The notes under the pieces: model-generated | What the model was told of the DNA's origin: nothing | The model's database searches: none | Seen by the model: the letters and a program-made list of their open reading frames with translations, nothing else | Origin: a plasmid | Length of the DNA: 64,000 nt | Assembly (NCBI RefSeq): GCF_054482595.1 | Contig: NZ_JBTHVH010000001.1 | Direction: 5' to 3' (one strand) | Shown: positions 1 to 64,000 of the stretch, one piece after another | Numbering within the stretch: the first letter of the stretch is position 1 | Layout: every line of letters begins with the position of its first letter | Translations under genes and position numbers: made by a program

Positions 1-386
1 AGGTTTTCATTTTTGATTACTTCGAACGCAAGCACCCTGACATCTATGAGCTGTTGCATGCAACGCCTAACGGAGGGAAGCGTTCAAAAGCAACCGCCGG
101 GAAAATGAAGGCTGAAGGGCAGAAAAAAGGTTATCCGGACATGAGTCTCGATAAAGCATGCGGTATTTATCACGGCATGCGAATTGAGCTTAAAGAACCA
201 AATGGTAAAGCCCCGACGAAAGAGCAGATCGCCTGGATGCGCAGGCTTAGAGAGGAAGGCTACTACGTTGTTCTTGCGTATGGTGCAGAACAAGCGATTA
301 CCGCCATCCTGGAATACATAAGTCTTAAAAAGGGTGAGGCTATTGAGCATGTATTGAACGGCGATAAGTGGTTGCATGCTGCTTAA
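1..386 (+). CDS. VRR-NUC-like nuclease domain protein, 5' partial (frame open to window start)
   Basis: ORF 54..386 stays open in frame back to position 3; motif region IELKEPNGKAPTKEQIAWMRRLREEGYYVVLAYG resembles VRR-NUC / PD-(D/E)xK fold. Confidence 0.5.
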   Translation, partial: VFIFDYFERKHPDIYELLHATPNGGKRSKATAGKMKAEGQKKGYPDMSLDKACGIYHGMRIELKEPNGKAPTKEQIAWMRRLREEGYYVVLAYGAEQAITAILEYISLKKGEAIEHVLNGDKWLHAA

Positions 387-549
387 AATAATAAATTAAT
401 TAGTGCATGTACGCTCTTTGTGGTAGTGCACTTTAACATCGGGAGAATAATCGTGTCATCCAAGGTTAATTATGAGTCGCTGGCATCGGTCATGCCGCGT
501 AATGAACAGGAAACAGATGCTGTAGTGGACCCTGTAATCGCTGAAATGA

Positions 550-1212
550 ATGCTCGCCTGGAGGCTGAATTTGCAGCTGAGAATGAACATACCACCCAGG
601 GCGACTAGGACTGTTTTTTGTGTCGGTAGCGGTCCGTCACTCACTCGTGAGGACTGTGCTGCTATAGAAAAAACTGGCTGTTCAATCATCGCGGTTAACA
701 ATTCCTGGCAGATGTTCGATGACATTTATGCCTTATACGCCGGTGATTTGTCATGGTGGAAGCAATACGGATCCACCATACCGGGAGGGAGATTCCGCAA
801 AGTGACAGCCAACCTGGCGGCGGCGAAATCATTTTCGTTGGAGTACAGGCGATATTGTGGACCGGCGGAAGGGGTAAATAGCGGCGCGCAGGCTATCAGT
901 CTGGCTGCTGAATCAGGGGCTGAAGTAGTGGTATTAGTCGGCTATGACTGTTCTCTGCAAAACGGCCTTCATTGGCATGGCGCGCACCCTCAAGCACTAC
1001 GGAATCCAACGCAGGTGTCTATTTCAAAATGGCAACAGCAGTTCCTGGATACCCGCAAAAAACACGCAGATTTACATATTTTGAATGCAAGTAGGAGCAG
1101 TGCAATTCAATGTTTCCCAAGAATAAATTTAGAGGCAGTGATCGCGTTATTATCGTCGGCAGTGGCCCAAGCGCCGCAAACTTTGTTGCGCCGCGCGGAG
1201 TGCCGATTATAG
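550..1212 (+). CDS. hypothetical protein with VGSGPS...IIAVNN motif (paralog of next gene); start uncertain
   Basis: 220-aa ORF; FCVGSGPSLTREDCAAIEKTGCSIIAVNNSW parallels the next ORF; pattern reminiscent of DUF115/MptE-like fold (from memory). Confidence 0.45.
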   Translation: MLAWRLNLQLRMNIPPRATRTVFCVGSGPSLTREDCAAIEKTGCSIIAVNNSWQMFDDIYALYAGDLSWWKQYGSTIPGGRFRKVTANLAAAKSFSLEYRRYCGPAEGVNSGAQAISLAAESGAEVVVLVGYDCSLQNGLHWHGAHPQALRNPTQVSISKWQQQFLDTRKKHADLHILNASRSSAIQCFPRINLEAVIALLSSAVAQAPQTLLRRAECRL

Positions 1213-1736
1213 CGGTCAATGGGGCCATCGACTGGCTTAACCGCGCTTCTTATTTTTTCACCCTTGATCCATCCCCAGACAATATGCGGCGCGTTGGTCG
1301 TGGCCGCCGTCGCCGTGGTGTTTGTTATTGCATGGCACTACCCGATGTTAAAGAACGTGAAGTCAGAGATGGCGTTCTGTGCTTCCGTCGTGTGGCTGAA
1401 CGCGGCATGGAGCCAAAAAATACGAATTCTCCCGAGTGGTGGGCGTGGCGCTGGTCCGCACATTTCGGCCTTTGCGAAGATGAGAATGAAATTGCCAGCG
1501 GCAATAGTGCATATGGTGCTCTGAACCTGGCTTTCCATATCGGATTCAAACATGTAGCTCTGGTGGGCGTTGACGCTACGCAAGAACTACGCGTTCACTC
1601 CGGCGGCACGCCAAAAAATCTAAGTCACCTGCCTTTGTTATTCCAGTCTGCGCGTGAACAGATTGACGTTGTTTCATGCGGGAAAATGGGAGGTATTCCG
1701 CAGATGACTCTTAAAGAATGGCTGAAGAATACATGA
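1110..1736 (+). CDS. hypothetical protein with VGSGPS...IIAVNG motif (paralog of previous gene)
   Basis: 208-aa ORF; [29 protein letters not shown]; overlaps the previous ORF by about 100 bp in another frame. Confidence 0.5.
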
Positions 1737-2410
1737 TGGCACCCACAATTTATCACCGTATCGACGGTACCAAATACAGGAATGTCTGGGTTGTTGGTGA
1801 TCTGCATGGTTGCTACACCAGACTGATGTCCGAACTCCATCGTGTGGATTTTGACCCGGCGCAGGATTTACTGATATCGGTCGGCGACCTTATCGATCGC
1901 GGTACTGAAAATGTCGAATGTCTGGAACTATTGCAGATGCCCTGGTTCAGGGCAGTGATGGGGAACCATGAGCGGCTGATGATTGATGCGTTAAGTCCAG
2001 ATGGCAACGTGAATAACTGGCTAATGAATGGCGGACAATGGTTCTTCATGCTGGACACTGATCAGGAAATATTAGCCTGGGCGCTGGTGGAGCTGGTAAA
2101 GCGTCTGCCCTATATCATTGAGTTGAACACGGGGCAAGAAACTATCGTTATAGCCCATGCCGACTATCCGGATAATGAATACCAATTCGGTAAGGAGGTG
2201 CCGCTTTTCAACGTTGTCTGGGCGCGCGAGCGTATCAGTGATTCGATGGATGATATTGGTGGCGAAATTTCGGGCGCAGATCGTTTTATCTTTGGTCACA
2301 CTCCGGTGAAAAGCCCGAAGACATTCTGGAATCAGCAGTATATCGACACTGGTGCCGTATTTTGCGGAAACCTGACATTGATGAAAGTGAAAGGTGATGG
2401 TGCAGCATGA
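1718..2410 (+). CDS. ppp: Ser/Thr protein phosphatase, lambda-PPase/calcineurin-like
   Basis: Metallophosphatase motifs GDLHG, GDLIDRG, GNHE; position matches P1 ppp as recalled; start could be 1733/1736. Confidence 0.8.
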
Positions 2411-3108
2411 AGATTGCTTTAGTTTTTCGCTCTGGTGGTGACTATAACGCTTCCGATGTGCAGTGGCTGGTTAATCAACTGCCAAAAGACTATGAAATTA
2501 TTTGCCTGACAGACCTGAAGTGTTTACATGTACCTGGCGTCAAAGTTATCCCATTGATCAACCAGTGGCAAAAGTGCCGTGGCTGGTGGGCGAAAATCGA
2601 GTTGTTCCGACCGGATATAACCGATGATCTGTTCTATCTGGATTTGGACACGGTTATTGCCGGTGATATACGCCCAATCCTAGAGCATCCACCAACCAGC
2701 TTCACCATGCTTAGGGATTTTTACCATCCACAATATCGTGGCAGCGGTGCCCTGTGGATACCAAATAGTGTTAAAGCGCATATCTGGAGTTCATTCTGGC
2801 AAGATCCGGAAGGTTGGATTTCTCGTTGTGTCACTACTGAGTGCTGGGGTGACCAGGGGTTCTTACGAAAGGTTATGGGCGATGATACACCAGCATTTCA
2901 GGATCTGTATCCAGGATGGTTTGTAAGTTACAAGGCCGATGTTGTGGAACCTGGTTCAAAATATGCGAGCGCGCGTTACTCCAGGGGGAATGGGGCATTA
3001 CCAAAAGACTGCCGAATAATCTTTTTCCACGGCAAACCGCGACCTCGCGAAGTGTCAGAGGATTGGCTTCCCCTTATCAGCTCATTTTTTGAGCGAGAAT
3101 CAGAATAA
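2407..3108 (+). CDS. hypothetical protein (233 aa)
   Basis: ORF with ATGA start/stop overlap to the phosphatase gene; DLD motif, fold not assigned. Confidence 0.55.
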
Positions 3109-3109
3109 T

Positions 3110-3126
3110 ATTGCTCTAATAATTCC
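3110..3126 (+). promoter_or_regulatory. C1 repressor operator-like site
   Basis: ATTGCTCTAATAATTCC vs P1 C1 operator consensus ATTGCTCTAATAAATTT. Confidence 0.6.
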
Positions 3127-3137
3127 ATATTTTTAAA

Positions 3138-3166
3138 ACGTGATGTACACTCATCACGTTTTTTAT
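3138..3166 (+). terminator. Rho-independent terminator-like hairpin
   Basis: stem acgtgatg / catcacgt with 7-nt loop followed by T-run. Confidence 0.5.
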
Positions 3167-3175
3167 TAGAGCAAT
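3159..3175 (-). promoter_or_regulatory. C1 operator-like site (inverted)
   Basis: ttttttattagagcaat, reverse complement resembles operator consensus; forms inverted pair with 3110..3126. Confidence 0.45.
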
Positions 3176-3189
3176 CTACAAGGTGCACT

Positions 3190-3408
3190 ATGTGGCCATT
3201 CCGACGGAAATATCACTACTGGCTGATCGCCTTTGTTACGCCGACCGGCGGTATCAGGCATGTCATCACCAGGTATCGCAACAAGAGACTCACCTTAGCC
3301 AGAATTTTACAGGCTGCCATAGGTGAGGGACTGGATACAAATTGCGTAGTCCTTCCTCCTTCATACTTAGGAAAAATGACCGAAGCACAAGCTAATACGG
3401 AACTTTGA
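3190..3408 (+). CDS. hypothetical small protein (72 aa)
   Basis: ORF directly downstream of operator pair; weak SD. Confidence 0.4.
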   Translation: MWPFRRKYHYWLIAFVTPTGGIRHVITRYRNKRLTLARILQAAIGEGLDTNCVVLPPSYLGKMTEAQANTEL

Positions 3409-3409
3409 A

Positions 3410-4672
3410 ATGAGCACTTCAGCACAAAACCAATCAATCGAAAATGTATGTATCCCTGATGTCCTGAATGCCGGTATCCCGGCCATTATCCAGAACATCC
3501 GGGCCGCGCAACGCCGCGTTAGTTGTGATGACCTCACAGCACGTTTTTTTGATAATGCGGTTCAGTCAGCGGAGATGCTTCACGCACAGCTTATTGATGT
3601 TTATAACGCAGAAGCTGATAGCCATAACTCCCTGGTAGATGCAGCTGAAAATATGCAGTTGGATCTCGGTCTGAAGGGTAAAGAAATTGAAGAGCTTCAG
3701 CTGCAAATTGAACATTTGAAACGCCAGCAACAGGACGCGATCGACGATGCGACGCATGACGCCAACCAGCGTGCTGATAATGCCGAACGTATAAGCATTG
3801 AGCTGGAAACAAAACTCAATGAAATGACCGCGATGGTTGAACTGCGGAACTCACAGATTTCAACGCTAAAATCTCAATATAAAGAGATCATGAAACTTGA
3901 TCCTTTTAACCTTGAGAAACGCTATAACAAAGCTAAAAGCGAGCGACAGGAACTGCGTAAGCAGGTCGCCGACCTTAACCAACAGCTCAAAAAAACTATT
4001 AAAGATGCAAGCGAAGCGCGCGTGGCATTTGCTAATAAAAAAGCAGAGGTTACCGCGCTGGTTAATGAGAATGCCAAATTTGCGACGCTCAAGAAGGAAA
4101 TGTATGGCATTACTGAGCGCCGTTTCCCTGCAAGCAAACTTCATCCGACGTTAGGGCAAATCTCCTTCTTCCCGCGCCTCCTGGCTTATGGGATCTCATC
4201 GCCTAAAGAGTTCAATAACGAGCGTCCTTATATCGTTTCTAAACTGGACTTTGCTTATCAGTTCTGCTGCGACATGGGCTATGCCATTGATATCCGAATC
4301 AACGAATGGTTGATGCCAAACTTCCAGCCGCTGGCCATTTTCCGCGAGTTCCAGCCGGAAGGTTGGGTAGAGTTCTTCCATGAATTGATCTGTAAAGAGA
4401 TGGAAAGCCGCCGCCCGGAACTGGTCCGCCGTGTCGAGTGGGCGCAAGAGGTTATGTTGGCAGATGCAGAGCTGCCGTTCGAACCGGAATTTATTGATGA
4501 TCTGGCAGCTAAAGGGCTGCATACCCTGTTTGATGTGGTTACCCGCCGTCATGAGCAGTTGGTTGTCGAATTGGGTTTAGAGGAAACAGCGGCAAGAAGA
4601 CTTCTCGATGTTTGCTATGCACGTAGCGATGCATGGGAAAAAGAGAACGGCGGCACTATTTACGTTCGCTGA
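3410..4672 (+). CDS. coiled-coil protein (420 aa)
   Basis: Long ORF, heptad-rich central region (EELQLQIEHLKRQQQ...), followed by terminator. Confidence 0.6.
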   Translation: MSTSAQNQSIENVCIPDVLNAGIPAIIQNIRAAQRRVSCDDLTARFFDNAVQSAEMLHAQLIDVYNAEADSHNSLVDAAENMQLDLGLKGKEIEELQLQIEHLKRQQQDAIDDATHDANQRADNAERISIELETKLNEMTAMVELRNSQISTLKSQYKEIMKLDPFNLEKRYNKAKSERQELRKQVADLNQQLKKTIKDASEARVAFANKKAEVTALVNENAKFATLKKEMYGITERRFPASKLHPTLGQISFFPRLLAYGISSPKEFNNERPYIVSKLDFAYQFCCDMGYAIDIRINEWLMPNFQPLAIFREFQPEGWVEFFHELICKEMESRRPELVRRVEWAQEVMLADAELPFEPEFIDDLAAKGLHTLFDVVTRRHEQLVVELGLEETAARRLLDVCYARSDAWEKENGGTIYVR

Positions 4673-4693
4673 CAGTTACAGTGTCACTTTTAA

Positions 4694-4728
4694 TGCTGGT
4701 GGAGTGCGCCCACCAGCATTTTTTTCGT
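4694..4728 (+). terminator. Rho-independent terminator
   Basis: gctggtgg agtgcgc ccaccagc hairpin followed by attttttt. Confidence 0.55.
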
Positions 4729-4744
4729 CCAATGAGGAGGGCAT

Positions 4745-5251
4745 TTGAGTATTTTCAATAAACACGCACACCAGGAACGTCCGTATATCGTCATAGTTGA
4801 TATTGATGGAACAATATCAGAGGCAACTGAAGACAGACTGCATTTGCTTCCGCCACCAGGTAAAGGTGCATTAACAAAGGACTGGAACGAGTTTAATCTC
4901 GCCTGTGACACCGATACTCCCATCACTCCAGTTATTGATATGGTGCGCCAGTTATTTAACGTTTACACGGTCTGGTTTGTAACCGGGCGCTGTGAGATCG
5001 CAAGGGATAAAACACGAGCCTGGCTGCGGAAGTACGTAACAAACGGGGCTGAGCCTTTGCTATCTATGCGTCCTGCCACCGATGACAGAAATGACGGCCC
5101 AGCAAAGATTGATCTCCTTAAGAAAATTGGTCTAAGTAAAATCGCGTTCGCGCTGGAAGATAAGATTGAAGTGGCGCGTGTTTTCAGGAGGCACGGCGTG
5201 CTTACGTTAATGGTCAGGGAGTATGAAAATGCGCTTCTTCATCAACAATGA
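4745..5251 (+). CDS. HAD-superfamily phosphatase/nucleotidase-like protein
   Basis: TTG start with AGGAGG SD; VDIDGTI (DxDGT) motif near N-terminus. Confidence 0.6.
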   Translation: MSIFNKHAHQERPYIVIVDIDGTISEATEDRLHLLPPPGKGALTKDWNEFNLACDTDTPITPVIDMVRQLFNVYTVWFVTGRCEIARDKTRAWLRKYVTNGAEPLLSMRPATDDRNDGPAKIDLLKKIGLSKIAFALEDKIEVARVFRRHGVLTLMVREYENALLHQQ

Positions 5252-5267
5252 TTGCTCTAATAAATCT
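5251..5267 (+). promoter_or_regulatory. C1 operator-like site
   Basis: ATTGCTCTAATAAATCT, 16/17 match to consensus. Confidence 0.65.
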
Positions 5268-5349
5268 TGATTTTTAAAACGGAGAAAGTGAAAATAAAAA
5301 CATGCCGCAAGGCGCGGCATGTATCCAATCAATCACAGGAGCTGAAAAT

Positions 5350-5436
5350 ATGAACACGGCATTCAAAATCATTATGGCCGCGATCTATTTCTGGCTGTTC
5401 TCTATCACTTTTGGCGGCATCGTCGCACATGGGTAA
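5350..5436 (+). CDS. candidate small hydrophobic peptide (28 aa)
   Basis: AGGAG SD 7 nt upstream of ATG; MNTAFKIIMAAIYFWLFSITFGGIVAHG; below the ORF-track size cutoff. Confidence 0.3.
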   Translation: MNTAFKIIMAAIYFWLFSITFGGIVAHG

Positions 5437-5445
5437 GGGGGATGC

Positions 5446-6174
5446 ATGAAAGGCGAAGTGAAAGAGCGCGGCATGATTTTCAACGATGAGATGGTCCGGG
5501 CCATCCTCGAAGGAAGGAAAACGCAGACGCGGCGGATAATGAAAAATCAGCCTGCGGAAGTTGGTCCAGAAGCACCAGTGATGGTTAGAAAAATTGGTGC
5601 AGGTTTTCAGTGGTACGGGGCTGATGGTGTAAGCAGTGTTTTCAATTGCCCATTTGGTATCGTCGGCGATCGAATTTGGGTTCGTGAAACATGGGCGATA
5701 TTAGGCAATGAGGATGGTTGCAGTGTGGACTGGAACGACAACCTTTGTCGTGGCGATGAGAAGAACGCAGCAAGGATTTATCGGGCCAGTTGCGAGCAAA
5801 AACCTGGTGATTACGGCTTATGGTCGATACCCGATGATGCCGACTGGAAACCTCACACTGTGAATGAAAAGTTTGATGGTGGGTGGCGTCCATCAATTCA
5901 CATGCCGCGATGGGCATCACGCATTCTGTTGGAAATTACCAACGTGCGCGTTGAACGGTTGAACGATATCAGCGAATGCGATGCAAGGGCTGAGGGCGTT
6001 CCGCCTGCTGGAAGTTTGCTTCCTGATCACCCGGGAACATTCCTTACTCCCAAGGGGGATTTCGCAATGGCCAAGGTTGCGTTCCAGCGCCTGTGGGAAT
6101 CCATCTATGGTGAAGAAAGCTGGAACGCTAATCCCTGGGTGTGGGTAATCGAGTTTAAGCGCATTCAGGAATAA
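5446..6174 (+). CDS. ASCH-like domain protein (242 aa)
   Basis: N-terminal FNDEMVRAILEGRKTQTRR resembles ASCH/PUA-like motif; good SD. Confidence 0.5.
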   Translation: MKGEVKERGMIFNDEMVRAILEGRKTQTRRIMKNQPAEVGPEAPVMVRKIGAGFQWYGADGVSSVFNCPFGIVGDRIWVRETWAILGNEDGCSVDWNDNLCRGDEKNAARIYRASCEQKPGDYGLWSIPDDADWKPHTVNEKFDGGWRPSIHMPRWASRILLEITNVRVERLNDISECDARAEGVPPAGSLLPDHPGTFLTPKGDFAMAKVAFQRLWESIYGEESWNANPWVWVIEFKRIQE

Positions 6175-6177
6175 ACC

Positions 6178-7056
6178 GTGAGTATGCATCAAGTCGTCAG
6201 CTTTTCAGGTGGACGAACATCGGCTTATCTCGTTCATCTGATGGAAGCACAGCGAAAAGCTGGCGCTAGCGTCCATTTCATTTTTATGGATACCGGCTGT
6301 GAACATCCTCTGACGTATCGCTTTATTCGTGAGGTTGTGAAGTTCTGGAACGTACCGCTAACGGTGTTGCAGGTCGATATAAATCCAGAACTTGGGCAGC
6401 CAAATGGTTATACGGAATGGGAACCAAAGGATATTCAGACGCGAATGCCGGTGCTTAAACCGTTTATGGACATGGTTAAAAAGTACGGTACGCCATACAT
6501 CGGCGGCGCGTTCTGTACCGACAGGCTAAAACTCACCCCTTTCACGAAATATTGCGATGACCATTTTGGGCGAGGGAATTACATCACATGGCTCGGTATT
6601 CGTGCGGACGAACCCCGTAGGCTGAAACCGAAACCGGGCGTCCGGTATCTTGCCGAACTGTCAGATTTTGATAAGTCGGATGTTATCCGGTGGTGGCGAA
6701 AACAACCTTTTGATTTGCAAATCCCGGAGCACCTCGGGAACTGTGTTTTTTGCATCAAAAAGTCAACGCAAAAGCTGGGGCTTGCATGTAAAGACGAACC
6801 AGGTCTGATGCGGGTTTTTAATGAACTGGTTACAGGCAAACACGTCAGGGATGGTCATCGCAGAACAGGTAAAGACGTTATGTACCGTGGCCACCTGACG
6901 CTTGACGGGATTGCCAGAATGTATGCCGACAGTGACTACAGAAATTTGTATCAGGCGATGGTGCTGGCCAAGCGGTTTGATACTGGTTCGTGTTCCGAAT
7001 CATGTGAAATCTGGGGTGACCAATTGGAGTTGAAATTCGAAGAGGTAGTGGAATGA
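6178..7056 (+). CDS. PAPS reductase-like PP-loop ATPase family protein
   Basis: SGGxxS PP-loop motif VSFSGGRTSAY; 292 aa. Confidence 0.75.
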   Translation: MSMHQVVSFSGGRTSAYLVHLMEAQRKAGASVHFIFMDTGCEHPLTYRFIREVVKFWNVPLTVLQVDINPELGQPNGYTEWEPKDIQTRMPVLKPFMDMVKKYGTPYIGGAFCTDRLKLTPFTKYCDDHFGRGNYITWLGIRADEPRRLKPKPGVRYLAELSDFDKSDVIRWWRKQPFDLQIPEHLGNCVFCIKKSTQKLGLACKDEPGLMRVFNELVTGKHVRDGHRRTGKDVMYRGHLTLDGIARMYADSDYRNLYQAMVLAKRFDTGSCSESCEIWGDQLELKFEEVVE

Positions 7057-7256
7057 CAATCGTAAAAACCCATACCGGTACCGTGATCACCAAAGATGGC
7101 CCGAAGGTAAAAAAACTGCACCAAACAGAGCGGATGTGGGTCGTTGGCAAAAACGAGTTTTACCACAAAGAAACTGGACGCCGCCACTTTGCAGAAAATA
7201 CGCGCCGTCGACTGCTGTTAGACACCATCAAGCCTATCGAGGTGAAGCATGTTTAA
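7053..7256 (+). CDS. hypothetical small protein (67 aa)
   Basis: ATGA overlap with upstream gene suggests translational coupling. Confidence 0.45.
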   Translation: MTIVKTHTGTVITKDGPKVKKLHQTERMWVVGKNEFYHKETGRRHFAENTRRRLLLDTIKPIEVKHV

Positions 7257-7488
7257 ACAGAACGAAAAGGCTATCGCTCAAATTGCTGATTATATCCCGC
7301 GTGCGTGCCGGGGTATGCAGTTGCAGGAAGCCAAAGCGCGCCTGGAGAAAAAAATTGCGCTCTATATTGATGACGGCTGTGATGCTGCTGTTCTTAACGC
7401 AGCGTTCGCGCCAGCTCTTAACAGTCATACGCGGGAGTCTTTTTTTTCGCGCATCGCAGCGCAGATCCGTAAAGGAGGCAACCAGTGA
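7249..7488 (+). CDS. hypothetical small protein (79 aa)
   Basis: ORF overlapping stop of previous gene. Confidence 0.45.
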   Translation: MFKQNEKAIAQIADYIPRACRGMQLQEAKARLEKKIALYIDDGCDAAVLNAAFAPALNSHTRESFFSRIAAQIRKGGNQ

Positions 7489-8132
7489 GCAAGATTGATT
7501 ATCAAAAGCTTCGTGAAATCGCTGAAAAAACAAAAATTGCTGGTGAAGCACCTGTAATGCCTTTCGATCAGCGAATTAATGCGCTTAACGATTTTATGAA
7601 GCACTTTTCGCCAGATATCGCGCTGGCATTGTTGGATGAACGGGAAAGAAACCAGCAATACATCAAACGCCGCGACCAGGAGAACGAGGAAATTGCGCTA
7701 ACGGTAGGGAAGCTGCGTGTTGAGCTGGAAGGCAAAGACAGCAAAATAGCCAATCTTACCGCCGAACGCGATGCTCTTCGTGAAGGTGAGATGGGCGACG
7801 CTAGGCATAGCAACACACGGGCCGCAGCTGATATCTACTTCCAACTGGTCGAGGAGTGCGAAATTCCTGCTGGCGGATCTCTGGTCGAGTACGTTGACGA
7901 TATGCGCGAGAAGCTGGAAGCCGCAGAGAAGCGCATTGCAGAGTTAGAAAGTGGTTCTCAGGCACAAAAGTTAGTTGAAGCAATCATTGTTGCGATAGAA
8001 AACGAACAGGAAAGGCTTTTTGATGAAGATTACCTAATGGATTCGAAAGAATGCATTGACGTAATTCGTGAAGAAGTAAAGCGATGGAATGATTCCCGTG
8101 CCGCTGGCATTCGCATCAACGGAGGTGAGTAG
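7485..8132 (+). CDS. coiled-coil protein (215 aa)
   Basis: GTG start with AGGAGG SD; heptad-rich. Confidence 0.55.
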   Translation: MSKIDYQKLREIAEKTKIAGEAPVMPFDQRINALNDFMKHFSPDIALALLDERERNQQYIKRRDQENEEIALTVGKLRVELEGKDSKIANLTAERDALREGEMGDARHSNTRAAADIYFQLVEECEIPAGGSLVEYVDDMREKLEAAEKRIAELESGSQAQKLVEAIIVAIENEQERLFDEDYLMDSKECIDVIREEVKRWNDSRAAGIRINGGE

Positions 8133-8304
8133 TGCGTGTGGCATGTATCGGCTTGTTACCGTACCCGACTCGTTTTTGGGCTTCTGCGCTAATTGCAAAG
8201 CCACATGTCCTGATGGCTGACAACATCATCCCGGCACCAAAGCGCCGCCATACCGGTATTGCAGCGGCACGACGAGCAGCAAAGAGACGCAGGAGAGCAA
8301 AGCG

Positions 8305-8493
8305 ATGAAAAACCGTAAAGCAAAGATTCTGTTAGTTCGTAGAAACGCTCCTGGCGTCTGGCAGTGGGTGAGACTCAGCAACCGACGGATGGGGTTAATG
8401 AAACATTACGGGATGATGGATTGTGGTTTTTGCAAAAAGCCCAGCGCGGCGCAAAACCGCTGGAAAAACCACTTGCGCACTAAAGGAGAGTGA
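8305..8493 (+). CDS. hypothetical small basic protein (62 aa)
   Basis: AGGAGA SD upstream of ATG. Confidence 0.35.
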   Translation: MKNRKAKILLVRRNAPGVWQWVRLSNRRMGLMKHYGMMDCGFCKKPSAAQNRWKNHLRTKGE

Positions 8494-8495
8494 TA

Positions 8496-9010
8496 TGGCG
8501 TTAACACACCGCGAACTCTGTCAGATTGCGTACAAGTTCCTTAAGCGCAACGGGTTCAAGGTTTGTTTTCATGACCGCTTTATAGCTGTAACCAGTACCG
8601 GAGAACAGCCAGATGCTATGGGATTCAGAAATTCAGCATCATGCCTGATAGAGGCGAAATGTTCTCGTGCTGACTTGTTGGCAGATAGAAAAAAGCGTTT
8701 TCGTAAAAATCCGTCTCTTGGAATGGGCGACTGGCGATTCTTTATTAGTGAGCCGGGAATTATTTCAATTGAGGATTTACCACCTGGCTGGGGATTACTT
8801 CACGTTGTTAACGGAAGAGTACGGAAAGTACATGGGTGGCCCAAGGGTAATTGCTGTTGGGGTAATCCTGACGATAAGCCATTTACTGGAAATAAGCAGG
8901 TTGAATGCGATTACATGTTATCTGCATTAAGGCGCATGGAGTTAAGAGGGCACCTTAATGAAATATATGACGGTGTAATTGTTAATAAGAAAGAAGGAAA
9001 CGCGGCATGA
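8496..9010 (+). CDS. hypothetical protein (171 aa), possible PD-(D/E)xK-like fold
   Basis: ATG with AAGGAGAG SD (ORF-track ORF 8423..9010 trimmed to this start); motif CLIEAKCSRAD. Confidence 0.5.
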
Positions 9011-9915
9011 TCACTATTACCAAAGAGCGACTACTGACAATCAAGCAGTGGCGCGAAACATACGGACCTGGTAGCAACGTTGTACTGCCAGCAGAAGAAG
9101 CGGAAGAACTGGCACGAATTGCTCTGGCATCGCTGGAGCAGAATGTACTATCGGGCAACTCTCCGCTTATTCCTGGTGAAGTGTTGTCCGCAATCCGGGA
9201 GGTTGCCAGGATTCGTGCCGATTTCGATGATTTTGACGGTGACAGGCGAGGTATCGGTGATTGTCTGGATGAGGCCGAGCAAGAGCTTATCGTTACCATT
9301 AACAAATATGCCAGTCAGTTGGCAGCAGAACCGATAGCGACTAATGACGTTCGAGAGCAAACAGCCGTTCCGCCAATACAGGCTGATGTCGCGCAAGCAA
9401 TTGAAAATCTCAAGCAGAAGTTAGTGGAATGCAATCGCTATAACTACTGCGCAGATGCAGTGAAGAACGTAGAGGATGCCTGCCGTGCTGTTAGCTATAG
9501 CCAAGCCGACAATCAGCCAGCATCTGGCAACCAGGCTGCCGAATCCAATCGCGGTAATGAGTGGACTGGCAATCCTGATATTGATAACGCCATCATCATG
9601 CTCGACCGCATAGATACGCTGGAAAATTGCGATGATGACCGTATTGAGGCTGTTAAGGCTGTTTTGCGTAGACTGGCTGGCAACTCTCCGGTAACTCCGG
9701 ATGGTTGGATAAGCTGTAGTGAGCGAATGCCGGATACCAAAACAGCCGTTCTTGTTGCCAGGGAGTTTGACAGGAAAGGTGACTGGCGAATGAAATGGGC
9801 GACTTACATCCCGGGGCATCCTGACGCTAATGATGGGTGGGTAATACCTGGTGCGTCGTGGATTCCATCACACTGGATGCCGCTACCAGAACCGCCGCAG
9901 GAGGTGAATCAATGA
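9007..9915 (+). CDS. hypothetical protein with DUF551-like C-terminus
   Basis: 302 aa; C-terminal DGWISCSERMPD...HWMPLPEPP resembles DUF551. Confidence 0.55.
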   Translation: MITITKERLLTIKQWRETYGPGSNVVLPAEEAEELARIALASLEQNVLSGNSPLIPGEVLSAIREVARIRADFDDFDGDRRGIGDCLDEAEQELIVTINKYASQLAAEPIATNDVREQTAVPPIQADVAQAIENLKQKLVECNRYNYCADAVKNVEDACRAVSYSQADNQPASGNQAAESNRGNEWTGNPDIDNAIIMLDRIDTLENCDDDRIEAVKAVLRRLAGNSPVTPDGWISCSERMPDTKTAVLVAREFDRKGDWRMKWATYIPGHPDANDGWVIPGASWIPSHWMPLPEPPQEVNQ

Positions 9916-9979
9916 GCTGGCCTGAAGCATTCACCACGGTAGGAATTGTGATGGCGGCAGCACTGGGTTTGTATTCAAT

Positions 9980-10231
9980 TTGTCGCTGGTGGTAACGATG
10001 GGAAAAATAACTTTTGTAGTCGAATTTGAGGATGGCAAAGAGCCACCTGTTAGCGCCAATCTTGATGTTGCTGGTGGCAGGCTTGTTTCGGTTCTATTTG
10101 GTGACTACCGAGATGACTTCTTCCAACCAGAAGAAGTTGATGTAGTGCGAGAGGCATTAAACGAGTTAAGTGTTGATAACGATGATGCTCATGCGGAAAT
10201 CATCCAAAAAATGGAACTGCTAACTCACTAA
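9980..10231 (+). CDS. hypothetical small acidic protein
   Basis: ORF only; start uncertain. Confidence 0.35.
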   Translation: MSLVVTMGKITFVVEFEDGKEPPVSANLDVAGGRLVSVLFGDYRDDFFQPEEVDVVREALNELSVDNDDAHAEIIQKMELLTH

Positions 10232-10279
10232 ATTATCAATTATGGTGCTATCACCTACGACACCGAGAGAAAATTTATA

Positions 10280-10402
10280 ATGTCAAAAGTAAATGTTTTG
10301 ATTTTTTCAGCAATTGTTGGCTTTGGTTTTACTGCCGGAGTGCAGATTTATATTACGTGGGAAAAAATCATCAACTACGCATGGAGTTGTTTTATTAAGT
10401 GA
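10280..10402 (+). CDS. candidate small membrane peptide (40 aa)
   Basis: MSKVNVLIFSAIVGFGFTAGVQIYITWEKIINYAWSCFIK; hydrophobic; below ORF-track cutoff. Confidence 0.25.
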   Translation: MSKVNVLIFSAIVGFGFTAGVQIYITWEKIINYAWSCFIK

Positions 10403-10409
10403 GGTAAGT

Positions 10410-10703
10410 ATGTGGAGAGGTAATAGTCATGGCAAAAGCCAGATGATACTTACCGAATATCAGTTTGACCATAAAACCAATAAATCACGTTCAGTATATT
10501 TGCTTCGGCACAATAGCCGCGTAAGGAATACCGTGCTGGAGCAAAATCTGACTGTTGAAATAGATAGTTACGGGGGCTTCAAGCCAACAATTTCGCTTGA
10601 TGATTTTCCTCGTGGTTTAAGCGAAAGAGAAGCAATGCTGAAATTAGCAGAATGGCTACAAAGATTAAGCATTGCTATTGAAGATAACTGGTCTGAACCT
10701 TAA
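10410..10703 (+). CDS. hypothetical protein
   Basis: ATG with GAGGTAAG SD inside ORF-track ORF 10314..10703. Confidence 0.4.
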   Translation: MWRGNSHGKSQMILTEYQFDHKTNKSRSVYLLRHNSRVRNTVLEQNLTVEIDSYGGFKPTISLDDFPRGLSEREAMLKLAEWLQRLSIAIEDNWSEP

Positions 10704-10709
10704 ATTTAT

Positions 10710-11084
10710 ATGATGACACTAAAACATTTTCTTGACCGCCCATTATGGGCGGCAGCCGCAGGCTATGACTTTAATTATATGGATTGCATGTCTTATACCG
10801 CCAATGCATACGACTATTCCTTCAGTCTGCTGCTTAATTCTTTAAGAATATTGCCGCAAACAGAAGTTGGAGAGCTTCATTTATGGCTATTGGGCTTTAT
10901 CGCGGCTGTCGTTGGTATTGCTGTATGGCCTTTTATTTTCTGGCTGGTGGCTGTTGTAGTGTGGTTTAAGTGCAAGACATACCGGAAAAAGTATTTCTTA
11001 GGTGATGGAATGACTGATATTGCCAAAATGAACATTGAAGAATGGACTAAGGAATGTGAAAAGAAATGGCGCAAAAAGAAATGA
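10710..11084 (+). CDS. putative membrane protein (124 aa)
   Basis: hydrophobic segment LWLLGFIAAVVGIAVWPFIFWLVAVVVWF. Confidence 0.5.
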   Translation: MMTLKHFLDRPLWAAAAGYDFNYMDCMSYTANAYDYSFSLLLNSLRILPQTEVGELHLWLLGFIAAVVGIAVWPFIFWLVAVVVWFKCKTYRKKYFLGDGMTDIAKMNIEEWTKECEKKWRKKK

Positions 11085-11923
11085 CCAGAATAACTGAAGA
11101 GCGCATATCAGAGATTATTTCCCGTATCGAAATGTATGGTCACGGTGCTGGATATACGGCAGATGAAGGATTGGAAATAGCCCAGCAGATGCTGGCCTTG
11201 AGACAAAAAGAGCAACATGAAAGTAATACGTGTAGATTGAATTTTGAGCATTGGCTGGAACAGCAACGCGGAAAAATCGATGTGGACTGTGGTTGTGTGT
11301 CCACTGAAACATTCATGCACTGGCTGTGGGTAGCTTACGAGGCTGGCAACTATCCGGATATTCCGGATAGTTCGGTGCCAGCGCCAGGAAAGGGCGTCAC
11401 CGGTGAACGTATCCGCATTAAGCCGCATGTTTATCGCGAACTGGTTAACCGTCTCCACGATACAGCGATCAAGTGTGCTGGCACCCAGCAATTACGAGAA
11501 AGAATTAGCCGTGTTTTGGGCGACGTTATTACACCAGATCATCATAAACAAGCCGAGAAAAGTGACCTGGAAAGGTGTCACCTTGAGGCGGCATTAAACA
11601 TTAAGCCGGGGCATACGCTTGGCATTATTGATGCACTATTGGTTCATAAGATGGCCAGGGCTTTATTGCCGCTGGTGGCTGAAAAAGAGAACGCGAGCCT
11701 CAAAAAAATGCTGTCGCGGGCGGAAAGGGAATTATCAGGCAAATTATTGCCAGAAGAACTGCCACCAGCAGATATACCAGATCGAGTGTCCCAGTGGATG
11801 AAGTCTTTTGGTTTGCCGTGGGAGGCTTTTTGGTGCTACGACCATCGCAGATGGTGTGATGAACTTGATAGCAATTTTCCCTACTTTGCGGAAGGGAACA
11901 CCTGCCCTCAATGCAGGGGATAG
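11066..11923 (+). CDS. hypothetical protein (285 aa)
   Basis: ORF; C-terminal CPQCRG Cys motif. Confidence 0.55.
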   Translation: MAQKEMTRITEERISEIISRIEMYGHGAGYTADEGLEIAQQMLALRQKEQHESNTCRLNFEHWLEQQRGKIDVDCGCVSTETFMHWLWVAYEAGNYPDIPDSSVPAPGKGVTGERIRIKPHVYRELVNRLHDTAIKCAGTQQLRERISRVLGDVITPDHHKQAEKSDLERCHLEAALNIKPGHTLGIIDALLVHKMARALLPLVAEKENASLKKMLSRAERELSGKLLPEELPPADIPDRVSQWMKSFGLPWEAFWCYDHRRWCDELDSNFPYFAEGNTCPQCRG

Positions 11924-12258
11924 CATTTGACGAAATCGATCACCCTATCCTGAACTTCAGAAAGAAGGTCTTTTTCACGCGCCAGGACGTCAGGATATTG
12001 ACGTTCTGGCCTTACCAGATGCCGGAGCTTCCCATTAAGCAGAATGGCCTCAGAAAACACTTTTACGCTGTGCTTTATCCCCTCTGTTTCACTTTTCAGC
12101 GTCAAAATAAAGCGCAATTGCTTATTAGCCTGATTCGGATTCAATACACGAATTTGCAGTTCGTCTATGCTGTTTCGCAATGGGATTGATGCCACCACAC
12201 TGGTGCAGTCTCTGATTGTCTGAATTGAACGGCTAACATTGAGAACGTTATTGTGCAT
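11908..12258 (-). CDS. hypothetical ORF (116 aa), uncertain
   Basis: Only minus-strand ORF in an otherwise plus-strand block; weak SD. Confidence 0.25.
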   Translation of the reverse strand: MHNNVLNVSRSIQTIRDCTSVVASIPLRNSIDELQIRVLNPNQANKQLRFILTLKSETEGIKHSVKVFSEAILLNGKLRHLVRPERQYPDVLAREKDLLSEVQDRVIDFVKCYPLH

Positions 12259-12290
12259 GTGCCTGATCCACTAACTCCTGGAGGTTTCTT

Positions 12291-12542
12291 GTGTCAGATC
12301 GAAATATAGCAGCTAAAAGCCAGGAAGAGCGAGACAAGGTGAACGTAGACCTTGCCGCCAGCGGCGTTGCTTACAAAGAACGGCTGAATATACCTGTGAT
12401 TGCAGAGCAGGTGGCCCGTGAGCAACCGGAAAACCTGCGCGCCTATTTCATGGAACGGCTACGGCACTACCGGCAGTTAAGCCTCCAGTTGCCAAAAGGG
12501 AGCGATCCGGTGTATCAGAACGAGGATGCACCAAAAAAATAA
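12291..12542 (+). CDS. hot: DNA polymerase III theta-subunit homolog
   Basis: [36 protein letters not shown] aligns with E. coli HolE; GTG start with GGAGG SD. Confidence 0.85.
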
Positions 12543-12629
12543 CGGCAAGATGGGGGAGAAATGTGATTAGCCCCCAGCGTGGCGCGCCTACAAACCCCGC
12601 TTTCACAAACTATGCCTTTTCAATGTATA

Positions 12630-12645
12630 CTGTATGAATAAACAG
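12630..12645 (+). promoter_or_regulatory. LexA (SOS) box upstream of humD
   Basis: CTGTATGAATAAACAG matches CTGT-N8-ACAG. Confidence 0.6.
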
Positions 12646-12665
12646 TATCATTGAGGTAAAACGCT

Positions 12666-13055
12666 ATGGGCTTCCCTTCTCCTGCGGCGGATTATGTTGA
12701 AAGCCGAATTTCTCTTGATCAGCAGATAATTAGACATCCTTCAGCGACCTACTTCATGCGGGCAGCTGATAGCCATCACCGTGAGGGAATATTGCAGGGT
12801 GCTTTGCTGGTGGTTGATTCCTCGCTTACTCCGGTTGATGGTTCTCTGCTTGTGTGCGCTATGGAGGGTGAATATCGCATAAAGAGATACAGGAAGTATC
12901 CGCGCCAGCACCTGGAGGACTTAAGCACCGGGAAGAAAGAGGCGTTACCAGTAGATGACGATGGATACACGGGCAGTAATGCTGTTTTTGGTGTGATCAC
13001 TCATGTCATCAATGATGCCCGAAGTGGGGAATTTGATGATTGTCCGGTTATTTAA
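12666..13055 (+). CDS. humD: UmuD'-like S24 peptidase-family SOS mutagenesis protein
   Basis: GFPSPAADYVE...HPSATYF... aligns with UmuD; 129 aa as P1 HumD. Confidence 0.85.
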   Translation: MGFPSPAADYVESRISLDQQIIRHPSATYFMRAADSHHREGILQGALLVVDSSLTPVDGSLLVCAMEGEYRIKRYRKYPRQHLEDLSTGKKEALPVDDDGYTGSNAVFGVITHVINDARSGEFDDCPVI

Positions 13056-13084
13056 GCTGCAAAGTGCTGGTGCTTTATGCCTGT

Positions 13085-13122
13085 GAAGTTTATAATTGTG
13101 TACACATAACGAGTACACGAGG
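13085..13122 (+). promoter_or_regulatory. phd-doc promoter/operator region
   Basis: TATAAT followed by palindromes TGTGTACACA and GAGTACACGAG. Confidence 0.5.
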
Positions 13123-13127
13123 TGTTT

Positions 13128-13349
13128 ATGCAATCCATTAACTTCCGTACCGCGCGTGGCAACCTTTCTGAAGTGCTCAACAATGTTGAAGCCGGGGAAG
13201 AGGTTGAAATCACCCGCAGAGGCCGTGAGCCAGCAGTAATTGTCAGCAAGGCTACTTTCGAAGCCTACAAAAAAGCGGCGCTGGATGCTGAATTTGCATC
13301 CCTGTTTGACACCCTGGACTCCACCAACAAGGAACTGGTTAACCGATAA
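13128..13349 (+). CDS. phd: Phd antitoxin
   Basis: 73-aa [17 protein letters not shown]... matches recalled P1 Phd; 1-nt overlap with doc. Confidence 0.9.
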
Positions 13350-13729
13350 TGAGGCATATATCACCGGAAGAACTTATTGCGCTTCATGATGCGAATATAA
13401 ACCGCTACGGCGGCCTGCCGGGAATGTCAGATCCGGGTAGGGCAGAGGCCATTATCGGGAGAGTTCAGGCCAGAGTTGCCTACGAAGAGATCACCGACCT
13501 TTTCGAAGTCTCCGCCACCTACCTGGTGGCTACAGCGAGAGGGCATATATTCAATGATGCCAATAAGCGTACCGCGCTAAACAGCGCGCTGCTATTTCTA
13601 CGCCGTAACGGGGTGCAGGTATTTGATTCACCTGAACTGGCAGACCTTACTGTAGGCGCTGCGACTGGCGAGATATCTGTATCTTCTGTCGCCGACACGT
13701 TACGTAGATTGTATGGTTCTGCGGAGTAG
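13349..13729 (+). CDS. doc: Doc toxin (Fic-fold kinase)
   Basis: 126 aa; Fic-like motif [11 protein letters not shown]. Confidence 0.9.
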
Positions 13730-13733
13730 ATTA

Positions 13734-13913
13734 ATGGCACGCAAATACAACAAATTGTCCCGTGAAGCGTTAAAGATGCTTCTTGATGGCGTGAGTCGCC
13801 GCAAGGTAAAGCAATACCTGGTTGGTAAGCAAATTGGAGTCAGGACCGCTATTGCTGTGTTATGCCGTCAGGAAATGGTTGTGCTTAAACAGAGAATGCC
13901 GGGCAGCAGATAA
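13734..13913 (+). CDS. hypothetical small protein downstream of doc
   Basis: ATG inside ORF-track ORF 13713..13913. Confidence 0.4.
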   Translation: MARKYNKLSREALKMLLDGVSRRKVKQYLVGKQIGVRTAIAVLCRQEMVVLKQRMPGSR

Positions 13914-13940
13914 AGCCCAATCAGTGATTAAAGGTGTGAT

Positions 13941-14984
13941 GTGAAAGCCGTAATTACTCCCTTTGTACAGAAAGAGCTTGGCCTCGCCACGTTCAAAGTG
14001 GATCAGGAGGTCAGAAAGCTGGTGGAGGCTGGCCGTAAATTTATTATGGAGCCGGTGCCGCGTGAGTTAATCGAGCACATGGAAGACGGCCTCGTTGTTA
14101 CCGAGCAAACCATGGCAACAAATGAGGCGTTGCAGCCGTTTTTTAACAGCGATGAACTGTTTCGCCGTATTGGTGGAATTGACGCGCTGGTGGCGTGGTT
14201 GCGTAGGAAAGAGAGTCAATGCCAGGCCGCAGATCGTAGTTGGTGTGACAACCATATTGTCCACGCTGAACGAGACAATAGCGCGGTGTTGTTGTGCTGG
14301 CATCACGATAACCATTACCGGATGCGTGGTTTTAATGAGCTGAAAGAAACGCTGCACAATAATCGCGTTAACTGGATACTGGATGTCGCCCGTCAGGAAA
14401 TGGGCCTTTCAAATAGCCATGATTTAAGTATTCAGGAGTTGTGCTGGTGGGCTTTCATGCGCAACATGATGCACCTGATGCCGGAAGAAGTCTGCCGCAT
14501 ATCAATAAATAAGATGAAGGCTACTCCGCAGGATAGCGGACCTCTGAAAGAGGCGGATATTCGCCCGTATGACGATCGCGCTACAGCATATGTTCAGATG
14601 ATGGAAGAACGCGCCGCGCCGATGCGTGCAAAAGTATGCCCTGTGGATGTTGACTCCGACCCTGGCATGGCGCATTTCAAAATACCAAAACTGCAATCGC
14701 TAAAATTACCTGAGTACATGGACTTTGTTGCTTCCCGTCCATGCTGTGGGTGTGGAGCGGCGGGAGCTGGCGCTCACATTACGCCTTATATCGTTCGTCA
14801 TAGTCGATTATGCGCGCATGACATTTACGCAATTCCTCTGTGCCAGTCATGCCAGCGTGATATTGAGCGTGACCGCGATAATTGGGAGAAGACGCACGGT
14901 AGGCTGGCGATGCATCAACGATTGTTCTTTGATTACGCGCTTGGAGTCGGCGCTATCACAAGTTACTCGTCGAGTGTTAGATAA
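13941..14984 (+). CDS. hypothetical Cys-rich protein (347 aa)
   Basis: ORF; C-terminal cluster CCGCG...CAHD...CQSCQ. Confidence 0.6.
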
Positions 14985-14985
14985 A

Positions 14986-15002
14986 ATTACTCTAATATAT
15001 TG
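14986..15002 (+). promoter_or_regulatory. C1 operator-like site upstream of lpa
   Basis: ATTACTCTAATATATTG, 14/17 to consensus. Confidence 0.5.
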
Positions 15003-15072
15003 CTATTTCTTTAATCGATGGTATTATATTCCACGTTGATTAGTTGACATGAGCTAATCAGTAGGTGACAGG

Positions 15073-15525
15073 ATGTTACTTAACTGGCAGGGACGCCACT
15101 TCATGGAAATAAATCACTCACGAATAACATCGTACGAGATTGCGGATTACATGATCCGCACTAAATCTCTTCTATCAGCGAAAGAACTCGCAGCAATTCT
15201 TGAAAAGGAATACCCGCATCTGGATGTCGATAAGCGCGATGTTTATCTGCGCTTAAAGGCTATCGCTGTGTCTAAGTATTCGTCTGTTTTGATTGATGAC
15301 AGTACACGCCCACGTAGATTTCAGATCCACTCTCTGAATCCTGAATTCTTTCGCCGTAGCCGCGCTCCGCGCCGGTTTGATGAAAAACTCCAGAACGAAC
15401 TCTATATGACGCAGGACGAAAAGGAACGCCGGGAGCACCAGCCTTGGGTAATGGCGCGTCAACTTTTCAATAAGGTGGCCCGTCAGCACCGTCATTACGG
15501 TAATGCCACATCCGCACGTATCTGA
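15073..15525 (+). CDS. lpa: late promoter activator-like protein
   Basis: 150-aa ORF immediately upstream of pacA, downstream of a C1 operator; assignment by synteny. Confidence 0.6.
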   Translation: MLLNWQGRHFMEINHSRITSYEIADYMIRTKSLLSAKELAAILEKEYPHLDVDKRDVYLRLKAIAVSKYSSVLIDDSTRPRRFQIHSLNPEFFRRSRAPRRFDEKLQNELYMTQDEKERREHQPWVMARQLFNKVARQHRHYGNATSARI

Positions 15526-15610
15526 TTGATTGCTTGCCCGTTCCGGGCCTTTTGACATGTGACTTTCGTTACCCTCGCGTCAAAAAGAGTTTTTACGAAA
15601 GGAAGCATAA

Positions 15611-16804
15611 GTGACCTGGGACGATCACAAGAAGAATTTTGCTCGCCTGGCGCGAGATGGTGGTTACACCATCGCACAGTATGCCGCCGAGTTTAATCTT
15701 AACCCTAATACTGCACGTCGTTATCTCCGTGCCTTCAAAGAAGACACCAGGACAGCGGACAGCCGCAAGCCAAATAAGCCAGTCAGGAAGCCACTAAAAA
15801 GCATGATCATTGATCACTCTAATGATCAACATGCAGGTGATCACATTGCGGCTGAAATAGCGGAAAAACAAAGGGTTAATGCCGTTGTCAGTGCCGCAGT
15901 CGAGAATGCGAAGCGCCAAAATAAGCGCATAAATGATCGTTCTGATGATCATGACGTGATCACCCGCGCCCACCGGACCTTACGTGATCGCCTGGAACGC
16001 GACACCCTGGATGATGATGGTGAACGCTTTGAATTCGAAGCTGGCGATTACCTGATAGATAACGTTGAAGCGCGGAAGGCCGCTCGCGCTATGTTGCGTC
16101 GGTCCGGGGCCGATGTTCTGGAAACCACTCTTCTGGAAAAGTCTCTTTCTCATCTCCTTATGCTGGAGAACGCCAGGGATACGTGTATTCGTCTGGTGCA
16201 GGAAATGCGCGATCAGCAAAAAGACGATGATGAAGGGACTCCGCCTGAATATCGTATCGCGAGCATGCTAAACAGCTGTTCCGCGCAGATAAGCAGCCTG
16301 ATCAACACCATTTACAGCATCCGGAATAACTATCGAAAAGAAAGCCGGGAGGCGGAAAAGCACGCTTTATCTATGGGGCAAGCTGGCATTGTTAAGCTGG
16401 CATACGAACGAAAGCGTGAAAATAACTGGTCAGTGCTGGAAGCAGCTGAATTCATCGAGGCGCATGGCGGAAAAGTGCCGCCCCTGATGCTGGAGCAAAT
16501 CAAAGCCGATCTGCGTGCTCCTAAGACCAATACCGATGATGAGGAAAGGCAAACAGCCGTCGGTGGCCCTTCTCTTGAAGATCTGGACAAAGTTGCGCGA
16601 GAACGGGCCGCCAACCGCCGCGCCGATGCCGCATTGTGGATTGAGCAGCGTAGGGAAGAAATCGCCGATATCGTTGATACAGGCGGTTATGGAGATGTTG
16701 ATACTGAAGGTGCATCAAACGACCCATGGCTGGAACAAGACCTGGACGAAGACGAGGAGGAAGACGAAGAAGTTACCCGCAAGCTATACGGGGATGATGA
16801 TTAA
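15611..16804 (+). CDS. pacA: terminase small subunit / pac recognition protein
   Basis: 397 aa; contains the hexanucleotide pac site; GTG start with AAGGAAG SD. Confidence 0.9.
15804..15962 (+). other. P1-type pac site (packaging cleavage region)
   Basis: Four TGATCA elements (15804, 15811, 15823, 15838) and three TGATCA/G elements (15934, 15946, 15957) flank a ~90-bp core. Confidence 0.8.
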
Positions 16805-18288
16805 TGGCCAGAAGTTGCGTAACGGATCCACGTTGGCGCGAGCTGGTGGCGCTATATCGTTATGACTGGATTGCTGCCGCTGATGTTTTGTTCGGCAAAA
16901 CACCTACCTGGCAGCAGGATCTGATTATTGAGTCTGTGCAGGAACAGGGTAGCAAGACATCTGTTTCGTCTGGTCACGGTACCGGGAAATCAGACATGAC
17001 TTCTATCATGATCATGTTGTTCATAATCATGTATCCCGGTGCCCGCGCCATTATCGTTGCGAACAAAATTCAGCAGGTAATGACCGGTATATTCAAGTAC
17101 ATCAAGATAAACTGGGCTACTGCCACCAGCCGTTTTCCATGGCTTGCTGATTATTTTGTTCTGACAGAAACCGCTTTCTATGAGGTTACTGGTAAAGGTG
17201 TATGGACTGTAGTACCGAAGGGCTTTCGTCTGGGAAGTGAAGAAGCTCTCGCCGGTGAACACGCAGATCATCTTCTGTATATTATCGATGAAGCCTCCGG
17301 TGTCAGTGATAGAGCTTTCGGTATCATCACCGGTGCTCTTACCGGACAGGATAACCGCATCTTATTACTGTCACAGCCTACACGCCCAAGCGGCTATTTC
17401 TACGATACTCATCATAAACTGGCCAAGCGTCCTGGTAACCCTGATGGCGTTTATACGGCGATCACGCTTAACAGTGAGGAATCACCGCTGGTAACGCCAG
17501 CATTTATCAAAATGAAGCTGGCGGAGTACGGCGGGCGCGATAACCCTATGTACATGATTAAGGTACGCGGCCTATTCCCTAAATCACAGGATGGCTTCCT
17601 TCTTGGACGTGATGAGGTTGAACGTGCAACGCGGCGGAAAGTCAAGATTGCCAAAGGATGGGGCTGGCTTGCATGTGTGGACGTTGCTGGTGGTACGGGA
17701 AGGGATAAGTCCGTTATCAATATCATGATGGTGTCCGGCCAGAGAAATAAACGCCGTGTAATCAACTATCGAATGCTGGAATACACAGACGTTACAGAAA
17801 CGCAGCTTGCCGCCAAAATTTTCGCAGAATGTAATCCTGAGCGATTCCCAAATATCACCATAGCGATAGACGGCGATGGGCTGGGTAAAGCAACAGCGGA
17901 TCTGATGTACGAGTATTATGGTATTACCGTACAGCGTATACGCTGGGGTAAAAAGATGCATAGCCGTGAAGATAAGAGCCTGTACTTTGATAAACGTGCT
18001 TATGCCAACGTTCAAGCCGCAGAGGCCGTAAAATCTGGTCGTATGAGACTGGATAAGGGTAATGAAACTATTGAGGAAGCGTCGAAAATCCCTGTAGGGA
18101 TTAACTCCGCAGGTCAATGGAAGGTGATGAGTAAGGAGGATATGAAGAAAAAACTCAACCTGCACTCACCAGACCATTGGGATACATATTGTTTCGCTAT
18201 GCTGGCGGATTATGTTCCCCAGGACGAAGTGCTTAGCGTCGAAGACGAAGCGCAGGTTGATGAAGCTCTGGCATGGCTTAATGAATGA
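16804..18288 (+). CDS. pacB: terminase large subunit
   Basis: 494 aa; ATG overlaps pacA stop. Confidence 0.9.
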
Positions 18289-18291
18289 ACA

Positions 18292-18308
18292 TTTGCTCTA
18301 ATAAATTG
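18292..18308 (+). promoter_or_regulatory. C1 operator-like site upstream of icd/ant module
   Basis: TTTGCTCTAATAAATTG, 15/17 to consensus. Confidence 0.6.
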
Positions 18309-18438
18309 TGTTTTTTAACTACCGATGTTACATTGAACCTGACCTCTTGCGCCTTGAGGCATTTTCGGTTTATGCTTATCAGGCACCTCAGTAAAACGGG
18401 TGCCGGGATTGGCCTCCCGCTTAAGTCTAAGGCGATAC

Positions 18439-18462
18439 AGACGCCGCTCGCGTCTTTTTTTT
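18439..18462 (+). terminator. terminator-like hairpin inside the ant leader
   Basis: agacgc cgctc gcgtct followed by T7 run. Confidence 0.45.
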
Positions 18463-18479
18463 GTATCGGCGTACACGCA

Positions 18480-18600
18480 CACCTCTACAATGGTGGGCTG
18501 TATGGGGCTACCTTCGGGTAGGCTGGTTACCTTGGACGCCAGTAAGGCCAACTCCGTACAGTCCACCGCCAGCAAGATTGGTCTCTTCTGCGGTGGTTAC
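18480..18600 (+). ncRNA. candidate c4-like antisense RNA region (boundaries not resolved)
   Basis: UUCG-loop hairpin ggctaccttcgggtaggc; CCTTGGACG (18530..18538) near-complementary to GTCTAAGG at the icd SD. Confidence 0.25.
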
Positions 18601-18627
18601 ATACCAACGTCTAAGGAGGCTGCCAAT

Positions 18628-18849
18628 ATGGCTACTATCCCTACCCCAACTCATCCTGAATTTATCTGGCGCTTTTACTCCTGCCAAAAACGTCACTATC
18701 ACTTCGTTATTGCACCGACAGAAGATGAGGCACGTTCTCAGCTTCCTGACGCCCCATGTATTTTCTCTGCCCGTTTTTCCACTGATTCACGCAATTCTCT
18801 CAGTTACTGGTGCCTCCCTGTTAACGCTTCTGCTCAGGAGGGACTATGA
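18628..18849 (+). CDS. icd: Icd-like small protein (73 aa)
   Basis: ORF whose stop overlaps ant start (ATGA); AGGAGG SD. Confidence 0.55.
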   Translation: MATIPTPTHPEFIWRFYSCQKRHYHFVIAPTEDEARSQLPDAPCIFSARFSTDSRNSLSYWCLPVNASAQEGL

Positions 18850-19964
18850 GAACATCGTTAGTTACCCGTGAAGAGATGATCGAGGCAATTGAACAGCACA
18901 CTGCCTGTATCAGTACCAGGGATATACCAGGCGTTATTGCCAACTACTTCATGATCACCAAACAACTTTACCGGAGAAAGGACAAGAACGCGGTTCACCG
19001 TATCCTGTTGTCTGATATCCGCGAATACCTGCTCGAACAGGGTCATCTGAATTACGCAACCGTCGCAGCCGAATCACGCAAGGAGGCACACAGAATGAAA
19101 GCAACTAACGTTAAATCAGAAAAAATTCATGCACCTTCAGTTCAGGAATCGGAGCTGGTGGTTGTTCAGAATCAGTCTGATGAAATTCCCGTTCTGGAAT
19201 GGCAGGGAGTGCGTGTAGTGACAACCGAGACTCTTGCTAGAGGGTATGGGACAGAAACAATCCGTATTCGCCAAAATCATCATGAGAACAAAGTACGCTT
19301 TGTTGAAGGGAAGCACTTTTTCAAAGTTGAAGGAGAATCATTGCGCGAGTTGAAGCACAGAGTAGCTTTAAACTACTCTGTAAAAATTGCTCGCAATGTT
19401 CGCTCACTCACCCTCTGGACAGAACGCGGCGCAGCCCGCCACGCTAAAATGCTCGAAACCGATCAGGCATGGGCATTCTTTGAAAAACTGGAAGACAGCT
19501 ACTTCCGACAAAAAGAACAGCAACCGATCGCAATCCCCCAAACATTACCAGAAGCCCTACGCCTGGCTGCCGAACTGGCTGAACAAAAGCAGCTTCTGGA
19601 ACAGAAAGCCCACCAGCTAAATCAGCAGCTGGTGGCCGCCGCTCCTAAGGTCGATTTTGCCGACCGGGTATCAGTAGCTAAAGGGATCCTGATTGGGAAT
19701 TTTGCAAAGGTTGTTGGACTTAAGCAAAACGCGCTGTTTGTCTGGTTACGGGAGAACGGCATCCTGATAGCGTCCGGTGGACGTAAAAATGTGCCGTTCC
19801 AGCAGTACATCAACGCGGGGTATTTCACGGTGAAAGAAGTGGTGCTGGATGATGAAGATGGCTACCAGATACGGTTGACGCCTCAATTAACGGGTAAAGG
19901 CCAGCAGTGGTTGACGCGTAAACTGCTCGATGCTGGCTTGTTAAAACCGGTGGCGGCTGAATAA
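18846..19964 (+). CDS. ant: antirepressor (central Rha/ORF6N-like domain, C-terminal KilAC-like domain)
   Basis: 372 aa; C-terminal FADRVSVAKGILIGNFAKVVGLKQNALF resembles KilAC/Ant C-terminal domain. Confidence 0.75.
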   Translation: MRTSLVTREEMIEAIEQHTACISTRDIPGVIANYFMITKQLYRRKDKNAVHRILLSDIREYLLEQGHLNYATVAAESRKEAHRMKATNVKSEKIHAPSVQESELVVVQNQSDEIPVLEWQGVRVVTTETLARGYGTETIRIRQNHHENKVRFVEGKHFFKVEGESLRELKHRVALNYSVKIARNVRSLTLWTERGAARHAKMLETDQAWAFFEKLEDSYFRQKEQQPIAIPQTLPEALRLAAELAEQKQLLEQKAHQLNQQLVAAAPKVDFADRVSVAKGILIGNFAKVVGLKQNALFVWLRENGILIASGGRKNVPFQQYINAGYFTVKEVVLDDEDGYQIRLTPQLTGKGQQWLTRKLLDAGLLKPVAAE

Positions 19965-19968
19965 TGGA

Positions 19969-19990
19969 AGAATGCCCGGTTGATGCCGGG
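19969..19990. terminator. palindromic hairpin between convergent ant and c1
   Basis: atgcccgg ttgatg ccgggcat perfect inverted repeat. Confidence 0.45.
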
Positions 19991-19996
19991 CATAAT

Positions 19997-20848
19997 TTAT
20001 TGCGCGCTTTCGGGGTTGTCGTTTACTGGCTGCCCCTTCTTGGTTTTACGGCTGCGCGTAACTGATGCGGCTGACTTAACCTTTTTCTCTTCGCGAGTGA
20101 TGGCAATTTGTTTTTTTACATTTTCAATATCTGCCAGGCGATATATTTTTGCTTGCGGCCAGCGGTCGCAGATGATCGGTTCTATGGAGTCATAAAGGCT
20201 AAATTTTGCTTTTTCGAATTCACCGTTGATGATAATTCCATCACGGAGAGTTTCATCGCAGATAAACACGCCACACAGTGGCACATGGTAACTAACTGAT
20301 TTACCATCATTGTAGTTAGGGCTACTGGAAATGTAGTGGACGCGCAGCATTGTTTCGCTAAAGCCGTGTACGCGCATACGGAATTTTTCATCCTCCGGGT
20401 ACTGCCTCATTAGCTCTTTTGTTGCTTCCAGGTTCTCTATGTATTTCGCACTGTGCTCATTGATCCCCGCGCTTTTTTGGATGCGAATGTCCTTATCAAT
20501 CAGATGAATAATGCGGCCAGCGGTCATGTTGACGCTGTTCACAGCTTCTGTCTGATAAGTTGTAACCTTGCGCACACCGCGAAGGATGTTAGGCACTGGA
20601 TATAAAATAGTCTTTGGGATATTGAGGTCTGGGTACTGTTCCAGTTCCCGCGCCATTAAAGTCCATTTATCAATTTCAGCCTGAATGCTGTCTGTTTCTT
20701 TGAACGGTAGAACGACAACCGGGCGTACAGGACGACCGTCGCTGGCGGCATCAACGTGTTGGGCGCGTGCAACAGCTTTTTTTAGAAAGAGATCCCTGAA
20801 GCTGACGAACTCCTGGTACAGTTGTTCGCCGTAGACATAATTTATCAT
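19997..20848 (-). CDS. c1: C1 master repressor
   Basis: 283 aa MINYVYGEQLYQEFVSFRDLF... matches recalled P1 C1. Confidence 0.9.
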   Translation of the reverse strand: MINYVYGEQLYQEFVSFRDLFLKKAVARAQHVDAASDGRPVRPVVVLPFKETDSIQAEIDKWTLMARELEQYPDLNIPKTILYPVPNILRGVRKVTTYQTEAVNSVNMTAGRIIHLIDKDIRIQKSAGINEHSAKYIENLEATKELMRQYPEDEKFRMRVHGFSETMLRVHYISSSPNYNDGKSVSYHVPLCGVFICDETLRDGIIINGEFEKAKFSLYDSIEPIICDRWPQAKIYRLADIENVKKQIAITREEKKVKSAASVTRSRKTKKGQPVNDNPESAQ

Positions 20849-20942
20849 TGATCCTCCTCCAGAATTGACATGGTCAATAACGCCCGGCTGAGAAAACCGG
20901 TCATTACTGACCTATATTATAGAGGGATCAAACAAAAATAAT

Positions 20943-20959
20943 AGATTTATTAGTGCATT
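20943..20959 (-). promoter_or_regulatory. weak C1 operator-like site
   Basis: agatttattagtgcatt, about 13/17 to reverse-complemented consensus. Confidence 0.35.
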
Positions 20960-21168
20960 TATTGTGAGTCTAACTGGTTAGTTGTCATGAGATATTCGAT
21001 TGTGTCAGTGAGGTCATCCAGGTCGTCTTGGGTGATGCGGTACTCCTGATTGGATATCTTTGAGTAGTGTTCAGCAATGGCGCGGGCAGCGTCGGTTTCG
21101 GCAGGGTCTACAGATAAAGCGTTAGAGCAATGTCTAACGTCGTCGATGGTTGGTTGAATGAAAGCCAT
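20959..21168 (-). CDS. coi: C1 inactivator
   Basis: 69-aa ORF directly upstream of c1 on same strand. Confidence 0.8.
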   Translation of the reverse strand: MAFIQPTIDDVRHCSNALSVDPAETDAARAIAEHYSKISNQEYRITQDDLDDLTDTIEYLMTTNQLDSQ

Positions 21169-21406
21169 AATTATGCCTCACTGTATTGACAACACAGAGC
21201 CCGAAGCTCTGACCTACTGTTTCACCCATGATCCATGCTGGGGTAATCTAACAACATTGCGCTGTGTGTAAGATGAGCAATGCATAGCTGTAATGCCGTT
21301 GTATAAGGTTTCCCTGTTTGCTCATTTCCTTCTGAGCCGCTCTACAACGCTGAAGACACATTAAATAGTGAATCCAAAGTCGTATTACGTAACGGCGGCA
21401 AAACTA

Positions 21407-21423
21407 TAATTTATTAGAGCAAT
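21407..21423 (-). promoter_or_regulatory. C1 operator (immC cluster)
   Basis: taatttattagagcaat, near-perfect reverse-complement of consensus. Confidence 0.6.
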
Positions 21424-21489
21424 TGTCAAACAACTATGAAAAACAATCCAGTTTTTAGCTGGTGGAGTGGGATTTTTCTCTCAAAATTT

Positions 21490-21506
21490 ATTGCTCTAAT
21501 AATTCT
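21490..21506 (+). promoter_or_regulatory. C1 operator (immC cluster)
   Basis: ATTGCTCTAATAATTCT. Confidence 0.65.
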
Positions 21507-21549
21507 TGATTTTTATGCGCAGCTGGACGTAAACTCCTCTTCGGATCTA

Positions 21550-21583
21550 ATAACTTCGTATAGCATACATTATACGAAGTTAT
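21550..21583 (+). other. loxP: loxP recombination site
   Basis: Exact ATAACTTCGTATA-GCATACAT-TATACGAAGTTAT. Confidence 0.98.
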
Positions 21584-21772
21584 ATTAAGGGTTATTGAAT
21601 ATGATCAATTTACCTGTAAATCCATACAGTTCAATACTGTAGCAGGTCAAATAGTGACCACTTGATCATTTGATCAAGGTTGCGCTACGTAAAATCTGTG
21701 AAAAATTGGCGGTGTTAGTCCTACAGATTTCGCGTAGCGCACTTAGCACCACCAATCAATCAGAGGTGAAAA

Positions 21773-21994
21773 ATGGGATATTCAACTGCTAAAGTGTCCA
21801 CTCATCTTGAGCTTGAGAAAAACCGTGGTTACTGGCGGGCAAAAGGGTTTGATCGTGATAGTTGCCAACTGTCATTATCGCGCGGTGAAGAGAAAATAGA
21901 ACGCACGCGCGGTCGCTGGCGTTTCTATGACGAGAACCATAAACAGGTAAAGGCAGAGCCGATCCTGTACACTTTACTTAAAACCATTATCTGA
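21773..21994 (+). CDS. hypothetical small ORF between loxP and cre (73 aa)
   Basis: GAGGTG SD upstream of ATG; may be chance ORF in cre promoter region. Confidence 0.3.
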   Translation: MGYSTAKVSTHLELEKNRGYWRAKGFDRDSCQLSLSRGEEKIERTRGRWRFYDENHKQVKAEPILYTLLKTII

Positions 21995-22001
21995 GTGTTA
22001 A

Positions 22002-23033
22002 ATGTCCAATTTACTGACCGTACACCAAAATTTGCCTGCATTACCGGTCGATGCAACGAGTGATGAGGTTCGCAAGAACCTGATGGACATGTTCAGGGAT
22101 CGCCAGGCGTTTTCTGAGCATACCTGGAAAATGCTTCTGTCCGTTTGCCGGTCGTGGGCGGCATGGTGCAAGTTGAATAACCGGAAATGGTTTCCCGCAG
22201 AACCTGAAGATGTTCGCGATTATCTTCTATATCTTCAGGCGCGCGGTCTGGCAGTAAAAACTATCCAGCAACATTTGGGCCAGCTAAACATGCTTCATCG
22301 TCGGTCCGGGCTGCCACGACCAAGTGACAGCAATGCTGTTTCACTGGTTATGCGGCGGATCCGAAAAGAAAACGTTGATGCCGGTGAACGTGCAAAACAG
22401 GCTCTAGCGTTCGAACGCACTGATTTCGACCAGGTTCGTTCACTCATGGAAAATAGCGATCGCTGCCAGGATATACGTAATCTGGCATTTCTGGGGATTG
22501 CTTATAACACCCTGTTACGTATAGCCGAAATTGCCAGGATCAGGGTTAAAGATATCTCACGTACTGACGGTGGGAGAATGTTAATCCATATTGGCAGAAC
22601 GAAAACGCTGGTTAGCACCGCAGGTGTAGAGAAGGCACTTAGCCTGGGGGTAACTAAACTAGTCGAGCGATGGATTTCTGTCTCTGGTGTGGCTGATGAT
22701 CCGAATAACTACTTGTTTTGCCGTGTCAGAAAAAATGGCGTAGCTGCGCCATCTGCCACCAGCCAGCTATCAACTCGCGCCCTGGAAGGGATTTTTGAAG
22801 CAACTCATCGATTGATTTACGGCGCTAAGGATGACTCTGGTCAGAGATACCTGGCCTGGTCTGGACACAGTGCCCGTGTCGGAGCCGCGCGAGATATGGC
22901 CCGCGCCGGAGTTTCAATACCGGAGATCATGCAAGCTGGTGGCTGGACCAACGTAAATATTGTCATGAACTATATCCGTAACCTGGATAGTGAAACAGGG
23001 GCAATGGTGCGCCTGCTGGAAGATGGCGATTAG
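22002..23033 (+). CDS. cre: Cre tyrosine recombinase
   Basis: 343-aa protein recognised as P1 Cre across its length. Confidence 0.98.
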   Translation: MSNLLTVHQNLPALPVDATSDEVRKNLMDMFRDRQAFSEHTWKMLLSVCRSWAAWCKLNNRKWFPAEPEDVRDYLLYLQARGLAVKTIQQHLGQLNMLHRRSGLPRPSDSNAVSLVMRRIRKENVDAGERAKQALAFERTDFDQVRSLMENSDRCQDIRNLAFLGIAYNTLLRIAEIARIRVKDISRTDGGRMLIHIGRTKTLVSTAGVEKALSLGVTKLVERWISVSGVADDPNNYLFCRVRKNGVAAPSATSQLSTRALEGIFEATHRLIYGAKDDSGQRYLAWSGHSARVGAARDMARAGVSIPEIMQAGGWTNVNIVMNYIRNLDSETGAMVRLLEDGD

Positions 23034-23050
23034 CCATTAACGCGTAAATG

Positions 23051-23067
23051 ATTGCTCTAATTCTTTG
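23051..23067 (+). promoter_or_regulatory. C1 operator-like site downstream of cre
   Basis: ATTGCTCTAATTCTTTG. Confidence 0.55.
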
Positions 23068-23083
23068 ATATTTATGGCGACAT

Positions 23084-23395
23084 ATGAGAAAGAATTTCAA
23101 CATCGACGGAAAATATGTAGTGCTGTCAGTGAGCACTAATATTCAGTCGCCAGCCGTCATTGTCACTGTAAAGCTGAGCGATAGAATGCCTGATATTGAC
23201 TCAATATCCGTTGCGTTCCCTGTCAGAAGTATGCGTAGTGCTGAACATTTCGTGATGAATGCCACCGAGGAAGAAGCACGGCGCGGTTTTGCTAAAGTGA
23301 TGTCTGAGTTTGGCGAATTTTTGGGGCACGTTGACAAAGCCCTCTCAATCAGTTCAGCAAGATCCAAAGCATTAACAGCTTCCATGATGAAATAA
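23084..23395 (+). CDS. hypothetical protein (103 aa), cre-adjacent
   Basis: ORF preceded by operator-like site. Confidence 0.5.
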   Translation: MRKNFNIDGKYVVLSVSTNIQSPAVIVTVKLSDRMPDIDSISVAFPVRSMRSAEHFVMNATEEEARRGFAKVMSEFGEFLGHVDKALSISSARSKALTASMMK

Positions 23396-23396
23396 A

Positions 23397-23420
23397 AAAA
23401 GCCTGGCAAGGAGCCAGGCT
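23397..23420 (-). terminator. terminator-like hairpin (minus-strand U-tract)
   Basis: gcctggc aagga gccaggc with A-run on plus strand (T-run on minus). Confidence 0.4.
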
Positions 23421-23526
23421 GCACAAAAGAGCGGGTTTGTATTCCGCATCCAATCAATCAAGAAGGAGTATAGCACACAGGTACTGACGTGAAAAAATAT
23501 GATTCGCGATAAACAAAATACCTATC

Positions 23527-23543
23527 ATTGCTCTAATTGAGCC
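23527..23543 (+). promoter_or_regulatory. C1 operator-like site
   Basis: ATTGCTCTAATTGAGCC. Confidence 0.45.
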
Positions 23544-23623
23544 GCAGTTTTTGTCAACTACGAAGACGTGGCCATTACCTACTCCTTTGAAATCATTGGC
23601 GACCATTAGGCCGCCTTTTTTAA

Positions 23624-24676
23624 TCATTCAGCCGCCACCGGTTTTAACAAGCCAGCATCAAGTAGCTTGCGAGTCAACCACTGCTGGCCTTTACCCGTTA
23701 ATTGGGGCGTCAGCCGTATCTGGTAGCCATTTTCATCATCCAGCACCACTTCTTTCACCGTGAAATACCCGGCGTTGATGTACTGTTGGCGCGGTACGTT
23801 TTTGCGCGCACCAAAAGCCATGAGAATGCCGTTCTGGCGCAACCATGAGAAAAGGGCGTTTTGCTTCAGTCCAACGACCTTTGCAAAGTTCCCGATCAGG
23901 ATTCCATTAGCCACTGATACCCGAACGGCAAAATCGACTTTAGGGGCTGCGGCCACCAGCTGCTGATTTAGCTGGTGGGCTTTCTGTTCCAGAAGTTGCT
24001 TTTGTTCAGCCAGCTCGGCAGCCAGGCGCAGAGCTTCGGGGAGTGTTTGGGGGAGCACTGGAGAAGCAGTGTTAGCCTGCTGCAATTCCTCCAGTTTGTC
24101 GATCAGCGAACGGCGGACCGCTTTTGACTCGCGCGCGGCAACTCGCAGGGCTTGTTTGTAGGTCATGGAGATAGTTTCAGATGTTGTGTTGTTTAATTTT
24201 TGCACTACGAAAATTTCGTAGTACTCACCATCCAGTTCATCCTTAACTCTGGCAATAAAATCATTATTGCGAACTGGTTTTTCGCTGCATAATTTCCGCG
24301 CTTCATTGACCATCTTCAACAATGTTTGGCTGTCTATTGTGTCGCCGCTGTTGGGGATAACATTCACGGCTGGTGCAGTTGTTCCCAAAGACTTCGTAAC
24401 TACAGCGTCTGGTTTGCTTGCTTTCATTCTGTGTGCCTCCTTGCGTGTTTCGGCTGCGACGGTTGCGTAATTCAGATGCCCCTGTTCGAGCAGGTATTCA
24501 CGGATATCGGTTAGCAGAATGCGGTGAACCGCGTGTTTGTCCTTTCTCCGGTAAAGTTGTTTGGTGATCATGAAGTAGTTGGCAATAACGCCTGGTATAT
24601 CCCTGGTACTGATACAGGCAGTGTGCTGTTCAATTGCCTCGATCATCTCTTCACGGGTGACTAATGACGTTCTCAT
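23624..24676 (-). CDS. antirepressor paralog with alternative central domain
   Basis: 350 aa; first ~85 aa and last ~110 aa nearly identical to 18846..19964 product, middle unrelated. Confidence 0.7.
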   Translation of the reverse strand: MRTSLVTREEMIEAIEQHTACISTRDIPGVIANYFMITKQLYRRKDKHAVHRILLTDIREYLLEQGHLNYATVAAETRKEAHRMKASKPDAVVTKSLGTTAPAVNVIPNSGDTIDSQTLLKMVNEARKLCSEKPVRNNDFIARVKDELDGEYYEIFVVQKLNNTTSETISMTYKQALRVAARESKAVRRSLIDKLEELQQANTASPVLPQTLPEALRLAAELAEQKQLLEQKAHQLNQQLVAAAPKVDFAVRVSVANGILIGNFAKVVGLKQNALFSWLRQNGILMAFGARKNVPRQQYINAGYFTVKEVVLDDENGYQIRLTPQLTGKGQQWLTRKLLDAGLLKPVAAE

Positions 24677-24894
24677 AGTCCCTCCTGAGCAGAAGCGTTA
24701 ACAGGGAGGCACCAGTAACTGAGAGAATTGCGCAAATCGGTAGAAAAGCGGGCAGAGAAAATACAGGGAGCATCCGGAAGCTGAGAACGTGCCTCATCTT
24801 CTGTTGGTGCGATAACGAAGTGATAGTGACGTTTCTGGCAGGAGTAAAAGCGCCAGATAAATTCAGGGCGTGCGCAAGGATTGGCATTAACCAT
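24673..24894 (-). CDS. Icd-like small protein, second copy (73 aa)
   Basis: Same architecture as 18628..18849; differs in first ~10 residues. Confidence 0.55.
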   Translation of the reverse strand: MVNANPCARPEFIWRFYSCQKRHYHFVIAPTEDEARSQLPDAPCIFSARFSTDLRNSLSYWCLPVNASAQEGL

Positions 24895-24899
24895 AGTTA

Positions 24900-25205
24900 C
24901 GGCCTCATGTACAGGTTTAACAACCTGCTATCCGCTGCTAAACGGGTGGCAGGACGTGACGGGGTTAGCAGACTGGCGTACATGAAACCAGCAGGCCGAA
25001 GCCTCCCCATCACGCCCCACCATAATTCGGGCGTAACGTGGTTTTACGGACACAAAAATACCGCAATATCGGATATCTGCGGTTGTCCGCATGTACATTC
25101 AGGCTGCTAAACCCGGTCGCAGAATTTGCTACGACGGCGGAACTATAAGCCTGAATGACAGGAAGATCAATAGTCTGGCGTTCAATGGTAGTATTTTTGC
25201 TCCAA
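24900..25205 (-). ncRNA. candidate c4-like antisense RNA region of second module (boundaries not resolved)
   Basis: Leader between operator and icd-like ORF; UUCG-loop hairpin gaggcttcggcct; sequence unrelated to forward-copy leader. Confidence 0.2.
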
Positions 25206-25211
25206 TAAATC

Positions 25212-25228
25212 AAATCTATTAGAGCAAT
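25212..25228 (-). promoter_or_regulatory. C1 operator-like site upstream of second icd/ant module
   Basis: aaatctattagagcaat. Confidence 0.6.
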
Positions 25229-25370
25229 AAATTATTATCCCAAGCTTTACAGTGCGCTGTAAAATTCAAACCTTCGGGTCAGTGGCGGAATCGTATTTCA
25301 CTCACGGAATGAGTATTATTAGTTTTGTCATACATAGCTAGGTAATGAATCACTTGAAGGAACTACGAAC

Positions 25371-26171
25371 ATGTCCGTGACCATTAGCGTCCTGCTGGAA
25401 AACAGACTTAAGCTTGGAGTTAAAAACTCGCTGCGTGCTAAAGCAGGACTTAGTCTGTTGATACAGGATGAAAACGATTCAATCCTGTTTGATACTGGGC
25501 CTGATGATAGCTTCATGTATAACGCAGGTTTAATGGGGGTCGATTTGACAAAACTGACCGCAGTTGTACTTTCCCATGGTCACTATGACCACTGCGGAGG
25601 TGTTCCGTGGATACCAGACACATGCAGGATAATATGCCATCCTATGGTGTCGGATGAGCGCTATTCGGCAATCAGGTTTTTAGGCTATACCGCCAGAATA
25701 AAAAAATTATCATTACATAATGATTTTTCACGTTTCCGCATGGAATACAGCAACACACCATTGCATATCAGTGAGCGTTTTATGTGGTCAGGAGAGATCC
25801 CTGTTGCCAGGCCACGCGCTTACGGTGTTATCGGGTGTAAGAATACGAAAGAAGATTACGTAAAAGATGAGGGGGTTTTAATTTATAAATCAGACTATGG
25901 GTTGATCATTTTTATCGGTTGTGGTCATTGCGGGGTAATTGATATTGTGCGCCACTGCCAAAATATAACCGGGATAAATCATATTCATGCAATTTTTGGT
26001 GGTCTTCATCTGCGCTGTGCGTCCCCTCTTATGCTCTGGAAGGTGAGACAGTTCTTACGCCTTCATAAACCAGATAAGATAATGGGGTGTCATTGTACTG
26101 GCAAATGGGGACGCTTGTGGTTACCGGAATCAACCTCTCCGGCAACAGGTGATGTTTATGTTCTTGGATAG
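25371..26171 (+). CDS. metallo-beta-lactamase-fold hydrolase (266 aa)
   Basis: HxHxDH motif SHGHYDHCGG preceded by ILFDTGPD; lower GC than backbone. Confidence 0.75.
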   Translation: MSVTISVLLENRLKLGVKNSLRAKAGLSLLIQDENDSILFDTGPDDSFMYNAGLMGVDLTKLTAVVLSHGHYDHCGGVPWIPDTCRIICHPMVSDERYSAIRFLGYTARIKKLSLHNDFSRFRMEYSNTPLHISERFMWSGEIPVARPRAYGVIGCKNTKEDYVKDEGVLIYKSDYGLIIFIGCGHCGVIDIVRHCQNITGINHIHAIFGGLHLRCASPLMLWKVRQFLRLHKPDKIMGCHCTGKWGRLWLPESTSPATGDVYVLG

Positions 26172-26488
26172 ACATGGTGCTGTTTCTGTTCATGTCGATT
26201 GTGTGGTTGGGGGCAAGAAAGAATTCACCTTGCTGAATAAGTCAGAGATGGAGTTGCTGGCTGACGCCTATGAGATGGCAAACGTCATGCACTAATAAAT
26301 ATATTATTTTTAATGATAAATGATTGACAACTGACAAGTGACTTCAGCCAGAATCATCACACGCCCGGTACGGATGGATCCCTTTTCAAATATTCCATGG
26401 ACGGCACAGTCTGAGTACCGGGCGCTACCTTCAGTTGTATGTATTGCTAAGCCGCCGCTGGTGGCTTTTCTTTTTTGTAGGGGGCGCT

Positions 26489-27130
26489 ATGGATAAGAAA
26501 ATATGCGTTGTTTCGATGAGCGTCGGCAAACCGGCGTCAATGACTGCTGCATGGATCAATAACGAGCTGATAATGGCTGAGCGGACCAGCTACCCTGAAC
26601 GCCGCCGCGATATGGAACTCCAGCTGCTGCGCGAATTGCGAGAAAAAGAGGAAAAGGGGTTTATCGTGCTGGTGGAAGAGGAAAACAGCTTTATTACTGG
26701 TCGAGTTGGCCAGCGTGTAAGGTTGCGCGATCCCTTCATGAACGGCAGGCCGGTACTAATTGAGGCAATGCAGATTTATAAGGAGTTGGAACGCCAGAAA
26801 GCAATCAAGTTACCGCGCAAGGAATCCGGCAAATACATCCTCCACCAAAGCATCTTCGATTCCGAACACGATAAAAAAGGCGATGAATTTTTCAACATCA
26901 ACTGGAGCGAAATAACGACAGAGCATGTTCTGACGTTACTATGTTGCTTTGCGACGGAATACAACAACGTTGCCAGCGCCGACTACATCAGGGCAATGGC
27001 TGGAGAAGTTGAGGCACGCCAGGAACCATCGTTACTAAGCCCTCTGATTAACATAATTCGCAGAACCCAAACACTGGCGCAAAAACAAGTACCACAAGGG
27101 GAATTGACGGGTAAAGGTAATTATCTCTGA
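26489..27130 (+). CDS. hypothetical protein (213 aa)
   Basis: ATG with AGGGGG SD inside ORF-track ORF 26435..27130; no recognisable motif. Confidence 0.55.
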   Translation: MDKKICVVSMSVGKPASMTAAWINNELIMAERTSYPERRRDMELQLLRELREKEEKGFIVLVEEENSFITGRVGQRVRLRDPFMNGRPVLIEAMQIYKELERQKAIKLPRKESGKYILHQSIFDSEHDKKGDEFFNINWSEITTEHVLTLLCCFATEYNNVASADYIRAMAGEVEARQEPSLLSPLINIIRRTQTLAQKQVPQGELTGKGNYL

Positions 27131-27169
27131 AAGATGCCCGGCGATAGACCGGGCAAAAGGGCGGAAAGT

Positions 27170-27418
27170 TTAATCAGCATTCAGGAGCAATGCGTTATCT
27201 ATGATGATCTGCTCCCATTCTTCGAATGCCCGATCGCGGACGCCCTGGGGAACACTGTTAGTTTTGAAATCGACGACCGTACGCCATTTCCCGTCCGGAC
27301 GGTACATGCGCAGAGCTTTACTTCCCCCTTCCCTGCGCACCTCAACGTTATGCTTGTCAGCAAACTCTTGTAATGCTCGTAACGTCCCATGCTTTACTGT
27401 GTAGTATCGCTTTTTCAA
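27170..27418 (-). CDS. lxc: Lxc/Bof-like C1 co-repressor modulator
   Basis: 82-aa ORF downstream of darB-ulx on same strand; assignment by size and synteny. Confidence 0.5.
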   Translation of the reverse strand: MKKRYYTVKHGTLRALQEFADKHNVEVRREGGSKALRMYRPDGKWRTVVDFKTNSVPQGVRDRAFEEWEQIIIDNALLLNAD

Positions 27419-27855
27419 GTTTTCTCTCCAGCCTGTGCCAAGGCTTCAACTTCCAAATCATAAGACTCAAACTCATAGTCCTGGTCGTCAACTTCTTCAG
27501 GCACTGGCAGTAAATGCCAGGCTGAGTATATCTGACCATTATCAAAACGCTCCTGGCTGTAGAGCGTAGCGGCTATGAGTGTTAGCGCCGGGCGGTCATA
27601 ACGGTAAATTTTGCGAACGTCACGGTCAACGAGACGACCGAAATTACCATAACCGCGCTCCAGTAATAATTTTTTAATTTCCGGCCAGTATGGACCATAG
27701 CTGCGGTACAGGCGGGGATTTTTCAGTAATCGCCCGCGTAGCCCTGACAGGAAGAAATCAACGTATTCGTCTTCTGTCTTTCCTAACAACGCCGTACGCA
27801 GTACCGCCTCAAGATATGTTTTATTCGGTTTTATTGTATCAGATAGTGTGGCCAT
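27415..27855 (-). CDS. ulx: Ulx-like protein (darB operon)
   Basis: 146-aa ORF between darB and lxc; synteny-based. Confidence 0.45.
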   Translation of the reverse strand: MATLSDTIKPNKTYLEAVLRTALLGKTEDEYVDFFLSGLRGRLLKNPRLYRSYGPYWPEIKKLLLERGYGNFGRLVDRDVRKIYRYDRPALTLIAATLYSQERFDNGQIYSAWHLLPVPEEVDDQDYEFESYDLEVEALAQAGEKT

Positions 27856-27888
27856 ATTATGCGACGCCCGGCGAACCGGGCGCTCCTG

Positions 27889-30800
27889 TTATGCGTATTG
27901 TTGGATGACGGCCAGAACGTCCGCCACGTTGTGTTTTGTCTCGATAATCCACCAGTTACCCGGGAAATCGCTGTTCTTTGCCTTCGCTGGCAGCCAGCGA
28001 GCGCCGAATTTCGCCTTGATTGCGTCTTTCGCACGGAAAAGAATGCCTTTCATGCCGGACGCCTCCTGAAGCCCAAATACCTCGCCAGCGGCGAATTTTG
28101 GTGCGTACATCATCTTCAGGTCGGCGGTGGATACGCGATAATTCAGACCAAGAGACTGAGCTATGCTGGTGGCATCACCCTGTATTGATGATAACTCTTC
28201 TTGTTTCTCGTTTCTGGCGGCAATTTCTTCCTCCGTGATGTTGCCAAGGGCCAGGTTTATCCGATCAGCGTCGGCCTGTTTCTCTTCATCGGTGCGCCCG
28301 GCAAGAACCGTGTTAATTCTCTGCAATATCTCCACATGATTCTTGCGCATGCTGAGCAATTCCGGCGTAACCTCGTTAAGATCCACCAGCCCAAGGATGG
28401 CAAGGTCGGAAAACATTGATACCAGGTTGTAGGTCATGCGATAGCTGAGTTGGCCATAGGCTGATGGCAACTGCACCGCATCCATTTTATAGGCATCCAT
28501 AAATTTAGAGCCGTCGTTTACGACATCCGCAATTGCCGGTGTGATTTTCCCTGTGGTGGCGGCCTCCCTGATTGCTGTTACCCACGATTGAGTCAGTGCG
28601 GCGACTGCATGATTCAGATTGGCTTCCCGTTCTGCTGCGATGCGCGCGCTTGCTGCGTCCATTGCCTGCTTGATCTCGGCTTTATTGCTGTAAATGCCAA
28701 TGGTGCCAAACTGTGCTGTGGTGATCTCATAATCTGACGCCCGGAACTCATGGGTACCGAAAATGGCATTGGTGACCTCAAGTTCAGAATCCCCGTTACG
28801 AGTAGCCCCCTGGCTTGTTTTCTCCGGCATTCTGGCGATCGCATCCGCTATTTTCTCCTGAATTGCTTCAGGGGATAGCGTATCTCCATATGACGCGATT
28901 ACATCGCCATAATTGGAGCCAAACAGTTCAGTCAGGAATACTTCTGCCAAACGGACCTGGCGGTTATTCCCTTCAGACATCATACCAAGCACCCATTTTG
29001 CAATTGACGACTTCAGCGCGCCGTCACGGCGATCCGGGTAAACCGCATGCTTCAGTGGGTCCGTATAGGTACCAACAAAATCAATGCTATAGCCTGACTC
29101 TGTAGTCTGAACGCCGTATGAGTCAGTGATTTTGATCATGCCGCGCTGCTGGAAACGGTAGAAATCGTCACAGGAAATGATGTCGTTAATCCCGGCGATG
29201 GAGACGCCACCACTGATTTTCTGCATAACAGCATCTTCATCGGGAGTTACATCCACCTGTTTATCCAGCGTCTTCACATCCCAGTTACCCGATTTGGTGC
29301 CTCTTAAGGTAAAGATGATCTCCACGTCTGCGCGCTGGCTGTCGAAGTCCAGCGACTTAATGCGAACGATATCACCGGCACAATCGTAGTATTGGCCTAC
29401 ACGCCATGAGCGATCGCCGATAACAAGGAACTCATTCGCATGGTTAACCAGATCAGGATCAACATCCAGAATGCCTTTATTTATTGCATCCTCCACCAGC
29501 GGGCGCAGGCGTTTGATATCCGTCGCGGCCTTCTGAGTACGGTTCAATAATTTCTCATAGCGGGAGATGGCCTGAGAGATATTAGCCTTGCGCTGAATGG
29601 CGCTTTTCAACGACGCGCGATACTGTGCTAACAACATACGGTCTGTGTGATGGACACTCCCCCAGCGGGCCTTCCAGTCTGCGTTATCCGCTGCCTTGGC
29701 CATTGCCGCCTGTTTGAATTTAGCTACCTCGGCGGTGGTCTTTTCAAGTTCCGCTTTGCTTCGCTCTAATTCAGCGGTAAGTACCTCCACATCCTCGCCA
29801 GCTGCGTGCTGCGCCTTGATGTAGTTCTGAAGGTCGATAGTAGCCTGTTCTTTCTGGCGAGCGCGTTTCGCAGCTTTCGCCTTATCCATTTGAACCTGCA
29901 TCATTGCCAGACGTTCGCCGTCATCCTTCGCGGTATACATCTGCATTTCGATCATGTCATTGGCGTCGGCGTTCTCCATTTCTGACTTATCTGAACGGAG
30001 GATATCGGAGATCCAGCCTGCTTTACGCTTCAGCGTCTTCAGTCGGTATTCATCGAAAGACCCCTTGCCGCAGTAGTAGTGAACGCGAACGCTTGCACGG
30101 TTGGAACCAACTCGGGCACCGCGACCGTTACGCTGTGCGATACTGGCTGGTGTCCACGGCAACGTCAGGTGGTGGATATCCGTCGTTCCTCGATGCAGGT
30201 TGATACCCACCTCTGCCTTTTTGTTGCAGATGATGATCGGAGTCCGGCCCTCCTGGAAGTCGGCTGCAATCTTTTCCAGACCGCCCAACGACATTTCATT
30301 TTGCTGCGCGATATAGGCGTCATACAGAGCCATTTGCTCGTTGTATTTCGCTATCTGTGCATCTGTTGGTTCATCCGGTAGCTCTTTCGGCGGTTTAACC
30401 GCTTTCAGTTTCTTACCGGTTTTACCTGCCTCGGCAACCGTCTGAGCATTCAGGATCCCCACCTTTGAAGGTTCAAGGTTTAGAGCATTGCAGATAATGC
30501 GCTTGAGCTTCTGGTGCTGCGTTTTTTCATCGGTGAAGATGATTTGCTTACCTTCCGGGAAAAACTCCTTCAGCGTGGCGATCAGCTTCGCGTATTTCGG
30601 CGTAACGGGGTGAGTTACGGTCTGTTCGTCAATGCCAAACCTGGCCAGGCGCTTATTCACTTCCTGCTCGAACGCTTCCGGAACCTGCAACTGAATAAAC
30701 TCGCCCTTATCTATCAGGGAGTATTGCGATTGCTGCGTGATTGAATCATCACTGTCGTCGTCTTCGCTGGTGGCTTGTTTAGGCAAACTGTCCGCCAGCT

Positions 30801-33800
30801 GCTGCACCGCATCGGCGTACTCCGGCAGGAAACGATAGGTGATCCGGCGATAGTACAGGTCCATGTCAGTACATACGCGGTCCATATCCCTGATTATTGA
30901 GAAGATCGGACGGGCTTTCTCGTGCTCAATCACGCCATCTTCATTGACCGAGGTCGTTACGCCATTGTTGGCTTTGGCCGCCGCTTCCGCCTGCTGACGC
31001 AATTCTTCATACGCCGCCAGTTGTTCTTCAGTAAGTGGTGCATCCTGCTGGTGTTCGTCCAGCTCCGGGATCTCCACGGTATCCTTAACGTCTTCCGCCG
31101 TTTTAAGCGTTACCCAGCGATGGAATATACCGCGCAGCGCATCAAGGTTTTCAAAGCCCACCAGCGCCATTTTTTCTTCAACTTCACCGCTAATTTTCTG
31201 TACCGTTTCCAGCCTGGTCTTGCCGAAGAATTTAACGAAGTCATCAGGACCGTAGATCCCCATGTTCTGCCAGTATTCCTTCGGCAGAACATGAGAAAGC
31301 ATGTTGTATGCATCGATCGGGGTGTTAACGACTGGCGTTGCAGTCAGGAGAACCGGCCCGCGCCCGCCATTCTTTTTCATCAGGTACGCGTTTTTAATTG
31401 CCATATCTCGCGCCGATTGCGCCACCGCGCTGGTGGGCAGATAGGCCAGTTGTGACGCTTCGCGACCATTTTTATAGCTATTGCGGTAGTTGTGACCTTC
31501 GTCAGCGATCACACTATCGAAGCCCATATCCTCAAAGTACGGATACTTCTCTGCTTTTTCGGTGCCGGTATCTGAATACTCCGACAATACCCGGCGACGC
31601 GCAGCCTCTTTGCGGTGGGAGTCGGAGTCCATTGCGCTGGCTACGCGCCCGGCGGCAACGAAGTCATAAAGCATATCCTGTGCATGCTCATCTACGGTGT
31701 CATCACGTAGCGGAATGCGGGCGTATTGTTCTTTGGTAAACACGACTGCACGGTAATTTGAGTGCGGGATCGCGTTCATCCGCGCCGTGATAGTGGCTTC
31801 ATCTGCCAGCTTAAGAGCATCGCGCATAACGGGAGTGCCATCTGCACCAACGACAGGTTTACCGTTCTCATCGAGCACCGGCACCAGGCGAATCTGATCG
31901 CCATCCATCAGCACATCAAGACCGACGAACAGGTAGTTACTGAATGCCTCTTCACTCAGAAACTCTTTTGCTTCGTAATACCAGTTTTCCAGCACTGATT
32001 TAGGCACTACATACGCAGTACGGGTGGAACGACCGTTCTCATAGTTGAACGCCTCAAGCGCCAGCGCGGTCGTGGTTTTACCCAGCCCGGTACCGAAGCC
32101 CAGGATGCCGCGCCCATCTTCGGACAGTCGGCGCACCTCGCTATTCTGGTAATCAAATGGCTGTCGCTTACCGCTTAATCCCTTCAACCCAAGCGGATCG
32201 CCAGAGTGTTCATACGGGATATTGCTATTGAACACATCGTTGTATTTGGCAACCAGCTCATCGTAGCGATCGTGCGTCTTGATCCACGTATTGAACTGGT
32301 CCTCAAGCAGTGCCATCTGCTCGCGGTAGCCGTTCGCCGTCGCGCTATCTTTGCCACCGATACGCGCACCATTGAGATACTTTTCCAGCTGTGCCGGGAA
32401 CCCGGTCGCGTTTTCACCTGATTTACGGTCCCACTCGTAGCGGATCTCGCCTGTTTCTTTATCCTTGCGCTGGACGACACCGTATCGGTGCCCGACGAAC
32501 AGACCATCACCACCGTGATAGGTGTCAGAAACCATTTCGTCGCCTTCCAGCTGCACTGACTGCACATAGCGCAGATCCGGATAGCCGTTTTCCTGCAAAA
32601 ATTCCAGAATCACGGAACGGTCGAACCAACGGCTATTGAGCTTAAACCGGATATTCTCTGCTGGCGTCTTGATGCGCTTCTCTTCGATCGCTGCCAGCTG
32701 ATTAAGGACGTTGTTCTTTACTGGACCGTCGGGGAGCGTGGCGAGGAATTCCTGTTTTGGAGCCACTATCTCGTTAATGTCGCCGCTGGTGGCGCGGGCG
32801 AACGGAACAATCCCGCCATACGGTGAAACCGCAATGCCAGGGGTGCTGGCCAATAAATTAAGCAACTCGTCATCACTGGCTGGCAGTTCGCCGGTAAACG
32901 CAAGGCGGAAATCATCGAGCTGGATTGGATCGCGGGTAAGATCGCTATAGAGATAACGCAGGGTGTCCTGATAGCTGGTGGAGTCATAACTGGCGCTGGA
33001 ATCATGCGTAACCAGCTTTCCTGTCAGCTCGTCAGAAATAGTGCCATCCAGCTTAATTGCACCACGGAAAGCAAACCAGGCGCGCGCACCGCTCCCCGAT
33101 AATTTCGCTATCGGACCGCGACCGGGGTTACCAAAACGGTCAATCTCTGCCTGCAAACGGGATACCAGAGAAAGGCGCTGCTGTTCGATTTGTTCAGCAC
33201 TATGCCCGGCGGCCTTCATGTCCTGATATTCAATTAACATCCGGCCAATCATCGCTCCGCGATACAAGCGTTCACGGTATTTTTCAGGCTGGCTGTTAAT
33301 CCAGTCCACCAGCTGCACCATATCGTCGCTGATTGATGTGGTGTACTTATCGCGGACATTTGCCATCTGGGTAAATGTCATACCGAGACGGCCTTCTGTT
33401 GTAGTCAGGTTACGCTGAAGAGCCTCCCAGCTATCCGCACCATAACTGGCAACCTCAATCTTCAGCTCCTTCCCGGCATCAGCTTCAATCCAGCGACCAC
33501 CAGCATATTTTTGCCATACGCCATTAATCAGGCGCATTTCCCCTTCATCAACAACATCTGCGGTCGGTGACGGTTCAGCCATATCGAGCAAAGACCAGTC
33601 GATACGACTTTCGAAACGATGAATCAGCTTCGCTTTAAGAGCCTGGTTATCAATCTGCCCGTCGGCACGAACCTCAATACGCCCCTGGAATCCCTTCTCC
33701 TGAGTGCCATGAACAAACCGGCGGCCGTCCTTTTCAAACCACTTGCCAGAAATAAACGTTGGCCAAAGCACATTTGCCGATTCAAGAGTGTCTTCATCCA

Positions 33801-34656
33801 CCAGGGGGATTTTCTCAGCCATCTCCGCCGGATGTTTGCGCATCAGCACCACGTCAACGACCGTACTGGTCCCGTTTGCGTCAAAAGTACCGGTAGGCAA
33901 GCGGTGGGCACCAAGAAATTCAGCTTTCCGTGATAGGCGCAGGCGTAACCGCTTCATGTTTGAACCTGAAACAATGGACGGCGGCACAATCACGCACATG
34001 AATCCGCCTGGCTTTATCTTGTCCAGCATGCGGAGCATGAAGTAAGAACCCATGTCCGTTTCTTCTGCGTAAGGCTTATCGATGTTGCGTGTGTTATCAC
34101 GACCACCGAACGGAACGTTACCCACAACATGGTCGAATGAATCGTTAGGCGTGCTTACAGCCAGTTGTTCGAACGGGGAAATCTGTACGCTGTCTTCCGG
34201 ATGTAACAGCTGGTTTATACGACCGGAAACACTGCTGATCTCAGTCGCGGTCATCACCGTACCAACCGGTTTTGTCTCATTAAAAACGCCGGTGCCCGCC
34301 GATGGTTCCAGAGTGTTACCTACGTCCGCGCCGTAGAGCTTCATGATCTCCCAGACACCTTCAGCGATCGGCTTTGGTGTGTAATATTCGGAGACGGACC
34401 CGCCAATGCCACCTTCACCGGTGTACCCAGCCAGGATCTGGCGCTGTTCATCTGTCAGTGTCGCGCCGTCCACCAGCGAATTAAGCAAATCTATCGCCTT
34501 CTGATTCGCCTCACGGCGCAGTCGGTCATAGCTTTTGCCTTCCACCTTTTCCACGCCGTATTTAATCGGCGCTCGGTGAGATGTTATTGCCCTAATGTAT
34601 TTCAATATTTCGCTGACACTTGAACAGCGAAACACCCCCATAGATAGCTTGTTCAT
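27889..34656 (-). CDS. darB: DarB antirestriction protein (methyltransferase + helicase domains)
   Basis: 2255-aa ORF; helicase motifs GFGTGLGKT and DEGHNYRN. Confidence 0.85.
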   Translation of the reverse strand: MNKLSMGVFRCSSVSEILKYIRAITSHRAPIKYGVEKVEGKSYDRLRREANQKAIDLLNSLVDGATLTDEQRQILAGYTGEGGIGGSVSEYYTPKPIAEGVWEIMKLYGADVGNTLEPSAGTGVFNETKPVGTVMTATEISSVSGRINQLLHPEDSVQISPFEQLAVSTPNDSFDHVVGNVPFGGRDNTRNIDKPYAEETDMGSYFMLRMLDKIKPGGFMCVIVPPSIVSGSNMKRLRLRLSRKAEFLGAHRLPTGTFDANGTSTVVDVVLMRKHPAEMAEKIPLVDEDTLESANVLWPTFISGKWFEKDGRRFVHGTQEKGFQGRIEVRADGQIDNQALKAKLIHRFESRIDWSLLDMAEPSPTADVVDEGEMRLINGVWQKYAGGRWIEADAGKELKIEVASYGADSWEALQRNLTTTEGRLGMTFTQMANVRDKYTTSISDDMVQLVDWINSQPEKYRERLYRGAMIGRMLIEYQDMKAAGHSAEQIEQQRLSLVSRLQAEIDRFGNPGRGPIAKLSGSGARAWFAFRGAIKLDGTISDELTGKLVTHDSSASYDSTSYQDTLRYLYSDLTRDPIQLDDFRLAFTGELPASDDELLNLLASTPGIAVSPYGGIVPFARATSGDINEIVAPKQEFLATLPDGPVKNNVLNQLAAIEEKRIKTPAENIRFKLNSRWFDRSVILEFLQENGYPDLRYVQSVQLEGDEMVSDTYHGGDGLFVGHRYGVVQRKDKETGEIRYEWDRKSGENATGFPAQLEKYLNGARIGGKDSATANGYREQMALLEDQFNTWIKTHDRYDELVAKYNDVFNSNIPYEHSGDPLGLKGLSGKRQPFDYQNSEVRRLSEDGRGILGFGTGLGKTTTALALEAFNYENGRSTRTAYVVPKSVLENWYYEAKEFLSEEAFSNYLFVGLDVLMDGDQIRLVPVLDENGKPVVGADGTPVMRDALKLADEATITARMNAIPHSNYRAVVFTKEQYARIPLRDDTVDEHAQDMLYDFVAAGRVASAMDSDSHRKEAARRRVLSEYSDTGTEKAEKYPYFEDMGFDSVIADEGHNYRNSYKNGREASQLAYLPTSAVAQSARDMAIKNAYLMKKNGGRGPVLLTATPVVNTPIDAYNMLSHVLPKEYWQNMGIYGPDDFVKFFGKTRLETVQKISGEVEEKMALVGFENLDALRGIFHRWVTLKTAEDVKDTVEIPELDEHQQDAPLTEEQLAAYEELRQQAEAAAKANNGVTTSVNEDGVIEHEKARPIFSIIRDMDRVCTDMDLYYRRITYRFLPEYADAVQQLADSLPKQATSEDDDSDDSITQQSQYSLIDKGEFIQLQVPEAFEQEVNKRLARFGIDEQTVTHPVTPKYAKLIATLKEFFPEGKQIIFTDEKTQHQKLKRIICNALNLEPSKVGILNAQTVAEAGKTGKKLKAVKPPKELPDEPTDAQIAKYNEQMALYDAYIAQQNEMSLGGLEKIAADFQEGRTPIIICNKKAEVGINLHRGTTDIHHLTLPWTPASIAQRNGRGARVGSNRASVRVHYYCGKGSFDEYRLKTLKRKAGWISDILRSDKSEMENADANDMIEMQMYTAKDDGERLAMMQVQMDKAKAAKRARQKEQATIDLQNYIKAQHAAGEDVEVLTAELERSKAELEKTTAEVAKFKQAAMAKAADNADWKARWGSVHHTDRMLLAQYRASLKSAIQRKANISQAISRYEKLLNRTQKAATDIKRLRPLVEDAINKGILDVDPDLVNHANEFLVIGDRSWRVGQYYDCAGDIVRIKSLDFDSQRADVEIIFTLRGTKSGNWDVKTLDKQVDVTPDEDAVMQKISGGVSIAGINDIISCDDFYRFQQRGMIKITDSYGVQTTESGYSIDFVGTYTDPLKHAVYPDRRDGALKSSIAKWVLGMMSEGNNRQVRLAEVFLTELFGSNYGDVIASYGDTLSPEAIQEKIADAIARMPEKTSQGATRNGDSELEVTNAIFGTHEFRASDYEITTAQFGTIGIYSNKAEIKQAMDAASARIAAEREANLNHAVAALTQSWVTAIREAATTGKITPAIADVVNDGSKFMDAYKMDAVQLPSAYGQLSYRMTYNLVSMFSDLAILGLVDLNEVTPELLSMRKNHVEILQRINTVLAGRTDEEKQADADRINLALGNITEEEIAARNEKQEELSSIQGDATSIAQSLGLNYRVSTADLKMMYAPKFAAGEVFGLQEASGMKGILFRAKDAIKAKFGARWLPAKAKNSDFPGNWWIIETKHNVADVLAVIQQYA

Positions 34657-34723
34657 TGGTAATCCTTAACAAGTGACTAGTGTTAAATTTCCGTTCAAAC
34701 ACGATGCGAATTATTCTAATTAA

Positions 34724-37454
<2,731 letters not shown>

Positions 37455-37498
37455 CCACCAAAAATAACCCCGGCGAGTGCCGGGGTTCTCGTTAACTA

Positions 37499-37753
37499 TT
37501 ATCGACTTCGCCTGCGTGCCATATATTTGCGCACCGCGCGGCGTGGACAATCTGAAGCGGTTTCTTTCTGCTGCATCAATCTCGCGGCCATGCTCAAAAA
37601 TGTCAGGCACAGCCGAAGCCCGGCATACAATAGCGGTTCCAGTGGCCACGTTTCATTAAGCACATATACCGCCATGAAAATCGAGTCGAAAACTATCGCT
37701 GCCAGCGATAACTTCATTGTCGAAAGTCTGCGGAGCTGCCGGAGTTTATTCAT
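37499..37753 (-). CDS. hypothetical membrane protein downstream of lyz
   Basis: 84-aa ORF with start overlapping lyz stop. Confidence 0.3.
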   Translation of the reverse strand: MNKLRQLRRLSTMKLSLAAIVFDSIFMAVYVLNETWPLEPLLYAGLRLCLTFLSMAARLMQQKETASDCPRRAVRKYMARRRSR

Positions 37754-38303
37754 TGACCAGTCCCGTCAGGCAAAGCTGGCGTTCTTTTTCACGGCGAATC
37801 TTTAAACCTCGCAGGGGCACGCCGTTACTGTTCACAAAATCAGGGAGATGGTTACACATATTCACCCATTCCCCTTTCTGCGCCCACTTGTGGATGGACG
37901 TTTCGACTCGCATGCCTCGCGCTTTGCTGTAGTAGGTCCGTAAGCTATTGCATCCCATATTGAATGCCGCGCTTGTCATTGCACTAAAGGCATTATCGGG
38001 CATGTCTTTGCCCCGGAAGTGCTGATTAATACAGCGTTCAGCGATCAGGATATTCTTTTCCCAATCAGCGGCGATTTGCTGGTCGGTTTTTCGCACACCC
38101 GGCGTTACCCCGTGTGTATTACCGATCCCGTCAGTCCATACCCCCGCCGGGCACATGTATGGATCACGTCGGCAACCTTCAGCGTTACCAATCAGCTCAA
38201 GCCCCGCCTGGTTGGTTCGCACATTGCCATTACCCATTACGATGGTAATCATCACCGCGATAGCGCAAATTGCACCGCCTCCTGCGGCTGTTTTTCCCTT
38301 CAT
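37746..38303 (-). CDS. lyz: SAR endolysin (T4-lysozyme family)
   Basis: 185 aa; N-terminal Gly/Ala-rich SAR segment AAGGGAICAIAVMITIVMG. Confidence 0.9.
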   Translation of the reverse strand: MKGKTAAGGGAICAIAVMITIVMGNGNVRTNQAGLELIGNAEGCRRDPYMCPAGVWTDGIGNTHGVTPGVRKTDQQIAADWEKNILIAERCINQHFRGKDMPDNAFSAMTSAAFNMGCNSLRTYYSKARGMRVETSIHKWAQKGEWVNMCNHLPDFVNSNGVPLRGLKIRREKERQLCLTGLVNE

Positions 38304-38435
38304 AAAGACCTCATAAGCGAATTTTTACGCTCCAGGACAAACACCCATTCACAGCCAATACCGACTGACTCGATCCCTTTAGAAGGCACAGGATAATGCA
38401 AATCACTTGTTAGCTACGTTTCAAAGATATACATT

Positions 38436-38452
38436 ATTGCTCTAATCATTTT
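38436..38452 (+). promoter_or_regulatory. C1 operator-like site upstream of ssb
   Basis: ATTGCTCTAATCATTTT. Confidence 0.55.
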
Positions 38453-38471
38453 ATTTTATTAGGTAAGATAA

Positions 38472-38960
38472 GTGGCACAACGCGGTGTAAACAAAGTCAT
38501 CCTGATTGGTACCCTGGGGCAAGACCCGGAGATCAGGTATATACCAAATGGCGGAGCGGTCGGAAGACTAAGCATCGCAACAAATGAATCATGGCGCGAC
38601 AAGCAAACGGGCCAACAGAAAGAGCAAACAGAATGGCATAGAGTCGTTTTGTTCGGGAAACTTGCTGAAATTGCGAGTGAGTATTTACGAAAAGGTTCTC
38701 AGGTCTACATCGAAGGGAAACTTAAAACCCGTAAGTGGACAGATGACGCCGGTGTAGAACGTTACACGACGGAAATTATCGTCAACCAGGGCGGCACCAT
38801 GCAAATGATCGGCGCTCGCCGTGACGATTCACAGTCCTCAAATGGCTGGGGGCAATCGAACCAACCTCAAAACCACCAGCAATACAGTGGTGGCGGTAAA
38901 CCTCAGAGCAACGCCAATAACGAACCTCCAATGGACTTTGACGACGATATTCCGTTTTAG
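38472..38960 (+). CDS. ssb: single-stranded DNA-binding protein
   Basis: [22 protein letters not shown]... OB-fold; C-terminal DFDDDIPF tail. Confidence 0.9.
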
Positions 38961-39162
38961 AGTTTATGAGTAAAAAACGACTGAAAGAAAAGCGGTGGTC
39001 AAGACGCCGACAAAAGCACGAACTCGCAAACAAACGCCAAAGTTGGCAATGGCACGCGCTTTTAACGAATAGAACACCCCGAGATATTGCTTTCGCTGGT
39101 GGGAAAACATTCCTAACCAACCTGAAGGCGCAATACATCAGTTTTTAAGCAGAGAAAAGACT

Positions 39163-39957
39163 ATGACAGCACAAAATACTAAAACCATTCAATACCGCCT
39201 GCGTAATGGCCAGAGTGTAGAAGTGACCATCAATAATGATGGTGTACCTGGCGAAAAGGTTTCGATCTCTGATCTGGCTATCGAAAAAACCATCATGTGC
39301 CACCTTGGCTTTACTGAAGAAGTGAGCAAAAAGCATGGTGTAGCTATCTGGCGCACAATGGATACTGGCATGCGCAGATTCATTACTGCTCGTACCCCTG
39401 GTATGACCATGATGGACCTCATACAGATTGCGCCGCTGTTTGAGTGTGAACCTTTGGATGTATTCAGCAATCCAGCTATCTGCCAGCAGTTATATGGTGA
39501 GATGAAACTCGCGGTTACCCCCATTGTGCTGCATGAAGGATCGCTTGCTGGCGTATGGAAAGTAGAGCGAATTTCAAGCTACATGCCATTCCACATCCAT
39601 GTCAACGGCGTAATCGCAGGTGAAAATCAACCTGTTTCCGTTATAAAGTCAGACCTCAATCGCGCAATTCTTGAAGCAAGTTGTCGAGTTATCGGCCTGG
39701 GCAAACAGTCTTATGTTTCCTTCCCGGCTGGTCCTGAAGGCCCGGCAGAAATTCTGATTATGGATGCTGATCTGCTCTGGCAAATACAGTTTCTGATTGG
39801 CAAAAGCATCATCCGTGCTGAAGAACTCGATCAGTACATTACCTGCACGATGACGGATGAAGTCAAAAGTGTGGCTATAGCCAATGCCCGGAACCTGTGT
39901 CGTGCTGCATTAACAGAACCGCAAGAAAACATTCCAGAAGAAACAGAAAGTGACTAA
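39163..39957 (+). CDS. hypothetical protein (264 aa)
   Basis: ORF with SD; followed by hairpin. Confidence 0.55.
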   Translation: MTAQNTKTIQYRLRNGQSVEVTINNDGVPGEKVSISDLAIEKTIMCHLGFTEEVSKKHGVAIWRTMDTGMRRFITARTPGMTMMDLIQIAPLFECEPLDVFSNPAICQQLYGEMKLAVTPIVLHEGSLAGVWKVERISSYMPFHIHVNGVIAGENQPVSVIKSDLNRAILEASCRVIGLGKQSYVSFPAGPEGPAEILIMDADLLWQIQFLIGKSIIRAEELDQYITCTMTDEVKSVAIANARNLCRAALTEPQENIPEETESD

Positions 39958-40154
39958 TAAAAACCCCGTCAGTTGGCGGGGAACTCCACGTCAAATGGCC
40001 AATTGTTATGTCAGCTAGCAGTTAAAGCGCCTAGTCATCATCTTTTAAAGAAGTCTTTTTAACTTACCTAAATTAGTGACACCTCCCGTTTTGCTTGCTA
40101 TTGTACGCATTCATGAATCTATTCATTAATCTATTCACAATAGTAATTAAAACT

Positions 40155-41459
40155 ATGGCTATACATGCAACAACAATCCGTAATTTGCTCAATCAAGGTC
40201 CTATGACACCAAGACAATTGGTTGAAAGACTAGGTGTTAGCCAACCAACGATATCTAGAGCATTAAGAGATCTTGGTGATGAAATCGTTAGGATCGGAAA
40301 TGGAAGATCTATTCAATATGCTTTACGAGACTCTTTTAGAGGATTCGAATCAGTCCCCATTTATCGTATAACTGAAGAGGGGTGTATTTGCGTTCTTGGT
40401 ACTCTCATTCCGGTGAGGCCAGAAGGCTATGTTATGGTTGAGGAAGGGAAAAATAACAGGCATAGCGATGGGTTACCTTGGTGGTTATTTGATATGCGTC
40501 CACAAGGCTTCCTTGGAAGAGCATATGCATCAGCATATGCTCTTGAACTTAACCTTCCCTCAAATCCAGAGCAATGGTCAGATACTGACGTGATCAAAGC
40601 CTTACTTAAGCATGGGCATGATGTTGTTGGTAATTTGTTAATTGGAGAGCAAGCACGCACGCATTTTTTAGAGATGCAGCCTCCTGTTCCTGTTAATCGT
40701 GAAAGTGAATATCCTGTATTAGCTTTAGCTGCTGGTGAAGGTGATGTGCCCGGTTCATCTGCTGGAGGTGAACAACCCAAATTTTGTACTTTCACAGAGC
40801 GTGGACATGTATTAGTGAAATTCTCTGCGCCTAACGACACCCCTATAAGTGAGCGTTGGAGAGATCTCTTGTTTGCTGAACATCTCGCATTAAAAGTTCT
40901 GGGGGTAGAAACAGAAGTTTTTGATTATAACGGTCAGAGATTCTTGGAAATTCCCCGATTTGATCGTGTTGGTCAACTAGGTCGGGTAGGTGTATTCTCA
41001 CTTCGTGCACTTGATGCAGAATTTGTTGGGAATGCAAGAGCAACATGGCCCTTGCTGGTTAAAGAGTTGGTAAAAAATAAGTGCGTCCATCCTGATGCGA
41101 TTATTATAGCAACAAGGCTATGGTCTTTTGGTTTGCTAATAGGCAATACCGATATGCATAATGGTAACCTATCGTTTATTAGTAGCCACGGACGCCCATA
41201 TCATATTGCTCCAGCCTATGACATGTTACCTATGGGTTTTGCTCCACGCTCTGGGGGAGCAATATCTAATGAGCTTAGAAAAACAGCACTACCAGACTTT
41301 GTAAGTCGAAAAATATGGGATGAATCTCTTGAATTGGCTGAAAAATTTTATGCATTGGCCTGTGAGTCCGACAAATTCTCAGCTAACTTTACTCCATGTT
41401 TAGAAGCGCTACGCATCCACCTAGATGATTGTAAGATACGCATAGCCCGCCTGGCATAA
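40155..41459 (+). CDS. HipA-family Ser/Thr kinase with N-terminal HTH (YjjJ/HipH-like architecture)
   Basis: HTH MTPRQLVERLGVSQPTISRALRDLG; catalytic-loop GNTDMHNGNLS; AT-rich; start could be 40095/40113. Confidence 0.7.
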   Translation: MAIHATTIRNLLNQGPMTPRQLVERLGVSQPTISRALRDLGDEIVRIGNGRSIQYALRDSFRGFESVPIYRITEEGCICVLGTLIPVRPEGYVMVEEGKNNRHSDGLPWWLFDMRPQGFLGRAYASAYALELNLPSNPEQWSDTDVIKALLKHGHDVVGNLLIGEQARTHFLEMQPPVPVNRESEYPVLALAAGEGDVPGSSAGGEQPKFCTFTERGHVLVKFSAPNDTPISERWRDLLFAEHLALKVLGVETEVFDYNGQRFLEIPRFDRVGQLGRVGVFSLRALDAEFVGNARATWPLLVKELVKNKCVHPDAIIIATRLWSFGLLIGNTDMHNGNLSFISSHGRPYHIAPAYDMLPMGFAPRSGGAISNELRKTALPDFVSRKIWDESLELAEKFYALACESDKFSANFTPCLEALRIHLDDCKIRIARLA

Positions 41460-41490
41460 ACAACAAATCCCGCCGATTGGCGGGATTTCT

Positions 41491-41799
41491 TCAATATACG
41501 ATCTGGTCTGCATGATCACCAAAATCATCGTCGTCGTCCTCATCGCCACCATCTACTGCTGGCCAATCAACAAACCAGCCAGCGTAAAGATGCAGCGTTC
41601 GGAGAACATCACTTGCGGGAGCATCAAGGGTGTTAACGAATCCCATATAGCTATTGGGATTTGCCCCAGCTATGGCTTCAGCGATCATGTCCTCGGTAAT
41701 GTCACCGGAGATAATGCTTAAACGCCCGGAAACTTCTTCATTATCATCAAATTCGATAATGGCATCTCCGCCTAATGGCGCTGCGATTTTAATCTGCAT
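41491..41799 (-). CDS. hypothetical acidic protein (102 aa), distal gene of dar operon
   Basis: ORF overlapping ddrB stop; poly-Asp C-terminus. Confidence 0.5.
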   Translation of the reverse strand: MQIKIAAPLGGDAIIEFDDNEEVSGRLSIISGDITEDMIAEAIAGANPNSYMGFVNTLDAPASDVLRTLHLYAGWFVDWPAVDGGDEDDDDDFGDHADQIVY

Positions 41800-44776
41800 T
41801 ATTTAGCTCCTTTGCCACACCTAATAACAGTTCCAGCAATCCGTCACCATTCATCAGTGATGCGGCAGCGGCCTCTTTGTCATGATACAACTGAAGAGCC
41901 ATAGAGAATACTTCCGTTGCTGACGTTTTGGAAATAGTCGGTGATTTCTGCCGAATTTTCCCGGTGTTACTTACTGAGGCTGGCGGGTATACCTTCGCCA
42001 TATAAATATTACTCAATCGAGATCTGAAGCACCATTCAGGCTTGCCACGCCCACCGATATTAACGAAAGATGGCTTATCCCCTTCAACATTGGCCTTCAG
42101 GAATGACCGGGCTTTCTCTAACAAACCAGGGTTACTGTACTCAAGATGATGACCCAGCTCGTGCCACAGTGCACTTGCATTTTCATCGTTCAAATTGACA
42201 GCAACAACACCATTAAGATTTGCATATGCCCTTCCCTGGTGGTGAACCACCTTTGATAAGGTCGATATTTTCCCGCCGGTCAGGCGATAAATATCAGCAA
42301 GTTCCTTGCGCAGGTCTATCCCACCACTCTGTCCAGCGCGGGCTTCTTCCACTTCTTCCGTGATAAAAGAGTCGGCCCACTCAAGAGCTTTTTCTTCAGA
42401 TACGGATGAGTTGGCTATCGCACTATTCATGGCAGATAACACTTTCTCGTGGACCGAACCCATACTTCGCTGATTCATTTGCCAGCGTGTCTGCGGGTTA
42501 TATGAGAATCGCTTAAGTAGTTGGTCAAGATGCTCAAGTTCTTCTTCGCTGACATACTTTTTAGCCTCACCAATAATGCCGGGGAGAATATTGCCGTTAG
42601 GATTAAACGCTCGCGAAAGGAAGAGTTTCAGCGCCCCCATGCCCTCCGATGCTTCAATATCACCAATAACACGGTTAACAATGGCCGCACTCTTCGGATT
42701 AGCATCCGCCAACGCTCTGGCTACGATTTGCAGGGACGATACGACCTCACGCTGCATATCAGTCCTGATCTCATCAATAAACTCTGGCGTTATGCCGTGC
42801 TCTTTAAGGATATCCCTGCCTTCCGCCGTTACCCCATCGATATCACCGACATGTTTATTAACCTGACTTTGCAATGCCTTAAATGCCTTCAGAATTCCAC
42901 GGGCATCATCAGCTTTACTAACGGCCTTCCTGAATGCTGGCAAGAAGTCAGAGTTAACCTCATTTTGTTGATCGGCCCACTGAATGGAGGCTTCTTTCAT
43001 CTCGTCCAGAGTCAGATCACCCAACGCGGTATGGTCTGTGAATATGAGCGACAACCTCTGAACCATTTCTGCCAATGGTGATGCCGAATGCGCCGCGCTA
43101 AGGAATGCTTTCACCCTGGTTGGGCGAATGGAAAACCAGTCAATAGCTGGTGGCATATCTCCGTTTTTTATCGCCTGCGCTATCTCGTCAAAGCCATCGC
43201 GCCCAAGGGAGGATGCGTGATTTAACAAGCCGCGAAGTAACGAATTGCTGATACCGAATAATCGGCACCATTTTTTCACGTCGGCAACAGGCATTCGAAC
43301 AAAATGCGCAAGCACTTGTACAAGCTGTTCATCCTGGGGATCTGTGCGGGAAAGCAGCCTGATCAGATGAATAATGTCTTTGATGCCGGATGCCCGATGT
43401 AATAGCAAACTGGTATACGGAGCAACACCGTTGTAACTACCGCCGGAAACGGACTCGAAAAGACCGCCGGATATCCCTTGCATGCCTTCGTTTTCCAGTT
43501 CCTGAGACACCTGGCGAAGGATATCCTGTAACGACACATCACCACCGCCAAACATATCCCCCAGCGCCTGGCCCTGGTGCTGTAACTCATCATTGATACG
43601 TTGAGCCATCAATTTAAAGGCGGTGGCCATACGCTTCGCGCTACGGTTATTCGCGACGATGAACAACGCGAGCGCTTTCACTTCCGGGGCTGTTTCGCTG
43701 AACATATCCCCCTGAGCAATAACATCGATAATATGTTGGCCTGACTCCTTCGATTGCCTTACCAGGTCTACCGCATCTTTCAATGCCGCCAGCGCCTTTT
43801 TATCGAGACTATCCGCTGTCTCAATACCATCAACAATAGTTGTCACAGCCTGCTTGTGCGCTTCTCCTGATAAAGCCTGCATCTGGACAAAATCATTGGC
43901 TGCCGCATTAAGCGCCGTCAGAACATTACGCATATCCGGATCAGGTTCTTCTGCAACCATCCTTACCAGGCGCGCATCCTTATATGCCTTGGCAAAGATC
44001 GCGTTTTGTATACGGTCTACAAGTTGCCGTGTTGGTCGCCCATCTTCCGTTACAAGGCCAGCAGCCTGTGTGGCACCAACTTGCGTCATGAATCCGCGAA
44101 TAAACGCGTCATTACTGCGGCTAAGCAGATCTCCGCTTTCTGATGGGTTAAACAGCGTCATCATCGCCGGAGTTATGCTGTCAGCATCAACAAAAGCCTT
44201 TTCACTGGCTGCCATTTCCTGAAGATCAGAAATATTTGAGTCCTTGGCAAACTGAACGCGGTCAACCTTAGTTAACCGGCGGCGCACCAGTACCGGAGCC
44301 GCCATTGATTCAACCTTTTCAGGTCGTATGCCGAATTCGGTCGCATGATCAATCAGGTACTCACGATACCGATCCGCATTGCCGTCCTGATAGGCTTTGA
44401 TGATCCCCATGGTCCGTCCATTACCTGACTCAACGGCATTGTCCTCACCAATTATCGGCGCGCCATGGCTGGATAAACCGGAATCGGTAAGCTGGGCAGG
44501 ACGCAAATCCTTGGATATCTGGTTGACCTGAAGAAGACTGGATGCGCGGGTCCGGTCGCGCGGCTGAAGTTCCTGGGGATAGTCAGGGTTAATTTTCCCG
44601 TCCAGAGTATTGGATACCAAAAGAGCTGAGGCATCGACGATATCAAACGCTGTTTTTACCTCGTCTCCCTTCGCTGTCACCACATACGAAACCCGCCCGT
44701 AATTGGGCAGGTTTTTTAGCAGCTCGATCAGCGTTTCTATGCTGGTGGCCATTACCACCTGATCGCTTAAGCTCAT
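41789..44776 (-). CDS. ddrB: DdrB-like capsid antirestriction component (995 aa)
   Basis: Large ORF downstream of darA-ddrA; contains HExxH-like WHELGHHLE motif; synteny-based. Confidence 0.5.
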   Translation of the reverse strand: MSLSDQVVMATSIETLIELLKNLPNYGRVSYVVTAKGDEVKTAFDIVDASALLVSNTLDGKINPDYPQELQPRDRTRASSLLQVNQISKDLRPAQLTDSGLSSHGAPIIGEDNAVESGNGRTMGIIKAYQDGNADRYREYLIDHATEFGIRPEKVESMAAPVLVRRRLTKVDRVQFAKDSNISDLQEMAASEKAFVDADSITPAMMTLFNPSESGDLLSRSNDAFIRGFMTQVGATQAAGLVTEDGRPTRQLVDRIQNAIFAKAYKDARLVRMVAEEPDPDMRNVLTALNAAANDFVQMQALSGEAHKQAVTTIVDGIETADSLDKKALAALKDAVDLVRQSKESGQHIIDVIAQGDMFSETAPEVKALALFIVANNRSAKRMATAFKLMAQRINDELQHQGQALGDMFGGGDVSLQDILRQVSQELENEGMQGISGGLFESVSGGSYNGVAPYTSLLLHRASGIKDIIHLIRLLSRTDPQDEQLVQVLAHFVRMPVADVKKWCRLFGISNSLLRGLLNHASSLGRDGFDEIAQAIKNGDMPPAIDWFSIRPTRVKAFLSAAHSASPLAEMVQRLSLIFTDHTALGDLTLDEMKEASIQWADQQNEVNSDFLPAFRKAVSKADDARGILKAFKALQSQVNKHVGDIDGVTAEGRDILKEHGITPEFIDEIRTDMQREVVSSLQIVARALADANPKSAAIVNRVIGDIEASEGMGALKLFLSRAFNPNGNILPGIIGEAKKYVSEEELEHLDQLLKRFSYNPQTRWQMNQRSMGSVHEKVLSAMNSAIANSSVSEEKALEWADSFITEEVEEARAGQSGGIDLRKELADIYRLTGGKISTLSKVVHHQGRAYANLNGVVAVNLNDENASALWHELGHHLEYSNPGLLEKARSFLKANVEGDKPSFVNIGGRGKPEWCFRSRLSNIYMAKVYPPASVSNTGKIRQKSPTISKTSATEVFSMALQLYHDKEAAAASLMNGDGLLELLLGVAKELNNAD

Positions 44777-44788
44777 CCCTGTTACGCC

Positions 44789-45154
44789 TTACTCTGCCTC
44801 TTTAATGTTGGCGGCTATCCATGCCGCCGTGTGCTGTTTAACCTGGTCCAGATCGATGTATGTGCCAACATATTGACTCAAGTCCTGCAACGTACCGATA
44901 AATGCATCGGTGCTCTGATCGACGAATTTATCAGCCAGGAAATCAGCAACCAGTTTTGGCACACCATCATGTACCGAAGGTTGTTTTTCCTCGCCACTAC
45001 TGCCGCCGGACACACCGTACCCCATCTGTTGCATGATCTGGTCAATTTCATCGCTGATATCCAGCAACTCCATGCCACTCGCGGTAGCCGCTTTGGACAT
45101 CAGAGCATCCAACTTATCGCTGAGATCCATTAACTCAATAGCTGATAGTGTCAT
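44789..45154 (-). CDS. ddrA: DdrA-like protein
   Basis: 121-aa ORF between darA and ddrB. Confidence 0.45.
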   Translation of the reverse strand: MTLSAIELMDLSDKLDALMSKAATASGMELLDISDEIDQIMQQMGYGVSGGSSGEEKQPSVHDGVPKLVADFLADKFVDQSTDAFIGTLQDLSQYVGTYIDLDQVKQHTAAWIAANIKEAE

Positions 45155-47070
45155 GCCGCTACCCCCGCTTTCTGGATTGCTACCAACAGATCAGCCAGGT
45201 GGCGAGCTGCGCCGTTAACCAGCTCTTCGTTTTCCTCAAAACGTCCGGCAGCCTGAAGGGCTGCAATCGCTTCCCGGACATTGCCCCGGGCGTTACGGAT
45301 CTCCGCCATGTCAGTGCTTTGTATATCCATCACGTTATTGAGATATTCAATGGCTTTATTAGCCTCTGCATCTGCTTCGCTAACCGTTTCATCAGGCTGT
45401 GCCGGGGCCGGTTCTGGCTGAGTAATCTCACCGACTTCGGCCTGCAATGCATTGATCATGCTCTGCACCATTTTCTCGGTGCCAGCGCCCCCAGGAAACG
45501 CAATATTGGGGAAAGTTTTTTGAAACTGAGTTTTCAGCATTACGCGGAACTCGTCTGGTGAGCTGGTGGCCAGCTCCAGAGCTTTTTGTGCATATTTGCC
45601 AAACGGACCATTAGTAAGTGTCTTCGCCAGGAAGTCGAAAGAATCCTCGCGAGGCAATAACTTCAGGTCGTACTCACTCATTTGCTGATCAGAAAGCGGG
45701 GTATCGTAAGTAGCAATGCCGTAGCGTGCATATTCATAATACGGGTCACCTTCATCAGGGCGCGGCAGAATTGCTTTGTTACCTTCAGGTATTGCGCCAG
45801 GGGCCGCCGGACGCATTTGCAAGGCATATCGATATGCACCTACAGAGACTTCTGGTTCAGGCGAAGAGCTACCGGTATCCTCCGCTGGTTCAGGTTCGAC
45901 GTTTTCCGGTTTATGTTCTTCTGGTTGGACCAGATATTCCGATACATTACCCGCTTTGTAGGCTTTAAACAGCTTGCCGATCGCATCTGCCATGTCCACA
46001 CCCTGTATGGATTTAGCCTTGATCATGTACACGCTGCCATCCGAATCGGTTAACTGGATATACCCTTCGCCGTCCTCAATGAATTGCTTCATTGATGCTC
46101 CATTACTGAGCGTCACTTCCCCGTTCATATGCATACGATTTTTGATACTGGCAAGGCGATCCGTCAGCGCGCGCGAGTGCCCACCAGTCATCCCCGCTGG
46201 ATCAATGGTATCGCGCCCACCTGTGCGATTGAGCTGATCAATCTCCGTCTGCAAACGCTCATTCTCTTCATAAAGAGAATCCGCTTCCGATGCAACAGCG
46301 TTAATTTTCTGCTCCAGATCTACCTTCTGCCCTTCTACCGCTGCCACCTGATCCGCGAGGTCGCTCATGGCATCCTCTTTCTGGTCACTGTCAGCCTGTA
46401 GTTGGGTTATTTCATCAACCAGGGCTTTTTTCTTCTTCTGCGCACGCTGGAATTTTGCCGAGTTTTTCTCTGCAAGGTTGGCAAGTTTCATGGTGACCTG
46501 CGCCAGCGTCATATCACGTCCACTCATCGGAGCAACGGTGTGAGTAACGTCTTTTTTATTCAGTAAGAACTGGAAAGCAACCAGCGTATCGCTATTGGTG
46601 ATCCGGTTTTCCGCTGTCGGGCTATGAAACAGAATGCTGATAGTCTGACCATCACTGAGCGGAATAATGGCTGGCAGGACCGGCAGCCCGTTAACGTTAC
46701 GTGCCCGGCCAATTTCAGCACCGCCGATCGCGCGCGCGCCGCTCTGGGCCACCTCCCCCGTTTTATCACTCCCCGCAGAGATTCCGGTACCATTCAGCTT
46801 CTGGTTCAATGCCCGGACAAATGCCTGCATGGTCCGGTGTAACTGCAAACGAGTAGAACTAATCGCCTCCAGTAAATCCGTAGCACACCAGTGGATCGGC
46901 GTGTCATAGAAGAACGTAGCCTCGATTTCCTCCAGGGTGTTGGATTCCGTCATCAGATAGCGGTCCTCACCGGCCATTAATGCGCGATATTCATCATCAG
47001 TCACTGGCGGGGGAAGCACGTCAAGCCCAGGCTTGATCGTCACCCCTTTATTGATATTTAACTGTTCCAT
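45151..47070 (-). CDS. darA: DarA-like antirestriction/head protein
   Basis: 639-aa ORF; assignment by size and operon context. Confidence 0.55.
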   Translation of the reverse strand: MEQLNINKGVTIKPGLDVLPPPVTDDEYRALMAGEDRYLMTESNTLEEIEATFFYDTPIHWCATDLLEAISSTRLQLHRTMQAFVRALNQKLNGTGISAGSDKTGEVAQSGARAIGGAEIGRARNVNGLPVLPAIIPLSDGQTISILFHSPTAENRITNSDTLVAFQFLLNKKDVTHTVAPMSGRDMTLAQVTMKLANLAEKNSAKFQRAQKKKKALVDEITQLQADSDQKEDAMSDLADQVAAVEGQKVDLEQKINAVASEADSLYEENERLQTEIDQLNRTGGRDTIDPAGMTGGHSRALTDRLASIKNRMHMNGEVTLSNGASMKQFIEDGEGYIQLTDSDGSVYMIKAKSIQGVDMADAIGKLFKAYKAGNVSEYLVQPEEHKPENVEPEPAEDTGSSSPEPEVSVGAYRYALQMRPAAPGAIPEGNKAILPRPDEGDPYYEYARYGIATYDTPLSDQQMSEYDLKLLPREDSFDFLAKTLTNGPFGKYAQKALELATSSPDEFRVMLKTQFQKTFPNIAFPGGAGTEKMVQSMINALQAEVGEITQPEPAPAQPDETVSEADAEANKAIEYLNNVMDIQSTDMAEIRNARGNVREAIAALQAAGRFEENEELVNGAARHLADLLVAIQKAGVAA

Positions 47071-47071
47071 G

Positions 47072-47683
47072 TTAATTTCCTGCTTTCAGTTGCTTAAGAC
47101 GACGTTTGAGTTCGCCATTCCGTGCCTTTTCGTTATTGAGTCGGCCCGTCTCCTTATCCAGCTTCGCCCGCAAATCAGTGATCTGCTGTTGATTGAAAGA
47201 CACCGAATTCTGCGCGGACTTATAAGCGGCAACCACCTGAGCATTCCGCTGTTTTGCTTCTTGCAGGCGCTGAAAGTTGGATTTAACTGCCGGTTTCTTG
47301 TCTACCGGATTGGCAACACGCTTCGCTTTGGCGATCAGTGATTTCTGGAATTTTGCGGAGTTTTTGCGGGCCGCCTGTCCCATGACGGTACCAAGCGTCT
47401 TGATATCCGGCGACTGAGCGTTAGGAATAGCTTTTCCATTCAGTTTCACAGACGATATATCGCCAGTATCGTTTACCTGTATGGCAAGAATTTGTCCGTC
47501 GTTAAGAACCAGCTTTGCGGTTTTAACTTTAACGCCATCTTTCGTTGTTGCGCGGTTGCTGGAGTCAACCTCAATTACCGTAACACCGGTTTTATTGATC
47601 GCCGCGATAAGGGATTTCAGCCCCTTTTCATTAACCTGGTCAAAATCGACCGTTGCATACTTATTTTTCGTCATCTGACACAT
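47072..47683 (-). CDS. hdf: Hdf-like protein (first gene of darA operon)
   Basis: 203-aa ORF immediately upstream of darA. Confidence 0.45.
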   Translation of the reverse strand: MCQMTKNKYATVDFDQVNEKGLKSLIAAINKTGVTVIEVDSSNRATTKDGVKVKTAKLVLNDGQILAIQVNDTGDISSVKLNGKAIPNAQSPDIKTLGTVMGQAARKNSAKFQKSLIAKAKRVANPVDKKPAVKSNFQRLQEAKQRNAQVVAAYKSAQNSVSFNQQQITDLRAKLDKETGRLNNEKARNGELKRRLKQLKAGN

Positions 47684-48104
47684 CCTGTGCGAGATTTATT
47701 ACGTAACTTCTGCGGATTTGCTGAGTAACAGGGAAAATCCGATACAACGGGTTAATGAACGAGTCGCCATGCGTAACCATGATGTTGAAATGCCACAGTC
47801 GCTCTCCTTTACCCATATATTCAGTGGGTATGTACAACCATTCACTGTTTTCGCCCTGTTCAGCCGACGTCAGACAACGTTGTTCACCTTCAATCACTGT
47901 CGTCGGCTTCTGAACATCGCGGATCCAATATCTGACCGTTGCGCCGCGCAAAAACGGGAATTTAGACCGGTACTTGAACGGCACCCGGATGAAACCCGGT
48001 TTAATTTCCACATCACCAAGTTCTAAATGCGTGATGTCCTTGCGTTTTAGCAAATAGCGATCGGCTAAGGCTAACGCAAGAACGCATACACCCCAGCCAA
48101 TCAT
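47661..48104 (-). CDS. lydB: antiholin-like protein
   Basis: 147-aa ORF downstream of holin; synteny-based. Confidence 0.4.
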   Translation of the reverse strand: MIGWGVCVLALALADRYLLKRKDITHLELGDVEIKPGFIRVPFKYRSKFPFLRGATVRYWIRDVQKPTTVIEGEQRCLTSAEQGENSEWLYIPTEYMGKGERLWHFNIMVTHGDSFINPLYRIFPVTQQIRRSYVINLAQDVSDDEK

Positions 48105-48430
48105 TTCCCGCCTCCCTTTTTCACCAAACTTGTAAGAACATTCAGAATGCTATCGATATTCACTCGTTTCATCCCTGAAATCACCTCATGACCGTTATTG
48201 CTGGCTATCGTTACCATTAAGTACGTAATTGATAACTCCCAGCCCTCGTGTTGCCCCAATAGGTACGCCACCGCGCCAGCTGTCACTGCAACAAAGATCT
48301 CCGTAACCAATCCCAACAAATTGCCAGACTGGCGACCGTCTCGGACATCCATCAGGAACGTGCCTATCCCACCAATTACTGAAAGCAGGAGCGCAATAGC
48401 AACTGGAGCTAATTCCTGTGTGTCAAGCAC
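48101..48430 (-). CDS. lydA: holin
   Basis: 109 aa with hydrophobic helices (VAIALLLSVIGGIGTFLM, IFVAVTAGAVAYLLG). Confidence 0.55.
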   Translation of the reverse strand: MLDTQELAPVAIALLLSVIGGIGTFLMDVRDGRQSGNLLGLVTEIFVAVTAGAVAYLLGQHEGWELSITYLMVTIASNNGHEVISGMKRVNIDSILNVLTSLVKKGGGK

Positions 48431-48497
48431 AAGTTCCCTCCTACGTTGTCAGGAGGTAATGGTATGCAAAGTAACTTCTCAACCGGTCATTTGTTGC

Positions 48498-48779
48498 TTA
48501 AGAGGCATTTCTATTGAGGTACGAATCGATAATCCTTTGTAACTTTTCAAGAATGAGCCTGTTATTGATGCTGCAAATAATAGTCACGCAATTCTGAAGA
48601 CTTTCATCCATACCCTTATATTCCGCGAAATACATGCCTATAAAGCCTGCAAGTACGGCAGCAATACACTCGGCCATCAATTGCCTGTATGACGCTTCGT
48701 AACGTTTTTCACGAACCCCATTCAGAAACGAATGCACCCCGCCAAGGATGGAGAGGAGCATTATTGTGAAATCACACAT
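48498..48779 (-). CDS. holin-like small membrane protein
   Basis: 93 aa with two hydrophobic segments. Confidence 0.45.
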   Translation of the reverse strand: MCDFTIMLLSILGGVHSFLNGVREKRYEASYRQLMAECIAAVLAGFIGMYFAEYKGMDESLQNCVTIICSINNRLILEKLQRIIDSYLNRNAS

Positions 48780-48906
48780 AACTATTTCCTTAATAGTGAA
48801 TTAAATATCATTGGGAAACGGTATGTACTTTGTGATTTCCACACATACTGGTTTTTGTTAATTAAAATCCGCAGCTTGCTATAAATAACGATAGTGAGCA
48901 GAAAAT

Positions 48907-49041
48907 ATGCTAATAGGCTATGTACGCGTATCAACAAATGAACAAAACACTGCTTTACAACGAAACGCTCTTGAAAGCGCAGGATGTGAGCTAATTTTTG
49001 AGGACAAGGCGAGTGGAAAAAAGGCTGAACGACCAGAGTGA
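48907..49041 (+). pseudogene. cin: truncated cin-like serine invertase (first ~44 codons only)
   Basis: [44 protein letters not shown]-stop matches Hin/Gin/Cin N-terminus with catalytic Ser; no resolvase core or HTH follows. Confidence 0.7.
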
Positions 49042-49214
49042 AAAAGGCTTTTGATAGGTAAACTCTGGTCGTATGAAAGTTAAATTTGCGTGGGTGCAGC
49101 ATGCGCTCACTCTTGAGGCATGAACGGTAATCATCTGATAACTTGTAGCTCGATTATCCGGACGCACTGGAACCAGTCGATGCTTCCAGCGATCCAGATA
49201 TTTCATTAAATGGA

Positions 49215-49625
49215 CTACGCCTCCGGGAACGCTGGCCAATTGACATCTGGTGCAGTGCTGGTATCCGTTGCGGTCACCGCATCGATATAATCCAGCACAG
49301 CGTTAAGACGGGTGGTTTCAGCCTGCGTAAGATTCCGCCCGGCCTGTAATTTCAGTTGAATAAGACTAATGGAAGCCATTGCGGTATCAATCAGCGACTG
49401 TTTTTTCTGTTCAGCGTCAGCTACCAGTTCATCATGAGAACGTTCCGGAGTGGGTGGCGCAGTAAATCCCCCGTCTGAATACACCCAGCCGATTCCGGGC
49501 TGCTCACTGATATCAGAAATATTAATGAGCTGCTGATTATCCGGCACTGTGAATTCAGCCTCGCCATCCCAGACAATGACATTCACAACCATCCCATTTT
49601 CAATAACTGCATATGATGTATTCAT
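49215..49625 (-). CDS. tail fibre assembly chaperone (U/Tfa-like)
   Basis: 136-aa ORF with TAATG overlap to tail fibre stop. Confidence 0.65.
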   Translation of the reverse strand: MNTSYAVIENGMVVNVIVWDGEAEFTVPDNQQLINISDISEQPGIGWVYSDGGFTAPPTPERSHDELVADAEQKKQSLIDTAMASISLIQLKLQAGRNLTQAETTRLNAVLDYIDAVTATDTSTAPDVNWPAFPEA

Positions 49626-52600
49626 TATGCAAACTCCTCGATAATACAAATCCCTGCAGCGCCTTTCCCGCCCGTCATACTGGTTCCGCTATAACCGGCA
49701 TCGTATGCACCACCGCCGCCCGAACCATATGCCCGACCGATAACGCCACCGCCAGCGCCTGCGCGACCACCGCCCCCCCAGAACGATGATCCTCCTTCAC
49801 CACTGACGCTGATATTTCCGGACTGACCGTCACCTCCATGCCCACCAATAATGCGGACATCACCAGTATTCGGCGCGCCTCCATTACCACCGTTCGTGTT
49901 TGTGACTCCTACTTTCCCGCCGCCTTCACCGCCAGGGGCTATTACCGTTCCGAACGAGCTATCACCGCCCTTGAGGCCGTTCGTCGCACCAACACCGCCG
50001 CCCCCACCTGCGCCGATAGTGACTGGATAACTATTCTGTGTCGGGGTCATTATTGAAATTATTGTCCCACCGGCCCCACCGCCAGCACCGAAAAACGTCT
50101 CGTTATTGGATGTAGCCTGGCAGCCACCACCTCCGCCACCGCCGCCCGTAATTGTGACCCTGATTCGTTTTGTTCCTGGCGTCGGGGTATACGTACCTGA
50201 TGAAGTGAAAACCCGGGTATTCACCAAACGCCCAACATATCCGCTTGAATCGCTCAGGCCAAGGTTAGCAGCAGTTAAAGTAATATTTGCAGAACCATCA
50301 AACTTAACACCGTTGATAGTGCGTGCAGTCTGTAGTTTCGTTGCGGTTGCGGCATTACCGGTAGTGCTCTGATTACCTGCTTTATTCACGCCCGGCAGGT
50401 CGATATTGGCACTACCATCGAATGACACTCCGCCTATTGTGCGTGCTGTTTGCAGTTTTGTTGCAGTTGCAGCATTGCCGGTAGTGCTCTGATTACCTGT
50501 TTTATTCACGCCCGGCAGGTCGATATTGGCACTACCATCAAATGACACCCCGCCGATTGTGCGTACTGTTTGCAGTTTCGTAGCGGTTGCAGCATTGCCG
50601 TTCAAACTACCATTGATGCCGCCAGTAACATTGAGTCCATTACCGATCGTAACAGTACCATTGGCATTGTTAATGATAAGCGGCCTTAAATTATTATAGG
50701 TTCCCAGGCTGTTACCCGAATTGGTCAACATGAAATATGTGTTTGAACCATCGTTTCGGATAAAGAATCCGTAGTTTCCGTAGGCAATGCGCAGACCATT
50801 CGCCGATTTTGAAATGATCTCACCAGTAGCCGTTAAACCGCCGTTGAGATTTCCTCCGGTTATTGGTAATGCGCCGACATCCGTGGCGGTCGGTTTAATG
50901 TGCGAACTGTAAATTACATATACAGTTCCATCTGTCAGGCCTGTTGGTTTATTCGCTGTATAAGATGGTGATGTATGAATCGTTACGCTGGCGTTACTGG
51001 TATAATCCCACTGAATATTAACACGTGTGGTGTAATTACCTATTTCAACATAAACATCATAGGTATCACCGGATGTATTCACCCATGCAAAATTAGTAAA
51101 TCCAACCGATGTCCGTCGCCATAACGCACCAGTAAGACCTTTTGGATTCCCATTTCCCGCACGAAGAACAAGTTCAGATATACCAGCCTGCATAGGGGAG
51201 TTAACATTATATCCAGAACCACCAATCAGGCTTATGTAAACCACGGAACTGGACTGTGGCATGGTTACAGTTGCCAGCTTGAACCATCCAGTACCACCAC
51301 TAAAAGACATTGTTGTTGAGTTGATCGTGCCTATAGACCTTGGAGTTAGCTCAATGTTTTTAGAACCGTCAAACAACACCCCATTTATAGTTCTAGCGGT
51401 TTGTAACTTGGTCGCTGTCGCTGCATTACCGGATGTATTCTGATTACCCGCAACGTTAACACCAGGTAAATTAATATTCGCAGTACCATCAAAGCTAACT
51501 CCGCCGATAGTTCTTGCCGTCTGTAGTTTTGTAGCAGTTGCCGCATTGCCAGTTGTATTCTGATTGCCAGTGGCATTCACACCAGGAATGGAGTCCCTTG
51601 ATGTATATACCTGCGCCCACGCTGACCATGCCGCATCAGTGTGATCTCTTCGGGAGCGAATGAAAACCGGCGCATGTGCACCGCTCGTACCACTCCAGCC
51701 AATAAGCAACTCGCCCTCACCAGCAGCACTCGCACCTTTCATGTGCAATACGTTGCCATACGCGGTCGGGTAGCTATTGTTGTACGCCTCATACATCTGC
51801 AATCCAGTAGAAGCACCTTGTGTTGTATCGGTGAGCGCAGTAACACGCCCTCTGGACGCAATTGTTGGTATCGAAATGTTCGCAGAACCATCAAACTTAA
51901 CACCGTTGATTGTGCGTGCTGTTTGCAGTTTTGTTGCAGTTGCGGCATTACCGGTAGTGCTCTGATTACCTGCTTTATTCACGCCCGGCAGGTCGATATT
52001 GGCACTACCATCAAATGACACCCCGCCGATTGTGCGTACTGTTTGCAGTTTCGTAGCGGTTGCAGCATTGCCGGTAGTGCTCTGATTACCTGCTTTATTC
52101 ACGCCCGGCAGGTCGATATTGGCACTACCATCGAACGACACTCCGCCGATTGTGCGTGCTGTTTGCAGTTTTGTGGCGGTGGATGCATTACCTGTCAAAG
52201 ATCCACTAAGAGCCACGGCACTAAGAGACTTAACACTTACATCCTGACCCCATCCGGAAACAACAACCTGACTCCACGCTGTCCAGTTTCCATTAACAAC
52301 AAAGCGAACGTATATACGTTTTGTGTCGCTGTTAATCAGCGTTTGCATGTTCGCATAATCTGATCCCGTAGTCTTACGAATCGACTCTACACGAACCAAA
52401 AAGTTACCGCTTACGCCGTCAGGCTTATTGGTAATATTTGCACCACCTGCGACAGTTTTGCATTGATAGTATTTAACGGATCCAGCTTCTGTATTAGCAA
52501 TAATCAAGTCGTTTAAATCAATAGCCCGGCCGTCAATGGCTTCCGGCTCGATGGCTCCTGCTATCCCGGCACTGAATGTAGCAGCGGCTGAAAACGCTGT

Positions 52601-54139
52601 CTTACCTTTGAAAGTCTGTTGAGAACTCCAGGTATTAGCTGTGCTCAACAGGGGGATCTTTTCGCCGCTGGTTCCGATTTCTCTTAAACCAAGGTATTGG
52701 ATAACAGCCAGTGTGCTTGTTTTAGCCAGGATATCGCGACCGACTGACGTTAAATCAGTCTGGGAAACAGTGTCTGTACCGGTAAAGTACGGCAATTTAT
52801 TTGCGCCTGTCGCAAGACCAGCAAGCGCGGTTAAAGTTGCATCCAGAGGCTGTTTGCCTGCCAGCGCATTTGTCATTGTTGTCGCAAAGTTCGGGTCATT
52901 GCCCAGTGCTGCTGCAAGCTCATTCAGGGTATCAAGAGCTTCAGGTGATGAGCCGACCAATGCAGAGATAGCAGCTCTTACATAAGCGGTCGTAGCAATC
53001 TGCGTGTTATTCGTACCCTGTGCAGCGGTAGGCGCAGTAGGTATTCCCGTTAATGCAGGACTTGCTAAAGGAGCTTTAAGAGCCAGAGCATTGTTGATAG
53101 TTGTGCTGAAATTCGGGTCGTTATTGATCGCAGCAGCTATTTCTTTAAGCGTATCCAGTGTGCCAGGTGCACCGTTGATAAGTGCCGTTACAGCTGCCTT
53201 AACAAAGGCTGTATTTGCGATCTGCGTGCTGTTTGTACCTTGCGCTGCCGTCGGCGCGGTTGGCGTTCCTGTCAGACTCGGGCTTTCTATTGGCGCTTTG
53301 GTATCAGCCAGCTCTTTTACAGACTTAACGGCTTTAGGGGTAGCCGCCATTGTTTCGCTGTCGCTGTTAGTTGCGCTACTGAGCTGAACTAATCCCTTTT
53401 GTGTTGTGCTTGCATCCTGCGCCGTATACTTGCTTTTAGCCAGATCGTAGGCTTTTTTAACCGCCAGCGAACTTGCAGCGACATCACTTCTGGTACTGGT
53501 TACAGAGTCGGAAATTTCAATGCCTATCGCGAGATCGATGCGGTCGGATACATCTATCATTTCCTTAGTAATAGCAGATACGCCAGCAGGGATATTCACC
53601 GTACAAACAAGCAGTTCCCCATCTCCTAACTGATATGAATCGGTATAGGTTCTGGCAACAAATTCAGCCGCATGAATATGTGACGCGGTATTAACCTGAT
53701 AAGAATCTTCTCCAAGGAGGTATCTTCCCTTCAGCACAATTGCATATTTCTTACCTGCGCTAAGTGCAAGAGAAATATCCTTACGCTGCTGAATAGTTAC
53801 CTGGTAGAATTCACCAATATTCACTGACGCCGCGCCAGCGGTTTTATCACCATCCACTGAGGTGATTAACAGGTTCATCCCACCGCCAGGCTTAGGAAAA
53901 AAACCGGCATAAAATCCAGGGTCAACAATTCCCCTGAATTTTCGGTTTAGCGCGGCTGACAGATATGGTTCGTGGTATTGCACATCAGCCACCAGAGCCA
54001 ACGACTCGGGTGATGGGTAAGTAACCGATGTGACAACTGTAACGTCATTCATCAAGCATATCCTTATGCTGTAGTCGTGTTTATGGCCATAACTGCGGTA
54101 TATGTTTTGCCCACATACAGCGAGTCTTCCTGGACACAA
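49625..54139 (-). CDS. tail fibre protein (S-like), repeat-rich shaft and Gly-rich C-terminal domain
   Basis: 1504 aa; ~38-aa repeats GNQSTTGNAATATKLQTARTIGGVSFDGSANIDLPGVN; followed by Tfa gene. Confidence 0.8.
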   Translation of the reverse strand: MCPGRLAVCGQNIYRSYGHKHDYSIRICLMNDVTVVTSVTYPSPESLALVADVQYHEPYLSAALNRKFRGIVDPGFYAGFFPKPGGGMNLLITSVDGDKTAGAASVNIGEFYQVTIQQRKDISLALSAGKKYAIVLKGRYLLGEDSYQVNTASHIHAAEFVARTYTDSYQLGDGELLVCTVNIPAGVSAITKEMIDVSDRIDLAIGIEISDSVTSTRSDVAASSLAVKKAYDLAKSKYTAQDASTTQKGLVQLSSATNSDSETMAATPKAVKSVKELADTKAPIESPSLTGTPTAPTAAQGTNSTQIANTAFVKAAVTALINGAPGTLDTLKEIAAAINNDPNFSTTINNALALKAPLASPALTGIPTAPTAAQGTNNTQIATTAYVRAAISALVGSSPEALDTLNELAAALGNDPNFATTMTNALAGKQPLDATLTALAGLATGANKLPYFTGTDTVSQTDLTSVGRDILAKTSTLAVIQYLGLREIGTSGEKIPLLSTANTWSSQQTFKGKTAFSAAATFSAGIAGAIEPEAIDGRAIDLNDLIIANTEAGSVKYYQCKTVAGGANITNKPDGVSGNFLVRVESIRKTTGSDYANMQTLINSDTKRIYVRFVVNGNWTAWSQVVVSGWGQDVSVKSLSAVALSGSLTGNASTATKLQTARTIGGVSFDGSANIDLPGVNKAGNQSTTGNAATATKLQTVRTIGGVSFDGSANIDLPGVNKAGNQSTTGNAATATKLQTARTINGVKFDGSANISIPTIASRGRVTALTDTTQGASTGLQMYEAYNNSYPTAYGNVLHMKGASAAGEGELLIGWSGTSGAHAPVFIRSRRDHTDAAWSAWAQVYTSRDSIPGVNATGNQNTTGNAATATKLQTARTIGGVSFDGTANINLPGVNVAGNQNTSGNAATATKLQTARTINGVLFDGSKNIELTPRSIGTINSTTMSFSGGTGWFKLATVTMPQSSSVVYISLIGGSGYNVNSPMQAGISELVLRAGNGNPKGLTGALWRRTSVGFTNFAWVNTSGDTYDVYVEIGNYTTRVNIQWDYTSNASVTIHTSPSYTANKPTGLTDGTVYVIYSSHIKPTATDVGALPITGGNLNGGLTATGEIISKSANGLRIAYGNYGFFIRNDGSNTYFMLTNSGNSLGTYNNLRPLIINNANGTVTIGNGLNVTGGINGSLNGNAATATKLQTVRTIGGVSFDGSANIDLPGVNKTGNQSTTGNAATATKLQTARTIGGVSFDGSANIDLPGVNKAGNQSTTGNAATATKLQTARTINGVKFDGSANITLTAANLGLSDSSGYVGRLVNTRVFTSSGTYTPTPGTKRIRVTITGGGGGGGGCQATSNNETFFGAGGGAGGTIISIMTPTQNSYPVTIGAGGGGGVGATNGLKGGDSSFGTVIAPGGEGGGKVGVTNTNGGNGGAPNTGDVRIIGGHGGDGQSGNISVSGEGGSSFWGGGGRAGAGGGVIGRAYGSGGGGAYDAGYSGTSMTGGKGAAGICIIEEFA
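50240..52200. repeat. three clusters of ~114-bp near-identical direct repeats inside the tail fibre gene
   Basis: gcattaccggtagtgctctgattacctgctttattcacgcccggcaggtcgatattggcactaccatc recurs around 50350, 50470, 51940, 52060, variant around 51420. Confidence 0.6.
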
Positions 54140-54498
54140 ATAATGGCGATTGGCTTGTTCTCGTTATCCAGAACAACCAGAGTGTTGAATGGGTAGTTTT
54201 TCCCTTTCTGCAACTGGCTTTGATCAAGGTCCATTCGGACAGTAATTATCCCGCCTGAGTAGGTTGGGACGAGGTTGATGGTGCAAAATTTACTGGTCAG
54301 TTCTGCCAGATCGAAAGCCTTTGGCAGTTCTCCAATCTCATAAGTGCCATCTCCTTTCTTAGTAACCAGTGAACTGGTACCGAAAACGGCCTTGCTGATT
54401 AAAAATCGAGAGCCTTTGTTAATGGACGATTCAGCGCGCCGCTGATAGTAATAGTCCAACAACTGACTCTTATAGAGGTTTGTTGAGACGTCAGACAT
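54064..54498 (-). CDS. tail fibre-associated structural protein (R-like)
   Basis: 144-aa ORF immediately upstream of tail fibre gene. Confidence 0.4.
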   Translation of the reverse strand: MSDVSTNLYKSQLLDYYYQRRAESSINKGSRFLISKAVFGTSSLVTKKGDGTYEIGELPKAFDLAELTSKFCTINLVPTYSGGIITVRMDLDQSQLQKGKNYPFNTLVVLDNENKPIAIICVQEDSLYVGKTYTAVMAINTTTA

Positions 54499-54576
54499 GA
54501 TTTTCCCTAATCAATGTTGTGAAGCCTCATTGTAAGAAAAGTAACTTGTCACCCCGCCCTGCGGACGGGGTGATTG

Positions 54577-55416
54577 TCAGGCGTCGCTATCCAGCAACAA
54601 ATCATCTGCGCGTGTGCGATCAAACGTAGGTGTCGCTTTCACAATAGTGCCACCAGGCGTTGCGGTGATCGGGGCGCTAATCGACGTAACTCCAGTAAGC
54701 GAAGTTGTATCCGAAGTTTCAAACCAGCAGTACGCTTTTTCGGTATCAGAAATCTCGTTCAAAGTGATCATGTCGGCCTGTTCATTCACAACAACCGACA
54801 AATAGAGCGTAAGCCCATCAAACACTATATGCAGTGGCAGTAGAGGCTTTACGAACTGATTAAACTTTCTGAGAATTTCTTCTGTAATTGCGGACTGATC
54901 TATCGTGCCAGTAATACCCATTGTCCGGGCCAGGTCGTTTATGGGAATACTGATCATCCCTCTGGAAGTCAGAAACATCTCACCGAATGTGCCGCCGGTA
55001 GTTTCCAGTGTGCTTTCTGGTATTAGAACTGTGCCATAGGGATGACGTTCAAGGTCCACCGGTGCATATATCGGATCCCATAAAACAGAAATACCATTAA
55101 ATTCGCGGTAAATTGTCTGGTTTATAGGGCGTTCAGTCCCCTTAAAGTGAATCTCATCAAGCCGCTGTTGTAACAACATCGGAACGGAAGATGAGTTTGA
55201 GGTTCTGATAGTAAAGAACTGGCCAAGTTCATTTGTCCTGGTCTCCAGATCCTCCTTGCTCATGGAAAAAATAGACTTCCGGTTGGTAATTCGCTCCAAC
55301 CATGGGTCAACAAAGGTGTCCATCATTGACTGAACCAAATCAGCCAATGATTTATAGAGCAATGACTTTTGCTTAGCTGATGTAAGCCGATTATTAAACC
55401 AGGAACGTTGCATCAC
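54577..55416 (-). CDS. baseplate protein
   Basis: 279-aa ORF in baseplate/tail-fibre cluster. Confidence 0.45.
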   Translation of the reverse strand: MMQRSWFNNRLTSAKQKSLLYKSLADLVQSMMDTFVDPWLERITNRKSIFSMSKEDLETRTNELGQFFTIRTSNSSSVPMLLQQRLDEIHFKGTERPINQTIYREFNGISVLWDPIYAPVDLERHPYGTVLIPESTLETTGGTFGEMFLTSRGMISIPINDLARTMGITGTIDQSAITEEILRKFNQFVKPLLPLHIVFDGLTLYLSVVVNEQADMITLNEISDTEKAYCWFETSDTTSLTGVTSISAPITATPGGTIVKATPTFDRTRADDLLLDSDA

Positions 55417-56846
55417 TCCTCCTCATACGAAATATTAAAGGTGGAGTTTTCTGTATCCAGATAAACGAAATCGTAAAAGCCGTTGGACTCATTCCACTCG
55501 ACAAATTCCAGATAAAAGTCGCGGAAATAACCCAGCGTTTCGATAAATGCCCAAACGTCTTTTTTCTTGATCAGGATGTACTTGCCGACACCGTTCGGAT
55601 CAAAGAAATTTGAGTCGCGCCCAAATTTTGTTTCCAGTGCCGACTTCAACTCATCAGTCACGTTCTCAATAGTCAGGCTTGCCGATATCCGCCCGGTGAT
55701 GGTTATCTTAAATGGTAGTTTTCTGACCTCTTTATAAGAGAATTTCTTGTTCAGTTCATTCGGTACCTTCTTAAAGGCAGTCAGGATCATTTCTTCAAGC
55801 TCTGACTGGCTTTTATTTGGATGCCATCCTGAAATAAATATCTTATTGATATTCTGAACATTATAAGCACCATCTAATTTCTCTTGCTGGCCTTCGCCCC
55901 ATGCCTTTACCCAGGACAGCCCCGGGATGTTACGAACCAGAAAATACGTATAGTCCCCGCCCCATACGACCTGATCATCATAGGCAAGGTAATATTGTGC
56001 ACGGTTACGTGTGATCTCCGTTGTTTCAGCATCGGTACCTGCGGTTATAGGTGTCGTTGTCTTAACTGAAATCAAATTAGCTAAATTAGCCGCAGAATCG
56101 ACAGGCGTCAGGTTTTGGCCAGCAACCAGGGTTATATCGCCGTTGGTGCACCATACCTTAAGCGTAATTGTCGAACCTTCTGGCGGTATTTGCCCAATTA
56201 GCCCATCGCCGAATCGAACCCCCAACTGCTCGGATGGTTTATAAAACTCAACGTAGACCTGGCTTTTACTACCGGCTAACCGGAACATAGTGCTGGAAGA
56301 CCACTGCGTGGTCTTACCATCGGTCGTCACGAATACTTCCAGCTTATAGCAGACAGCAGTAAGAGCCTTTGATAACACGACTTCCAGAAATTCTTTGGCT
56401 GCCGTAACGGTATATGTCACCTCCTGGATTTCCAACTGTGCCACTTCTACCGTACCGGTGCCGTCAACCAACCTGCATACATCCATAGTCATGTAAGGGT
56501 ACTGGTCGTCAGATATTAAAGGCATGTTTTTGGGGATTACCGCTGGGGCATCTTCACTTGTGGCGGTGATCTCAATCATCCCCGATGACGGTGTTGGCTT
56601 GGTACCAACGTAACTATTCGTTTCTGCCGCTGCCAGGATAGAGGAACGCCGCGTCGCGGTCGATATAAAGCCTTCAGCCAGCGCCGCATCGGCATACTGA
56701 AAGCACCTGTAGACAATCTGGGTAATAAACAATGTCAGCATCGAGACAAATTGAGAGCCGACAAACTTCGACCAGAATGAATCTTTCTCGACAAGCTCTT
56801 CAAACTCTGCACGAATACTGTCTTTAGTCGGTGTTGTTTTACTCAT
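55413..56846 (-). CDS. baseplate J-like protein
   Basis: 477-aa ORF; size and position typical of baseplate J family. Confidence 0.5.
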   Translation of the reverse strand: MSKTTPTKDSIRAEFEELVEKDSFWSKFVGSQFVSMLTLFITQIVYRCFQYADAALAEGFISTATRRSSILAAAETNSYVGTKPTPSSGMIEITATSEDAPAVIPKNMPLISDDQYPYMTMDVCRLVDGTGTVEVAQLEIQEVTYTVTAAKEFLEVVLSKALTAVCYKLEVFVTTDGKTTQWSSSTMFRLAGSKSQVYVEFYKPSEQLGVRFGDGLIGQIPPEGSTITLKVWCTNGDITLVAGQNLTPVDSAANLANLISVKTTTPITAGTDAETTEITRNRAQYYLAYDDQVVWGGDYTYFLVRNIPGLSWVKAWGEGQQEKLDGAYNVQNINKIFISGWHPNKSQSELEEMILTAFKKVPNELNKKFSYKEVRKLPFKITITGRISASLTIENVTDELKSALETKFGRDSNFFDPNGVGKYILIKKKDVWAFIETLGYFRDFYLEFVEWNESNGFYDFVYLDTENSTFNISYEEE

Positions 56847-57202
56847 AGCACCACGTCCTGTGTGATAGTTATATCCCTGATACGAATGGATATTTTCAAC
56901 TTATCAAAAGCATCTCCCTCGGCTACTGACAAGCCAGAAATCGGTATGTCAGGTAAATCTACCGTCAGTTTTTGCAACAGCATTGCCTCAACCGCAATTT
57001 GAACATGCGACAAGTTGGTCGGTTCGTGTTTAAACTGCGGTAAAACATTGCCCCATGACGGATCTCCGTATACCTCACCCTGATAAGTGTTTAGCCACTC
57101 ATATAAACGAGCGCCCCAGGCCTCCTCCTGGGACTCATACGTTTTTACGCCGGATAACTCCAGCGTCAGCAAAGGATCAATTTCGTTATTGTTGGCCATC
57201 AA
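56843..57202 (-). CDS. baseplate wedge (gp25/W-like) protein
   Basis: 119-aa ORF between sit and baseplate J-like gene. Confidence 0.4.
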   Translation of the reverse strand: MMANNNEIDPLLTLELSGVKTYESQEEAWGARLYEWLNTYQGEVYGDPSWGNVLPQFKHEPTNLSHVQIAVEAMLLQKLTVDLPDIPISGLSVAEGDAFDKLKISIRIRDITITQDVVL

Positions 57203-60200
57203 TCAACTCTCGCGTAGTCATTCATCAACGGATCATCAATTGACAGTGGTACCGTGCGCATAACGCCCGGCTGAGGCGTGCTGACCTTTACGACAGTTCC
57301 CTGGCCTTTCGCCGAGTCTTTGGTGTGCTCTTCAATCCTGGCAAGCAATGAGGTCATCTGCGCAAACAGCCGCTTCGTTTCACCATCAAGTGAAACGGTA
57401 TTATCAGCCAACTGCATTGTCGGCTTGGCACCGGAACCGCCAAGGTCACTAATAACCTGCCCGTCTATCTGCATACGACCGGTTGGTTGCTGCAAATCGT
57501 TGGCGGCAGTCGTCACCTTGGACGTGGAGGCTGGTTCAGGCGCATTATTTTTCCGCATCCCCGGCGAGTTGCGGAGTTTATCGAATAGTCCATCAATCCC
57601 CATTTGTGCGCCGAGTTGGTCAAAGTAACTTGAGTTGCTGGCCACCGGACGCGCCTCTTCAACTGGCATCGGAATATCAACATACACATTGCCAGCTGCT
57701 GTTGCGGTCCCCTTCCCTCGTGCACGTTCTTCGAGCGTTCCCTGAACGACTTCCCGACGCATACCCCGGCCATTCATGAATTTGTTGACCAGATCGTTAA
57801 CGCCAACAGCATTGCCGATTTTGTCTACCAGACCGCCTTTCTCAAACGGGCTATCACCAGGGGTAAACGCCAGGCCAGTAGACTGATCGATAACAGCGTT
57901 ATCAGGCAGTGGTCCCCTCACTCCATATTGCGCCCCACCCTGTGCTCCTGCTCCAGGTGTATAGATTTCACCACCTAAATAGCGAGCACGATGAGTATTG
58001 ACCTTGATCGCGTACTCACGGTTTTCTTTCGATAAGTCACCTGTGCCTTTTTTCCACTTATTGATAGTGCCAAACCCAGCGTTATATGCAGTGATGGCCT
58101 CGTTTAAGTCTCCATTGGCTTGCTTCAGATACTTGCTCATGAGAAGAGCCGCAGCTTCTGCCGATTTCACAGGATCAAACGATTCACCTTCAGCTAAGCC
58201 AGTCTCTTCACGAGCAATCCCCGTGAACTGAAACATTCCCAGAGCACCGGTTTGGGATTTTGCATACGGATTACCACCAGATTCAGTTGCAGCAATCGCG
58301 TAAAGAGTGCCTTCTGGAAGACCATATTTATTCTCTAGTTCAGCAAAATACGGAGCCAACTTATCGAGATTTGCCTTACCTTCAGATCCAAGACTTCCGA
58401 CTTTTACATCCAAGCGGCCATTGTTGTAGGTATCCGCAGCTTTCTGAATGTCACTCCTGGTGCCAGTGGTATTAAGCGACGATGATGACGAGCTATTTTG
58501 ACCAATAGCTTTATCAATTTTCTGCAACGCGCTATTGCCCGTTTCTACGGCATTTGCATTGATAATCTGATTCGCAGTTTCTTTAACTGTTTTATTGCTA
58601 TCTTTCGCCGTGTCCAGTGCCGCATTTATCACGCGGGTAACAATATTAGTCTGTTTGGCATCGGATTCAGTTTTAGAATCAGATGTCTCCTGGTGGCTAT
58701 TAACCGGAGCTTTTAACTCTGGAGTGATTTCTTTGGCATTAGCCTCGCTATTAACCGGAGCTTTTAACTGTGGAGCGATTTCTTTCGCATTAGCCTCGCT
58801 ATTAACCGGAGCTTTTAACTCTGGAGTGATTTCTTTCGCATTAGCCTCGCCGATCGGATTGGGTATTTTTGATACAATCATTGCCGCAGGGGTATTTTTA
58901 ACGGCATCAACCGCTGCATCTAATGCTTTACCAGGTAAATTTTTAACCCCATCCCAAATATTACCAGCCGCCTCTTTAATGTGTTTCCCTGGGTTCTTAA
59001 TGAAATCAATTGCACTATCAATTGCATCACTGAAAACCTGTTTCAGGTTATCAACAGTAAAGAAGTCTTTGATGGCATCCAGCTTTTCAAGCAGCTTATT
59101 AGATGTATCGCTAAACCATGCTGAAACAGCATCACCAATCTTTGCTGTGTAATCTTCGAACTTGGTAGAAATGGTGTCGCCAAGGTTAGAAATATATGTT
59201 TCTAAGTTGGTAATCCCACTATCAATGGCCTGGGCAATACTTTCCGTCGAAAATGATTGCAACATATTGCCGATATCCTCAAATCCAAGTGATTTGAGAA
59301 CCTCACCAATGGCGCTGCTAATACCAGATACCAGTCCCCCCATATCAAGAACATTGGCTAACGTATAAGCGGCTTTTTGCTGGAATGATGGATCTTGTCC
59401 TGATTTAAGCCCAAACGCTCGACGTTGCGCTTCTGTATCATTCCAACCGGTTACCGCATCATAAATACCTCCAGCCACTGTGCCGACTAAGGGAATTGCG
59501 CGTAACGCCCCTTTACCAACTGCCTTTAATCCAAGTTTACCTGCTGCCCGGGCAGCCAAATCTCCACCTTCATGGGCGATAGTCTTCTTGCCACCACCGC
59601 GTAGCATTCCTACAAGTTTCTTTGCCCCCAGAGCGCCAAAAGCGAGTGCTCCAGCTTTTTTCAGCATGCCACGCCCCATTAACAACGACGCGACGCCACC
59701 GGCCCCCTTCCCTAACAGGCTAAATAGTTTGGACAGCAAGCCGCCCTTCTTTTTCCCGGTGTTTTTGGCTATCTGATCAAGGGCGCTGAGAATCTTGTCA
59801 TTGCCCTCTTTAATTTCGCTGGTCTGCTCCTGAAGTTCCTGAACTGTCCGTTTTTGGGTGTTAACCTGAACGACATCGGCACTATTTTGCGATTTACGCC
59901 TAAAAAAACCTTTTCTACGGCTGTTATCGTCATTGCCACGAATCACATCGGCAATAGACTTTCTGGCACCATTAAGCGATCCACCAACTTCTTTTGATAT
60001 CCCGCCAAGCTCCTTCCCTGCTGCCCACAATGGACCAGCAACGGCATAACCTAACGCATCAACGGCACGAGTCTCTGAAGGGTTACCTATGCCTTCAGCT
60101 ACTTTTGACAGTTTTTTTAATAAACCTGATTCAGCATTTAGACGCTCATCATCCTCTTTACGCCTGGCCTTTTCAGCACGTTCAGCACGGGCATCTTCCG

Positions 60201-60990
60201 CTGCGGCCTTACTCCCTGACTTTCCAATAAAACGACCACGCGCATCGCGTTGGTTTTGGCTTTTTTGCGCACCGCCTTTTTGATCGAACATTTCGCGAGC
60301 GTGTTCGGCTGCTTCGGTCCGTTGTGCCTTTATATCCTCTGGTATAGCCTTCCTGCGTCGTTTTTTACCCTTTGGTGTAGTTGATTTGGCCTGCTGTTCC
60401 TGTTGAGCAATGCCCTCCTGAACTACACGAGAAACGTCCCCTAAATTAAGCCGTTTCATTGCGTCAACAATAGGGTCTACTGATGGCGCATTGGCCACAA
60501 AGTCTGGCCGGGAATTTTCGATTGTTCGATTTAATGCCGACACACTGCGAGATACTGGGTCAACCGTTGCAACGCGTTCCCCTTTCAAATCACGAGCGAG
60601 TTTAACCGTTTCTAACCGCTGTGCTTTAACATCCTCTGTTATTGCCTCTCTTCGTCTATTTGGGGGATTGTGCGCTGTTGGTGCAGCCTGCTGTGCACGG
60701 TTAGTGACTTTGTCCTCCCGTATACGAGAAACGTCCCCTAAATTAAGCCGTTTTATTGCGTCAACAATAGGGTCCACTGATGGCGCATTGGTCACAAAGT
60801 CAGGACGTGAATTTTCGATTGTGCGATTTAATGCCGACACACTGCGAGAGACAGGATCAACAGTTGCAACTCGTTCCCCTTTCAAATCTTCAACAGCTTC
60901 CCGAATACCTGCAAGCTCTTCCAGCTCTTTCGCGCTGGCGGTTTCAACTGTCCTTATAACATCGTCAATATTGGCGTTTTTTCTTTCCAT
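57199..60990 (-). CDS. sit: injection transglycosylase / tape-measure-like protein with SLT domain
   Basis: 1263 aa; lytic transglycosylase motif YAIAATESGGNPYAKSQTGALGMFQFT; internal tandem repeats. Confidence 0.7.
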   Translation of the reverse strand: MERKNANIDDVIRTVETASAKELEELAGIREAVEDLKGERVATVDPVSRSVSALNRTIENSRPDFVTNAPSVDPIVDAIKRLNLGDVSRIREDKVTNRAQQAAPTAHNPPNRRREAITEDVKAQRLETVKLARDLKGERVATVDPVSRSVSALNRTIENSRPDFVANAPSVDPIVDAMKRLNLGDVSRVVQEGIAQQEQQAKSTTPKGKKRRRKAIPEDIKAQRTEAAEHAREMFDQKGGAQKSQNQRDARGRFIGKSGSKAAAEDARAERAEKARRKEDDERLNAESGLLKKLSKVAEGIGNPSETRAVDALGYAVAGPLWAAGKELGGISKEVGGSLNGARKSIADVIRGNDDNSRRKGFFRRKSQNSADVVQVNTQKRTVQELQEQTSEIKEGNDKILSALDQIAKNTGKKKGGLLSKLFSLLGKGAGGVASLLMGRGMLKKAGALAFGALGAKKLVGMLRGGGKKTIAHEGGDLAARAAGKLGLKAVGKGALRAIPLVGTVAGGIYDAVTGWNDTEAQRRAFGLKSGQDPSFQQKAAYTLANVLDMGGLVSGISSAIGEVLKSLGFEDIGNMLQSFSTESIAQAIDSGITNLETYISNLGDTISTKFEDYTAKIGDAVSAWFSDTSNKLLEKLDAIKDFFTVDNLKQVFSDAIDSAIDFIKNPGKHIKEAAGNIWDGVKNLPGKALDAAVDAVKNTPAAMIVSKIPNPIGEANAKEITPELKAPVNSEANAKEIAPQLKAPVNSEANAKEITPELKAPVNSHQETSDSKTESDAKQTNIVTRVINAALDTAKDSNKTVKETANQIINANAVETGNSALQKIDKAIGQNSSSSSSLNTTGTRSDIQKAADTYNNGRLDVKVGSLGSEGKANLDKLAPYFAELENKYGLPEGTLYAIAATESGGNPYAKSQTGALGMFQFTGIAREETGLAEGESFDPVKSAEAAALLMSKYLKQANGDLNEAITAYNAGFGTINKWKKGTGDLSKENREYAIKVNTHRARYLGGEIYTPGAGAQGGAQYGVRGPLPDNAVIDQSTGLAFTPGDSPFEKGGLVDKIGNAVGVNDLVNKFMNGRGMRREVVQGTLEERARGKGTATAAGNVYVDIPMPVEEARPVASNSSYFDQLGAQMGIDGLFDKLRNSPGMRKNNAPEPASTSKVTTAANDLQQPTGRMQIDGQVISDLGGSGAKPTMQLADNTVSLDGETKRLFAQMTSLLARIEEHTKDSAKGQGTVVKVSTPQPGVMRTVPLSIDDPLMNDYARVD

Positions 60991-61071
60991 GATCTTATCG
61001 CCTACCGTTTCGGTTTAAGTTTTTCTTCCAGTTTCTCCAACAGGAAAAACGCATAGGATTCAGTAAGCCTT

Positions 61072-61953
61072 TCAGCGTCCTGAATCGGTATACCCCCATA
61101 CAAAACCAGGTTGGACACTAAGGTCTGATAGCTTTTCAATCCCCACCTGTGGAATGAAGTCGGTAGCCCGAAAGGGCACCCACAGACGGGTATATGCACC
61201 CTCTGTGGACTCCTTTTTATCCTGATTTGGGCATTTATGCGGCGGGAGACGAAGACGCATTTCACCTTTATCGATGTAGCACGGTAAACCATGTTCGAGC
61301 TTTTCATGAGCCAGTCGGATGTGTGCCGCCAGCTTCATAAATTCAGTATCAATGGCCATCCGTTTAATCGTTTCATAACGACGCTCAGCCTGATCTTCAC
61401 GAGTACCGCTAACATCGTTATAAAGCTCACACTGATAAGCGAATTCCCAAAAACGCAAATCAACGATCGCTTCTTTGAATTCCGCGTCGTCTTCAGCTGG
61501 CAATGCTGCACGGCGCATCTCCAGCATTTCCATTGCCCAACCATCAAGCGGCACGATACGCCATTGATAAGGTACTCCCTCTACAGACACCTCAATATCG
61601 TCAATGAAAGGTTCCACTTCCAGGACCTGGATATCTTCAGCCAGAGCATTCATATCGCAATCGTAATAATGCTCTTTACCGCAATGTTTACAGGTGTAGG
61701 TGAATGTCTCGACCGGTGTTTCACGGGAGCCGGTAAATATCCACCATAACGCGGTAATCCGGTCCTGCGCCGTCCATGTCAGGGGATCATGTTTCGCGGG
61801 TTCAGCCAGCAAGGCTTTTAAATACGCCGTTGTCTGTTGTTCTTGTTCCTCCGGTGTTATCGAGTTGAAACGCATCGCATCAGCAATATTTGGCTGACGG
61901 AACTGGATCAATTCAGTTGGCCGCGATGGTAGCGGGAAAAGGGGTAAAAGCAT
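61072..61953 (-). CDS. hypothetical tail-module protein (293 aa), full-length copy
   Basis: ORF downstream of tail-tube-like gene. Confidence 0.5.
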   Translation of the reverse strand: MLLPLFPLPSRPTELIQFRQPNIADAMRFNSITPEEQEQQTTAYLKALLAEPAKHDPLTWTAQDRITALWWIFTGSRETPVETFTYTCKHCGKEHYYDCDMNALAEDIQVLEVEPFIDDIEVSVEGVPYQWRIVPLDGWAMEMLEMRRAALPAEDDAEFKEAIVDLRFWEFAYQCELYNDVSGTREDQAERRYETIKRMAIDTEFMKLAAHIRLAHEKLEHGLPCYIDKGEMRLRLPPHKCPNQDKKESTEGAYTRLWVPFRATDFIPQVGIEKLSDLSVQPGFVWGYTDSGR

Positions 61954-61967
61954 CCTTGCTCCTTAAT

Positions 61968-62579
61968 TCAAAGAGAAAAACTAAAGCCCAGAAGGGAAGC
62001 CAAAGAACTTGAGGATTGGTTAAACGTGCTGTGCAATGCGAAGGTCATTGGGAATGACTTAAATTCCGTAACCTGATCCCGCGCATAGGTGACATCGCCG
62101 GTAGTGACCGGGAATACCGTCATCTCATTTTCCAGTTTGGTTAAGCCGGAAGACAGCAACCGATAAATACGCACATTGAGCAAATATTTAGACGGTATAT
62201 TCCCGGTACCGTCCGGATTGATCACCCGACTTTTTGCCGTCTTAAACCAGTCTAAAACGAGGCCATCAACGGTATCCCTGACCATCATTGTTATCTGCCC
62301 AGGCGAACGCTCCGTTGGTTGAAGGATATTCCCTCCGCCGATTTTAATCGTTTCATATTCGATGCTGTAATCGTGGTAGGTAATGTCTTTGGCAAAGAAG
62401 TCTGCCCCCTCCAGTCCATCAACTTCGACAGAGAACTGCCATCCTTGCGCGAACAGCATTTTGTTCATGATGATTGACGTCAGCTTACCAACTTCCCGCT
62501 CACCAACGCCGGAGCCAAATAATGTCGTCGTTAATGCCGAAGATACATAAGACTTTACTGAAGCAACATTAAGCCCCAT
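61968..62579 (-). CDS. tail tube-like protein (203 aa), copy 1
   Basis: ORF with GAGGGGG SD. Confidence 0.5.
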   Translation of the reverse strand: MGLNVASVKSYVSSALTTTLFGSGVGEREVGKLTSIIMNKMLFAQGWQFSVEVDGLEGADFFAKDITYHDYSIEYETIKIGGGNILQPTERSPGQITMMVRDTVDGLVLDWFKTAKSRVINPDGTGNIPSKYLLNVRIYRLLSSGLTKLENEMTVFPVTTGDVTYARDQVTEFKSFPMTFALHSTFNQSSSSLASLLGFSFSL

Positions 62580-62589
62580 ATCAGCCCCC

Positions 62590-63294
62590 TCACTTCAACA
62601 TGGATGAGAAAAGAACAATCCCCGGGATAATTGCCCTTGTTGCGCTCATTTTCTCTTCCATGTGTGCCGCCAGCTTCATAAATTCAGTATCAATGGCCAT
62701 CCGTTTAATCGTTTCATAACGACGCTCAGCCTGATCTTCACGAGTACCGCTAACATCGTTATAAAGCTCACACTGATAAGCGAATTCCCAAAAACGCAAA
62801 TCAACGATCGCTTCTTTGAATTCCGCGTCGTCTTCAGCTGGCAATGCTGCACGGCGCATCTCCAGCATTTCCATTGCCCAACCATCAAGCGGCACGATAC
62901 GCCATTGATAAGGTACTCCCTCTACAGACACCTCAATATCGTCAATGAAAGGTTCCACTTCCAGGACCTGGATATCTTCAGCCAGAGCATTCATATCGCA
63001 ATCGTAATAATGCTCTTTACCGCAATGTTTACAGGTGTAGGTGAATGTCTCGACCGGTGTTTCACGGGAGCCGGTAAATATCCACCATAACGCGGTAATC
63101 CGGTCCTGCGCCGTCCATGTCAGGGGATCATGTTTCGCGGGTTCAGCCAGCAAGGCTTTTAAATACGCCGTTGTCTGTTGTTCTTGTTCCTCCGGTGTTA
63201 TCGAGTTGAAACGCATCGCATCAGCAATATTTGGCTGACGGAACTGGATCAATTCAGTTGGCCGCGATGGTAGCGGGAAAAGGGGTAAAAGCAT
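62590..63294 (-). pseudogene. chimeric truncated duplicate of 61072..61953 gene created at duplication junction
   Basis: First ~212 codons identical to the 293-aa gene, then 22 unrelated codons read from the repeat-unit end. Confidence 0.5.
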
Positions 63295-63308
63295 CCTTGC
63301 TCCTTAAT

Positions 63309-63920
63309 TCAAAGAGAAAAACTAAAGCCCAGAAGGGAAGCCAAAGAACTTGAGGATTGGTTAAACGTGCTGTGCAATGCGAAGGTCATTGGGAATGACT
63401 TAAATTCCGTAACCTGATCCCGCGCATAGGTGACATCGCCGGTAGTGACCGGGAATACCGTCATCTCATTTTCCAGTTTGGTTAAGCCGGAAGACAGCAA
63501 CCGATAAATACGCACATTGAGCAAATATTTAGACGGTATATTCCCGGTACCGTCCGGATTGATCACCCGACTTTTTGCCGTCTTAAACCAGTCTAAAACG
63601 AGGCCATCAACGGTATCCCTGACCATCATTGTTATCTGCCCAGGCGAACGCTCCGTTGGTTGAAGGATATTCCCTCCGCCGATTTTAATCGTTTCATATT
63701 CGATGCTGTAATCGTGGTAGGTAATGTCTTTGGCAAAGAAGTCTGCCCCCTCCAGTCCATCAACTTCGACAGAGAACTGCCATCCTTGCGCGAACAGCAT
63801 TTTGTTCATGATGATTGACGTCAGCTTACCAACTTCCCGCTCACCAACGCCGGAGCCAAATAATGTCGTCGTTAATGCCGAAGATACATAAGACTTTACT
63901 GAAGCAACATTAAGCCCCAT
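63309..63920 (-). CDS. tail tube-like protein (203 aa), copy 2
   Basis: Identical to 61968..62579. Confidence 0.5.
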   Translation of the reverse strand: MGLNVASVKSYVSSALTTTLFGSGVGEREVGKLTSIIMNKMLFAQGWQFSVEVDGLEGADFFAKDITYHDYSIEYETIKIGGGNILQPTERSPGQITMMVRDTVDGLVLDWFKTAKSRVINPDGTGNIPSKYLLNVRIYRLLSSGLTKLENEMTVFPVTTGDVTYARDQVTEFKSFPMTFALHSTFNQSSSSLASLLGFSFSL

Positions 63921-64000
63921 ATCAGCCCCCTCACTTCAACATGGATGAGAAAAGAACAATCCCCGGGATAATTGCCCTTGTTGCGCTCATTTTCTCTTCC

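Follow-up and report, generated by a model that had tools for sequence, protein, structure and literature searches.

Genes and Context of the pacB-c1 Insertion

The window, by which is meant the whole stretch of 64,000 nucleotides that was analyzed, is derived from an E. coli phage-plasmid of the P1-like type, as shown by its open reading frames (ORFs) and by comparison with near-identical IncY plasmids and phage RCS47. The ORFs of pacA (15611–16804), pacB (16804–18288), and cre (22002–23033), and those of the C1 repressor gene c1 (19997–20848) and coi (20959–21168) on the minus strand, are so annotated in these plasmids and in RCS47. Between pacB and c1, an extra operon of the immI type with a length of about 1.7 kb is inserted, which consists of an RNA leader, an icd-like gene, and ant; on the map of phage P1, c1 comes directly after pacB. 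P1-like phage-plasmids often carry resistance or virulence genes. For pTZ20_1P and RCS47, an ‘ant’ insertion between pacB and c1 has already been described, where RNA elements go unmentioned in the passages that describe the insertion (PMC6906374). A copy of the leader with an identity of at least 99% is found in 133 complete E. coli records, nearly all of which are plasmids of about 94–117 kb; pAPEC201602 (NZ_CP127299) is one example with an identical element.

The icd-like gene (18628–18849, plus strand) encodes 73 amino acids and matches the NCBIfam model phage_ICD_like with 49.8 bits against a cut-off of 25; its product is 80% identical to P1 Icd and is annotated as Icd-like in identical plasmids. 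The antirepressor gene ant (18846–19964, plus strand) encodes 372 amino acids with Pfam ORF6N and ANT/KilAC domains, and its ATG overlaps the icd stop codon in the sequence ATGA at 18846–18849. An Ant2-like internal start was read from the sequence at 19095 on the plus strand, preceded by AAGGAGG at 19080–19086. The Ant protein shares 56% identity with P1 Ant1 and 65% with the other Ant of the window, where the N- and C-terminal thirds are conserved and the middle domain is ORF6N. A 9-bp palindromic hairpin, which is terminator-like with a weak T tail, lies between the convergent genes ant and c1 (19972–19993) and is possibly the end of the operon.

A C1-repressor operator-like site, TTTGCTCTAATAAATTG, is located at 18292–18308 on the plus strand as the counterpart of P1 Oc4/Op51, and deviates at two positions from the consensus of the P1 operators, ATTGCTCTAATAAATTT. 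In the alignment to P1 it falls on the annotated operator Oc4, and it is a predicted C1 site; the window contains 11 operator-like sites, where 0.3 are expected. Two promoters are proposed on the plus strand. The upstream one (18306–18334, TTGTGT-17-TACATT), which the operator overlaps, may tentatively be equated with the annotated P2c4/P51a of P1. The main one (18347–18376, TTGCGC-18-TATGCT) would be the counterpart of P1c4/P51b and aligns with the P1 sequence TTGACC-17-TATAGT. A consensus promoter scan of 18200–18700 gave no plus-strand promoter, and neither of the two sequences reached the threshold; therefore, both were assigned solely by alignment to P1. The start predicted near 18383 is also where the Rfam isrK match described below has its position 1.

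IsrK-Like Element and Terminator

The 5′ part of the leader is an IsrK-like RNA element (18383–18462, plus strand), which was delimited using Rfam isrK, a terminator scan, and folding. In a scan of the whole window, Rfam isrK (RF01394) matches 18383–18460 over model positions 1–77 of 77, scoring 60 bits where the gathering score is 50, with an E-value of 2.4e-10, and the c4-a1b1 model (RF03163) stays below its gathering score at this element. The element begins with hairpin 1 (18383–18403) and hairpin 2 (18404–18419), the loop of which is the target site a1, UUGGCC[U] (18409–18415), complementary to the segment a′ of the C4 RNA. These are followed by the single-stranded target b1, GUCUAAGG (18425–18432), complementary to the segment b′ of the C4 RNA, and by the intrinsic terminator AGACGC-CGCUC-GCGUCU (18439–18455), the T run of which extends to 18462; all of these lie on the plus strand. 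Folding of the short RNA gives the same three hairpins, with an ordinary folding energy (z = −0.66).

The first-pass annotation had placed a terminator-like hairpin with seven T residues at 18439–18462, and the terminator scan recovers it there (AGACGC-CGCTC-GCGTCT in DNA). It had been taken as internal to a single antisense RNA; the terminator-like hairpin exists, but it would form the 3′ end of a distinct short IsrK-like RNA encoded before C4, and not that of the C4 RNA. A terminated RNA corresponding to 18383–18462 would accordingly be expected, with partial read-through into the remainder of the leader.

This arrangement is common among related loci. When such loci were grouped into 26 classes, as described below, a hairpin with a T run was found between b1 and C4 in 24 of the 26 classes, with 15 different hairpin sequences. 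P1 also has a hairpin with a T run between b1 and c4 (positions 384–416 of the extracted P1 locus, L003), a feature that is absent from the P1 record. An isrK match directly before a C4 match is also present in Gifsy-1, P13374, RCS47, and P4. The link between IsrK and C4 is not new, and an ‘IsrK-C4 immunity system’ has already been pointed out (PMC3632133).

C4 Antisense RNA

A C4 antisense RNA gene is located at 18486–18573 on the plus strand, 26 nt past the isrK match and with ant further downstream. The Rfam C4 family (RF01695) matches this segment over the full model (1–87 of 87) with 75.9 bits against a gathering score of 45 and an E-value of 4.7e-13. The RNA has a closing stem of 17 bp, a UUCG hairpin, CUACC-UUCG-GGUAG (18508–18521), and a second hairpin (18522–18543), the large loop of which carries b′, CCUUGGACG (18530–18538; CCTTGGACG in DNA). 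The segment a′, AGGCCAA (18545–18551), lies in the junction, and a tRNA-like GCCA tail is found at 18568–18571, all on the plus strand. The UUCG hairpin had been noticed earlier at 18503–18520; the hairpin is present, and only its position was slightly off.

Both the minimum-free-energy fold and the centroid fold of the C4 segment are the three-way structure of the family, with z between −3.5 and −3.7 and none of the 200 shuffled sequences as stable, so that the check by RNA folding proposed earlier came out in favor of a c4-like RNA. All of the 27 model pairs are canonical, and in nine of them both bases are different in the RCS47 copy, with pairing retained. From the alignment to the annotated 77-nt C4 of P1, the mature RNA would have its ends at about 18492 and 18570, corresponding to a length of about 79 nt, and cleavage by RNase P at the 5′ end may be carried over from P1. 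In P1, C4 is processed by RNase P, and ant is subject to Rho-dependent polarity.

In identical plasmids, the C4 region is covered by a partial ‘ash family protein’ pseudogene in the PGAP/RefSeq annotation. The leader might accordingly be a gene, or the remnant of a gene, of an ‘Ash family’ protein, with its RNA-like features being incidental; the Pfam family Phage_ASH matches the translation of 18400–18627 with an E-value of 9.6e-6, and an ORF from 18400 continues in frame into icd. However, indels of 2 nt and 4 nt among the relatives shift any reading frame, where the RNA pairs are kept, and a search of NCBIfam gave no family match for the leader translation (nor did it for either Ant of the window). 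The annotated fragment is without a start codon that has a ribosome site, and the second c4-icd-ant module of the window is without an in-frame upstream ORF. Furthermore, the P4 member of the Pfam family is an old ‘cI’ coding sequence on top of an Rfam C4/CI RNA match, and the immunity factor of P4 is an RNA. The protein-coding reading was rejected on the basis of the frame-shifting indels and the position of the P4 Pfam member on the CI/C4 RNA gene, and it retains next to no credibility. The ‘ash family protein’ pseudogene of the public records is a wrong annotation of the C4 gene, and the practical value of the present result is mostly one of annotation, where an RNA switch that is common in E. 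coli records is labelled as a pseudogene.

Target Sites and Pairing in the Window

The sequence GTCTAAGG occurs exactly twice in the 64 kb, at 18425–18432 and 18609–18616, both on the plus strand, where 0.82 occurrences per window are expected on both strands. This repeat, with its second copy over the icd-like Shine-Dalgarno sequence, had been listed in the first-pass annotation, and both copies are found as described. Downstream of C4, the target a2, UUGGUCU (18578–18584), pairs with a′ with one G-U pair and is located at the same position relative to C4 in 26 of 26 classes. The target b2, CGUCUAAGG (18608–18616), occupies the place that b2 has in the P1 annotation and overlaps the icd-like Shine-Dalgarno sequence AAGGAGG (18613–18619), 8 nt before the ATG at 18628; all of these are on the plus strand.

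The near-complement with one G-U wobble that had been reported at 18530–18538 is indeed CCTTGGACG, which pairs with CGUCUAAGG (18608–18616) over 9 bp and with GUCUAAGG (18425–18432) over 8 bp, each with one G-U pair. The duplex energy of b′-b2 ranges from −13.9 to −14.5 kcal mol−1. A single antisense–target pairing had been envisaged; the b pairing stands, but two antisense segments exist, and in the second pairing a′ (AGGCCAA) faces a1 (UUGGCCU) and a2 (UUGGUCU). The pairings are weaker in the class of the window than in its relatives, with b′ forming a G-U pair with both b sites and a′ with a2.

The short duplexes alone are only modestly unusual. Shuffled targets bound equally well in 13 of 1000 cases for b′-b2, 77 of 1000 for b′-b1, 31 of 1000 for a′-a1, and 321 of 1000 for a′-a2. 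Because single-sequence shuffles give modest significance, the case was not built on shuffling, and the decisive support is comparative. In RNAcofold calculations, C4 gained only −3.7 kcal mol−1 with the short RNA and −0.7 kcal mol−1 with the downstream leader, values that are uninformative because the algorithm treats loop-loop contacts as pseudoknots.

Comparative Analysis of the Specificity Codes

The comparison covered 80 Icd-linked loci, further C4 loci from IMG/VR, and the reference loci of P1, Gifsy-1, and Stx phages, which were grouped into 26 specificity classes by the sequences of b′ and a′. The segments were obtained by anchored extraction, and a matrix of duplex energies was calculated for cognate and non-cognate combinations. 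A column-covariation analysis of 25 whole leaders aligned using MAFFT was dropped because the P1-type and isrK-type leaders were shifted by 1–2 columns at a′/a2.

In all 26 classes, the best downstream complements of a′ and b′ are the a2 and b2 positions, and b2 lies on the Shine-Dalgarno sequence in every class; the upstream a1 and b1 were also found in most classes. The mean energy of b′-b2 over the 26 classes is −12.0 kcal mol−1 for cognate and −6.1 kcal mol−1 for non-cognate pairs. Non-cognate pairs equalled the cognate ones in none of 632 combinations for b′-b2 and none of 588 for a′-a1, in 3 of 632 for b′-b1, and in 27 of 588 for a′-a2. The a and b codes are shuffled among the classes, as is seen in the RCS47-type copies, which show all four combinations of two a′ with two b′ sequences. 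In the chromosomal element of E. coli ACN001, the leader is 91% identical to that of the window and has the same a sites, and b1, b′, and b2 are jointly replaced by a complementary set that is present in P13374. At the level of sequence, the antisense loops and their targets co-vary across the 26 classes and form a specificity code. The 26 natural a/b codes constitute a clean table that is open to testing.

The same data bear on whether the resemblance to C4 is due to chance, or whether the leader is a decayed and non-functional immI leader. Such a view could appeal to the modest significance of the short duplexes and to the G-U wobbles in both pairings. Against it stand two independent Rfam matches with E-values of 1e-10 to 1e-13, intact icd and ant genes, the near-identity of the leader in the 133 complete E. 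coli records, and the joint change of the three b sites in the close relative ACN001. Moreover, the 31 copies of the class of the window have no substitution in 18392–18453 and 18484–18625, where the RNA elements lie, and have 12 variable sites in 18290–18337. Chance is excluded because of the Rfam scores and the comparative data, and this view as a whole is largely refuted, leaving it with a negligible probability.

The window contains a second c4-icd-ant module, which is encoded on its minus strand, with the c4-a1b1 element at 25148–25096, C4 at 25027–24942, icd at 24894–24673, and ant at 24676–23624. This module is P7/P1-like with 85–94% identity, and its codes are CAUGUAC for b′ and CUGCUAA for a′. 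The b′ segment of the pacB-c1 module has duplex energies of −12.4 and −14.5 kcal mol−1 on its own sites and −9.4 and −7.1 kcal mol−1 on the sites of the second module. In contigs or genomes with at least two distinct modules, b′ always differs between the modules. The first-pass annotation contained neither this module at about 25 kb nor the a pairing, the C1 operator, and the IsrK-like identity of the 5′ element. Several c4-icd-ant modules that differ in their pairing codes can be present in one P1-like phage-plasmid, and they probably influence how related elements exclude each other on superinfection and induce each other as prophages.

Proposed Mechanism

From the observed sequence, fold, family membership, complementarity with covariation, and gene context, we infer, with a probability of about 0.85, that the pacB-c1 leader is the C4-type switch of an extra immI-type (anti-immunity) operon that silences icd and ant. 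The earlier suggestion of a c4-like antisense RNA with target repeats, following the logic of P1 c4, agrees with the Rfam C4 match, the P1 immI layout, and the covariation in the 26 classes and ACN001. Most likely, C4 blocks the translation of the cell-division inhibitor gene and the antirepressor gene.

The steps from transcription and processing to repression in trans and polarity, including the part played by the short RNA, would be arranged as follows. Transcription would start at the P1-like promoters, one of which is overlapped by the C1 operator, and many transcripts would end at 18439–18462 to give an IsrK-like RNA of about 80 nt with a1 and b1. Read-through transcripts would carry C4, which, in analogy with P1, RNase P would cut at about 18492 to release a stable RNA of about 79 nt. 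The b′ loop (CCUUGGACG) and the a′ junction (AGGCCAA) of C4 would then pair with b2 (18608–18616) and a2 (18578–18584), and icd translation would be blocked because b2 covers the Shine-Dalgarno sequence. Because ant starts inside the icd stop codon (ATGA), ant would be silenced as well through lost translational coupling and probably through Rho-dependent polarity, as in P1. When not silenced, Ant would inactivate the C1 repressor encoded next door. The specificity code of b′ and a′ would keep the module separate from the second c4-icd-ant module. By analogy, the pacB-c1 C4 may repress ant in trans and may confer heteroimmunity; in P1, the trans-acting c4 RNA is known to repress Ant synthesis (PMC8546580), and Ant binds C1 (PMC8198154; PMC8546580).

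The folding of the unprocessed read-through leader is relevant to the availability of C4. In its minimum-free-energy fold, a1 is bound in cis by a′, and b1 by b′, with a probability of 0.94–0.98 and an energy of −100.4 kcal mol−1, compared with −96.5 kcal mol−1 when the native C4 is enforced, a difference of 3.9 kcal mol−1. This cis-paired optimum is ‘structure A’ of the IsrK study (PMC4825925). C4 might stay sequestered unless processing is fast or folding takes place during transcription. The leader could accordingly act as an IsrK-type riboswitch in cis only, where the silent a1:a′/b1:b′ form is opened by a short trans-activator RNA and a free C4 repressor does not exist, and this is the model published for the homologous Gifsy-1 locus (PMC4825925). 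However, regulation in cis only leaves unexplained the complementarity of a2 and b2 in every class and the constant position of b2 on the Shine-Dalgarno sequence. In addition, the homologous 77-nt C4 of P1 is a processed trans-acting repressor (NC_005856 annotation; PMC8546580), the processed stable RNA STnc1160 exists in Gifsy-1 (PMC4825925), and conservation extends to the C4 fold and its tRNA-like GCCA tail. We consider the cis-only model improbable. A point against simple repression by C4 comes from Gifsy-1, where its homologue STnc1160, when constitutive, failed to oppose IsrK in the way expected of a plain repressor (PMC4825925).

Another conceivable mode of action is P4-like attenuation, in which control is mainly transcriptional: C4 bound to nascent a1/b1 enforces termination at 18439–18462, icd and ant are reached by little read-through, and the occlusion of the ribosome site is secondary. 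The site b1 is located 7 nt upstream of the terminator stem, a geometry that is conserved in all types, and P4 has the same arrangement of isrK and C4. The CI RNA of P4 is reported, in the account given in the IsrK paper, to pair with seqA and seqC and thereby terminate transcription early, and in Gifsy-1 read-through transcription rose 8-fold when IsrK was provided in trans (PMC4825925). On the other hand, a strong intrinsic terminator with a 6-bp GC-rich stem and U8 should work unaided, and the overlap of b2 with the Shine-Dalgarno sequence is universal. The same short IsrK raised the translation of anrP 139-fold, which is far above the transcriptional effect (PMC4825925). Attenuation as the principal mode is unlikely, somewhat less so than regulation in cis only, and it is not mutually exclusive with the blocking of the ribosome site.

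In the preferred reading, in which C4 blocks the icd ribosome site, the a1 and b1 sites of the short RNA would mimic the mRNA targets and would most likely serve to titrate C4, as for IsrK of Gifsy-1, or to allow C4-promoted termination, as for the CI RNA of P4. The short RNA may accordingly be a decoy for C4 or a site of C4-assisted termination, and the two roles do not exclude each other. Through the data of the 26 classes, the a1/b1 sites of P1, which had long lacked an explanation, are connected with IsrK, an RNA that has been studied by experiment. A more speculative extension, which we regard as conceivable though doubtful, is that the terminated a1/b1 RNA is a general third component, overlooked so far, of every immI module of the P1 type, including that of P1, and that this RNA acts as a decoy or as a landing site for C4-dependent termination and sets the C4 threshold. 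P1-like plasmids that stack two or three modules with different a/b codes would then possess an RNA-based kin recognition. If this were true, the stacked modules would decide which incoming relatives can induce the resident prophage.

Comparison with Known Systems

The closest parallel in layout is the immI operon of P1/P7 (c4-icd-ant1/2), which has the operator, two promoters, a1 in a hairpin loop, b1, a hairpin with a U run, C4 with its b′ loop and a′ junction, a2, b2 on the icd Shine-Dalgarno sequence, and icd overlapping ant. The P1 record (NC_005856) annotates Oc4, P2c4, P1c4, a1, b1, the 77-nt C4, a2, b2, icd, and ant1/2. The alignment to P1 and P7 that had been suggested as a check matches the leader to the annotated P1 immI feature by feature, and the same order of parts is found in the alignment of the window leader with P1, the P7-like copies, RCS47, P13374, and Gifsy-1. 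The operon of the window differs in that it lies between pacB and c1, whereas immI of P1 lies between sim and kilA, and its a1/b1-C4 unit is about 80% identical to the copies of Stx phages rather than to P1. The 5′ element scores as isrK and not as c4-a1b1; b′ is CCUUGGACG instead of CACUAAC and a′ is AGGCCAA instead of CUGUCAA. The terminator is stronger (U8) than that of P1, and Ant has an ORF6N middle domain, unlike P1 Ant.

The Gifsy-1 locus isrK-orf45(STnc1160)-anrP of Salmonella shares the IsrK RNA with a1/b1 and an intrinsic terminator, an RNA of the C4 family, and an antirepressor gene with b2 on its Shine-Dalgarno sequence. The validated IsrK pairs G28-C162 and G31-C159 (PMC4825925) map exactly onto the present pairing, with G28 and G31 in a1 and C159 and C162 in a′, and ‘orf45’ starts, at position 107, with the AUGG that is conserved where the C4 stem has its 5′ end. 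Gifsy-1 differs in that it is without icd, so that b2 is on the anrP ribosome site, and in that it has another promoter without a C1 operator. Its published mechanism is activation by a short RNA, where the C4 segment is read as ‘orf45’. Hfq binding and the activation of downstream translation in trans by the short RNA are known for Gifsy-1 only (PMC4825925).

The Stx-converting lambdoid phages P13374, TL-2011c, PA2/PA8, and Ss-VASD carry isrK-C4 before a Rha/antirepressor gene, and their copies are the closest relatives of the RNA unit, with 79–80% identity over 18384–18640. They differ in having a downstream regulator of the Rha type without icd and a different upstream promoter region, and their b/a specificities (CCUUGAUUG/GUAGCAA) are unlike those of the window. 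The P4 system of seqA, CI RNA, and seqC has the Rfam isrK and C4 matches in the same order and is grouped with the CA RNA anti-immunity system of N15 among the closest known systems. The P4 CI RNA differs in that, in the accounts drawn on here, its reported effect is to end the transcription of replication genes prematurely and not to block the ribosome site of an antirepressor.

The pacB-c1 ‘ant’ insertions of RCS47 and pTZ20_1P have the same site and gene content and a near-identical promoter/operator segment, and RCS47 also has isrK and C4 matches. The RCS47 record and the passages of the published description that concern the insertion site give protein genes only and no RNA. The RCS47-type C4 differs from that of the window in its stem sequence, by the nine compensatory pairs, and in its a/b specificities. 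The known concept is unchanged, and the locus is an ordinary member of a known phage RNA switch.

Results and Discussion

Besides the c4-icd-ant module in the pacB-c1 gap (module A), the window carries a paralogous second module on the minus strand at 23624–25250. It comprises a C1-operator-like site matching the operator consensus (25228–25212), which is followed by the Rfam c4-a1b1 match (25148–25096), a hairpin with a U run (about 25082–25051), the C4 RNA (25027–24942; Rfam, 71.7 bits), icd (24894–24673) and ant (24676–23624), all on the same strand. The antisense segments of its C4 RNA, which give the pairing specificity, are CAUGUAC for b' and CUGCUAA for a', and both differ from those of module A. 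The second module is placed after cre/cra, where P1 has ref-mat-res-mod, and the immI leaders of P7 and P1 are 85–94% identical to it.

When matches to the C1 operator consensus with up to 3 mismatches were counted over the whole window, 11 sites were obtained against 0.3 expected by chance. In addition to the site at 18292, these start at 3110, 3159, 5251, 14986, 20943, 21407, 21490, 25212, 34586 and 38436, and this abundance is consistent with a P1-type C1 regulon. At the other end of module A, ant and c1 converge with 32 nt between them; a perfect 9-bp palindromic hairpin, ATGCCCGG-TTGA-CCGGGCAT, at 19972–19993 takes up the greater part of this gap and may block ant transcription from entering c1 antisense.

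In almost every sampled record with an identical leader, RefSeq/PGAP annotates the C4 RNA gene of module A as a pseudogene, a partial "ash family protein" (at window 18502–18603, equivalent to 1712–1813 of record L086). The translated C4 region matches Pfam PF10554 (Phage_ASH), as does the old P4 "cI" CDS (L208, 8168–8584), which overlies an Rfam match to C4 (CI RNA); therefore, the family seems to have been built at least partly on a translated RNA gene. In the window, a stop-free ORF running from a GTG at 18400 to 18849 crosses the terminator, C4 and the downstream a2/b2 targets and enters icd in frame. Such an in-frame upstream extension of icd is absent from the second module of the window, so the ORF is probably accidental, and it may be the source of the protein mis-annotation.

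In a chromosomal element of E. coli ACN001 (L209, 2480–2745), a 1029-nt CDS named "ash family protein" covers the entire isrK-C4 region. The leader of this element is 91% identical to that of the window and has the same a sites, whereas b1, b' and b2 are all three together replaced by the set of Stx phage P13374.

Multiple modules were also seen on IMG/VR contigs. On IMGVR_UViG_2698536372_000019, a module-A-type C4 occurs twice on the same strand, at positions 1363 and 2929, and this spacing of 1566 nt suggests that the module was duplicated in tandem. On IMGVR_UViG_651053023_000001 (1683–7139), a stretch of about 5 kb holds two P1-type c4-icd modules arranged back to back, sharing the a' segment CUGCUAA and differing in b' (CGUAAGUG versus CAUGUAC).

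In P13374 (L004), an Rfam sRNA-Xcc1 match of 79.6 bits lies at 3523–3606, directly upstream of a second antirepressor gene and about 840 nt downstream of the isrK-C4 pair of the phage. The sRNA-Xcc1 consensus fold, in which a closing stem encloses two hairpins and is accompanied by a CACCC tail, is reminiscent of C4.

In the immI leader of P1 itself (L003, 384–416), a hairpin CCGCAG...UUGCGG followed by UAUUUUUGUGU lies between b1 and c4, at a position where the richly annotated P1 record NC_005856 has no feature. The sequence predicts that P1, too, would produce an IsrK-like short RNA carrying the a1/b1 target sites, and the hairpin with UAUUUUUGUGU occupies the same place as the IsrK terminator of its relatives.

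Follow-up and report, generated by a model that had tools for sequence, protein, structure and literature searches.

A block-mosaic antirepressor gene in an accessory immI-type module of a P1-like phage-plasmid

We analysed a 64,000-nucleotide stretch of plasmid DNA, referred to here as the window. The 350-amino-acid open reading frame at positions 23624–24676 on the minus strand is probably the ant1/ant2 gene of an accessory immI-type module in a P1-like phage-plasmid, with a mosaic structure built by independently recombining blocks. Relative to a second, 372-amino-acid ant gene on the plus strand, the two ends of the protein are shared and the centre is replaced, in a sharp block swap far beyond chance that is not uniform divergence. 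The swap in itself is clear but ordinary cut-and-paste evolution among phage regulators: the mixing and matching of N- and C-terminal modules is a hallmark of the antirepressor class, and such shuffling is textbook knowledge. What makes the finding valuable is its setting: in some P1-like phage-plasmids several complete immI cassettes occur together, gated by antisense RNAs with mutually non-pairing C4 codes, and related elements assemble these cassettes from independently recombining blocks. A domain-shuffling framework for such proteins was reportedly set out by Iyer, Koonin and Aravind in Genome Biology in 2002.

Results

Two immI-type modules are inverted around c1-lox-cre

The gene order cre, c1, pacA/B, lxc, darB is that of P1 and identifies the window as part of a P1-like phage-plasmid; the region is 99.2% identical to plasmid pYZMc17-1_100k. 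It contains two accessory immI-type modules, A (372-amino-acid ant, plus strand) and B (350-amino-acid ant, minus strand), which are inverted around c1-lox-cre with approximately 4 kb between the two extra ant copies. Module A is inserted between pacB and c1. Module B lies on the opposite strand in the variable cra-mat region, and not at the canonical P1 position between sim and kilA/repL. The sister plasmid carries a third icd-ant pair at the canonical immI position, and a third, canonical module is probably located just beyond the end of the window. Each module has the parts of the complete P1 immI set: a C1-operator-like site, promoters, a1/b1, C4 RNA, a2/b2, icd and ant. Both ant genes are ant1/ant2 homologues that match phrog_63, and both icd genes match phrog_1426 (E approximately 1e-46).

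Module B begins with a predicted C1-operator-like site, ATTGCTCTAATAGATTT (25212–25228, minus strand), which deviates from the P1 operator consensus ATTGCTCTAATAAATTT at a single position, is located as Op51/Oc4 of P1, and adjoins a promoter-like site, TTTACA-18-GATAAT (25263–25234). A second promoter-like site downstream, TTGATC-17-TATAGT (25170–25142), aligns with P1c4/P51b of P1 (TTGACC...TATAGT). Both sites of this pair (25142–25263, minus strand) were picked up by a consensus scan for sigma-70 promoters and are putative in function. The leader with the a1/b1 decoy targets (25096–25148, minus strand) matched Rfam RF03163 c4-a1b1 with 55.5 bits against a gathering score of 46.7; a1 is TTAGCAG (25104–25110) and b1 is GTACATGC (25089–25096), both perfectly complementary to the loops of the module's own C4. 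The C4 antisense RNA (24942–25027, minus strand; Rfam RF01695, 71.7 bits against a gathering score of 45) presents loops a′, CTGCTAA (24965–24971), and b′, TCATGTAC (24978–24985). Directly upstream of the icd start (24905–24941, minus strand) are a2, TTAGCAG (24935–24941), and b2, GTACATGA (24905–24912), which are perfect Watson-Crick complements of the module's own a′ and b′ loops. These targets are unmatched by the C4 of module A or of P1, and P7-type C4 pairs with them at a only.

The icd homologue of module B (24673–24894, minus strand; 73 amino acids) matched phrog_1426 with E 4.8e-46 and has an Icd-like annotation in pYZMc17-1_100k; its stop codon overlaps the ant start (ATGA). This overlap is also present in P1 and P7, and ant is predicted to be translationally coupled to icd. 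The ant1 homologue itself matched phrog_63 ('anti-repressor Ant') with E 2.8e-112 and is colinear with Ant1 of P1 and P7, and its region aligned with the immI regions of P1, P7 and RCS47 at approximately 80% in megablast. It can be divided into three blocks. The N block (codons 1–87, 24416–24676, minus strand) holds the Ant1-only extension and an internal Ant2 start, AAGGAGG-N8-ATG, with its ATG at codon 84 (24425–24427). The Shine-Dalgarno sequence and the ATG at codon 84 are kept in P1, P7 and both window ant genes, and P1 ant2 is annotated from the same codon. The centre cassette (codons 88–207, 24056–24415, minus strand) encodes a head of the P1/P7 type, apparently divergent Rha-like and winged-helix-like, behind a variable linker. 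The C block (codons 208–350, 23624–24055, minus strand) encodes a coiled linker and an ANT/KilAC domain (Pfam PF03374, residues 238–339, E 9.6e-28). A pattern scan placed a terminator-like hairpin with a T-run at 23400–23420, between the convergent ant and cra genes.

Module B is thus the same as the P1/P7 immI region (c4-icd-ant1/ant2) in the order of its parts, C1 operator, two promoters, a1/b1, RF01695 C4, a2/b2, the 73-amino-acid Icd overlapping the ant start, and the internal Ant2 start at codon 84. The 350-amino-acid protein likewise agrees with P1/P7 Ant1 in colinearity, centre type and KilAC C-terminus. It differs from P1 in its N-extension, a distinct allele that is 64% identical, and in seven additional residues in the linker that are absent in both P1 and P7. 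The module differs from P1/P7 immI in lying inverted in the cra-mat region and not between sim and kilA, in being one of up to three modules per element, and in its new C4 code, which combines b′ TCATGTAC with a P7-type a′.

That module B is a decaying, non-functional immI remnant is most improbable. The open reading frame is of full length, and the module's regulatory elements are all undamaged and complementary to one another. In addition, the Ant2 start is kept, and the locus is 93–99% conserved across dozens of plasmids. On the other side, P1 itself is without both accessory modules, and the accessory ant is truncated or frameshifted in three surveyed relatives (L016, L018 and L047) and annotated likewise in ETEC1730 and pO111_2. 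Some hosts, at least, can therefore do without the accessory copies.

In module A, all on the plus strand, the predicted C1-operator-like site TTTGCTCTAATAAATTG (18292–18308) has two mismatches to the consensus, and no promoter passed the simple consensus scan. The leader RNA (18383–18460) is of the IsrK type with an intrinsic terminator (Rfam RF01394 isrK, 60 bits against a gathering score of 50); it holds a1, TTGGCCT (18409–18415), b1, GTCTAAGG (18425–18432), and a terminator-like site at 18439–18455. The C4 antisense RNA (18486–18573; RF01695, 75.9 bits) has loops b′, CCTTGGAC (18530–18537), and a′, AGGCCAA (18545–18551). Targets a2, TTGGTCT, and b2, GTCTAAGG, lie at 18578–18616, with b2 overlapping the icd Shine-Dalgarno sequence AAGGAGG; each pairs with the module's own C4 loops with one G-U pair, and with no other code. 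The icd homologue (18628–18849; 73 amino acids; phrog_1426, E 1.2e-45) is also annotated as such. It is followed by the 372-amino-acid ant1 homologue (18846–19964; phrog_63, E 1.2e-131), in which Pfam identified ORF6N at residues 116–202 (E 4.6e-19) and ANT at residues 260–361 (E 3.7e-30). Its blocks are N (18846–19106), ORF6N centre (19107–19532) and C (19533–19964), and its Ant2 ATG is at 19095–19097.

Module A resembles the isrK-orf45-anrP region of Salmonella Gifsy-1, an RNA-gated, translationally coupled antirepressor system (Hershko-Shalev et al. 2016, PMC4825925), in having an IsrK-type leader with its own terminator followed by a short coupled open reading frame and an antirepressor gene. 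The Gifsy-1 IsrK activates translation (PMC4825925); the IsrK-like RNA of module A may do likewise, or may serve only as carrier of the a1/b1 decoys. Module A differs in having a bona fide C4 RNA and a 73-amino-acid icd instead of orf45, and module B differs in that its leader is of the P1 type, c4-a1b1, and not isrK.

The two ant genes share their ends and differ in the centre

BLASTP aligned the 350- and 372-amino-acid proteins with E = 5e-159; the ends were near-identical, and the alignment of the middle was gapped and essentially random. Identity was 83/87 over residues 1–87 and 133/143 over the last 143 residues. At the nucleotide level, the two modules are connected by two inverted-repeat arms. 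Arm I1 (18655–19104 against 24418–24867; 450 nucleotides, 94%) covers icd codons 10–73 and ant codons 1–86, and arm I2 (19534–19975 against 23613–24054; 442 nucleotides, 87%) covers the ant C block. In a profile with a 30-nucleotide sliding window, identity dropped from approximately 93% to background (8–16 of 30) at about ant codon 87, and was restored at codon 230 of the 372-amino-acid gene and codon 208 of the 350-amino-acid gene. Both proteins have an ANT/KilAC match in Pfam (E 1e-27 and 4e-30). ORF6N was matched by the 372-amino-acid protein only; there was no Pfam match, ORF6N included, in the centre of the 350-amino-acid protein.

A sequence-only reading of the 350-amino-acid gene had proposed modular shuffling, with a common first ~85 residues and unrelated centres, of which one carried a Rha/ORF6N-like block and the other a different block. 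The alignment, sliding-window and HMM results agree with it on each of these points: the junctions are sharp and fall at domain boundaries, and the centres are unalignable. Sharing of the C-terminus was also real, but its extent had been put at ~110 residues and is ~143, because the coiled linker from PQTLPEALRL belongs to the block. The proposal that regulatory parts had been kept holds for the shared 5′ block, in which the 3′ part of icd is followed by the Ant1-only N-extension with the Ant2 ribosome site; it does not hold for the C4 RNA and its targets, which differ between the modules. The choice of the 350-amino-acid gene as the swapped copy was mistaken. Its centre is the canonical P1/P7 Ant1 centre, colinear with P1, P7 and the canonical Ant of the sister plasmid, and the non-canonical ORF6N is held by the 372-amino-acid partner. 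Within the P1 Ant family, the flagged gene is unremarkable.

The same reading had called the two genes paralogues. They are related, but they did not arise by simple duplication. A recent duplication within the genome, in which one module was copied in inverted orientation and its centre replaced later, would account for N blocks (94% at the nucleotide level) and C blocks (87%) that are far closer to each other than to P1, and for the fact that both genes have the N-extension allele of the window and the seven-residue linker insert. It is nevertheless very unlikely. Upstream of icd codon 10 the modules are only ~50% identical, their leaders belong to different families (isrK and c4-a1b1) and their C4 sequences differ. 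Each module also occurs without the other in related plasmids (for example L007, L008 and L085), and many elements have the pacB|c1 module only. Finally, the unequal divergence of the arms (94% and 87%) fits separate exchange or gene-conversion events.

C4 codes and blocks assort independently among relatives

The C4 codes of the two modules are mutually non-pairing, the loops of each matching only its own four targets. To place these codes among relatives, we read C4 loops with an anchor-based parse built on an alignment of 10 diverse C4 sequences. The 81 modules parsed in this way contained 16 codes, made from six a′ and 10 b′ alleles. The cis a2 and b2 targets were complementary to the module's own C4 in 80/81 modules and all four targets in 78/81, and the matrix of cross-pairing between C4 RNAs and targets was nearly diagonal.

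The survey covered 84 related ant genes, collected with peptide patterns taken from the query and not free of bias. Four features assorted independently in these genes: the C4 code (16 types), the allele of the N block, the type of centre and the allele of the C block. The centres therefore act like cassettes that can be exchanged between recombination arms which are themselves conserved. In 78 gene pairs the N blocks were at least 95% and the C blocks at least 90% identical, with centres of different classes. The pacB|c1 site holds ORF6N or P1-type centres, and a 99%-identical copy of the window ORF6N centre was found in a module on the cre-cra-mat side in one relative (L076).

A chimeric junction query, in which the ORF6N-type centre and C block are joined to the cra side, was matched in 39 plasmids. 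The possibility that the inverted ant copies flip c1-lox-cre was considered, and no evidence for it was found: L085, one of these 39 plasmids, has the normal order with a different allele at the site, and all checked survey loci with both pacB and cre are in the P1 orientation. The cra-side order of pO111_2 (L086) is as in L085; its locus ends before c1/pacB and is uninformative on inversion.

The two centres show no detectable profile homology

Alignment of the two centres with hhalign gave a probability below 1%, with shallow and deeper centre profiles alike. Their sole resemblance is in the terminal helix (RVAARESKAVRR..DKLEE against RGAARHAKML..EKLED, E 0.08). Both centres are matched by phrog_1726, and we considered whether they are remote homologues, but in view of the hhalign result homology is not demonstrated. 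NCBIfam had no match for either Ant protein, PDB sequence searches returned nothing significant, and a single-sequence AlphaFold model of the full 350-amino-acid protein was unusable (pLDDT 42).

The P1-type centre resembles winged-helix domains of the Rha type in a divergent form. Pfam Phage_pRha (PF09669) was not matched by the query itself; across 59 diverse members of the centre family, 23 reached E ≤ 0.1 and a single one E ≤ 0.001 (best 3.7e-4), and AFDB neighbours of the centre include proteins annotated 'Rha family transcriptional regulator'. On this assignment, the swap would be one between analogous head domains. Variation in P1-type centres peaks at residues 151–170, with an entropy of 1.3–1.5 bits compared with approximately 0 in the flanking helices. 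This hypervariable segment corresponds to the predicted β2-β3 hairpin of a winged-helix-like fold, a hairpin that is typically a recognition surface.

Domain-sized homologue searches, covering proteins up to ~1.75 times the query length, showed that lambdoid antirepressors also carry both centre types as their N-terminal heads. At the nucleotide level, antirepressor genes of Stx2a phages are 90% identical to the P1-type centre, which forms the N-domain of proteins of ~230–260 amino acids with at least three different C-terminal domains. The ORF6N centre of the window is 62–70% identical to the N-domain of 223–227-amino-acid Ant proteins of E. coli and Shigella. In prophage proteins these head domains pair with several C-terminal domains (KilAC, P22AR_C and others). 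Lambdoid antirepressors (ORF6N with P22AR_C; Rha-like with KilAC or another domain) therefore share their head domains with the window Ants. They differ from the P1 family, in which the head is internal, behind an Ant1-only extension of 83–87 amino acids translationally coupled to icd, and the whole gene is under C4 antisense control.

These observations bear on what the swap does. One reading is that the centre is the target-recognition head, and that a change from a Rha-like to an ORF6N head redirects Ant to another repressor, of a lambdoid prophage or a variant C1, with control and KilAC unchanged. We regard this as possible but doubtful. It is favoured by the occurrence of both centre types as heads of stand-alone antirepressor-like proteins with varied C-terminal domains in lambdoid and other prophages, by the 90% nucleotide identity of the P1-type centre to the Stx2a-phage genes, and by the concentration of variation on the predicted hairpin. 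Against it, C1 is 99–100% conserved whatever combination of centres an element carries, and the centres therefore do not track the element's own repressor. Phages that share the P1-type centre are also expected to have repressors unrelated to C1, which argues against strict specificity there. Retargeting is compatible with the recombining-block explanation, to which it would be an added functional claim.

Alternatively, the centres could be equivalent heads, for example generic DNA-binding or oligomerisation domains, in which case the swap would be a by-product of the frequent homologous recombination among antirepressor genes of phages and would leave function unchanged. This, too, we put forward only tentatively and consider rather unlikely. 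Both centres are flanked by the same conserved arms, are common among enterobacterial prophages, and are found among antirepressor N-domains predicted to be winged-helix-like. Each of the two types is also seen at both accessory sites and downstream of both C4 families. On the other hand, the centres have no detectable profile homology, the sharply local hypervariability of P1-type centres looks selected, and the canonical site always had a P1-type centre within the survey sample.

Discussion

In our preferred explanation, the mosaic would have arisen because ant consists of independently recombining blocks. Block i would join the C4 code and its targets to the 5′ end of icd; block ii would span the 3′ part of icd, the N-extension found only in Ant1 and the start of Ant2; block iii would be the central head domain, and block iv the coiled linker and KilAC. 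The conserved blocks ii and iv may act as homology arms, and the centre cassette would be drawn from a pool of antirepressor N-domains, Rha-like P1-type and ORF6N included, that is shared with lambdoid prophages.

For the regulation of the window genes and their antagonism of C1, P1 and P7 serve as the models; an Ant1/Ant2/C1 complex and the C4 targets a1/b1/a2/b2 are part of the P1 annotation. By analogy, C1 and processed C4 RNA would keep icd-ant silent in the lysogen. Pairing of C4 with a2/b2 would block translation of icd, and ant would consequently not be expressed. Where no matching C4 is present, Ant1/Ant2 would be made and the C1 repressor inactivated. The most likely consequence of stacking non-pairing codes would be to widen both the range of incoming relatives that are silenced and the range of resident lysogens that are overcome.

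A bolder, unlikely proposal is that the modules serve a combinatorial, lock-and-key form of superinfection warfare. Up to three stacked modules, orthogonal two-loop codes (at least 16, with a′ and b′ reassorting) and exchangeable heads would be combined, and Ants with ORF6N and Rha-like heads would hit different repressors, including those of unrelated lambdoid prophages. If this were true, a P1-like element entering the cell could induce competitors from different phage families and eliminate them, and incoming relatives sharing any code would be silenced.

P1-like elements commonly carry resistance genes in E. coli, and the modules offer a testable account of heteroimmunity patterns and co-residence among P1-like plasmids. 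They also provide a natural library of orthogonal two-site antisense RNA/target pairs, and a defined set of chimeras that differ in the head domain but not in the arms, with which the part of Ant that recognises the repressor could be identified.

In the literature searched, extra ant/icd copies are mentioned only in passing, and nothing was found on C4 code diversity in phage-plasmids. Passages of one report place ant between pacB and c1 'as in RCS47', and P1 icd-ant1/2 homologues in RD-1, a variable region of pSvP1 at res-mod (Venturini et al. 2019, PMC6906374); passages of another describe a second antisense RNA-icd (c4-icd) region of D6-like plasmids in pYU39_89 (PMC6799933). The block mosaic, the Ant2 boundary, orthogonal C4 codes and combinatorial diversity were not found described in these passages or elsewhere in the literature searched. 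The insertion sites given in the passages of PMC6906374 are the same as those of the accessory modules in the window.

Structure of the two ant genes

The sequence-only reading had described two ORFs with shared ends and unrelated middles, one of 350 aa at 23624-24676 (-) and one of 372 aa at 18846-19964 (+), and both were found as claimed. The two proteins match with E = 5e-159 (BLASTP), and are identical at 83 of the first 87 residues and at 133 of the last 143. In the middle, 120 residues of the 350-aa protein lie opposite 142 of its partner, in a gapped alignment that carries no meaning. The DNA contains two pairs of inverted-repeat arms, one of 450 nt (18655-19104 versus 24418-24867, 94% identity) and one of 442 nt (19534-19975 versus 23613-24054, 87% identity). 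In a 30-nt sliding profile, identity drops step-like from ~93% to background and then recovers in the same manner. Pairwise alignment and profile therefore bear out a sharp block swap rather than uniform divergence.

Both window proteins were aligned with P1 Ant1, P7 Ant1 and the canonical Ant of a sister plasmid. The 350-aa gene had been flagged as the bearer of the swapped centre, but its product has the architecture and centre of the canonical P1/P7 type. The foreign centre sits in the 372-aa partner and is clearly an ORF6N domain (Pfam E 4.6e-19). The two window genes have in common an N-block allele (MRTSLV...) with only 64% identity to the P1/P7 allele (MKKPLV...), and their coiled linkers carry a shared insert of 7 residues. 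In both window genes, P1 and P7, codon 84 is the ATG of a conserved strong AAGGAGG-N8-ATG, and this ATG coincides exactly with the annotated P1 ant2 start. The centre swap begins three codons past the Ant2 start, so that the block shared at the N-terminus corresponds to the Ant1-only extension together with the initiation region for Ant2 translation. The Ant2 products predicted from the two genes would be 'head + linker + KilAC' proteins differing in the head.

Organisation of the immI-type modules

The region of the 350-aa gene matches the immI regions of P1, P7, RCS47 and SJ46 across icd-ant1/ant2 at ~80% (megablast). We refer to the surroundings of the 372-aa gene, between pacB and c1, as module A, and to those of the 350-aa gene, in the cra-mat region, as module B. 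Rfam detected C4 antisense RNAs at 18486-18573 (+, 75.9 bits) in module A and at 24942-25027 (-, 71.7 bits) in module B. The former is preceded by an isrK-type RNA (RF01394, 60 bits, 18383-18460, +), and the latter by a c4-a1b1 leader (25096-25148, -). The upstream 73-aa ORFs of both modules are Icd (phrog_1426, about E 1e-46), both large ORFs match phrog_63, 'anti-repressor Ant', and in both modules the icd stop overlaps the ant ATG. C1-operator-like sites were found upstream of icd-ant in module A (18292-18308) and, with one mismatch to the consensus, in module B (25212-25228), which also has two promoter-like sites laid out like P2c4/P1c4 of P1. The C4 RNAs, leaders, Icd, Ant, operator-like sites and Ant2 start add up to two complete immI-type modules within the window, mutually inverted on either side of c1-lox-cre. 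These account for the only two ant genes and the only two C4 RNAs in the window. A third icd-ant pair is present at the canonical sim-kilA position in the 99%-identical sister plasmid; by synteny, this position would lie near 67 kb, just beyond the window. The 350-aa gene agrees with the P1 immI ant gene in everything that sequence can test, except for its location.

The isrK-type leader of module A has a 3′ end resembling an intrinsic terminator (hairpin with T-run, 18439-18455), also bears the decoy targets a1 and b1 of the C4 that follows, and may combine IsrK-type and C4-type control. This leader is where module A resembles the Gifsy-1 isrK-orf45-anrP locus (PMC4825925). Some relatives have an isrK-type leader at the canonical immI site (L029, L032, L038). 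In module B, a 57-aa ORF (23454-23627, -) lies directly 3′ of the ant gene, ahead of a terminator-like hairpin (23400-23420).

C4 codes of the modules

The proposal that the swap kept the regulatory parts holds only in part: upstream of icd codon 10 modules A and B are only about 50% identical, and their C4 RNAs and targets differ. The earlier interpretation is supported in part, above all for the block mosaic with differing centres. The C4 loops a′ and b′ read CTGTCAA and TCACTAAC in P1, CTGCTAA and TCACAATC in P7 and in the canonical module of the sister plasmid, CTGCTAA and TCATGTAC in module B, and AGGCCAA and CCTTGGAC in module A. The four targets of each module (a1 and b1 in the leader, a2 and b2 at the icd ribosome site) complement that module's own loops, with one G-U pair within each C4-target pairing in module A, and the b2 target lies on or adjoining the icd Shine-Dalgarno. 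Module A pairs with none of the other codes compared, and module B has the a site alone in common with the P7 type.

We extended the comparison to 80 loci from viral contigs (L005-L084), which were drawn by peptide patterns of the query and are not an unbiased sample; with the window these gave 84 ant genes. In the 81 C4 RNAs parsed, six a′ and ten b′ alleles combine into 16 distinct (a′,b′) codes. These alleles reassort, for example P1-a′ with P7-b′ and vice versa. Both cis a2 and b2 complement their own C4 in 80 of the 81 modules, all four targets do so in 78, and the cross-pairing matrix is almost diagonal. The C4 RNAs of P1-like elements form a combinatorial code, and so offer a naturally occurring library of antisense regulators that act at two sites and are orthogonal to one another. 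We regard this multi-module code system as a more interesting lead than the 350-aa gene itself.

The anatomy alone was observed here; the regulatory steps are taken from P1 annotation and from knowledge of P1 and P7, whose immI regulation is reportedly the subject of classical work by Citron, Biere, Heinrich, Riedel and Schuster. The operator-proximal promoter would be repressed by C1. C4, processed from the leader, would pair with a2/b2 and stop icd translation and, via coupling and polarity, ant expression. Without a matching C4, Ant1/Ant2 would be produced and C1 inactivated. Stacking non-pairing codes should allow a resident to silence the ant of more kinds of incoming relatives, and should increase the number of residents whose immunity the element breaks.

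The two head domains

N-terminal domains 62-70% identical to the ORF6N centre occur in E. coli/Shigella prophage Ant proteins of 223-227 aa with an ORF6N + P22AR_C architecture. The P1-type centre of the 350-aa protein had no Pfam match. Its family comprises 589 representative clusters in a library of 1.84 billion proteins, mostly as the N-terminal domain of ~230-260-aa proteins with several different C-terminal domains, and a 264-nt stretch is 90% identical to Stx2a-phage antirepressor genes. When 59 diverse family members were scanned singly, 23 matched Phage_pRha weakly (best E 3.7e-4). A confident AlphaFold model built on the family alignment (pLDDT 85.3) has the predicted order beta1-H1-H2-beta2-beta3-H3-H4, and its AFDB neighbours are annotated Ant, KilA or Rha-family. 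Profile-profile comparison of the two centres gave no relation (probability below 1%), and one PHROG profile spans both. We read them as different members of a broad set of antirepressor head domains, with homology not demonstrable.

Among 53 distinct P1-type Ant proteins, variability of the centre is packed into residues 151-170 (1.3-1.5 bits, versus ~0 in the nearly invariant flanking helices). These residues (window about 24167-24226) form the beta2-beta3 hairpin of the head in the AF2 model, and occur in at least four unrelated-looking versions, such as YYEIFVVQKLNNTTSETIS, FYTKSAKSHGTRAGRSFEVIT, GYEIFVTPMDKKKGGADQVVIV and DGYTKSATVPPGGGTPMVVIT. Two features speak for a recognition role of the heads, through which a centre swap might change the protein target: lambdoid antirepressors use both heads too, and the predicted hairpin is hypervariable. 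C1 is 99-100% identical across the centre combinations surveyed, which argues against co-evolution of the centre with the element's own repressor. In the boldest reading, of low probability, stacked and orthogonally gated antirepressors would have heads aimed at different repressors.

Distribution and rearrangement of ant modules

Among the survey loci the canonical site has the P1 N-allele and a P1-type centre without exception. At the pacB|c1 site the window N-allele occurs with ORF6N centres of three subtypes or with a P1-type centre (L009), and some elements lack this module entirely (L007, L008, L085). The cra-side site has a P1-type centre in the window and L005-L008; in L076 the cre-cra-mat side has a second accessory module, whose ORF6N centre is 99% identical to that of the window. 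There were 78 gene pairs with at least 95% identity in the N block and at least 90% in the C block, yet with different centre classes. We explain such mosaics by homologous recombination within the conserved blocks either side of the centre cassette. Proteins with Bro-N, KilA-N, ORF6N, Rha and KilAC domains have long been known to shuffle them, as reportedly set out by Iyer et al. in 2002.

An ORF6N-type centre is joined to the cra side in 39 plasmids. The inverted repeats around c1-lox-cre (18655-19975 versus 23613-24867) mean that homologous recombination could invert the immC-cre segment, but the one inspected locus with flanks reaching c1 and pacB (L085) has normal gene order, which points to allelic cassette exchange instead; pO111_2 (L086) stops short of c1/pacB. 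None of the loci and plasmids inspected showed an inverted isomer.

The ant paralogs seem to be rearrangement hot spots. In some relatives a second accessory module, pointing the same way as the pacB|c1 module, lies between mat and lxc (L076 14183-15109; L079 7001-8110). The order pacB-ant-lxc-darB without c1, cre and cra in L081 (4939-9989) looks like a deletion product between direct ant repeats, or an assembly collapse, and in L032 pacB is joined to an ant-kilA context. P1 KilA, encoded directly after ant (L002 2297-3001), has a KilAC block in common with Ant (about 65% aa), giving up to four KilAC-domain paralogs per P1-like element; its identity to some accessory Ant proteins is 48-59% from the end of the centre through the C block.

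Venturini et al. 2019 (PMC6906374) noted extra ant copies between pacB and c1 in pTZ20_1P and RCS47, and found the variable res-mod region of pSvP1 to hold homologues of icd-ant1/2; a D6-like plasmid has a second c4-icd region (PMC6799933). The literature searched contained no block map tied to the Ant2 start, no per-module orthogonal C4 codes and no combinatorial code diversity.

The element and its cargo

The gene order in the window (cre, c1, pacA/pacB, lxc, darB) is that of phage P1, with pacA/pacB at 15611-18288 (+), the C1 repressor gene at 19997-20848 (-), Cre recombinase at 22002-23033 (+) and DarB (2255 aa) at 27889-34656 (-), and the element is, by its sequence, evidently a P1-like phage-plasmid. 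Over region 16800-27500 the window shares 99.2% identity with E. coli plasmid pYZMc17-1_100k (NZ_CP123256.1). In all, 871 plasmid records match this region, most of them from non-mobilizable Escherichia plasmids, and 51 plasmids cover 80% or more of its 10.7 kb. The exact 7-kb double-module arrangement is present in 31 of 5426 complete E. coli genomes.

The cra-lxc interval, which holds res-mod in P1, is a cargo hot spot. Besides the accessory immI module, an MBL-fold hydrolase gene (25371-26171) and mat lie there in the window, within 25371-27130. The sister plasmid has an extra SIR2-family gene between mat and lxc (L001 11882-13186) that is missing from the window, and other relatives have type III R-M, GNAT, DUF2971 or PIN genes in this interval.

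Follow-up and report, generated by a model that had tools for sequence, protein, structure and literature searches.

C4/immI is a textbook case of antisense-RNA-determined phage heteroimmunity and, to our knowledge, it is known essentially from two alleles, those of P1 and P7. A 64,000-nucleotide stretch of plasmid DNA (hereafter, the window) contains two c4-icd-ant operons, which we call F (forward) and R (minus strand). This raises the question of whether the R leader, at positions 24895-25211, specifies the same immunity as its counterpart or a different one. The original prediction was that each leader encodes a C4-like RNA and that the two modules differ in immunity specificity, as P1 and P7 do. 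Our analysis leads us to regard 24895-25211 (minus strand) as most likely the leader that regulates a further P1/P7-type immI operon (c4-icd-ant1/ant2), located beside cre, with a C4 predicted from base pairing to be specific to its own operon.

Two c4-icd-ant operons in a P1-like phage-plasmid

The window belongs to an E. coli phage-plasmid of the P1-like (Punavirus) kind. A BLAST search of phages and plasmids returned P1, P7, RCS47, JL22 and vB_EcoM-673R5 as well as hundreds of E. coli plasmids, with matches in about 800 PLSDB records, the best complete match being pYZMc17-1_100k (NZ_CP123256.1; 99.6% over 7.7 kb covering both modules). Judged by their size, the ORFs at 19997-20848 (minus, 283 aa), 22002-23033 (plus, 343 aa) and 27889-34656 (minus, 2255 aa) correspond to P1 C1, Cre and DarB, respectively, and the matching plasmid records annotate pacB/terminase, the repressor C1 and a site-specific integrase at the corresponding places.

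The F module (~18292-19966, plus strand) is located between pacB and c1, and the R module (~25228-23624, minus strand) between an MBL-fold gene and cra/cre. Positions 24895-25211 are exactly the R leader, with a C1-operator-like site just upstream and the icd start codon directly downstream. Neither module sits at the canonical immI position (sim or upf50 to kilA-repL), and the window ends ~2 kb short of that slot. The insertion between pacB and c1 is also found in RCS47, JL22 and 673R5 and has been mentioned for pTZ20_1P (PMC6906374), while the location of R is the variable region replacing res-mod, "RD-1", where icd-ant homologues were noted in pSvP1 (PMC6906374). The F module is 92.5% identical to that of RCS47 and 98.6% identical to that of phage vB_EcoM-673R5. 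Seven E. coli plasmids of unrelated origin have a 100% identical R module, and one Shigella plasmid has a copy at 99.9% identity.

Two dissimilar leaders with one architecture

We compared the two operons by pairwise alignment and by a four-way alignment that included the annotated P1 and P7 immI. The R and F leaders are ~47% identical in the global alignment (42-57% per 60-nt bin), so the original prediction was right that they are mutually dissimilar. Its description of them as unrelated does not hold, since both share one architecture that includes a C4 RNA. The order of elements is a C1-operator-like site, a promoter, an a1/b1 element with a terminator, the C4 RNA, and a2/b2 over the icd Shine-Dalgarno (SD) sequence; both leaders open with a C1-operator-like TGCTCTAATA(A/G)A that aligns with the annotated P1 operator Oc4. 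Because the element order, the C4 RNA and an upstream a1/b1-type element are found in both, the two leaders are homologous in design. Nor is the minus-strand module the odd one of the pair: the R leader is P1/P7-like (83-85% identity), and the divergent copy is F, which is built on another scaffold.

The downstream coding sequence had been described as near-identical. This is true of the 3′ part of icd and the ant1-specific N-terminal region (87-100% identity between R and F), but not of the region encoding the Ant2 N-terminal domain (~24413-24065), where identity drops to 25-43% before rising again in the C-terminal KilAC domain. The expectation that the Icd proteins differ only at their first codons and in the SD region was borne out: residues 1-9 read MVNANPCAR in one module and MATIPTPTH in the other, so that residues 2-9 differ, and from residue 10 onwards the proteins are identical save for one substitution. 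The 3′ part of R icd and its ant1 N-terminus are 87-100% identical to F versus 62-82% to P1. By alignment, R is thus a mosaic of a P1/P7-like leader, an F-like icd 3′ part and ant1 N-terminus, and a P1/P7-like Ant2 body.

Elements of the R module

The R module (all features on the minus strand) starts with a C1-operator-like site, ATTGCTCTAATAGATTT (25212..25228), which lies at the 5′ edge of the leader and is identical to P1 Oc4/Op51 (AATGCTCTAATAAATTT) at 15 of 17 positions. A promoter scan called a sigma-70 promoter-like site at 25142..25170 (-35 TTGATC, 17 nt spacer, -10 TATAGT), which aligns exactly with P1c4/P51b (TTGACC ... TATAGT), a promoter annotated in P1. The upstream a1/b1 target element at 25096..25148 matches the Rfam c4-a1b1 family (RF03163, 55.5 bits, gathering score 46.7). 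It contains a1 (UUAGCAG, 25104-25110), while b1 (GUACAUG, 25090-25096) is positioned just 3′ of the Rfam match. Further downstream, a hairpin followed by a U-tract (CCGCAGAUAUCCGAUAUUGCGG UAUUUUUGUG, 25051..25082) resembles the 3′ end of an IsrK-like short RNA at which transcription would presumably terminate; a strict terminator scan of the R leader did not call this hairpin, and the IsrK match at 25054-25135 scores 46.3 bits, below the gathering score of 50.

The C4 antisense RNA itself (77 nt, GGUGGGG...GCCACC) maps to 24945..25021, within an Rfam RF01695 match at 24942-25027 (71.7 bits, gathering score 45), and folds with an MFE of -45.3 kcal/mol (z = -5.5). Its scaffold equals that of P7 C4 everywhere except in the b′ loop. 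This recognition loop, UUCAUGUAC (24978..24986), forms the loop of hairpin 2 and is predicted to make 9 bp with b2/SD and 7 bp with b1. The recognition junction a′ (CUGCUAA, 24965..24971), single-stranded between hairpin 2 and the closing stem, is complementary to a1 and a2. Directly 3′ of C4 lies the a2 target (UUAGCAG, 24935..24941), homologous to the annotated P1 a2 and pairing with a′ over 7 bp, and the b2 target GUACAUGA (24903..24912), homologous to the annotated P1 b2, covers the icd SD (GAGG). Sites a1 and a2 are exact complements of a′, and b1 is the exact complement of b′.

The icd-like ORF (24673..24894, 73 aa) encodes a protein 81% identical to P1 and P7 Icd and 88% identical to the forward copy, and identical plasmids annotate it as Icd-like. 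Its stop codon overlaps the start of ant1 (AUGA). The latter ORF (23624..24676, 350 aa) aligns to P1/P7 ant1/ant2 and has a nested in-frame ant2 start at 24427 that is preceded by AAGGAGG. Since the operator-like site, the P51b-homologous promoter, the AUGA overlap and the nested ant2 are all present, R has the order of an immI operon.

The position of R outside the canonical sim-kilA location, beside cre and in a known variable region (PMC6906374), could suggest that it is no longer functional and came along when accessory genes were inserted into the region that replaces res-mod (RD-1). We consider this highly improbable. All of the ORFs are intact, with P1-like AUGA coupling and the nested ant2 start, the promoter and the operator are conserved, and all four target sites (4/4) are perfectly complementary to the recognition elements. 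Furthermore, the same b′ allele is present in 19 IMG/VR modules, with b1 and b2 matching in every case, and the perfect copies in plasmids from unrelated sources likewise argue against decay. The evidence instead favours R being an intact immI-type operon.

Elements of the F module

The F module (plus strand) begins with the C1-operator-like site TTTGCTCTAATAAATTG (18292..18308), assigned by alignment with the P1 and P7 operators. Its upstream RNA element is of the IsrK type (18383..18460; Rfam RF01394 isrK, 60 bits, gathering score 50), and the F leader scores 20.5 bits on the c4-a1b1 model, below the gathering score of 46.7. Within the IsrK-type element lie a1 (UUGGCCU, 18409-18415) and b1 (GUCUAAGG, 18425-18432), and an intrinsic terminator was called after b1 by the terminator scan (18439-18462). 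The C4 RNA at 18492..18569 (RF01695 match 18486-18573, 75.9 bits, gathering score 45) folds at -41.6 kcal/mol (z = -4.1), with the b′ loop UACCUUGGAC at 18528-18537 and a′ AAGGCCAA at 18544-18551. The a2 site (UUGGUCU, 18578-18584) would form a 7 bp cognate duplex of -8.3 kcal/mol and b2 with the SD (GUCUAAGGAGG, 18609-18619) an 8 bp cognate duplex of -11.3 kcal/mol, each with one G-U pair.

The ORFs that follow are icd (18628-18849) and ant1 (18846-19966), with the ant2 start at 19095. According to Pfam, the forward Ant combines ORF6N and ANT/KilAC domains; ORF6N is missing from R Ant, in which Pfam finds KilAC alone (ANT/KilAC, residues 238-339). An NCBIfam profile search assigned neither Ant protein to a family. 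Since the middle domain differs (ORF6N in F), the R and F Ant proteins may differ in their protein target.

Both leaders encode a C4-like RNA

Rfam scores above the gathering threshold and a three-way fold like that of P1/P7 C4 support the view that both leaders encode a C4-like RNA. MFE and centroid predictions agree on a common topology for R, F, P1 and P7, consisting of a long closing stem, hairpin 1 with a tetraloop, hairpin 2 and a single-stranded junction. The hairpin 2 loop (b′) is 9-10 nt long and the junction (a′) 7-8 nt.

In the MFE fold of the full R leader (z = -6.4), the a1/b1 region pairs with the a2-b2 spacer and C4 is enclosed. This fold resembles the inactive 'structure A' of IsrK (PMC4825925), and both leaders have IsrK-family matches (sub-threshold in R) with terminator-like 3′ ends. 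In Gifsy-1, IsrK RNA was shown experimentally to activate translation of a downstream short ORF and antirepressor in trans (PMC4825925). One could therefore propose that the leaders work as a cis structural switch, as at Gifsy-1 isrK-orf45-anrP: the full-length transcript would be translationally inactive, a short a1/b1 RNA would trans-activate icd-ant, and C4 would be chiefly structural. That C4 serves chiefly as structure is unlikely, given that P1/P7 C4 is reported to be a trans-acting repressor that sets heteroimmunity (PMC8546580, PMC12197685) and that the R leader is so similar to theirs. Moreover, such a switch is compatible with the C4 mechanism, and specificity would stay in the same a/b sequences.

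The recognition elements of the two C4 RNAs are not predicted to cross-pair

To locate the pairing sites we used the P1 GenBank annotation of a1, b1, c4, a2 and b2 as a ruler; all RNA sequences are written 5′-3′. In P1, a′ is CUGUCAA and b′ CACUAAC, with UUGACAG at a1/a2 and GUUAGUG at b1/b2. The corresponding P7 elements are a′ CUGCUAA, b′ CACAAUC, a1/a2 UUAGCAG and b1/b2 GAUUGUG. R has a′ CUGCUAA and b′ CAUGUAC, mirrored by UUAGCAG at a1/a2 and GUACAUG at b1/b2, and F has a′ GGCCAA and b′ CCUUGGAC, mirrored by UUGGCC / UUGGUC and GUCUAAGG, respectively. In all four modules b2 abuts or overlaps the icd SD.

R therefore shares a′ with P7, while its b′ differs at 4/7 positions from that of P7 and also from that of P1. 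In F, both a′ and b′ differ from those of P1 and P7. Neither R nor F has both elements identical to those of P1 or to those of P7, and the two differ from each other more in recognition than P1 does from P7, a pair that is experimentally heteroimmune (Citron & Schuster 1990, as cited in PMC12197685 and PMC6906374).

Predicted pairing energies follow the same pattern. Cognate pairing of b′ with the SD-proximal region ranges from -10.0 to -11.5 kcal/mol (R -10.2, F -11.3), versus a mean of -3.1 kcal/mol for non-cognate b′-b2 combinations. Cross-pairing between R and F yields -1.5/-4.0 kcal/mol, or -3.1/-4.0 with a longer target. Run without constraints, duplexfold separates cognate from other targets of the a′ junctions poorly, since a generic UAGCAGG site located between a2 and b2 attracts off-target pairing at -8.5 to -8.8 kcal/mol; cognate preference becomes clearer once the a′ target is limited to the a2 region. 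Exact 7-nt triples of site, reverse complement and site occur twice in the R leader, while none of 1000 dinucleotide shuffles contained two (mean 0.014). On the F leader the same test, with G-U allowed, gave p ~0.08 and is powerless because the F pairings include G-U; the F recognition sites are supported by their position in the fold and by relatives.

The two modules could nevertheless be redundant duplicates of overlapping specificity, in which case the leaders would have diverged neutrally or through mosaic recombination, and both operons would be repressed by either C4. The high identity of the icd body and ant1 N-terminus does show ongoing exchange, and the a′ junctions have some predicted off-target pairing at UAGCAGG. 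However, the b′ loops CAUGUAC and CCUUGGAC are unrelated in sequence and lose most of their predicted pairing energy when swapped, and the tract homogenised between R and F extends upstream only to icd codon 10, shortly 3′ of the recognition sites. Across the population (see below), variation is found in the pairing sites and the scaffold is invariant, the opposite of neutral drift. Redundancy thus appears quite improbable, more so than the structural switch considered above.

In summary, both C4 RNAs are present by sequence and predicted fold, each has exact complementarity to sites in cis, and the two lack cross-complementarity. Because a′ and b′ differ between them, with matching targets in cis, each C4 should repress its own operon only. 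The proposal of different immunity specificities is supported, through base-pairing and structure prediction. Partial cross-talk between R and a P7-type C4 is possible: a′ and a2 are common to both, and it would arise if a′-a2 pairing alone represses.

Diversity of C4 modules is concentrated at the pairing sites

Two scans of IMG/VR with Icd queries yielded at least 148 loci, and with P1, P7 and both modules of the window added the set amounts to 152 C4 modules; third-scaffold loci (n = 28) were picked up by Rfam and by a relaxed pattern plus fold filter. The 152 modules comprise 16 a′/b′ combinations on three scaffolds. On the P1/P7-like scaffold we found six b′ loops (CACUAAC, CACAAUC, CAUGUAC, CGUAAGU, CAUUCGU and CACAAGU) and two a′ junctions, in 11 of the 12 possible combinations. 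On the third scaffold, two b′ and two a′ alleles occur in all four combinations (4/4), and the F scaffold has a single type. The R type (b′ CAUGUAC with a′ CUGCUAA) accounts for 7 modules, mostly in the cre-adjacent slot, and 12 further modules join the same b′ to the P1 a′.

The sites a1, b1, a2 and b2 are complementary to the module's own a′/b′ in 605 of 608 checks. Hence b′ covaries with b1 and b2, and a′ with a1 and a2, throughout the population. The three exceptions look like recombinants: in one (L094), b′ CAUUCGU is combined with a P1-type b2, and in the other two (L147 and L150) a1 is that of the other allele. Nucleotide diversity among 88 P-type leaders is essentially limited to six islands, namely a1, b1, b′, a′, a2 and b2, and the other ~250 nt are nearly invariant. 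This is the signature that would be expected if the pairing nucleotides alone carry diversifying specificity.

The structure is likewise preserved. Between the three scaffolds, 11 pairs of the closing stem and hairpin 1 have changed on both sides and none is broken. When RNAalifold was run on a MAFFT alignment of the 21 unique C4 sequences, hairpin 2 was missed because the scaffolds are offset by one column, and for this element we relied on single-sequence folds.

Modules of different type are stacked in fixed slots

Each genomic slot has its own repertoire. The canonical slot mostly contains P1/P7-like scaffolds and, less often, the third scaffold; in the pacB-c1 slot we found the F or the third scaffold, and in the cre-adjacent slot mostly b′ CAUGUAC. 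Among contigs of 80 kb or more, at least 10 of 26 have two to four modules. Co-resident modules are of different type in 31 of 32 pairs, the one same-type pair being a tandem F-F arrangement (L040). We considered whether this reflects selection for orthogonality and rejected the idea: a null that preserves the slots expects 1.5 identical pairs, and we observed 1. Since each slot has its own repertoire and the null nearly equals the observation, we claim no extra selection.

The canonical slot is occupied by a further module in relatives of the window. In NZ_CP123256.1 it contains a P7-type module (b′ CACAAUC, a′ CUGCUAA), and in NZ_CP058881.1, which has a 100% identical R module and lacks the pacB-c1 module, it contains b′ CACAAGU with a′ CUGUCAA. 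For this reason the source genome probably carries three c4-icd-ant modules, the third being P7-type and located just outside the window. Judging from these sequences, it is very probable that the antirepressor genes of this phage are under two independent RNA locks, and likely three.

A broader reading, which we put forward tentatively and hold with considerably less confidence than our assignment of the R leader, is that of a combinatorial two-site RNA 'barcode' combined with a stacked multi-lock system. At least nine b′ and at least five a′ alleles on three C4 scaffolds make up the 16 combinations observed. In this reading, each allele has exact counterparts at two target copies, two to four mutually orthogonal modules reside in fixed slots, and alleles could be switched in a coordinated manner by templated conversion. 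Mismatched intermediates of three-site allele switches amount to 3 of 152 modules, and templated conversion between inverted and direct site copies could produce coordinated three-site switches. If this were true, invaders of any type represented in a prophage would be silenced by it, and a single unmatched module would suffice for an invader to inactivate C1, leading to an arms race.

Proposed mechanism and its implications

By homology with P1, transcription of the R operon would start at the P51b-like promoter downstream of the C1-operator-like site, with the leader under the control of C1 and of a constitutive promoter. The transcript would comprise the a1/b1 element with its terminator-like hairpin and then the 77-nt C4 RNA, which would be released from the leader transcript, presumably by RNase P as in P1. 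In P1 and P7, C4 is known to be processed by RNase P to a length of ~77 nt and to act as a repressor in trans (literature cited in PMC8546580). On the mRNA of the same operon, b′ UUCAUGUAC would pair with b2, and a′ CUGCUAA with a2. Pairing at b2 would occlude the icd ribosome-binding site and block icd translation, and the translationally coupled ant1/ant2 would then stay silent, presumably with Rho-dependent polarity. Once made, Ant would inactivate C1. It is plausible that the upstream a1/b1 copy competes with a2/b2 for C4. What a1, b1, a2, b2, icd and Ant do in P1 is taken from the P1 GenBank annotation and from PMC8198154, PMC8546580 and PMC12197685.

Such a prophage would be protected against superinfecting relatives of any specificity represented among its modules, and an incoming phage would escape wherever the resident has no counterpart to one of the phage's C4 types. 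The window represents a natural genome with at least two modules of non-cross-pairing C4 RNAs. The allelic series, varying at the pairing nucleotides alone, offers ready-made, naturally validated orthogonal RNA repressor/target pairs, and makes it testable how many mismatches and which site set specificity and how coordinated three-site changes evolve. Whether stacked modules widen immunity to superinfection, and counter-immunity, among the phage-plasmids through which resistance genes spread in E. coli likewise becomes testable. Finally, the annotation can be corrected, since public records label these regions 'Icd-like' and 'antirepressor' only and leave the RNA genes unannotated.

Comparison with known systems

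The C4 RNA, its targets and P1/P7 heteroimmunity are already known, as are the Rfam families C4, c4-a1b1 and IsrK (PMC2864571) and extra icd-ant or ant insertions at both slots (PMC6906374). In full-text literature searches, outside which the classical C4 papers lie, we found no description of C4 content and non-P1, non-P7 specificity in the extra modules, of an allelic series with three-site covariation, or of mutually non-pairing modules stacked in one genome. Stacked orthogonal C4 modules thus seem to be undescribed. The extra insertions of RCS47 and pTZ20_1P (pacB-c1) and of pSvP1 (RD-1) occupy the same two slots as those in the window, but are listed as ORFs without analysis of C4 RNA or specificity (PMC6906374), and the RCS47 region is annotated as 'ant' only.

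The organisation is also reminiscent of Salmonella Gifsy-1 isrK-orf45-anrP (RF01394; PMC4825925). In both, a terminated small RNA precedes a structured segment, and translation of an antirepressor gene is coupled through an AUGA overlap to that of a short ORF. Long-range contacts of the upstream RNA with sequence close to this ORF were shown in Gifsy-1 and are predicted here. Unlike the operons in the window, the Gifsy-1 system is hosted by a lambdoid prophage and its output feeds an antiterminator circuit; its characterised activity is trans-activation by the short RNA, with a C4-type repressor role being outside the focus of that study.

The closest relatives of the R module are the immI operons of P1 and P7. 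P1 immI (NC_005856.1, 48140-49731) matches R in architecture element by element, in the C4 fold and in its leader (~83% identity), but differs in both a′ (CUGUCAA) and b′ (CACUAAC) and in its genomic slot. P7 immI (NC_050152.1, 50853-52448) is more similar still in its recognition elements: its leader is ~85% identical, its C4 scaffold, a′ (CUGCUAA) and a1/a2 (UUAGCAG) are identical to those of R, and the operator, P51b-like promoter, icd-ant1/ant2 organisation and Ant2 body are as in R. The 3′ part of P7 icd and the ant1 N-terminus, however, are 62-82% identical to R, whose sequences here match the F module, and P7 immI is located between upf50 and kilA-repL while R is beside cre. The difference that would set the specificity of R apart from that of P7 lies in b′, CACAAUC in P7 versus CAUGUAC in R (4/7 positions differ), with matching changes in b1 and b2.

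Genomes with several modules

Two contigs from the IMG/VR survey of c4-icd-ant loci hold several modules each. Contig 2703718869_000013, a near-complete single genome of 97 kb, carries four c4-icd-ant modules (L023, L028, L110 and L127), two of which have in common the C4 recognition element b' CAUGUAC; the a' element, however, is CUGCUAA in one and CUGUCAA in the other. This b'-sharing pair is a naturally occurring example in which one can ask whether a difference in a' is by itself enough to keep specificities apart. Contig 2698536372_000019 (locus L040) also has four modules in total, including two in tandem, 1.57 kb apart, that are of the same type as F, the plus-strand pacB-c1 module of the window (C4 at 2831-2920 and 4397-4486 of that contig). 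This F-F tandem is the sole same-specificity pair among the co-resident modules compared.

Leaders with mismatched target sites

In the leader 5' of icd at locus L094 (IMG/VR contig 2565956613_000015), the C4 b' element is CAUUCGU and the upstream target b1 matches it. The downstream target b2 is the P1-type GUUAGUG, leaving the target proximal to the icd Shine-Dalgarno sequence mismatched to its own C4, and L094 may be an immunity-insensitive (vir-like) recombinant. A different arrangement was observed at L147 and L150, two IMG/VR loci with the third C4 scaffold, in which a1 comes from the other a allele and a2 fits the module's own a'; here the recombination breakpoints apparently lie between a1 and the remainder of the leader.

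Tandem repeat, candidate operator and mosaic patch in the window

The window ends in a tandem duplication of 1341 bp (61319-62659 and 62660-64000), the two copies being 100% identical and each containing a 203-aa ORF on the minus strand. The segment is present as one copy in the related plasmid NZ_CP058881.1 (95474-96767). The repeat could be either a true duplication or an assembly artefact.

Directly downstream of the ant stop codon of R, the minus-strand module adjoining cra/cre, and on the cra/cre side, lies TCATTGCTCTAATTGA (plus strand, ~23525-23540), a candidate additional C1 operator core that by eye resembles TGCTCTAAT.

Within R itself, the 3' part of icd and the ant1-specific N-terminal region (24420-24893, minus strand) are 87-100% identical to the corresponding part of F (18655-19104, plus strand), whereas identity of the same patch to P1 and P7 is just 62-82%. 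Judging by these alignments, the patch, which starts at icd codon 10, looks like the product of a gene-conversion-like event in a module whose leader and Ant2 body, on either side, are P1/P7-like.

Follow-up and report, generated by a model that had tools for sequence, protein, structure and literature searches.

A putative captured gene for a Tflp/COG1237-type metallo-β-lactamase-fold protein beside a predicted immI-like module in the ref slot of a P1-like phage-plasmid

The stretch of DNA analysed here, 64,000 nucleotides in length and referred to below as the window, belongs to a P1-like phage-plasmid, as a sequence-only reading of it had correctly recognized. Between cre/c8 on the left and lxc-ulx-darB on the right lie two open reading frames (ORFs) of 266 and 213 amino acids; that reading had placed them accurately between the cre-proximal block and lxc-ulx-darB and regarded them as a two-gene cargo. 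The features of this interval, together with the evidence for each, are as follows.

23624..24676, minus strand: ant-like antirepressor gene (350 aa), the distal gene of a second immI-like operon in the ref slot (PHROG 63, E 2.8e-112)
24673..24894, minus strand: icd-like gene, 73 aa (NCBIfam NF033153 phage_ICD_like, 49.8 bits versus a cut-off of 25)
24942..25027, minus strand: predicted C4 antisense RNA of the immI-like module (Rfam RF01695, 71.7 bits versus a gathering score of 45)
25096..25148, minus strand: predicted a1/b1 targets of the C4 RNA (Rfam RF03163, 55.5 bits versus 46.7)
25212..25228, minus strand: predicted C1 repressor operator of the immI-like operon (ATTGCTCTAATAGATTT, one mismatch to the operator consensus)
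25230..26185, plus strand: foreign low-GC segment of ~956 bp with one gene, found neither in P1 nor in the MBL-less plasmids L003-L005
25289..25370, plus strand: native upstream region (82 bp) that moved with the MBL gene (DNA homology to a plasmid of Enterobacter pasteurii and to a soil MAG starts at 25289)
25371..26171, plus strand: gene for a Tflp/COG1237-type metallo-β-lactamase (MBL)-fold metalloprotein, 266 aa (ORF, Pfam, profile and structure model)
26186..26295, plus strand: 3′ remnant of ref, a pseudogene fragment of 110 bp (P1 2528-2637) that ends at the ref stop codon
26286..26303, minus strand: Omat, predicted C1 operator controlling mat (by position, P1 2628-2645 via alignment A2)
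26324..26354, plus strand: predicted Pmat/LPmat promoter region (by position, P1 2666-2696; near-invariant in alignment A2)
26436..26443, plus strand: 4-bp tandem duplication relative to P1, TGTA TGTA (alignment A2)
26489..27130, plus strand: mat, maturation control protein, 213-aa form (P1 Mat homology, PHROG 1837, RefSeq name)
27100..27162, no strand: junction in place of the P1 res-mod-IS5 block (27099 is P1 3437 and 27163 is P1 9743)

The ORF of the 213-aa protein is real, but the earlier description of its product as unknown did not hold. Aligned with residues 38-250 of P1 Mat, the protein is identical at 203 of 213 positions (95%, E 3e-156); it also matches PHROG 1837 over positions 1-212 of 212 (E 5e-113), and RefSeq names the gene 'maturation control protein'. 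Its synteny is that of P1, 3′ of Omat/Pmat and on the cre side of lxc, and its DNA has the composition of the backbone. Judged by homology and position, the 213-aa protein is P1 Mat, a product of the backbone rather than of cargo. The sequence-only reading had itself named conservation of both genes in the P1 backbone as grounds for abandoning its proposal; this turned out to be true of one half of the pair, because the second gene is the conserved backbone gene mat.

P1 Mat (P1_gp006) differs from the protein in the window by an annotated N-terminal extension of 37 aa. Owing to the 4-bp duplication at 26436-26443, this extension is out of frame here, and the peptide MDPFSNIPWT is found in a separate 52-aa ORF (26338-26496). 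The mat ATG start sits inside a longer, 231-aa ORF with a TTG start; the 250-aa form annotated in P1 was not found in the window. Both RefSeq and PHROG 1837 use the 213-aa form. Because the related plasmid pRHB32-C05_4 carries a different frameshift, comparison of these sequences suggests that the functional form of Mat is the one of 213 aa.

Alignment with P1 and with related plasmids delimits what is foreign at this locus. On the left, homology with the MBL-less plasmids ends at 25228/25229 in the breakpoint alignment, and on the right it resumes at 26287; from 26186 on, the window is 95% identical to P1 and colinear with P1 2528-3437, starting with the ref remnant, which RefSeq labels a partial Ref family nuclease whose N-terminus is missing. 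Compared with the ref-mat-res-mod region of P1 (NC_005856 2077-9742), the two share their flanks, mat, Omat and the 110 bp at the end of ref, but the window lacks the ref body, res, mod and IS5. Where P1 has the body of ref, the window has the immI-like module and the MBL gene; 6.3 kb of P1 sequence (3438-9742: res, mod and IS5) is replaced by 63 bp, with no substitute genes. The notion of a gene pair in place of ref, mat, res and mod thus has to be given up, since mat is kept and only 25230-26185 is foreign. Likewise, the DNA was said to be AT-richer across both genes, which is correct for 25230-26185 (GC 0.431 versus 0.484 for the window) but not for mat (GC 0.481).

The locus had moreover been proposed as a hotspot for defence cargo. 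The interval from cre to lxc is indeed variable, yet the slot in which defence genes are truly exchanged is the one between mat and lxc: P1 has the EcoP1I res/mod genes there, pRHB32-C05_4 a type III res gene, pYZMc17-1 SIR2 and p779-3 DUF2971. In the window this slot is empty, and the MBL gene sits instead in the ref slot. Around the insert, no IS ends, target duplications or meaningful repeats were found, the sole similarity between its flanks being two C1-operator-like 13-mers.

Part of the ref slot is occupied by a second C1-controlled immI-like operon, comprising an operator, the a1/b1 targets, C4 RNA, icd and ant. The ant-like gene shares ~82% DNA identity with P1/P7 ant1; the PHROG 63 title is 'anti-repressor Ant', and the RefSeq name is KilAC antirepressor. 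Matches to the C1 operator consensus number 11 in the window, compared to 0.3 expected by chance. The MBL gene is flanked by two C1 operators, and it could be subject to lytic-phase regulation.

The MBL gene also stands out by its codon usage, with a GC3 of 0.42 versus 0.49-0.58 for cre, mat, ant and darB. The upstream region contains a small conserved palindrome, ACTCA-N5-TGAGT here and ACTCC-N6-GGAGT in relatives (alignment A4), and the gene is preceded by a TATTAT box and an AAGGAA ribosome-binding site. A convincing sigma-70 promoter was not found on the plus strand upstream of the gene, nor was a terminator between the gene and Pmat. Comparison with relatives gave dN/dS values of 0.10-0.125 (~0.11), as for an accessory gene that is intact and has been shaped by strong purifying selection. 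One of the 13 plasmid copies, from Shigella (NZ_CP058773), is frameshifted, which fits dispensability.

As to the protein itself, the MBL-fold ORF with its SHGHYDHCGG stretch (residues 68-77) was read correctly from the letters: Pfam Lactamase_B matches at 3e-15, and the Pfam scan lists only Lactamase_B, Lactamase_B_2 and ODP. Full-length phmmer matches were obtained to 2P4Z (2.6e-27) and 3H3E (2e-22). A profile of the family scored 1e-68, 3e-61 and 6e-47 against the PDB entries 2P4Z, 3H3E and 7DCK, respectively, covering 2P4Z (profile positions 2-265 of 274) and 3H3E (2-273) in full length and 7DCK in two stretches; the remaining PDB chains match over the N-terminal ~70 residues only, at 1e-9 or weaker. 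The AF2 model (pLDDT 96.3) gave the same order in Foldseek, with TM-scores of 0.87, 0.82 and 0.74 for these three structures and no more than 0.6 for the next match.

Among 70 diverse homologues, H69, H71, D73, H74, D166, C184, H186, H213, H241 and C242 are invariant or nearly so. The HxHxDH motif (H69-G-H71-Y-D73-H74) and the later His/Asp ligands are intact, and both hallmark cysteines described for Tflp (PMC7785958) are present: Cys184 at motif 4, where it replaces Asp, and Cys242 directly after the motif-5 His. C184 (GCGH) and H241-C242 (CHCTG) align with GCSH and HCTG of 2P4Z. With Tflp of Thermoanaerobacter tengcongensis (2P4Z), TM1679 (3H3E) and 'phosphodiesterase tw9814' (7DCK), to which it is homologous over the full length, the protein shares membership of the COG1237 subfamily, the fold, HxHxDH, the motif-4 Cys, the motif-5 His-Cys and a single domain of ~250-280 aa. 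We conclude that the 266-aa protein is a cytoplasmic Tflp/COG1237-type MBL-fold metalloprotein. Structural alignments to the three show only 18-25% identity, and unlike them the protein falls into a compact clade of Enterobacterales, which has the extra invariants C75, C89-H90-P91, C240 and W246/W250, and is carried by a phage-plasmid.

The two characterised relatives disagree with each other, Tflp being described as a ferredoxin-like di-iron/[Fe-S] protein and 7DCK as a phosphodiesterase. Literature searches for tw9814, and for 7DCK together with 'phosphodiesterase', returned nothing, and those for COG1237 and for STM2950, the putative Salmonella orthologue, returned one incidental table entry each. 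Some homologues bear the MJ0301-type name 'dihydropterin-aminobenzene phosphate synthase', solely as a source annotation. Enterobacterales are not known to contain methanopterin, so this name has probably been over-propagated.

Could the protein, like Tflp, be a redox protein, that is, a host metabolic accessory product using a Cys-ligated di-iron or [Fe-S] centre as electron carrier or oxidoreductase? The closest solved structure is that of Tflp, both Tflp-specific cysteines are invariant in the family, and an [Fe-S] centre was reported for Tflp under reducing conditions (PMC7785958). Against this, 7DCK has the same cysteines and was named a phosphodiesterase by its depositors, Tflp itself is a relative of 25% identity from a thermophilic Firmicute, and clustering of the genes around 79 species-level loci brought up no redox partner anywhere. 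We regard a redox role as unlikely, though worth keeping in mind.

Another reading of the Lactamase_B matches would be an antibiotic-resistance metallo-β-lactamase or an RNase Z/J-like nuclease carried as plasmid cargo. Resistance genes are frequent on P1-like plasmids (PMC10879196), and UniProt automatically names some homologues 'Beta-lactamase', 'Ribonuclease BN' or 'Ribonuclease Z'. However, the NCBIfam class B models scored only 15-21 bits against cut-offs of 100-560, and the RNase Z and RNase J models 15-20 bits against 250-820, with matches confined to the shared N-terminal motifs. There is no signal peptide; according to sequence and AF2 model, the protein opens with MSVTISVLLENR as β-strand 1. 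It consists of a single domain, without a β-CASP or RNA-binding domain, and its TM-scores to RNase Z, RNase J and β-CASP nucleases do not exceed 0.5. Nor does any PLSDB record with the MBL gene have a resistance-gene row under the match. Such an enzyme is hardly conceivable here.

The distribution of the gene is narrow on P1-like elements and broad on chromosomes. Copies with 100% identity are present in 12 of the 5,426 complete E. coli genomes, always on plasmids of 94-102 kb, and eight plasmids in PLSDB carry the gene; of the 380 E. coli genomes that match the segment at all, these 12 (~3%) contain the MBL gene and the other 368 match with the ref tail only. The closest DNA relatives are 85-87% identical; their homology begins no more than 82 bp 5′ of the gene and ends precisely at the stop codon. 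Homologues are single genes at genus-specific places, mostly housekeeping chromosomal sites but also ordinary plasmids. In Serratia, the homologue lies 3′ of mnmE, in Salmonella between queE and queD, and in Citrobacter it adjoins a two-component system and a molybdopterin reductase. The most frequent neighbour family was seen at no more than 13 of the 79 loci, each such case reflecting genus-specific synteny, and no conserved partner gene emerged from these loci beyond that level. A link to pterin or 7-deazaguanine metabolism through queE-MBL-queD was considered and rejected; the arrangement is unique to Salmonella, and we therefore treat it as a hotspot coincidence. A gene pair for an HTH-2TM and a DUF6622 protein recurs near homologues in only two elements, and an STP-type transporter with a 297-aa ORF in three; neither came into P1 with the MBL gene.

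These data also bear on the suggestion that a housekeeping MBL enzyme was co-opted to destroy nucleotide immune signals such as cCMP/cUMP or cyclic oligonucleotides, as an analogue of Apyc1 from another subfamily. The MBL fold with its intact two-metal site would be suitable, and the folds most similar to it outside its family are those of phosphodiesterases, among them Apyc1 (7U2S/7U2R, E ~1e-7, TM 0.53), YhfI and PhnP, just as the family member 7DCK bears the name of one. Precomputed Pfam annotation assigns weak or faint Anti-Pycsar_Apyc1 matches to homologues, and phages are known to have co-opted chromosomal Apyc1 (PMC11724313). Like Apyc1 of phage SBSphiJ, the protein belongs to the MBL superfamily, has the HxHxDH two-metal motif and a similar length, is encoded in a variable region of a phage-type element, in this case a temperate phage and beside the defence slot, and has chromosomal relatives. 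The closest of these (88%), found in Enterobacter wuhouensis, is part of an island bounded by an integrase that also carries AbiV, an HD protein and type I hsdR, so that a defence-related context exists for one relative.

Direct comparison, however, speaks against this role. BLASTP against SBSphiJ Apyc1 aligned just 27 residues around HxHxDH, hhalign spanned only the N-terminal 98 of ~260 columns, confining the alignment to motifs 1 and 2, and the catalytic E74 of Apyc1 (residue numbering as in PMC9117128) corresponds to Pro79; Y112 and the loop fall in an unaligned or low-confidence part of the hhalign alignment. The Pfam scan of the protein contained no Apyc1 match (PF23023), and the Cys ligands found here are missing from class II phosphodiesterases. 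The 266-aa protein is outside the Apyc1 family. Both blastn and tblastn searches of 50,697 phage records retrieved no homologue, BFVD yielded no structure above TM 0.5, and a pattern scan of IMG/VR returned a single relative of 28% identity, the latter being a weak negative because exact motif words were required. PADLOC gave nothing significant for the 266-aa protein (best RTasMBL, E 0.006, 13.7 bits; AbiEi, E 0.06) and no match for Mat. The rarity of the gene among matching E. coli genomes and the stable housekeeping sites of most homologues point the same way. The anti-CBASS/Pycsar or nuclease role once envisaged accordingly gained no support from Apyc1, RNase Z/J, PADLOC, phage records or housekeeping neighbourhoods. 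We consider destruction of immune signals improbable, and give similarly little credence to the version in which a housekeeping phosphodiesterase for small molecules or nucleotides has been recruited by this P1 lineage for counter-defence or signal quenching under both bracketing C1 operators.

Rather, the locus is probably a mosaic of P1 backbone and one recently captured gene for a stand-alone Tflp/COG1237-type MBL-fold enzyme. From the 100% identity among the P1-borne copies of 12 E. coli genomes, we infer a single, recent capture. The gene and 82 bp of upstream DNA would have been taken from an Enterobacter/Cedecea-like chromosome or an IncF-type plasmid by illegitimate recombination at the edges of the two C1 operators, and may since have spread with one lineage of P1-like plasmids, elements that swap many genes with plasmids (PMC10879196). 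Most likely, the protein acts like its chromosomal relatives, as a stand-alone two-metal small-molecule enzyme. Our best guess for its activity, drawn by analogy, would be phosphodiester hydrolysis, since a phosphodiesterase, 7DCK, is the only relative with a name, and PhnP, YhfI, Apyc1 and tRNase Z are the folds that come next. Expression in the lysogen is probably driven by a promoter belonging to the gene itself, which would serve for lysogenic conversion (a 'moron') or be a passenger instead of a dedicated anti-defence factor.

The chief value of this analysis is a correction: the supposed two-gene defence cargo resolves into a backbone gene and a captured enzyme gene. The latter represents a widespread and strongly conserved, yet uncharacterised, Cys-containing MBL subfamily of Salmonella, Serratia, Citrobacter, Photorhabdus and other genera, which is now also found on a transducing phage-plasmid circulating in E. 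coli from humans, pigs, chickens and wastewater. If the enzyme acts on nucleotide signals, the Apyc1 paradigm would reach another MBL subfamily; were its co-option for immune evasion true, this would be the first viral member of COG1237 and a second, independent MBL path to what Apyc1 achieves. Otherwise, the gene illustrates ordinary gene flow between plasmids and phage-plasmids.

The best-supported picture of the locus is a mosaic in which mat and its control region, as P1 backbone, adjoin a second immunity module and one captured accessory gene, all lying between flanking genes that are those of a P1-like element.

Features of the locus and its flanks
22002-23033: cre, left flank
23084-23395: c8, left flank
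23624-24676, minus strand: ant-like gene (PHROG 63)
24673-24894, minus strand: icd-like gene (NCBIfam)
24942-25027, minus strand: C4 antisense RNA (above the Rfam gathering threshold)
25096-25148, minus strand: a1/b1 targets (above the Rfam gathering threshold)
25212-25228, minus strand: C1 operator of the immI-like operon (1 mismatch to the consensus)
25371-26171, plus strand: 266-aa ORF, the MBL gene
27170-27418, minus strand: lxc, right flank
27415-27855, minus strand: ulx, right flank
27889-34656, minus strand: darB, right flank

The 266-aa ORF was found as predicted, with SHGHYDHCGG as residues 68-77. The AT-richness ascribed to the whole of 25230-27135 holds for this gene (GC 0.431 for 25230-26185 and 0.439 for the coding sequence, versus 0.484 for the window; GC3 0.42 versus 0.49-0.58 for cre, mat, ant and darB) and not for its neighbor mat, at 0.481.

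That neighbor, a 213-aa protein of unknown kind in the sequence-only reading, is P1 Mat. BLASTP aligned it with residues 38-250 of the P1 protein (NC_005856, 2716-3468) at 203/213 identities (E 3e-156), PHROG 1837 matches it end to end, and the identical gene in related plasmids bears the RefSeq name "maturation control protein." The surrounding stretch, 26186-27099, is colinear with P1 2528-3437 at 95% identity, covering the final 110 bp of ref as well as the C1 operator Omat and Pmat/LPmat; Mat belongs to the backbone and is no cargo protein. The 213-aa frame runs from an ATG at 26489 to 27130, nested in a 231-aa TTG-initiated ORF. Relative to P1, a 4-bp tandem duplication of TGTA (26436-26443) shifts the annotated 37-residue N-terminal extension of P1 Mat (250-aa start) out of frame, and in pRHB32-C05_4 the same leader is out of frame through a different change, a 1-bp deletion. 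Since the frame is thus broken in two different ways, the 213-aa form is probably the real Mat protein. Pmat is separated from the 213-aa start by a hairpin that resembles a terminator, with a T-run (26449-26467 and following), and the mat leader (26338-26500) may have a regulatory role, as an attenuator, instead of coding for protein.

Homology to P1 stops at 23621 (P1 2069, just 5′ of the ref start codon) and restarts at 26186 (P1 2528). The intervening 2.56 kb has two parts, first a second immI-type operon, which is complete and runs on the minus strand, and then the segment 25230-26185. Matches to the C1 operator number 11 in the window, versus 0.3 expected. In many P1-like plasmids, for example pRHB32-C05_4, pO111_2 and pLH50-c-C, the immI-like module abuts mat without the MBL gene. 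Against these, homology breaks at 25228/25229 and restarts at 26287, that is, where the immI-like operator and Omat have their outer ends, with ∼61 bp of theirs swapped for 1,057 bp. Because the MBL-less plasmids share both the module and mat, 25230-26185 is the sole truly foreign DNA in the interval, and it holds one gene rather than the proposed two. The cargo had been placed where P1 carries ref, mat, res and mod; in fact, the MBL gene occupies the ref slot, mat is retained, and res/mod are replaced by 63 bp.

Within a span of 7 kb, the window has two complete immI-like modules, one inserted between pacB and c1 (18292-19964, plus strand) and one in the ref slot (23624-25228, minus strand). 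Both comprise a C1 operator, an a1b1/isrK-like leader, C4 RNA and ant, icd being shown for the second only. P1 has neither at these two positions.

The replacement of P1 3438-9742 (res, mod and IS5) by 27100-27162 leaves the slot between mat and lxc, whose contents differ among plasmids.

Contents of the mat-lxc slot in other elements
P1: EcoP1I res/mod
pRHB32-C05_4: type III res gene
pYZMc17-1, carrying the same MBL gene (locus L001, 7783-9087): SIR2-family gene
p779-3, carrying the same MBL gene (locus L097, 4494-5504): DUF2971 gene

As these genes alternate there, mat-lxc is a real fast-turnover hotspot for defense genes, empty in the window. The MBL gene lies outside it. The slot's content varies among otherwise near-identical MBL-carrying plasmids.

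Elsewhere in the window, a 1,504-aa tail-fiber ORF (49625-54139, minus strand) is assembled from many different tail-fiber PHROG segments and looks like a mosaic host-range determinant. The P1 S protein is much shorter.

Neither the 961-bp segment (blastn) nor the MBL protein (tblastn) had a match in 50,697 phage records; BFVD held no viral structure above TM 0.5, and a motif-based scan of IMG/VR returned one relative at 28% identity. In PLSDB, the segment is present at 99.9-100% identity in eight P1-like plasmids, and the wider region has matches in ∼830 records. Of 5,426 complete E. coli genomes, 12 have a 100%-identical copy, each time on a plasmid of 94-102 kb, while another 368 match the ref tail only; the hosts, from several countries, include isolates of human, pig, chicken and wastewater origin. 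Near-identical copies on such plasmids in such varied settings point to a single recent capture, followed by spread with one plasmid lineage. One of the 13 plasmid copies, from Shigella flexneri (NZ_CP058773.1, 10197-11156), is unannotated, falls into two tblastn pieces and is probably frameshifted, which suggests that the plasmid can do without the gene.

The MBL protein belongs to a large family, with 3,115 cluster representatives at an E-value of 1e-10 or below and an Enterobacterales clade common in Salmonella, Serratia, Citrobacter, Kluyvera, Klebsiella, Edwardsiella, Photorhabdus and others; the LT2 homologue Q8ZME5 is 62% identical. The closest relatives (86-91% protein, 85-87% DNA identity) come from Enterobacter, Cedecea, an Enterobacteriaceae isolate, a soil MAG and an Enterobacter pasteurii IncF plasmid. 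With each of these, the DNA similarity stops exactly at the stop codon and reaches no more than 82 bp upstream of the gene, to 25289. The insert is bordered by neither IS ends nor target duplications. The upstream block is conserved, and in it a small palindrome (25296-25320) is retained with compensatory change (ACTCC-GGGAAT-GGAGT in relatives, ACTCA-CGGAA-TGAGT in the window), followed by TATTAT; it may be a hairpin, or a site bound by a regulator, that moved with the gene.

What does the gene encode? Pfam sees the N-terminal motifs only (Lactamase_B, 3e-15, residues 25-87), and PADLOC gave no significant match. Full-length homology was confined to three PDB entries, 2P4Z (2.6e-27), 3H3E/TM1679 (2e-22) and 7DCK. 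A 70-sequence profile strengthened these to 1e-68, 3e-61 and 6e-47, with all remaining chains matching the first ∼70 residues only, at 1e-9 or weaker. An AlphaFold2 model from the same alignment was very confident (pLDDT 96.3, pTM 0.93), and Foldseek placed it closest to 2P4Z (TM 0.87), 3H3E (0.82) and 7DCK, "phosphodiesterase tw9814" (0.74); after a clear gap came a PhnP-family diphosphatase, Apyc1, YhfI, tRNase Z, RNase J and an arylsulfatase (TM 0.4-0.6). 2P4Z is the structure of Tflp, an MBL protein described in its publication as "ferredoxin-like." [quoted passage not shown] Likewise, C184 (in GCGH) and C242 (in CHCTG) align to GCSH and HCTG of 2P4Z. Across the 70 homologues, down to 27% identity, H69, H71, D73, H74, D166, C184, H186, H213, H241 and C242 are invariant or nearly so, and dN/dS against seven relatives is 0.10-0.125. 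Given the full-length homology, fold, hallmark cysteines and dN/dS, the gene codes for an intact protein of the Tflp/COG1237 subfamily and has evolved under selection.

NCBIfam models for β-lactamase, RNase Z/J, AiiA and others scored 15-32 bits against cut-offs of 100-970 and gave no support to the nuclease role once considered. Apyc1 fared no better. With the protein of phage SBSphiJ as reference (LT960608; locus L098, 12867-13640; H64, H66, H69, E74 and Y112 numbered in agreement with Hobbs et al., PMC9117128), BLASTP aligned 27 residues around HxHxDH and profile-profile comparison 98 N-terminal columns only. The catalytic E74 corresponds to Pro79, and the structural likeness (TM 0.53) is at superfamily level only; among homologues, precomputed Apyc1 Pfam matches are "weak" or "faint," ranking below stronger Lactamase_B. 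Sequence, profile and fold together rule out membership of the Apyc1 family. The anti-CBASS/Pycsar-like idea, and with it any anti-defense reading, including an activity analogous to that of Apyc1, has no positive evidence in its favor, and we regard it as improbable.

We surveyed ORFs up to 5 kb away from the gene at 79 species-level loci. After clustering, the most widespread neighbor family occurred at no more than 13 of these, no neighbor pointed to a pathway, and the recurring families reflected genus-specific synteny.

Recurring neighbors by genus
Photorhabdus: α2-macroglobulin-like gene
Citrobacter: two-component system and molybdopterin reductase
Serratia: mnmE
Kluyvera: N-acetyltransferase and MgtE
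Salmonella: queE and queD

In Salmonella enterica subsp. diarizonae (locus L055, 6849-9248), the orthologue (62-64% identity) lies in the order mazG-pyrG-eno-queE-MBL-queD-cysJIH, a position seen in no other genus sampled; in some sources, the family goes by a pterin-related name. An Enterobacter wuhouensis homologue sits in an integrase-bounded island with AbiV, an HD protein and hsdR. IncF plasmids also carry homologues, and a 47%-identical paralogue occurs on ∼106 kb Enterobacter resistance plasmids, where an HTH/DUF6622 pair and an EAL c-di-GMP phosphodiesterase are its neighbors. Two distantly related copies of the gene (47% and 88% identity clades) adjoin an HTH(-2TM) regulator and a DUF6622 protein, on Enterobacter hormaechei pEho7-2 (L015, 6089-10013) and at locus L006 (6073-8801); on pEho7-2, the EAL-type enzyme is the divergent neighbor. 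These neighbors, absent from the P1-like plasmid's capture, may hint at a regulatory or signaling context. Overall, this is a stand-alone gene in mostly housekeeping-type neighborhoods, with occasional mobility.

The product would be a cytoplasmic two-metal enzyme with His, Asp and Cys ligands. By analogy with the name of 7DCK and the nearest folds outside the family, we favor activity as a small-molecule phosphodiesterase or esterase; a redox role like that of Tflp, whose cysteines it shares, is a serious alternative. The gene lies between two C1 operators, and no strong promoter was found for it. For the phage-plasmid, it is most likely a moron or passenger, gained via exchange with plasmids; such exchange between plasmids and P1-like phage-plasmids is frequent (PMC10879196). 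"MBL fold metallo-hydrolase" is already its RefSeq name in identical plasmids, and mat is already known from P1; the mildly new point is the presence of a Tflp/COG1237 member in a phage-type element, versus none among the 50,697 phage records.
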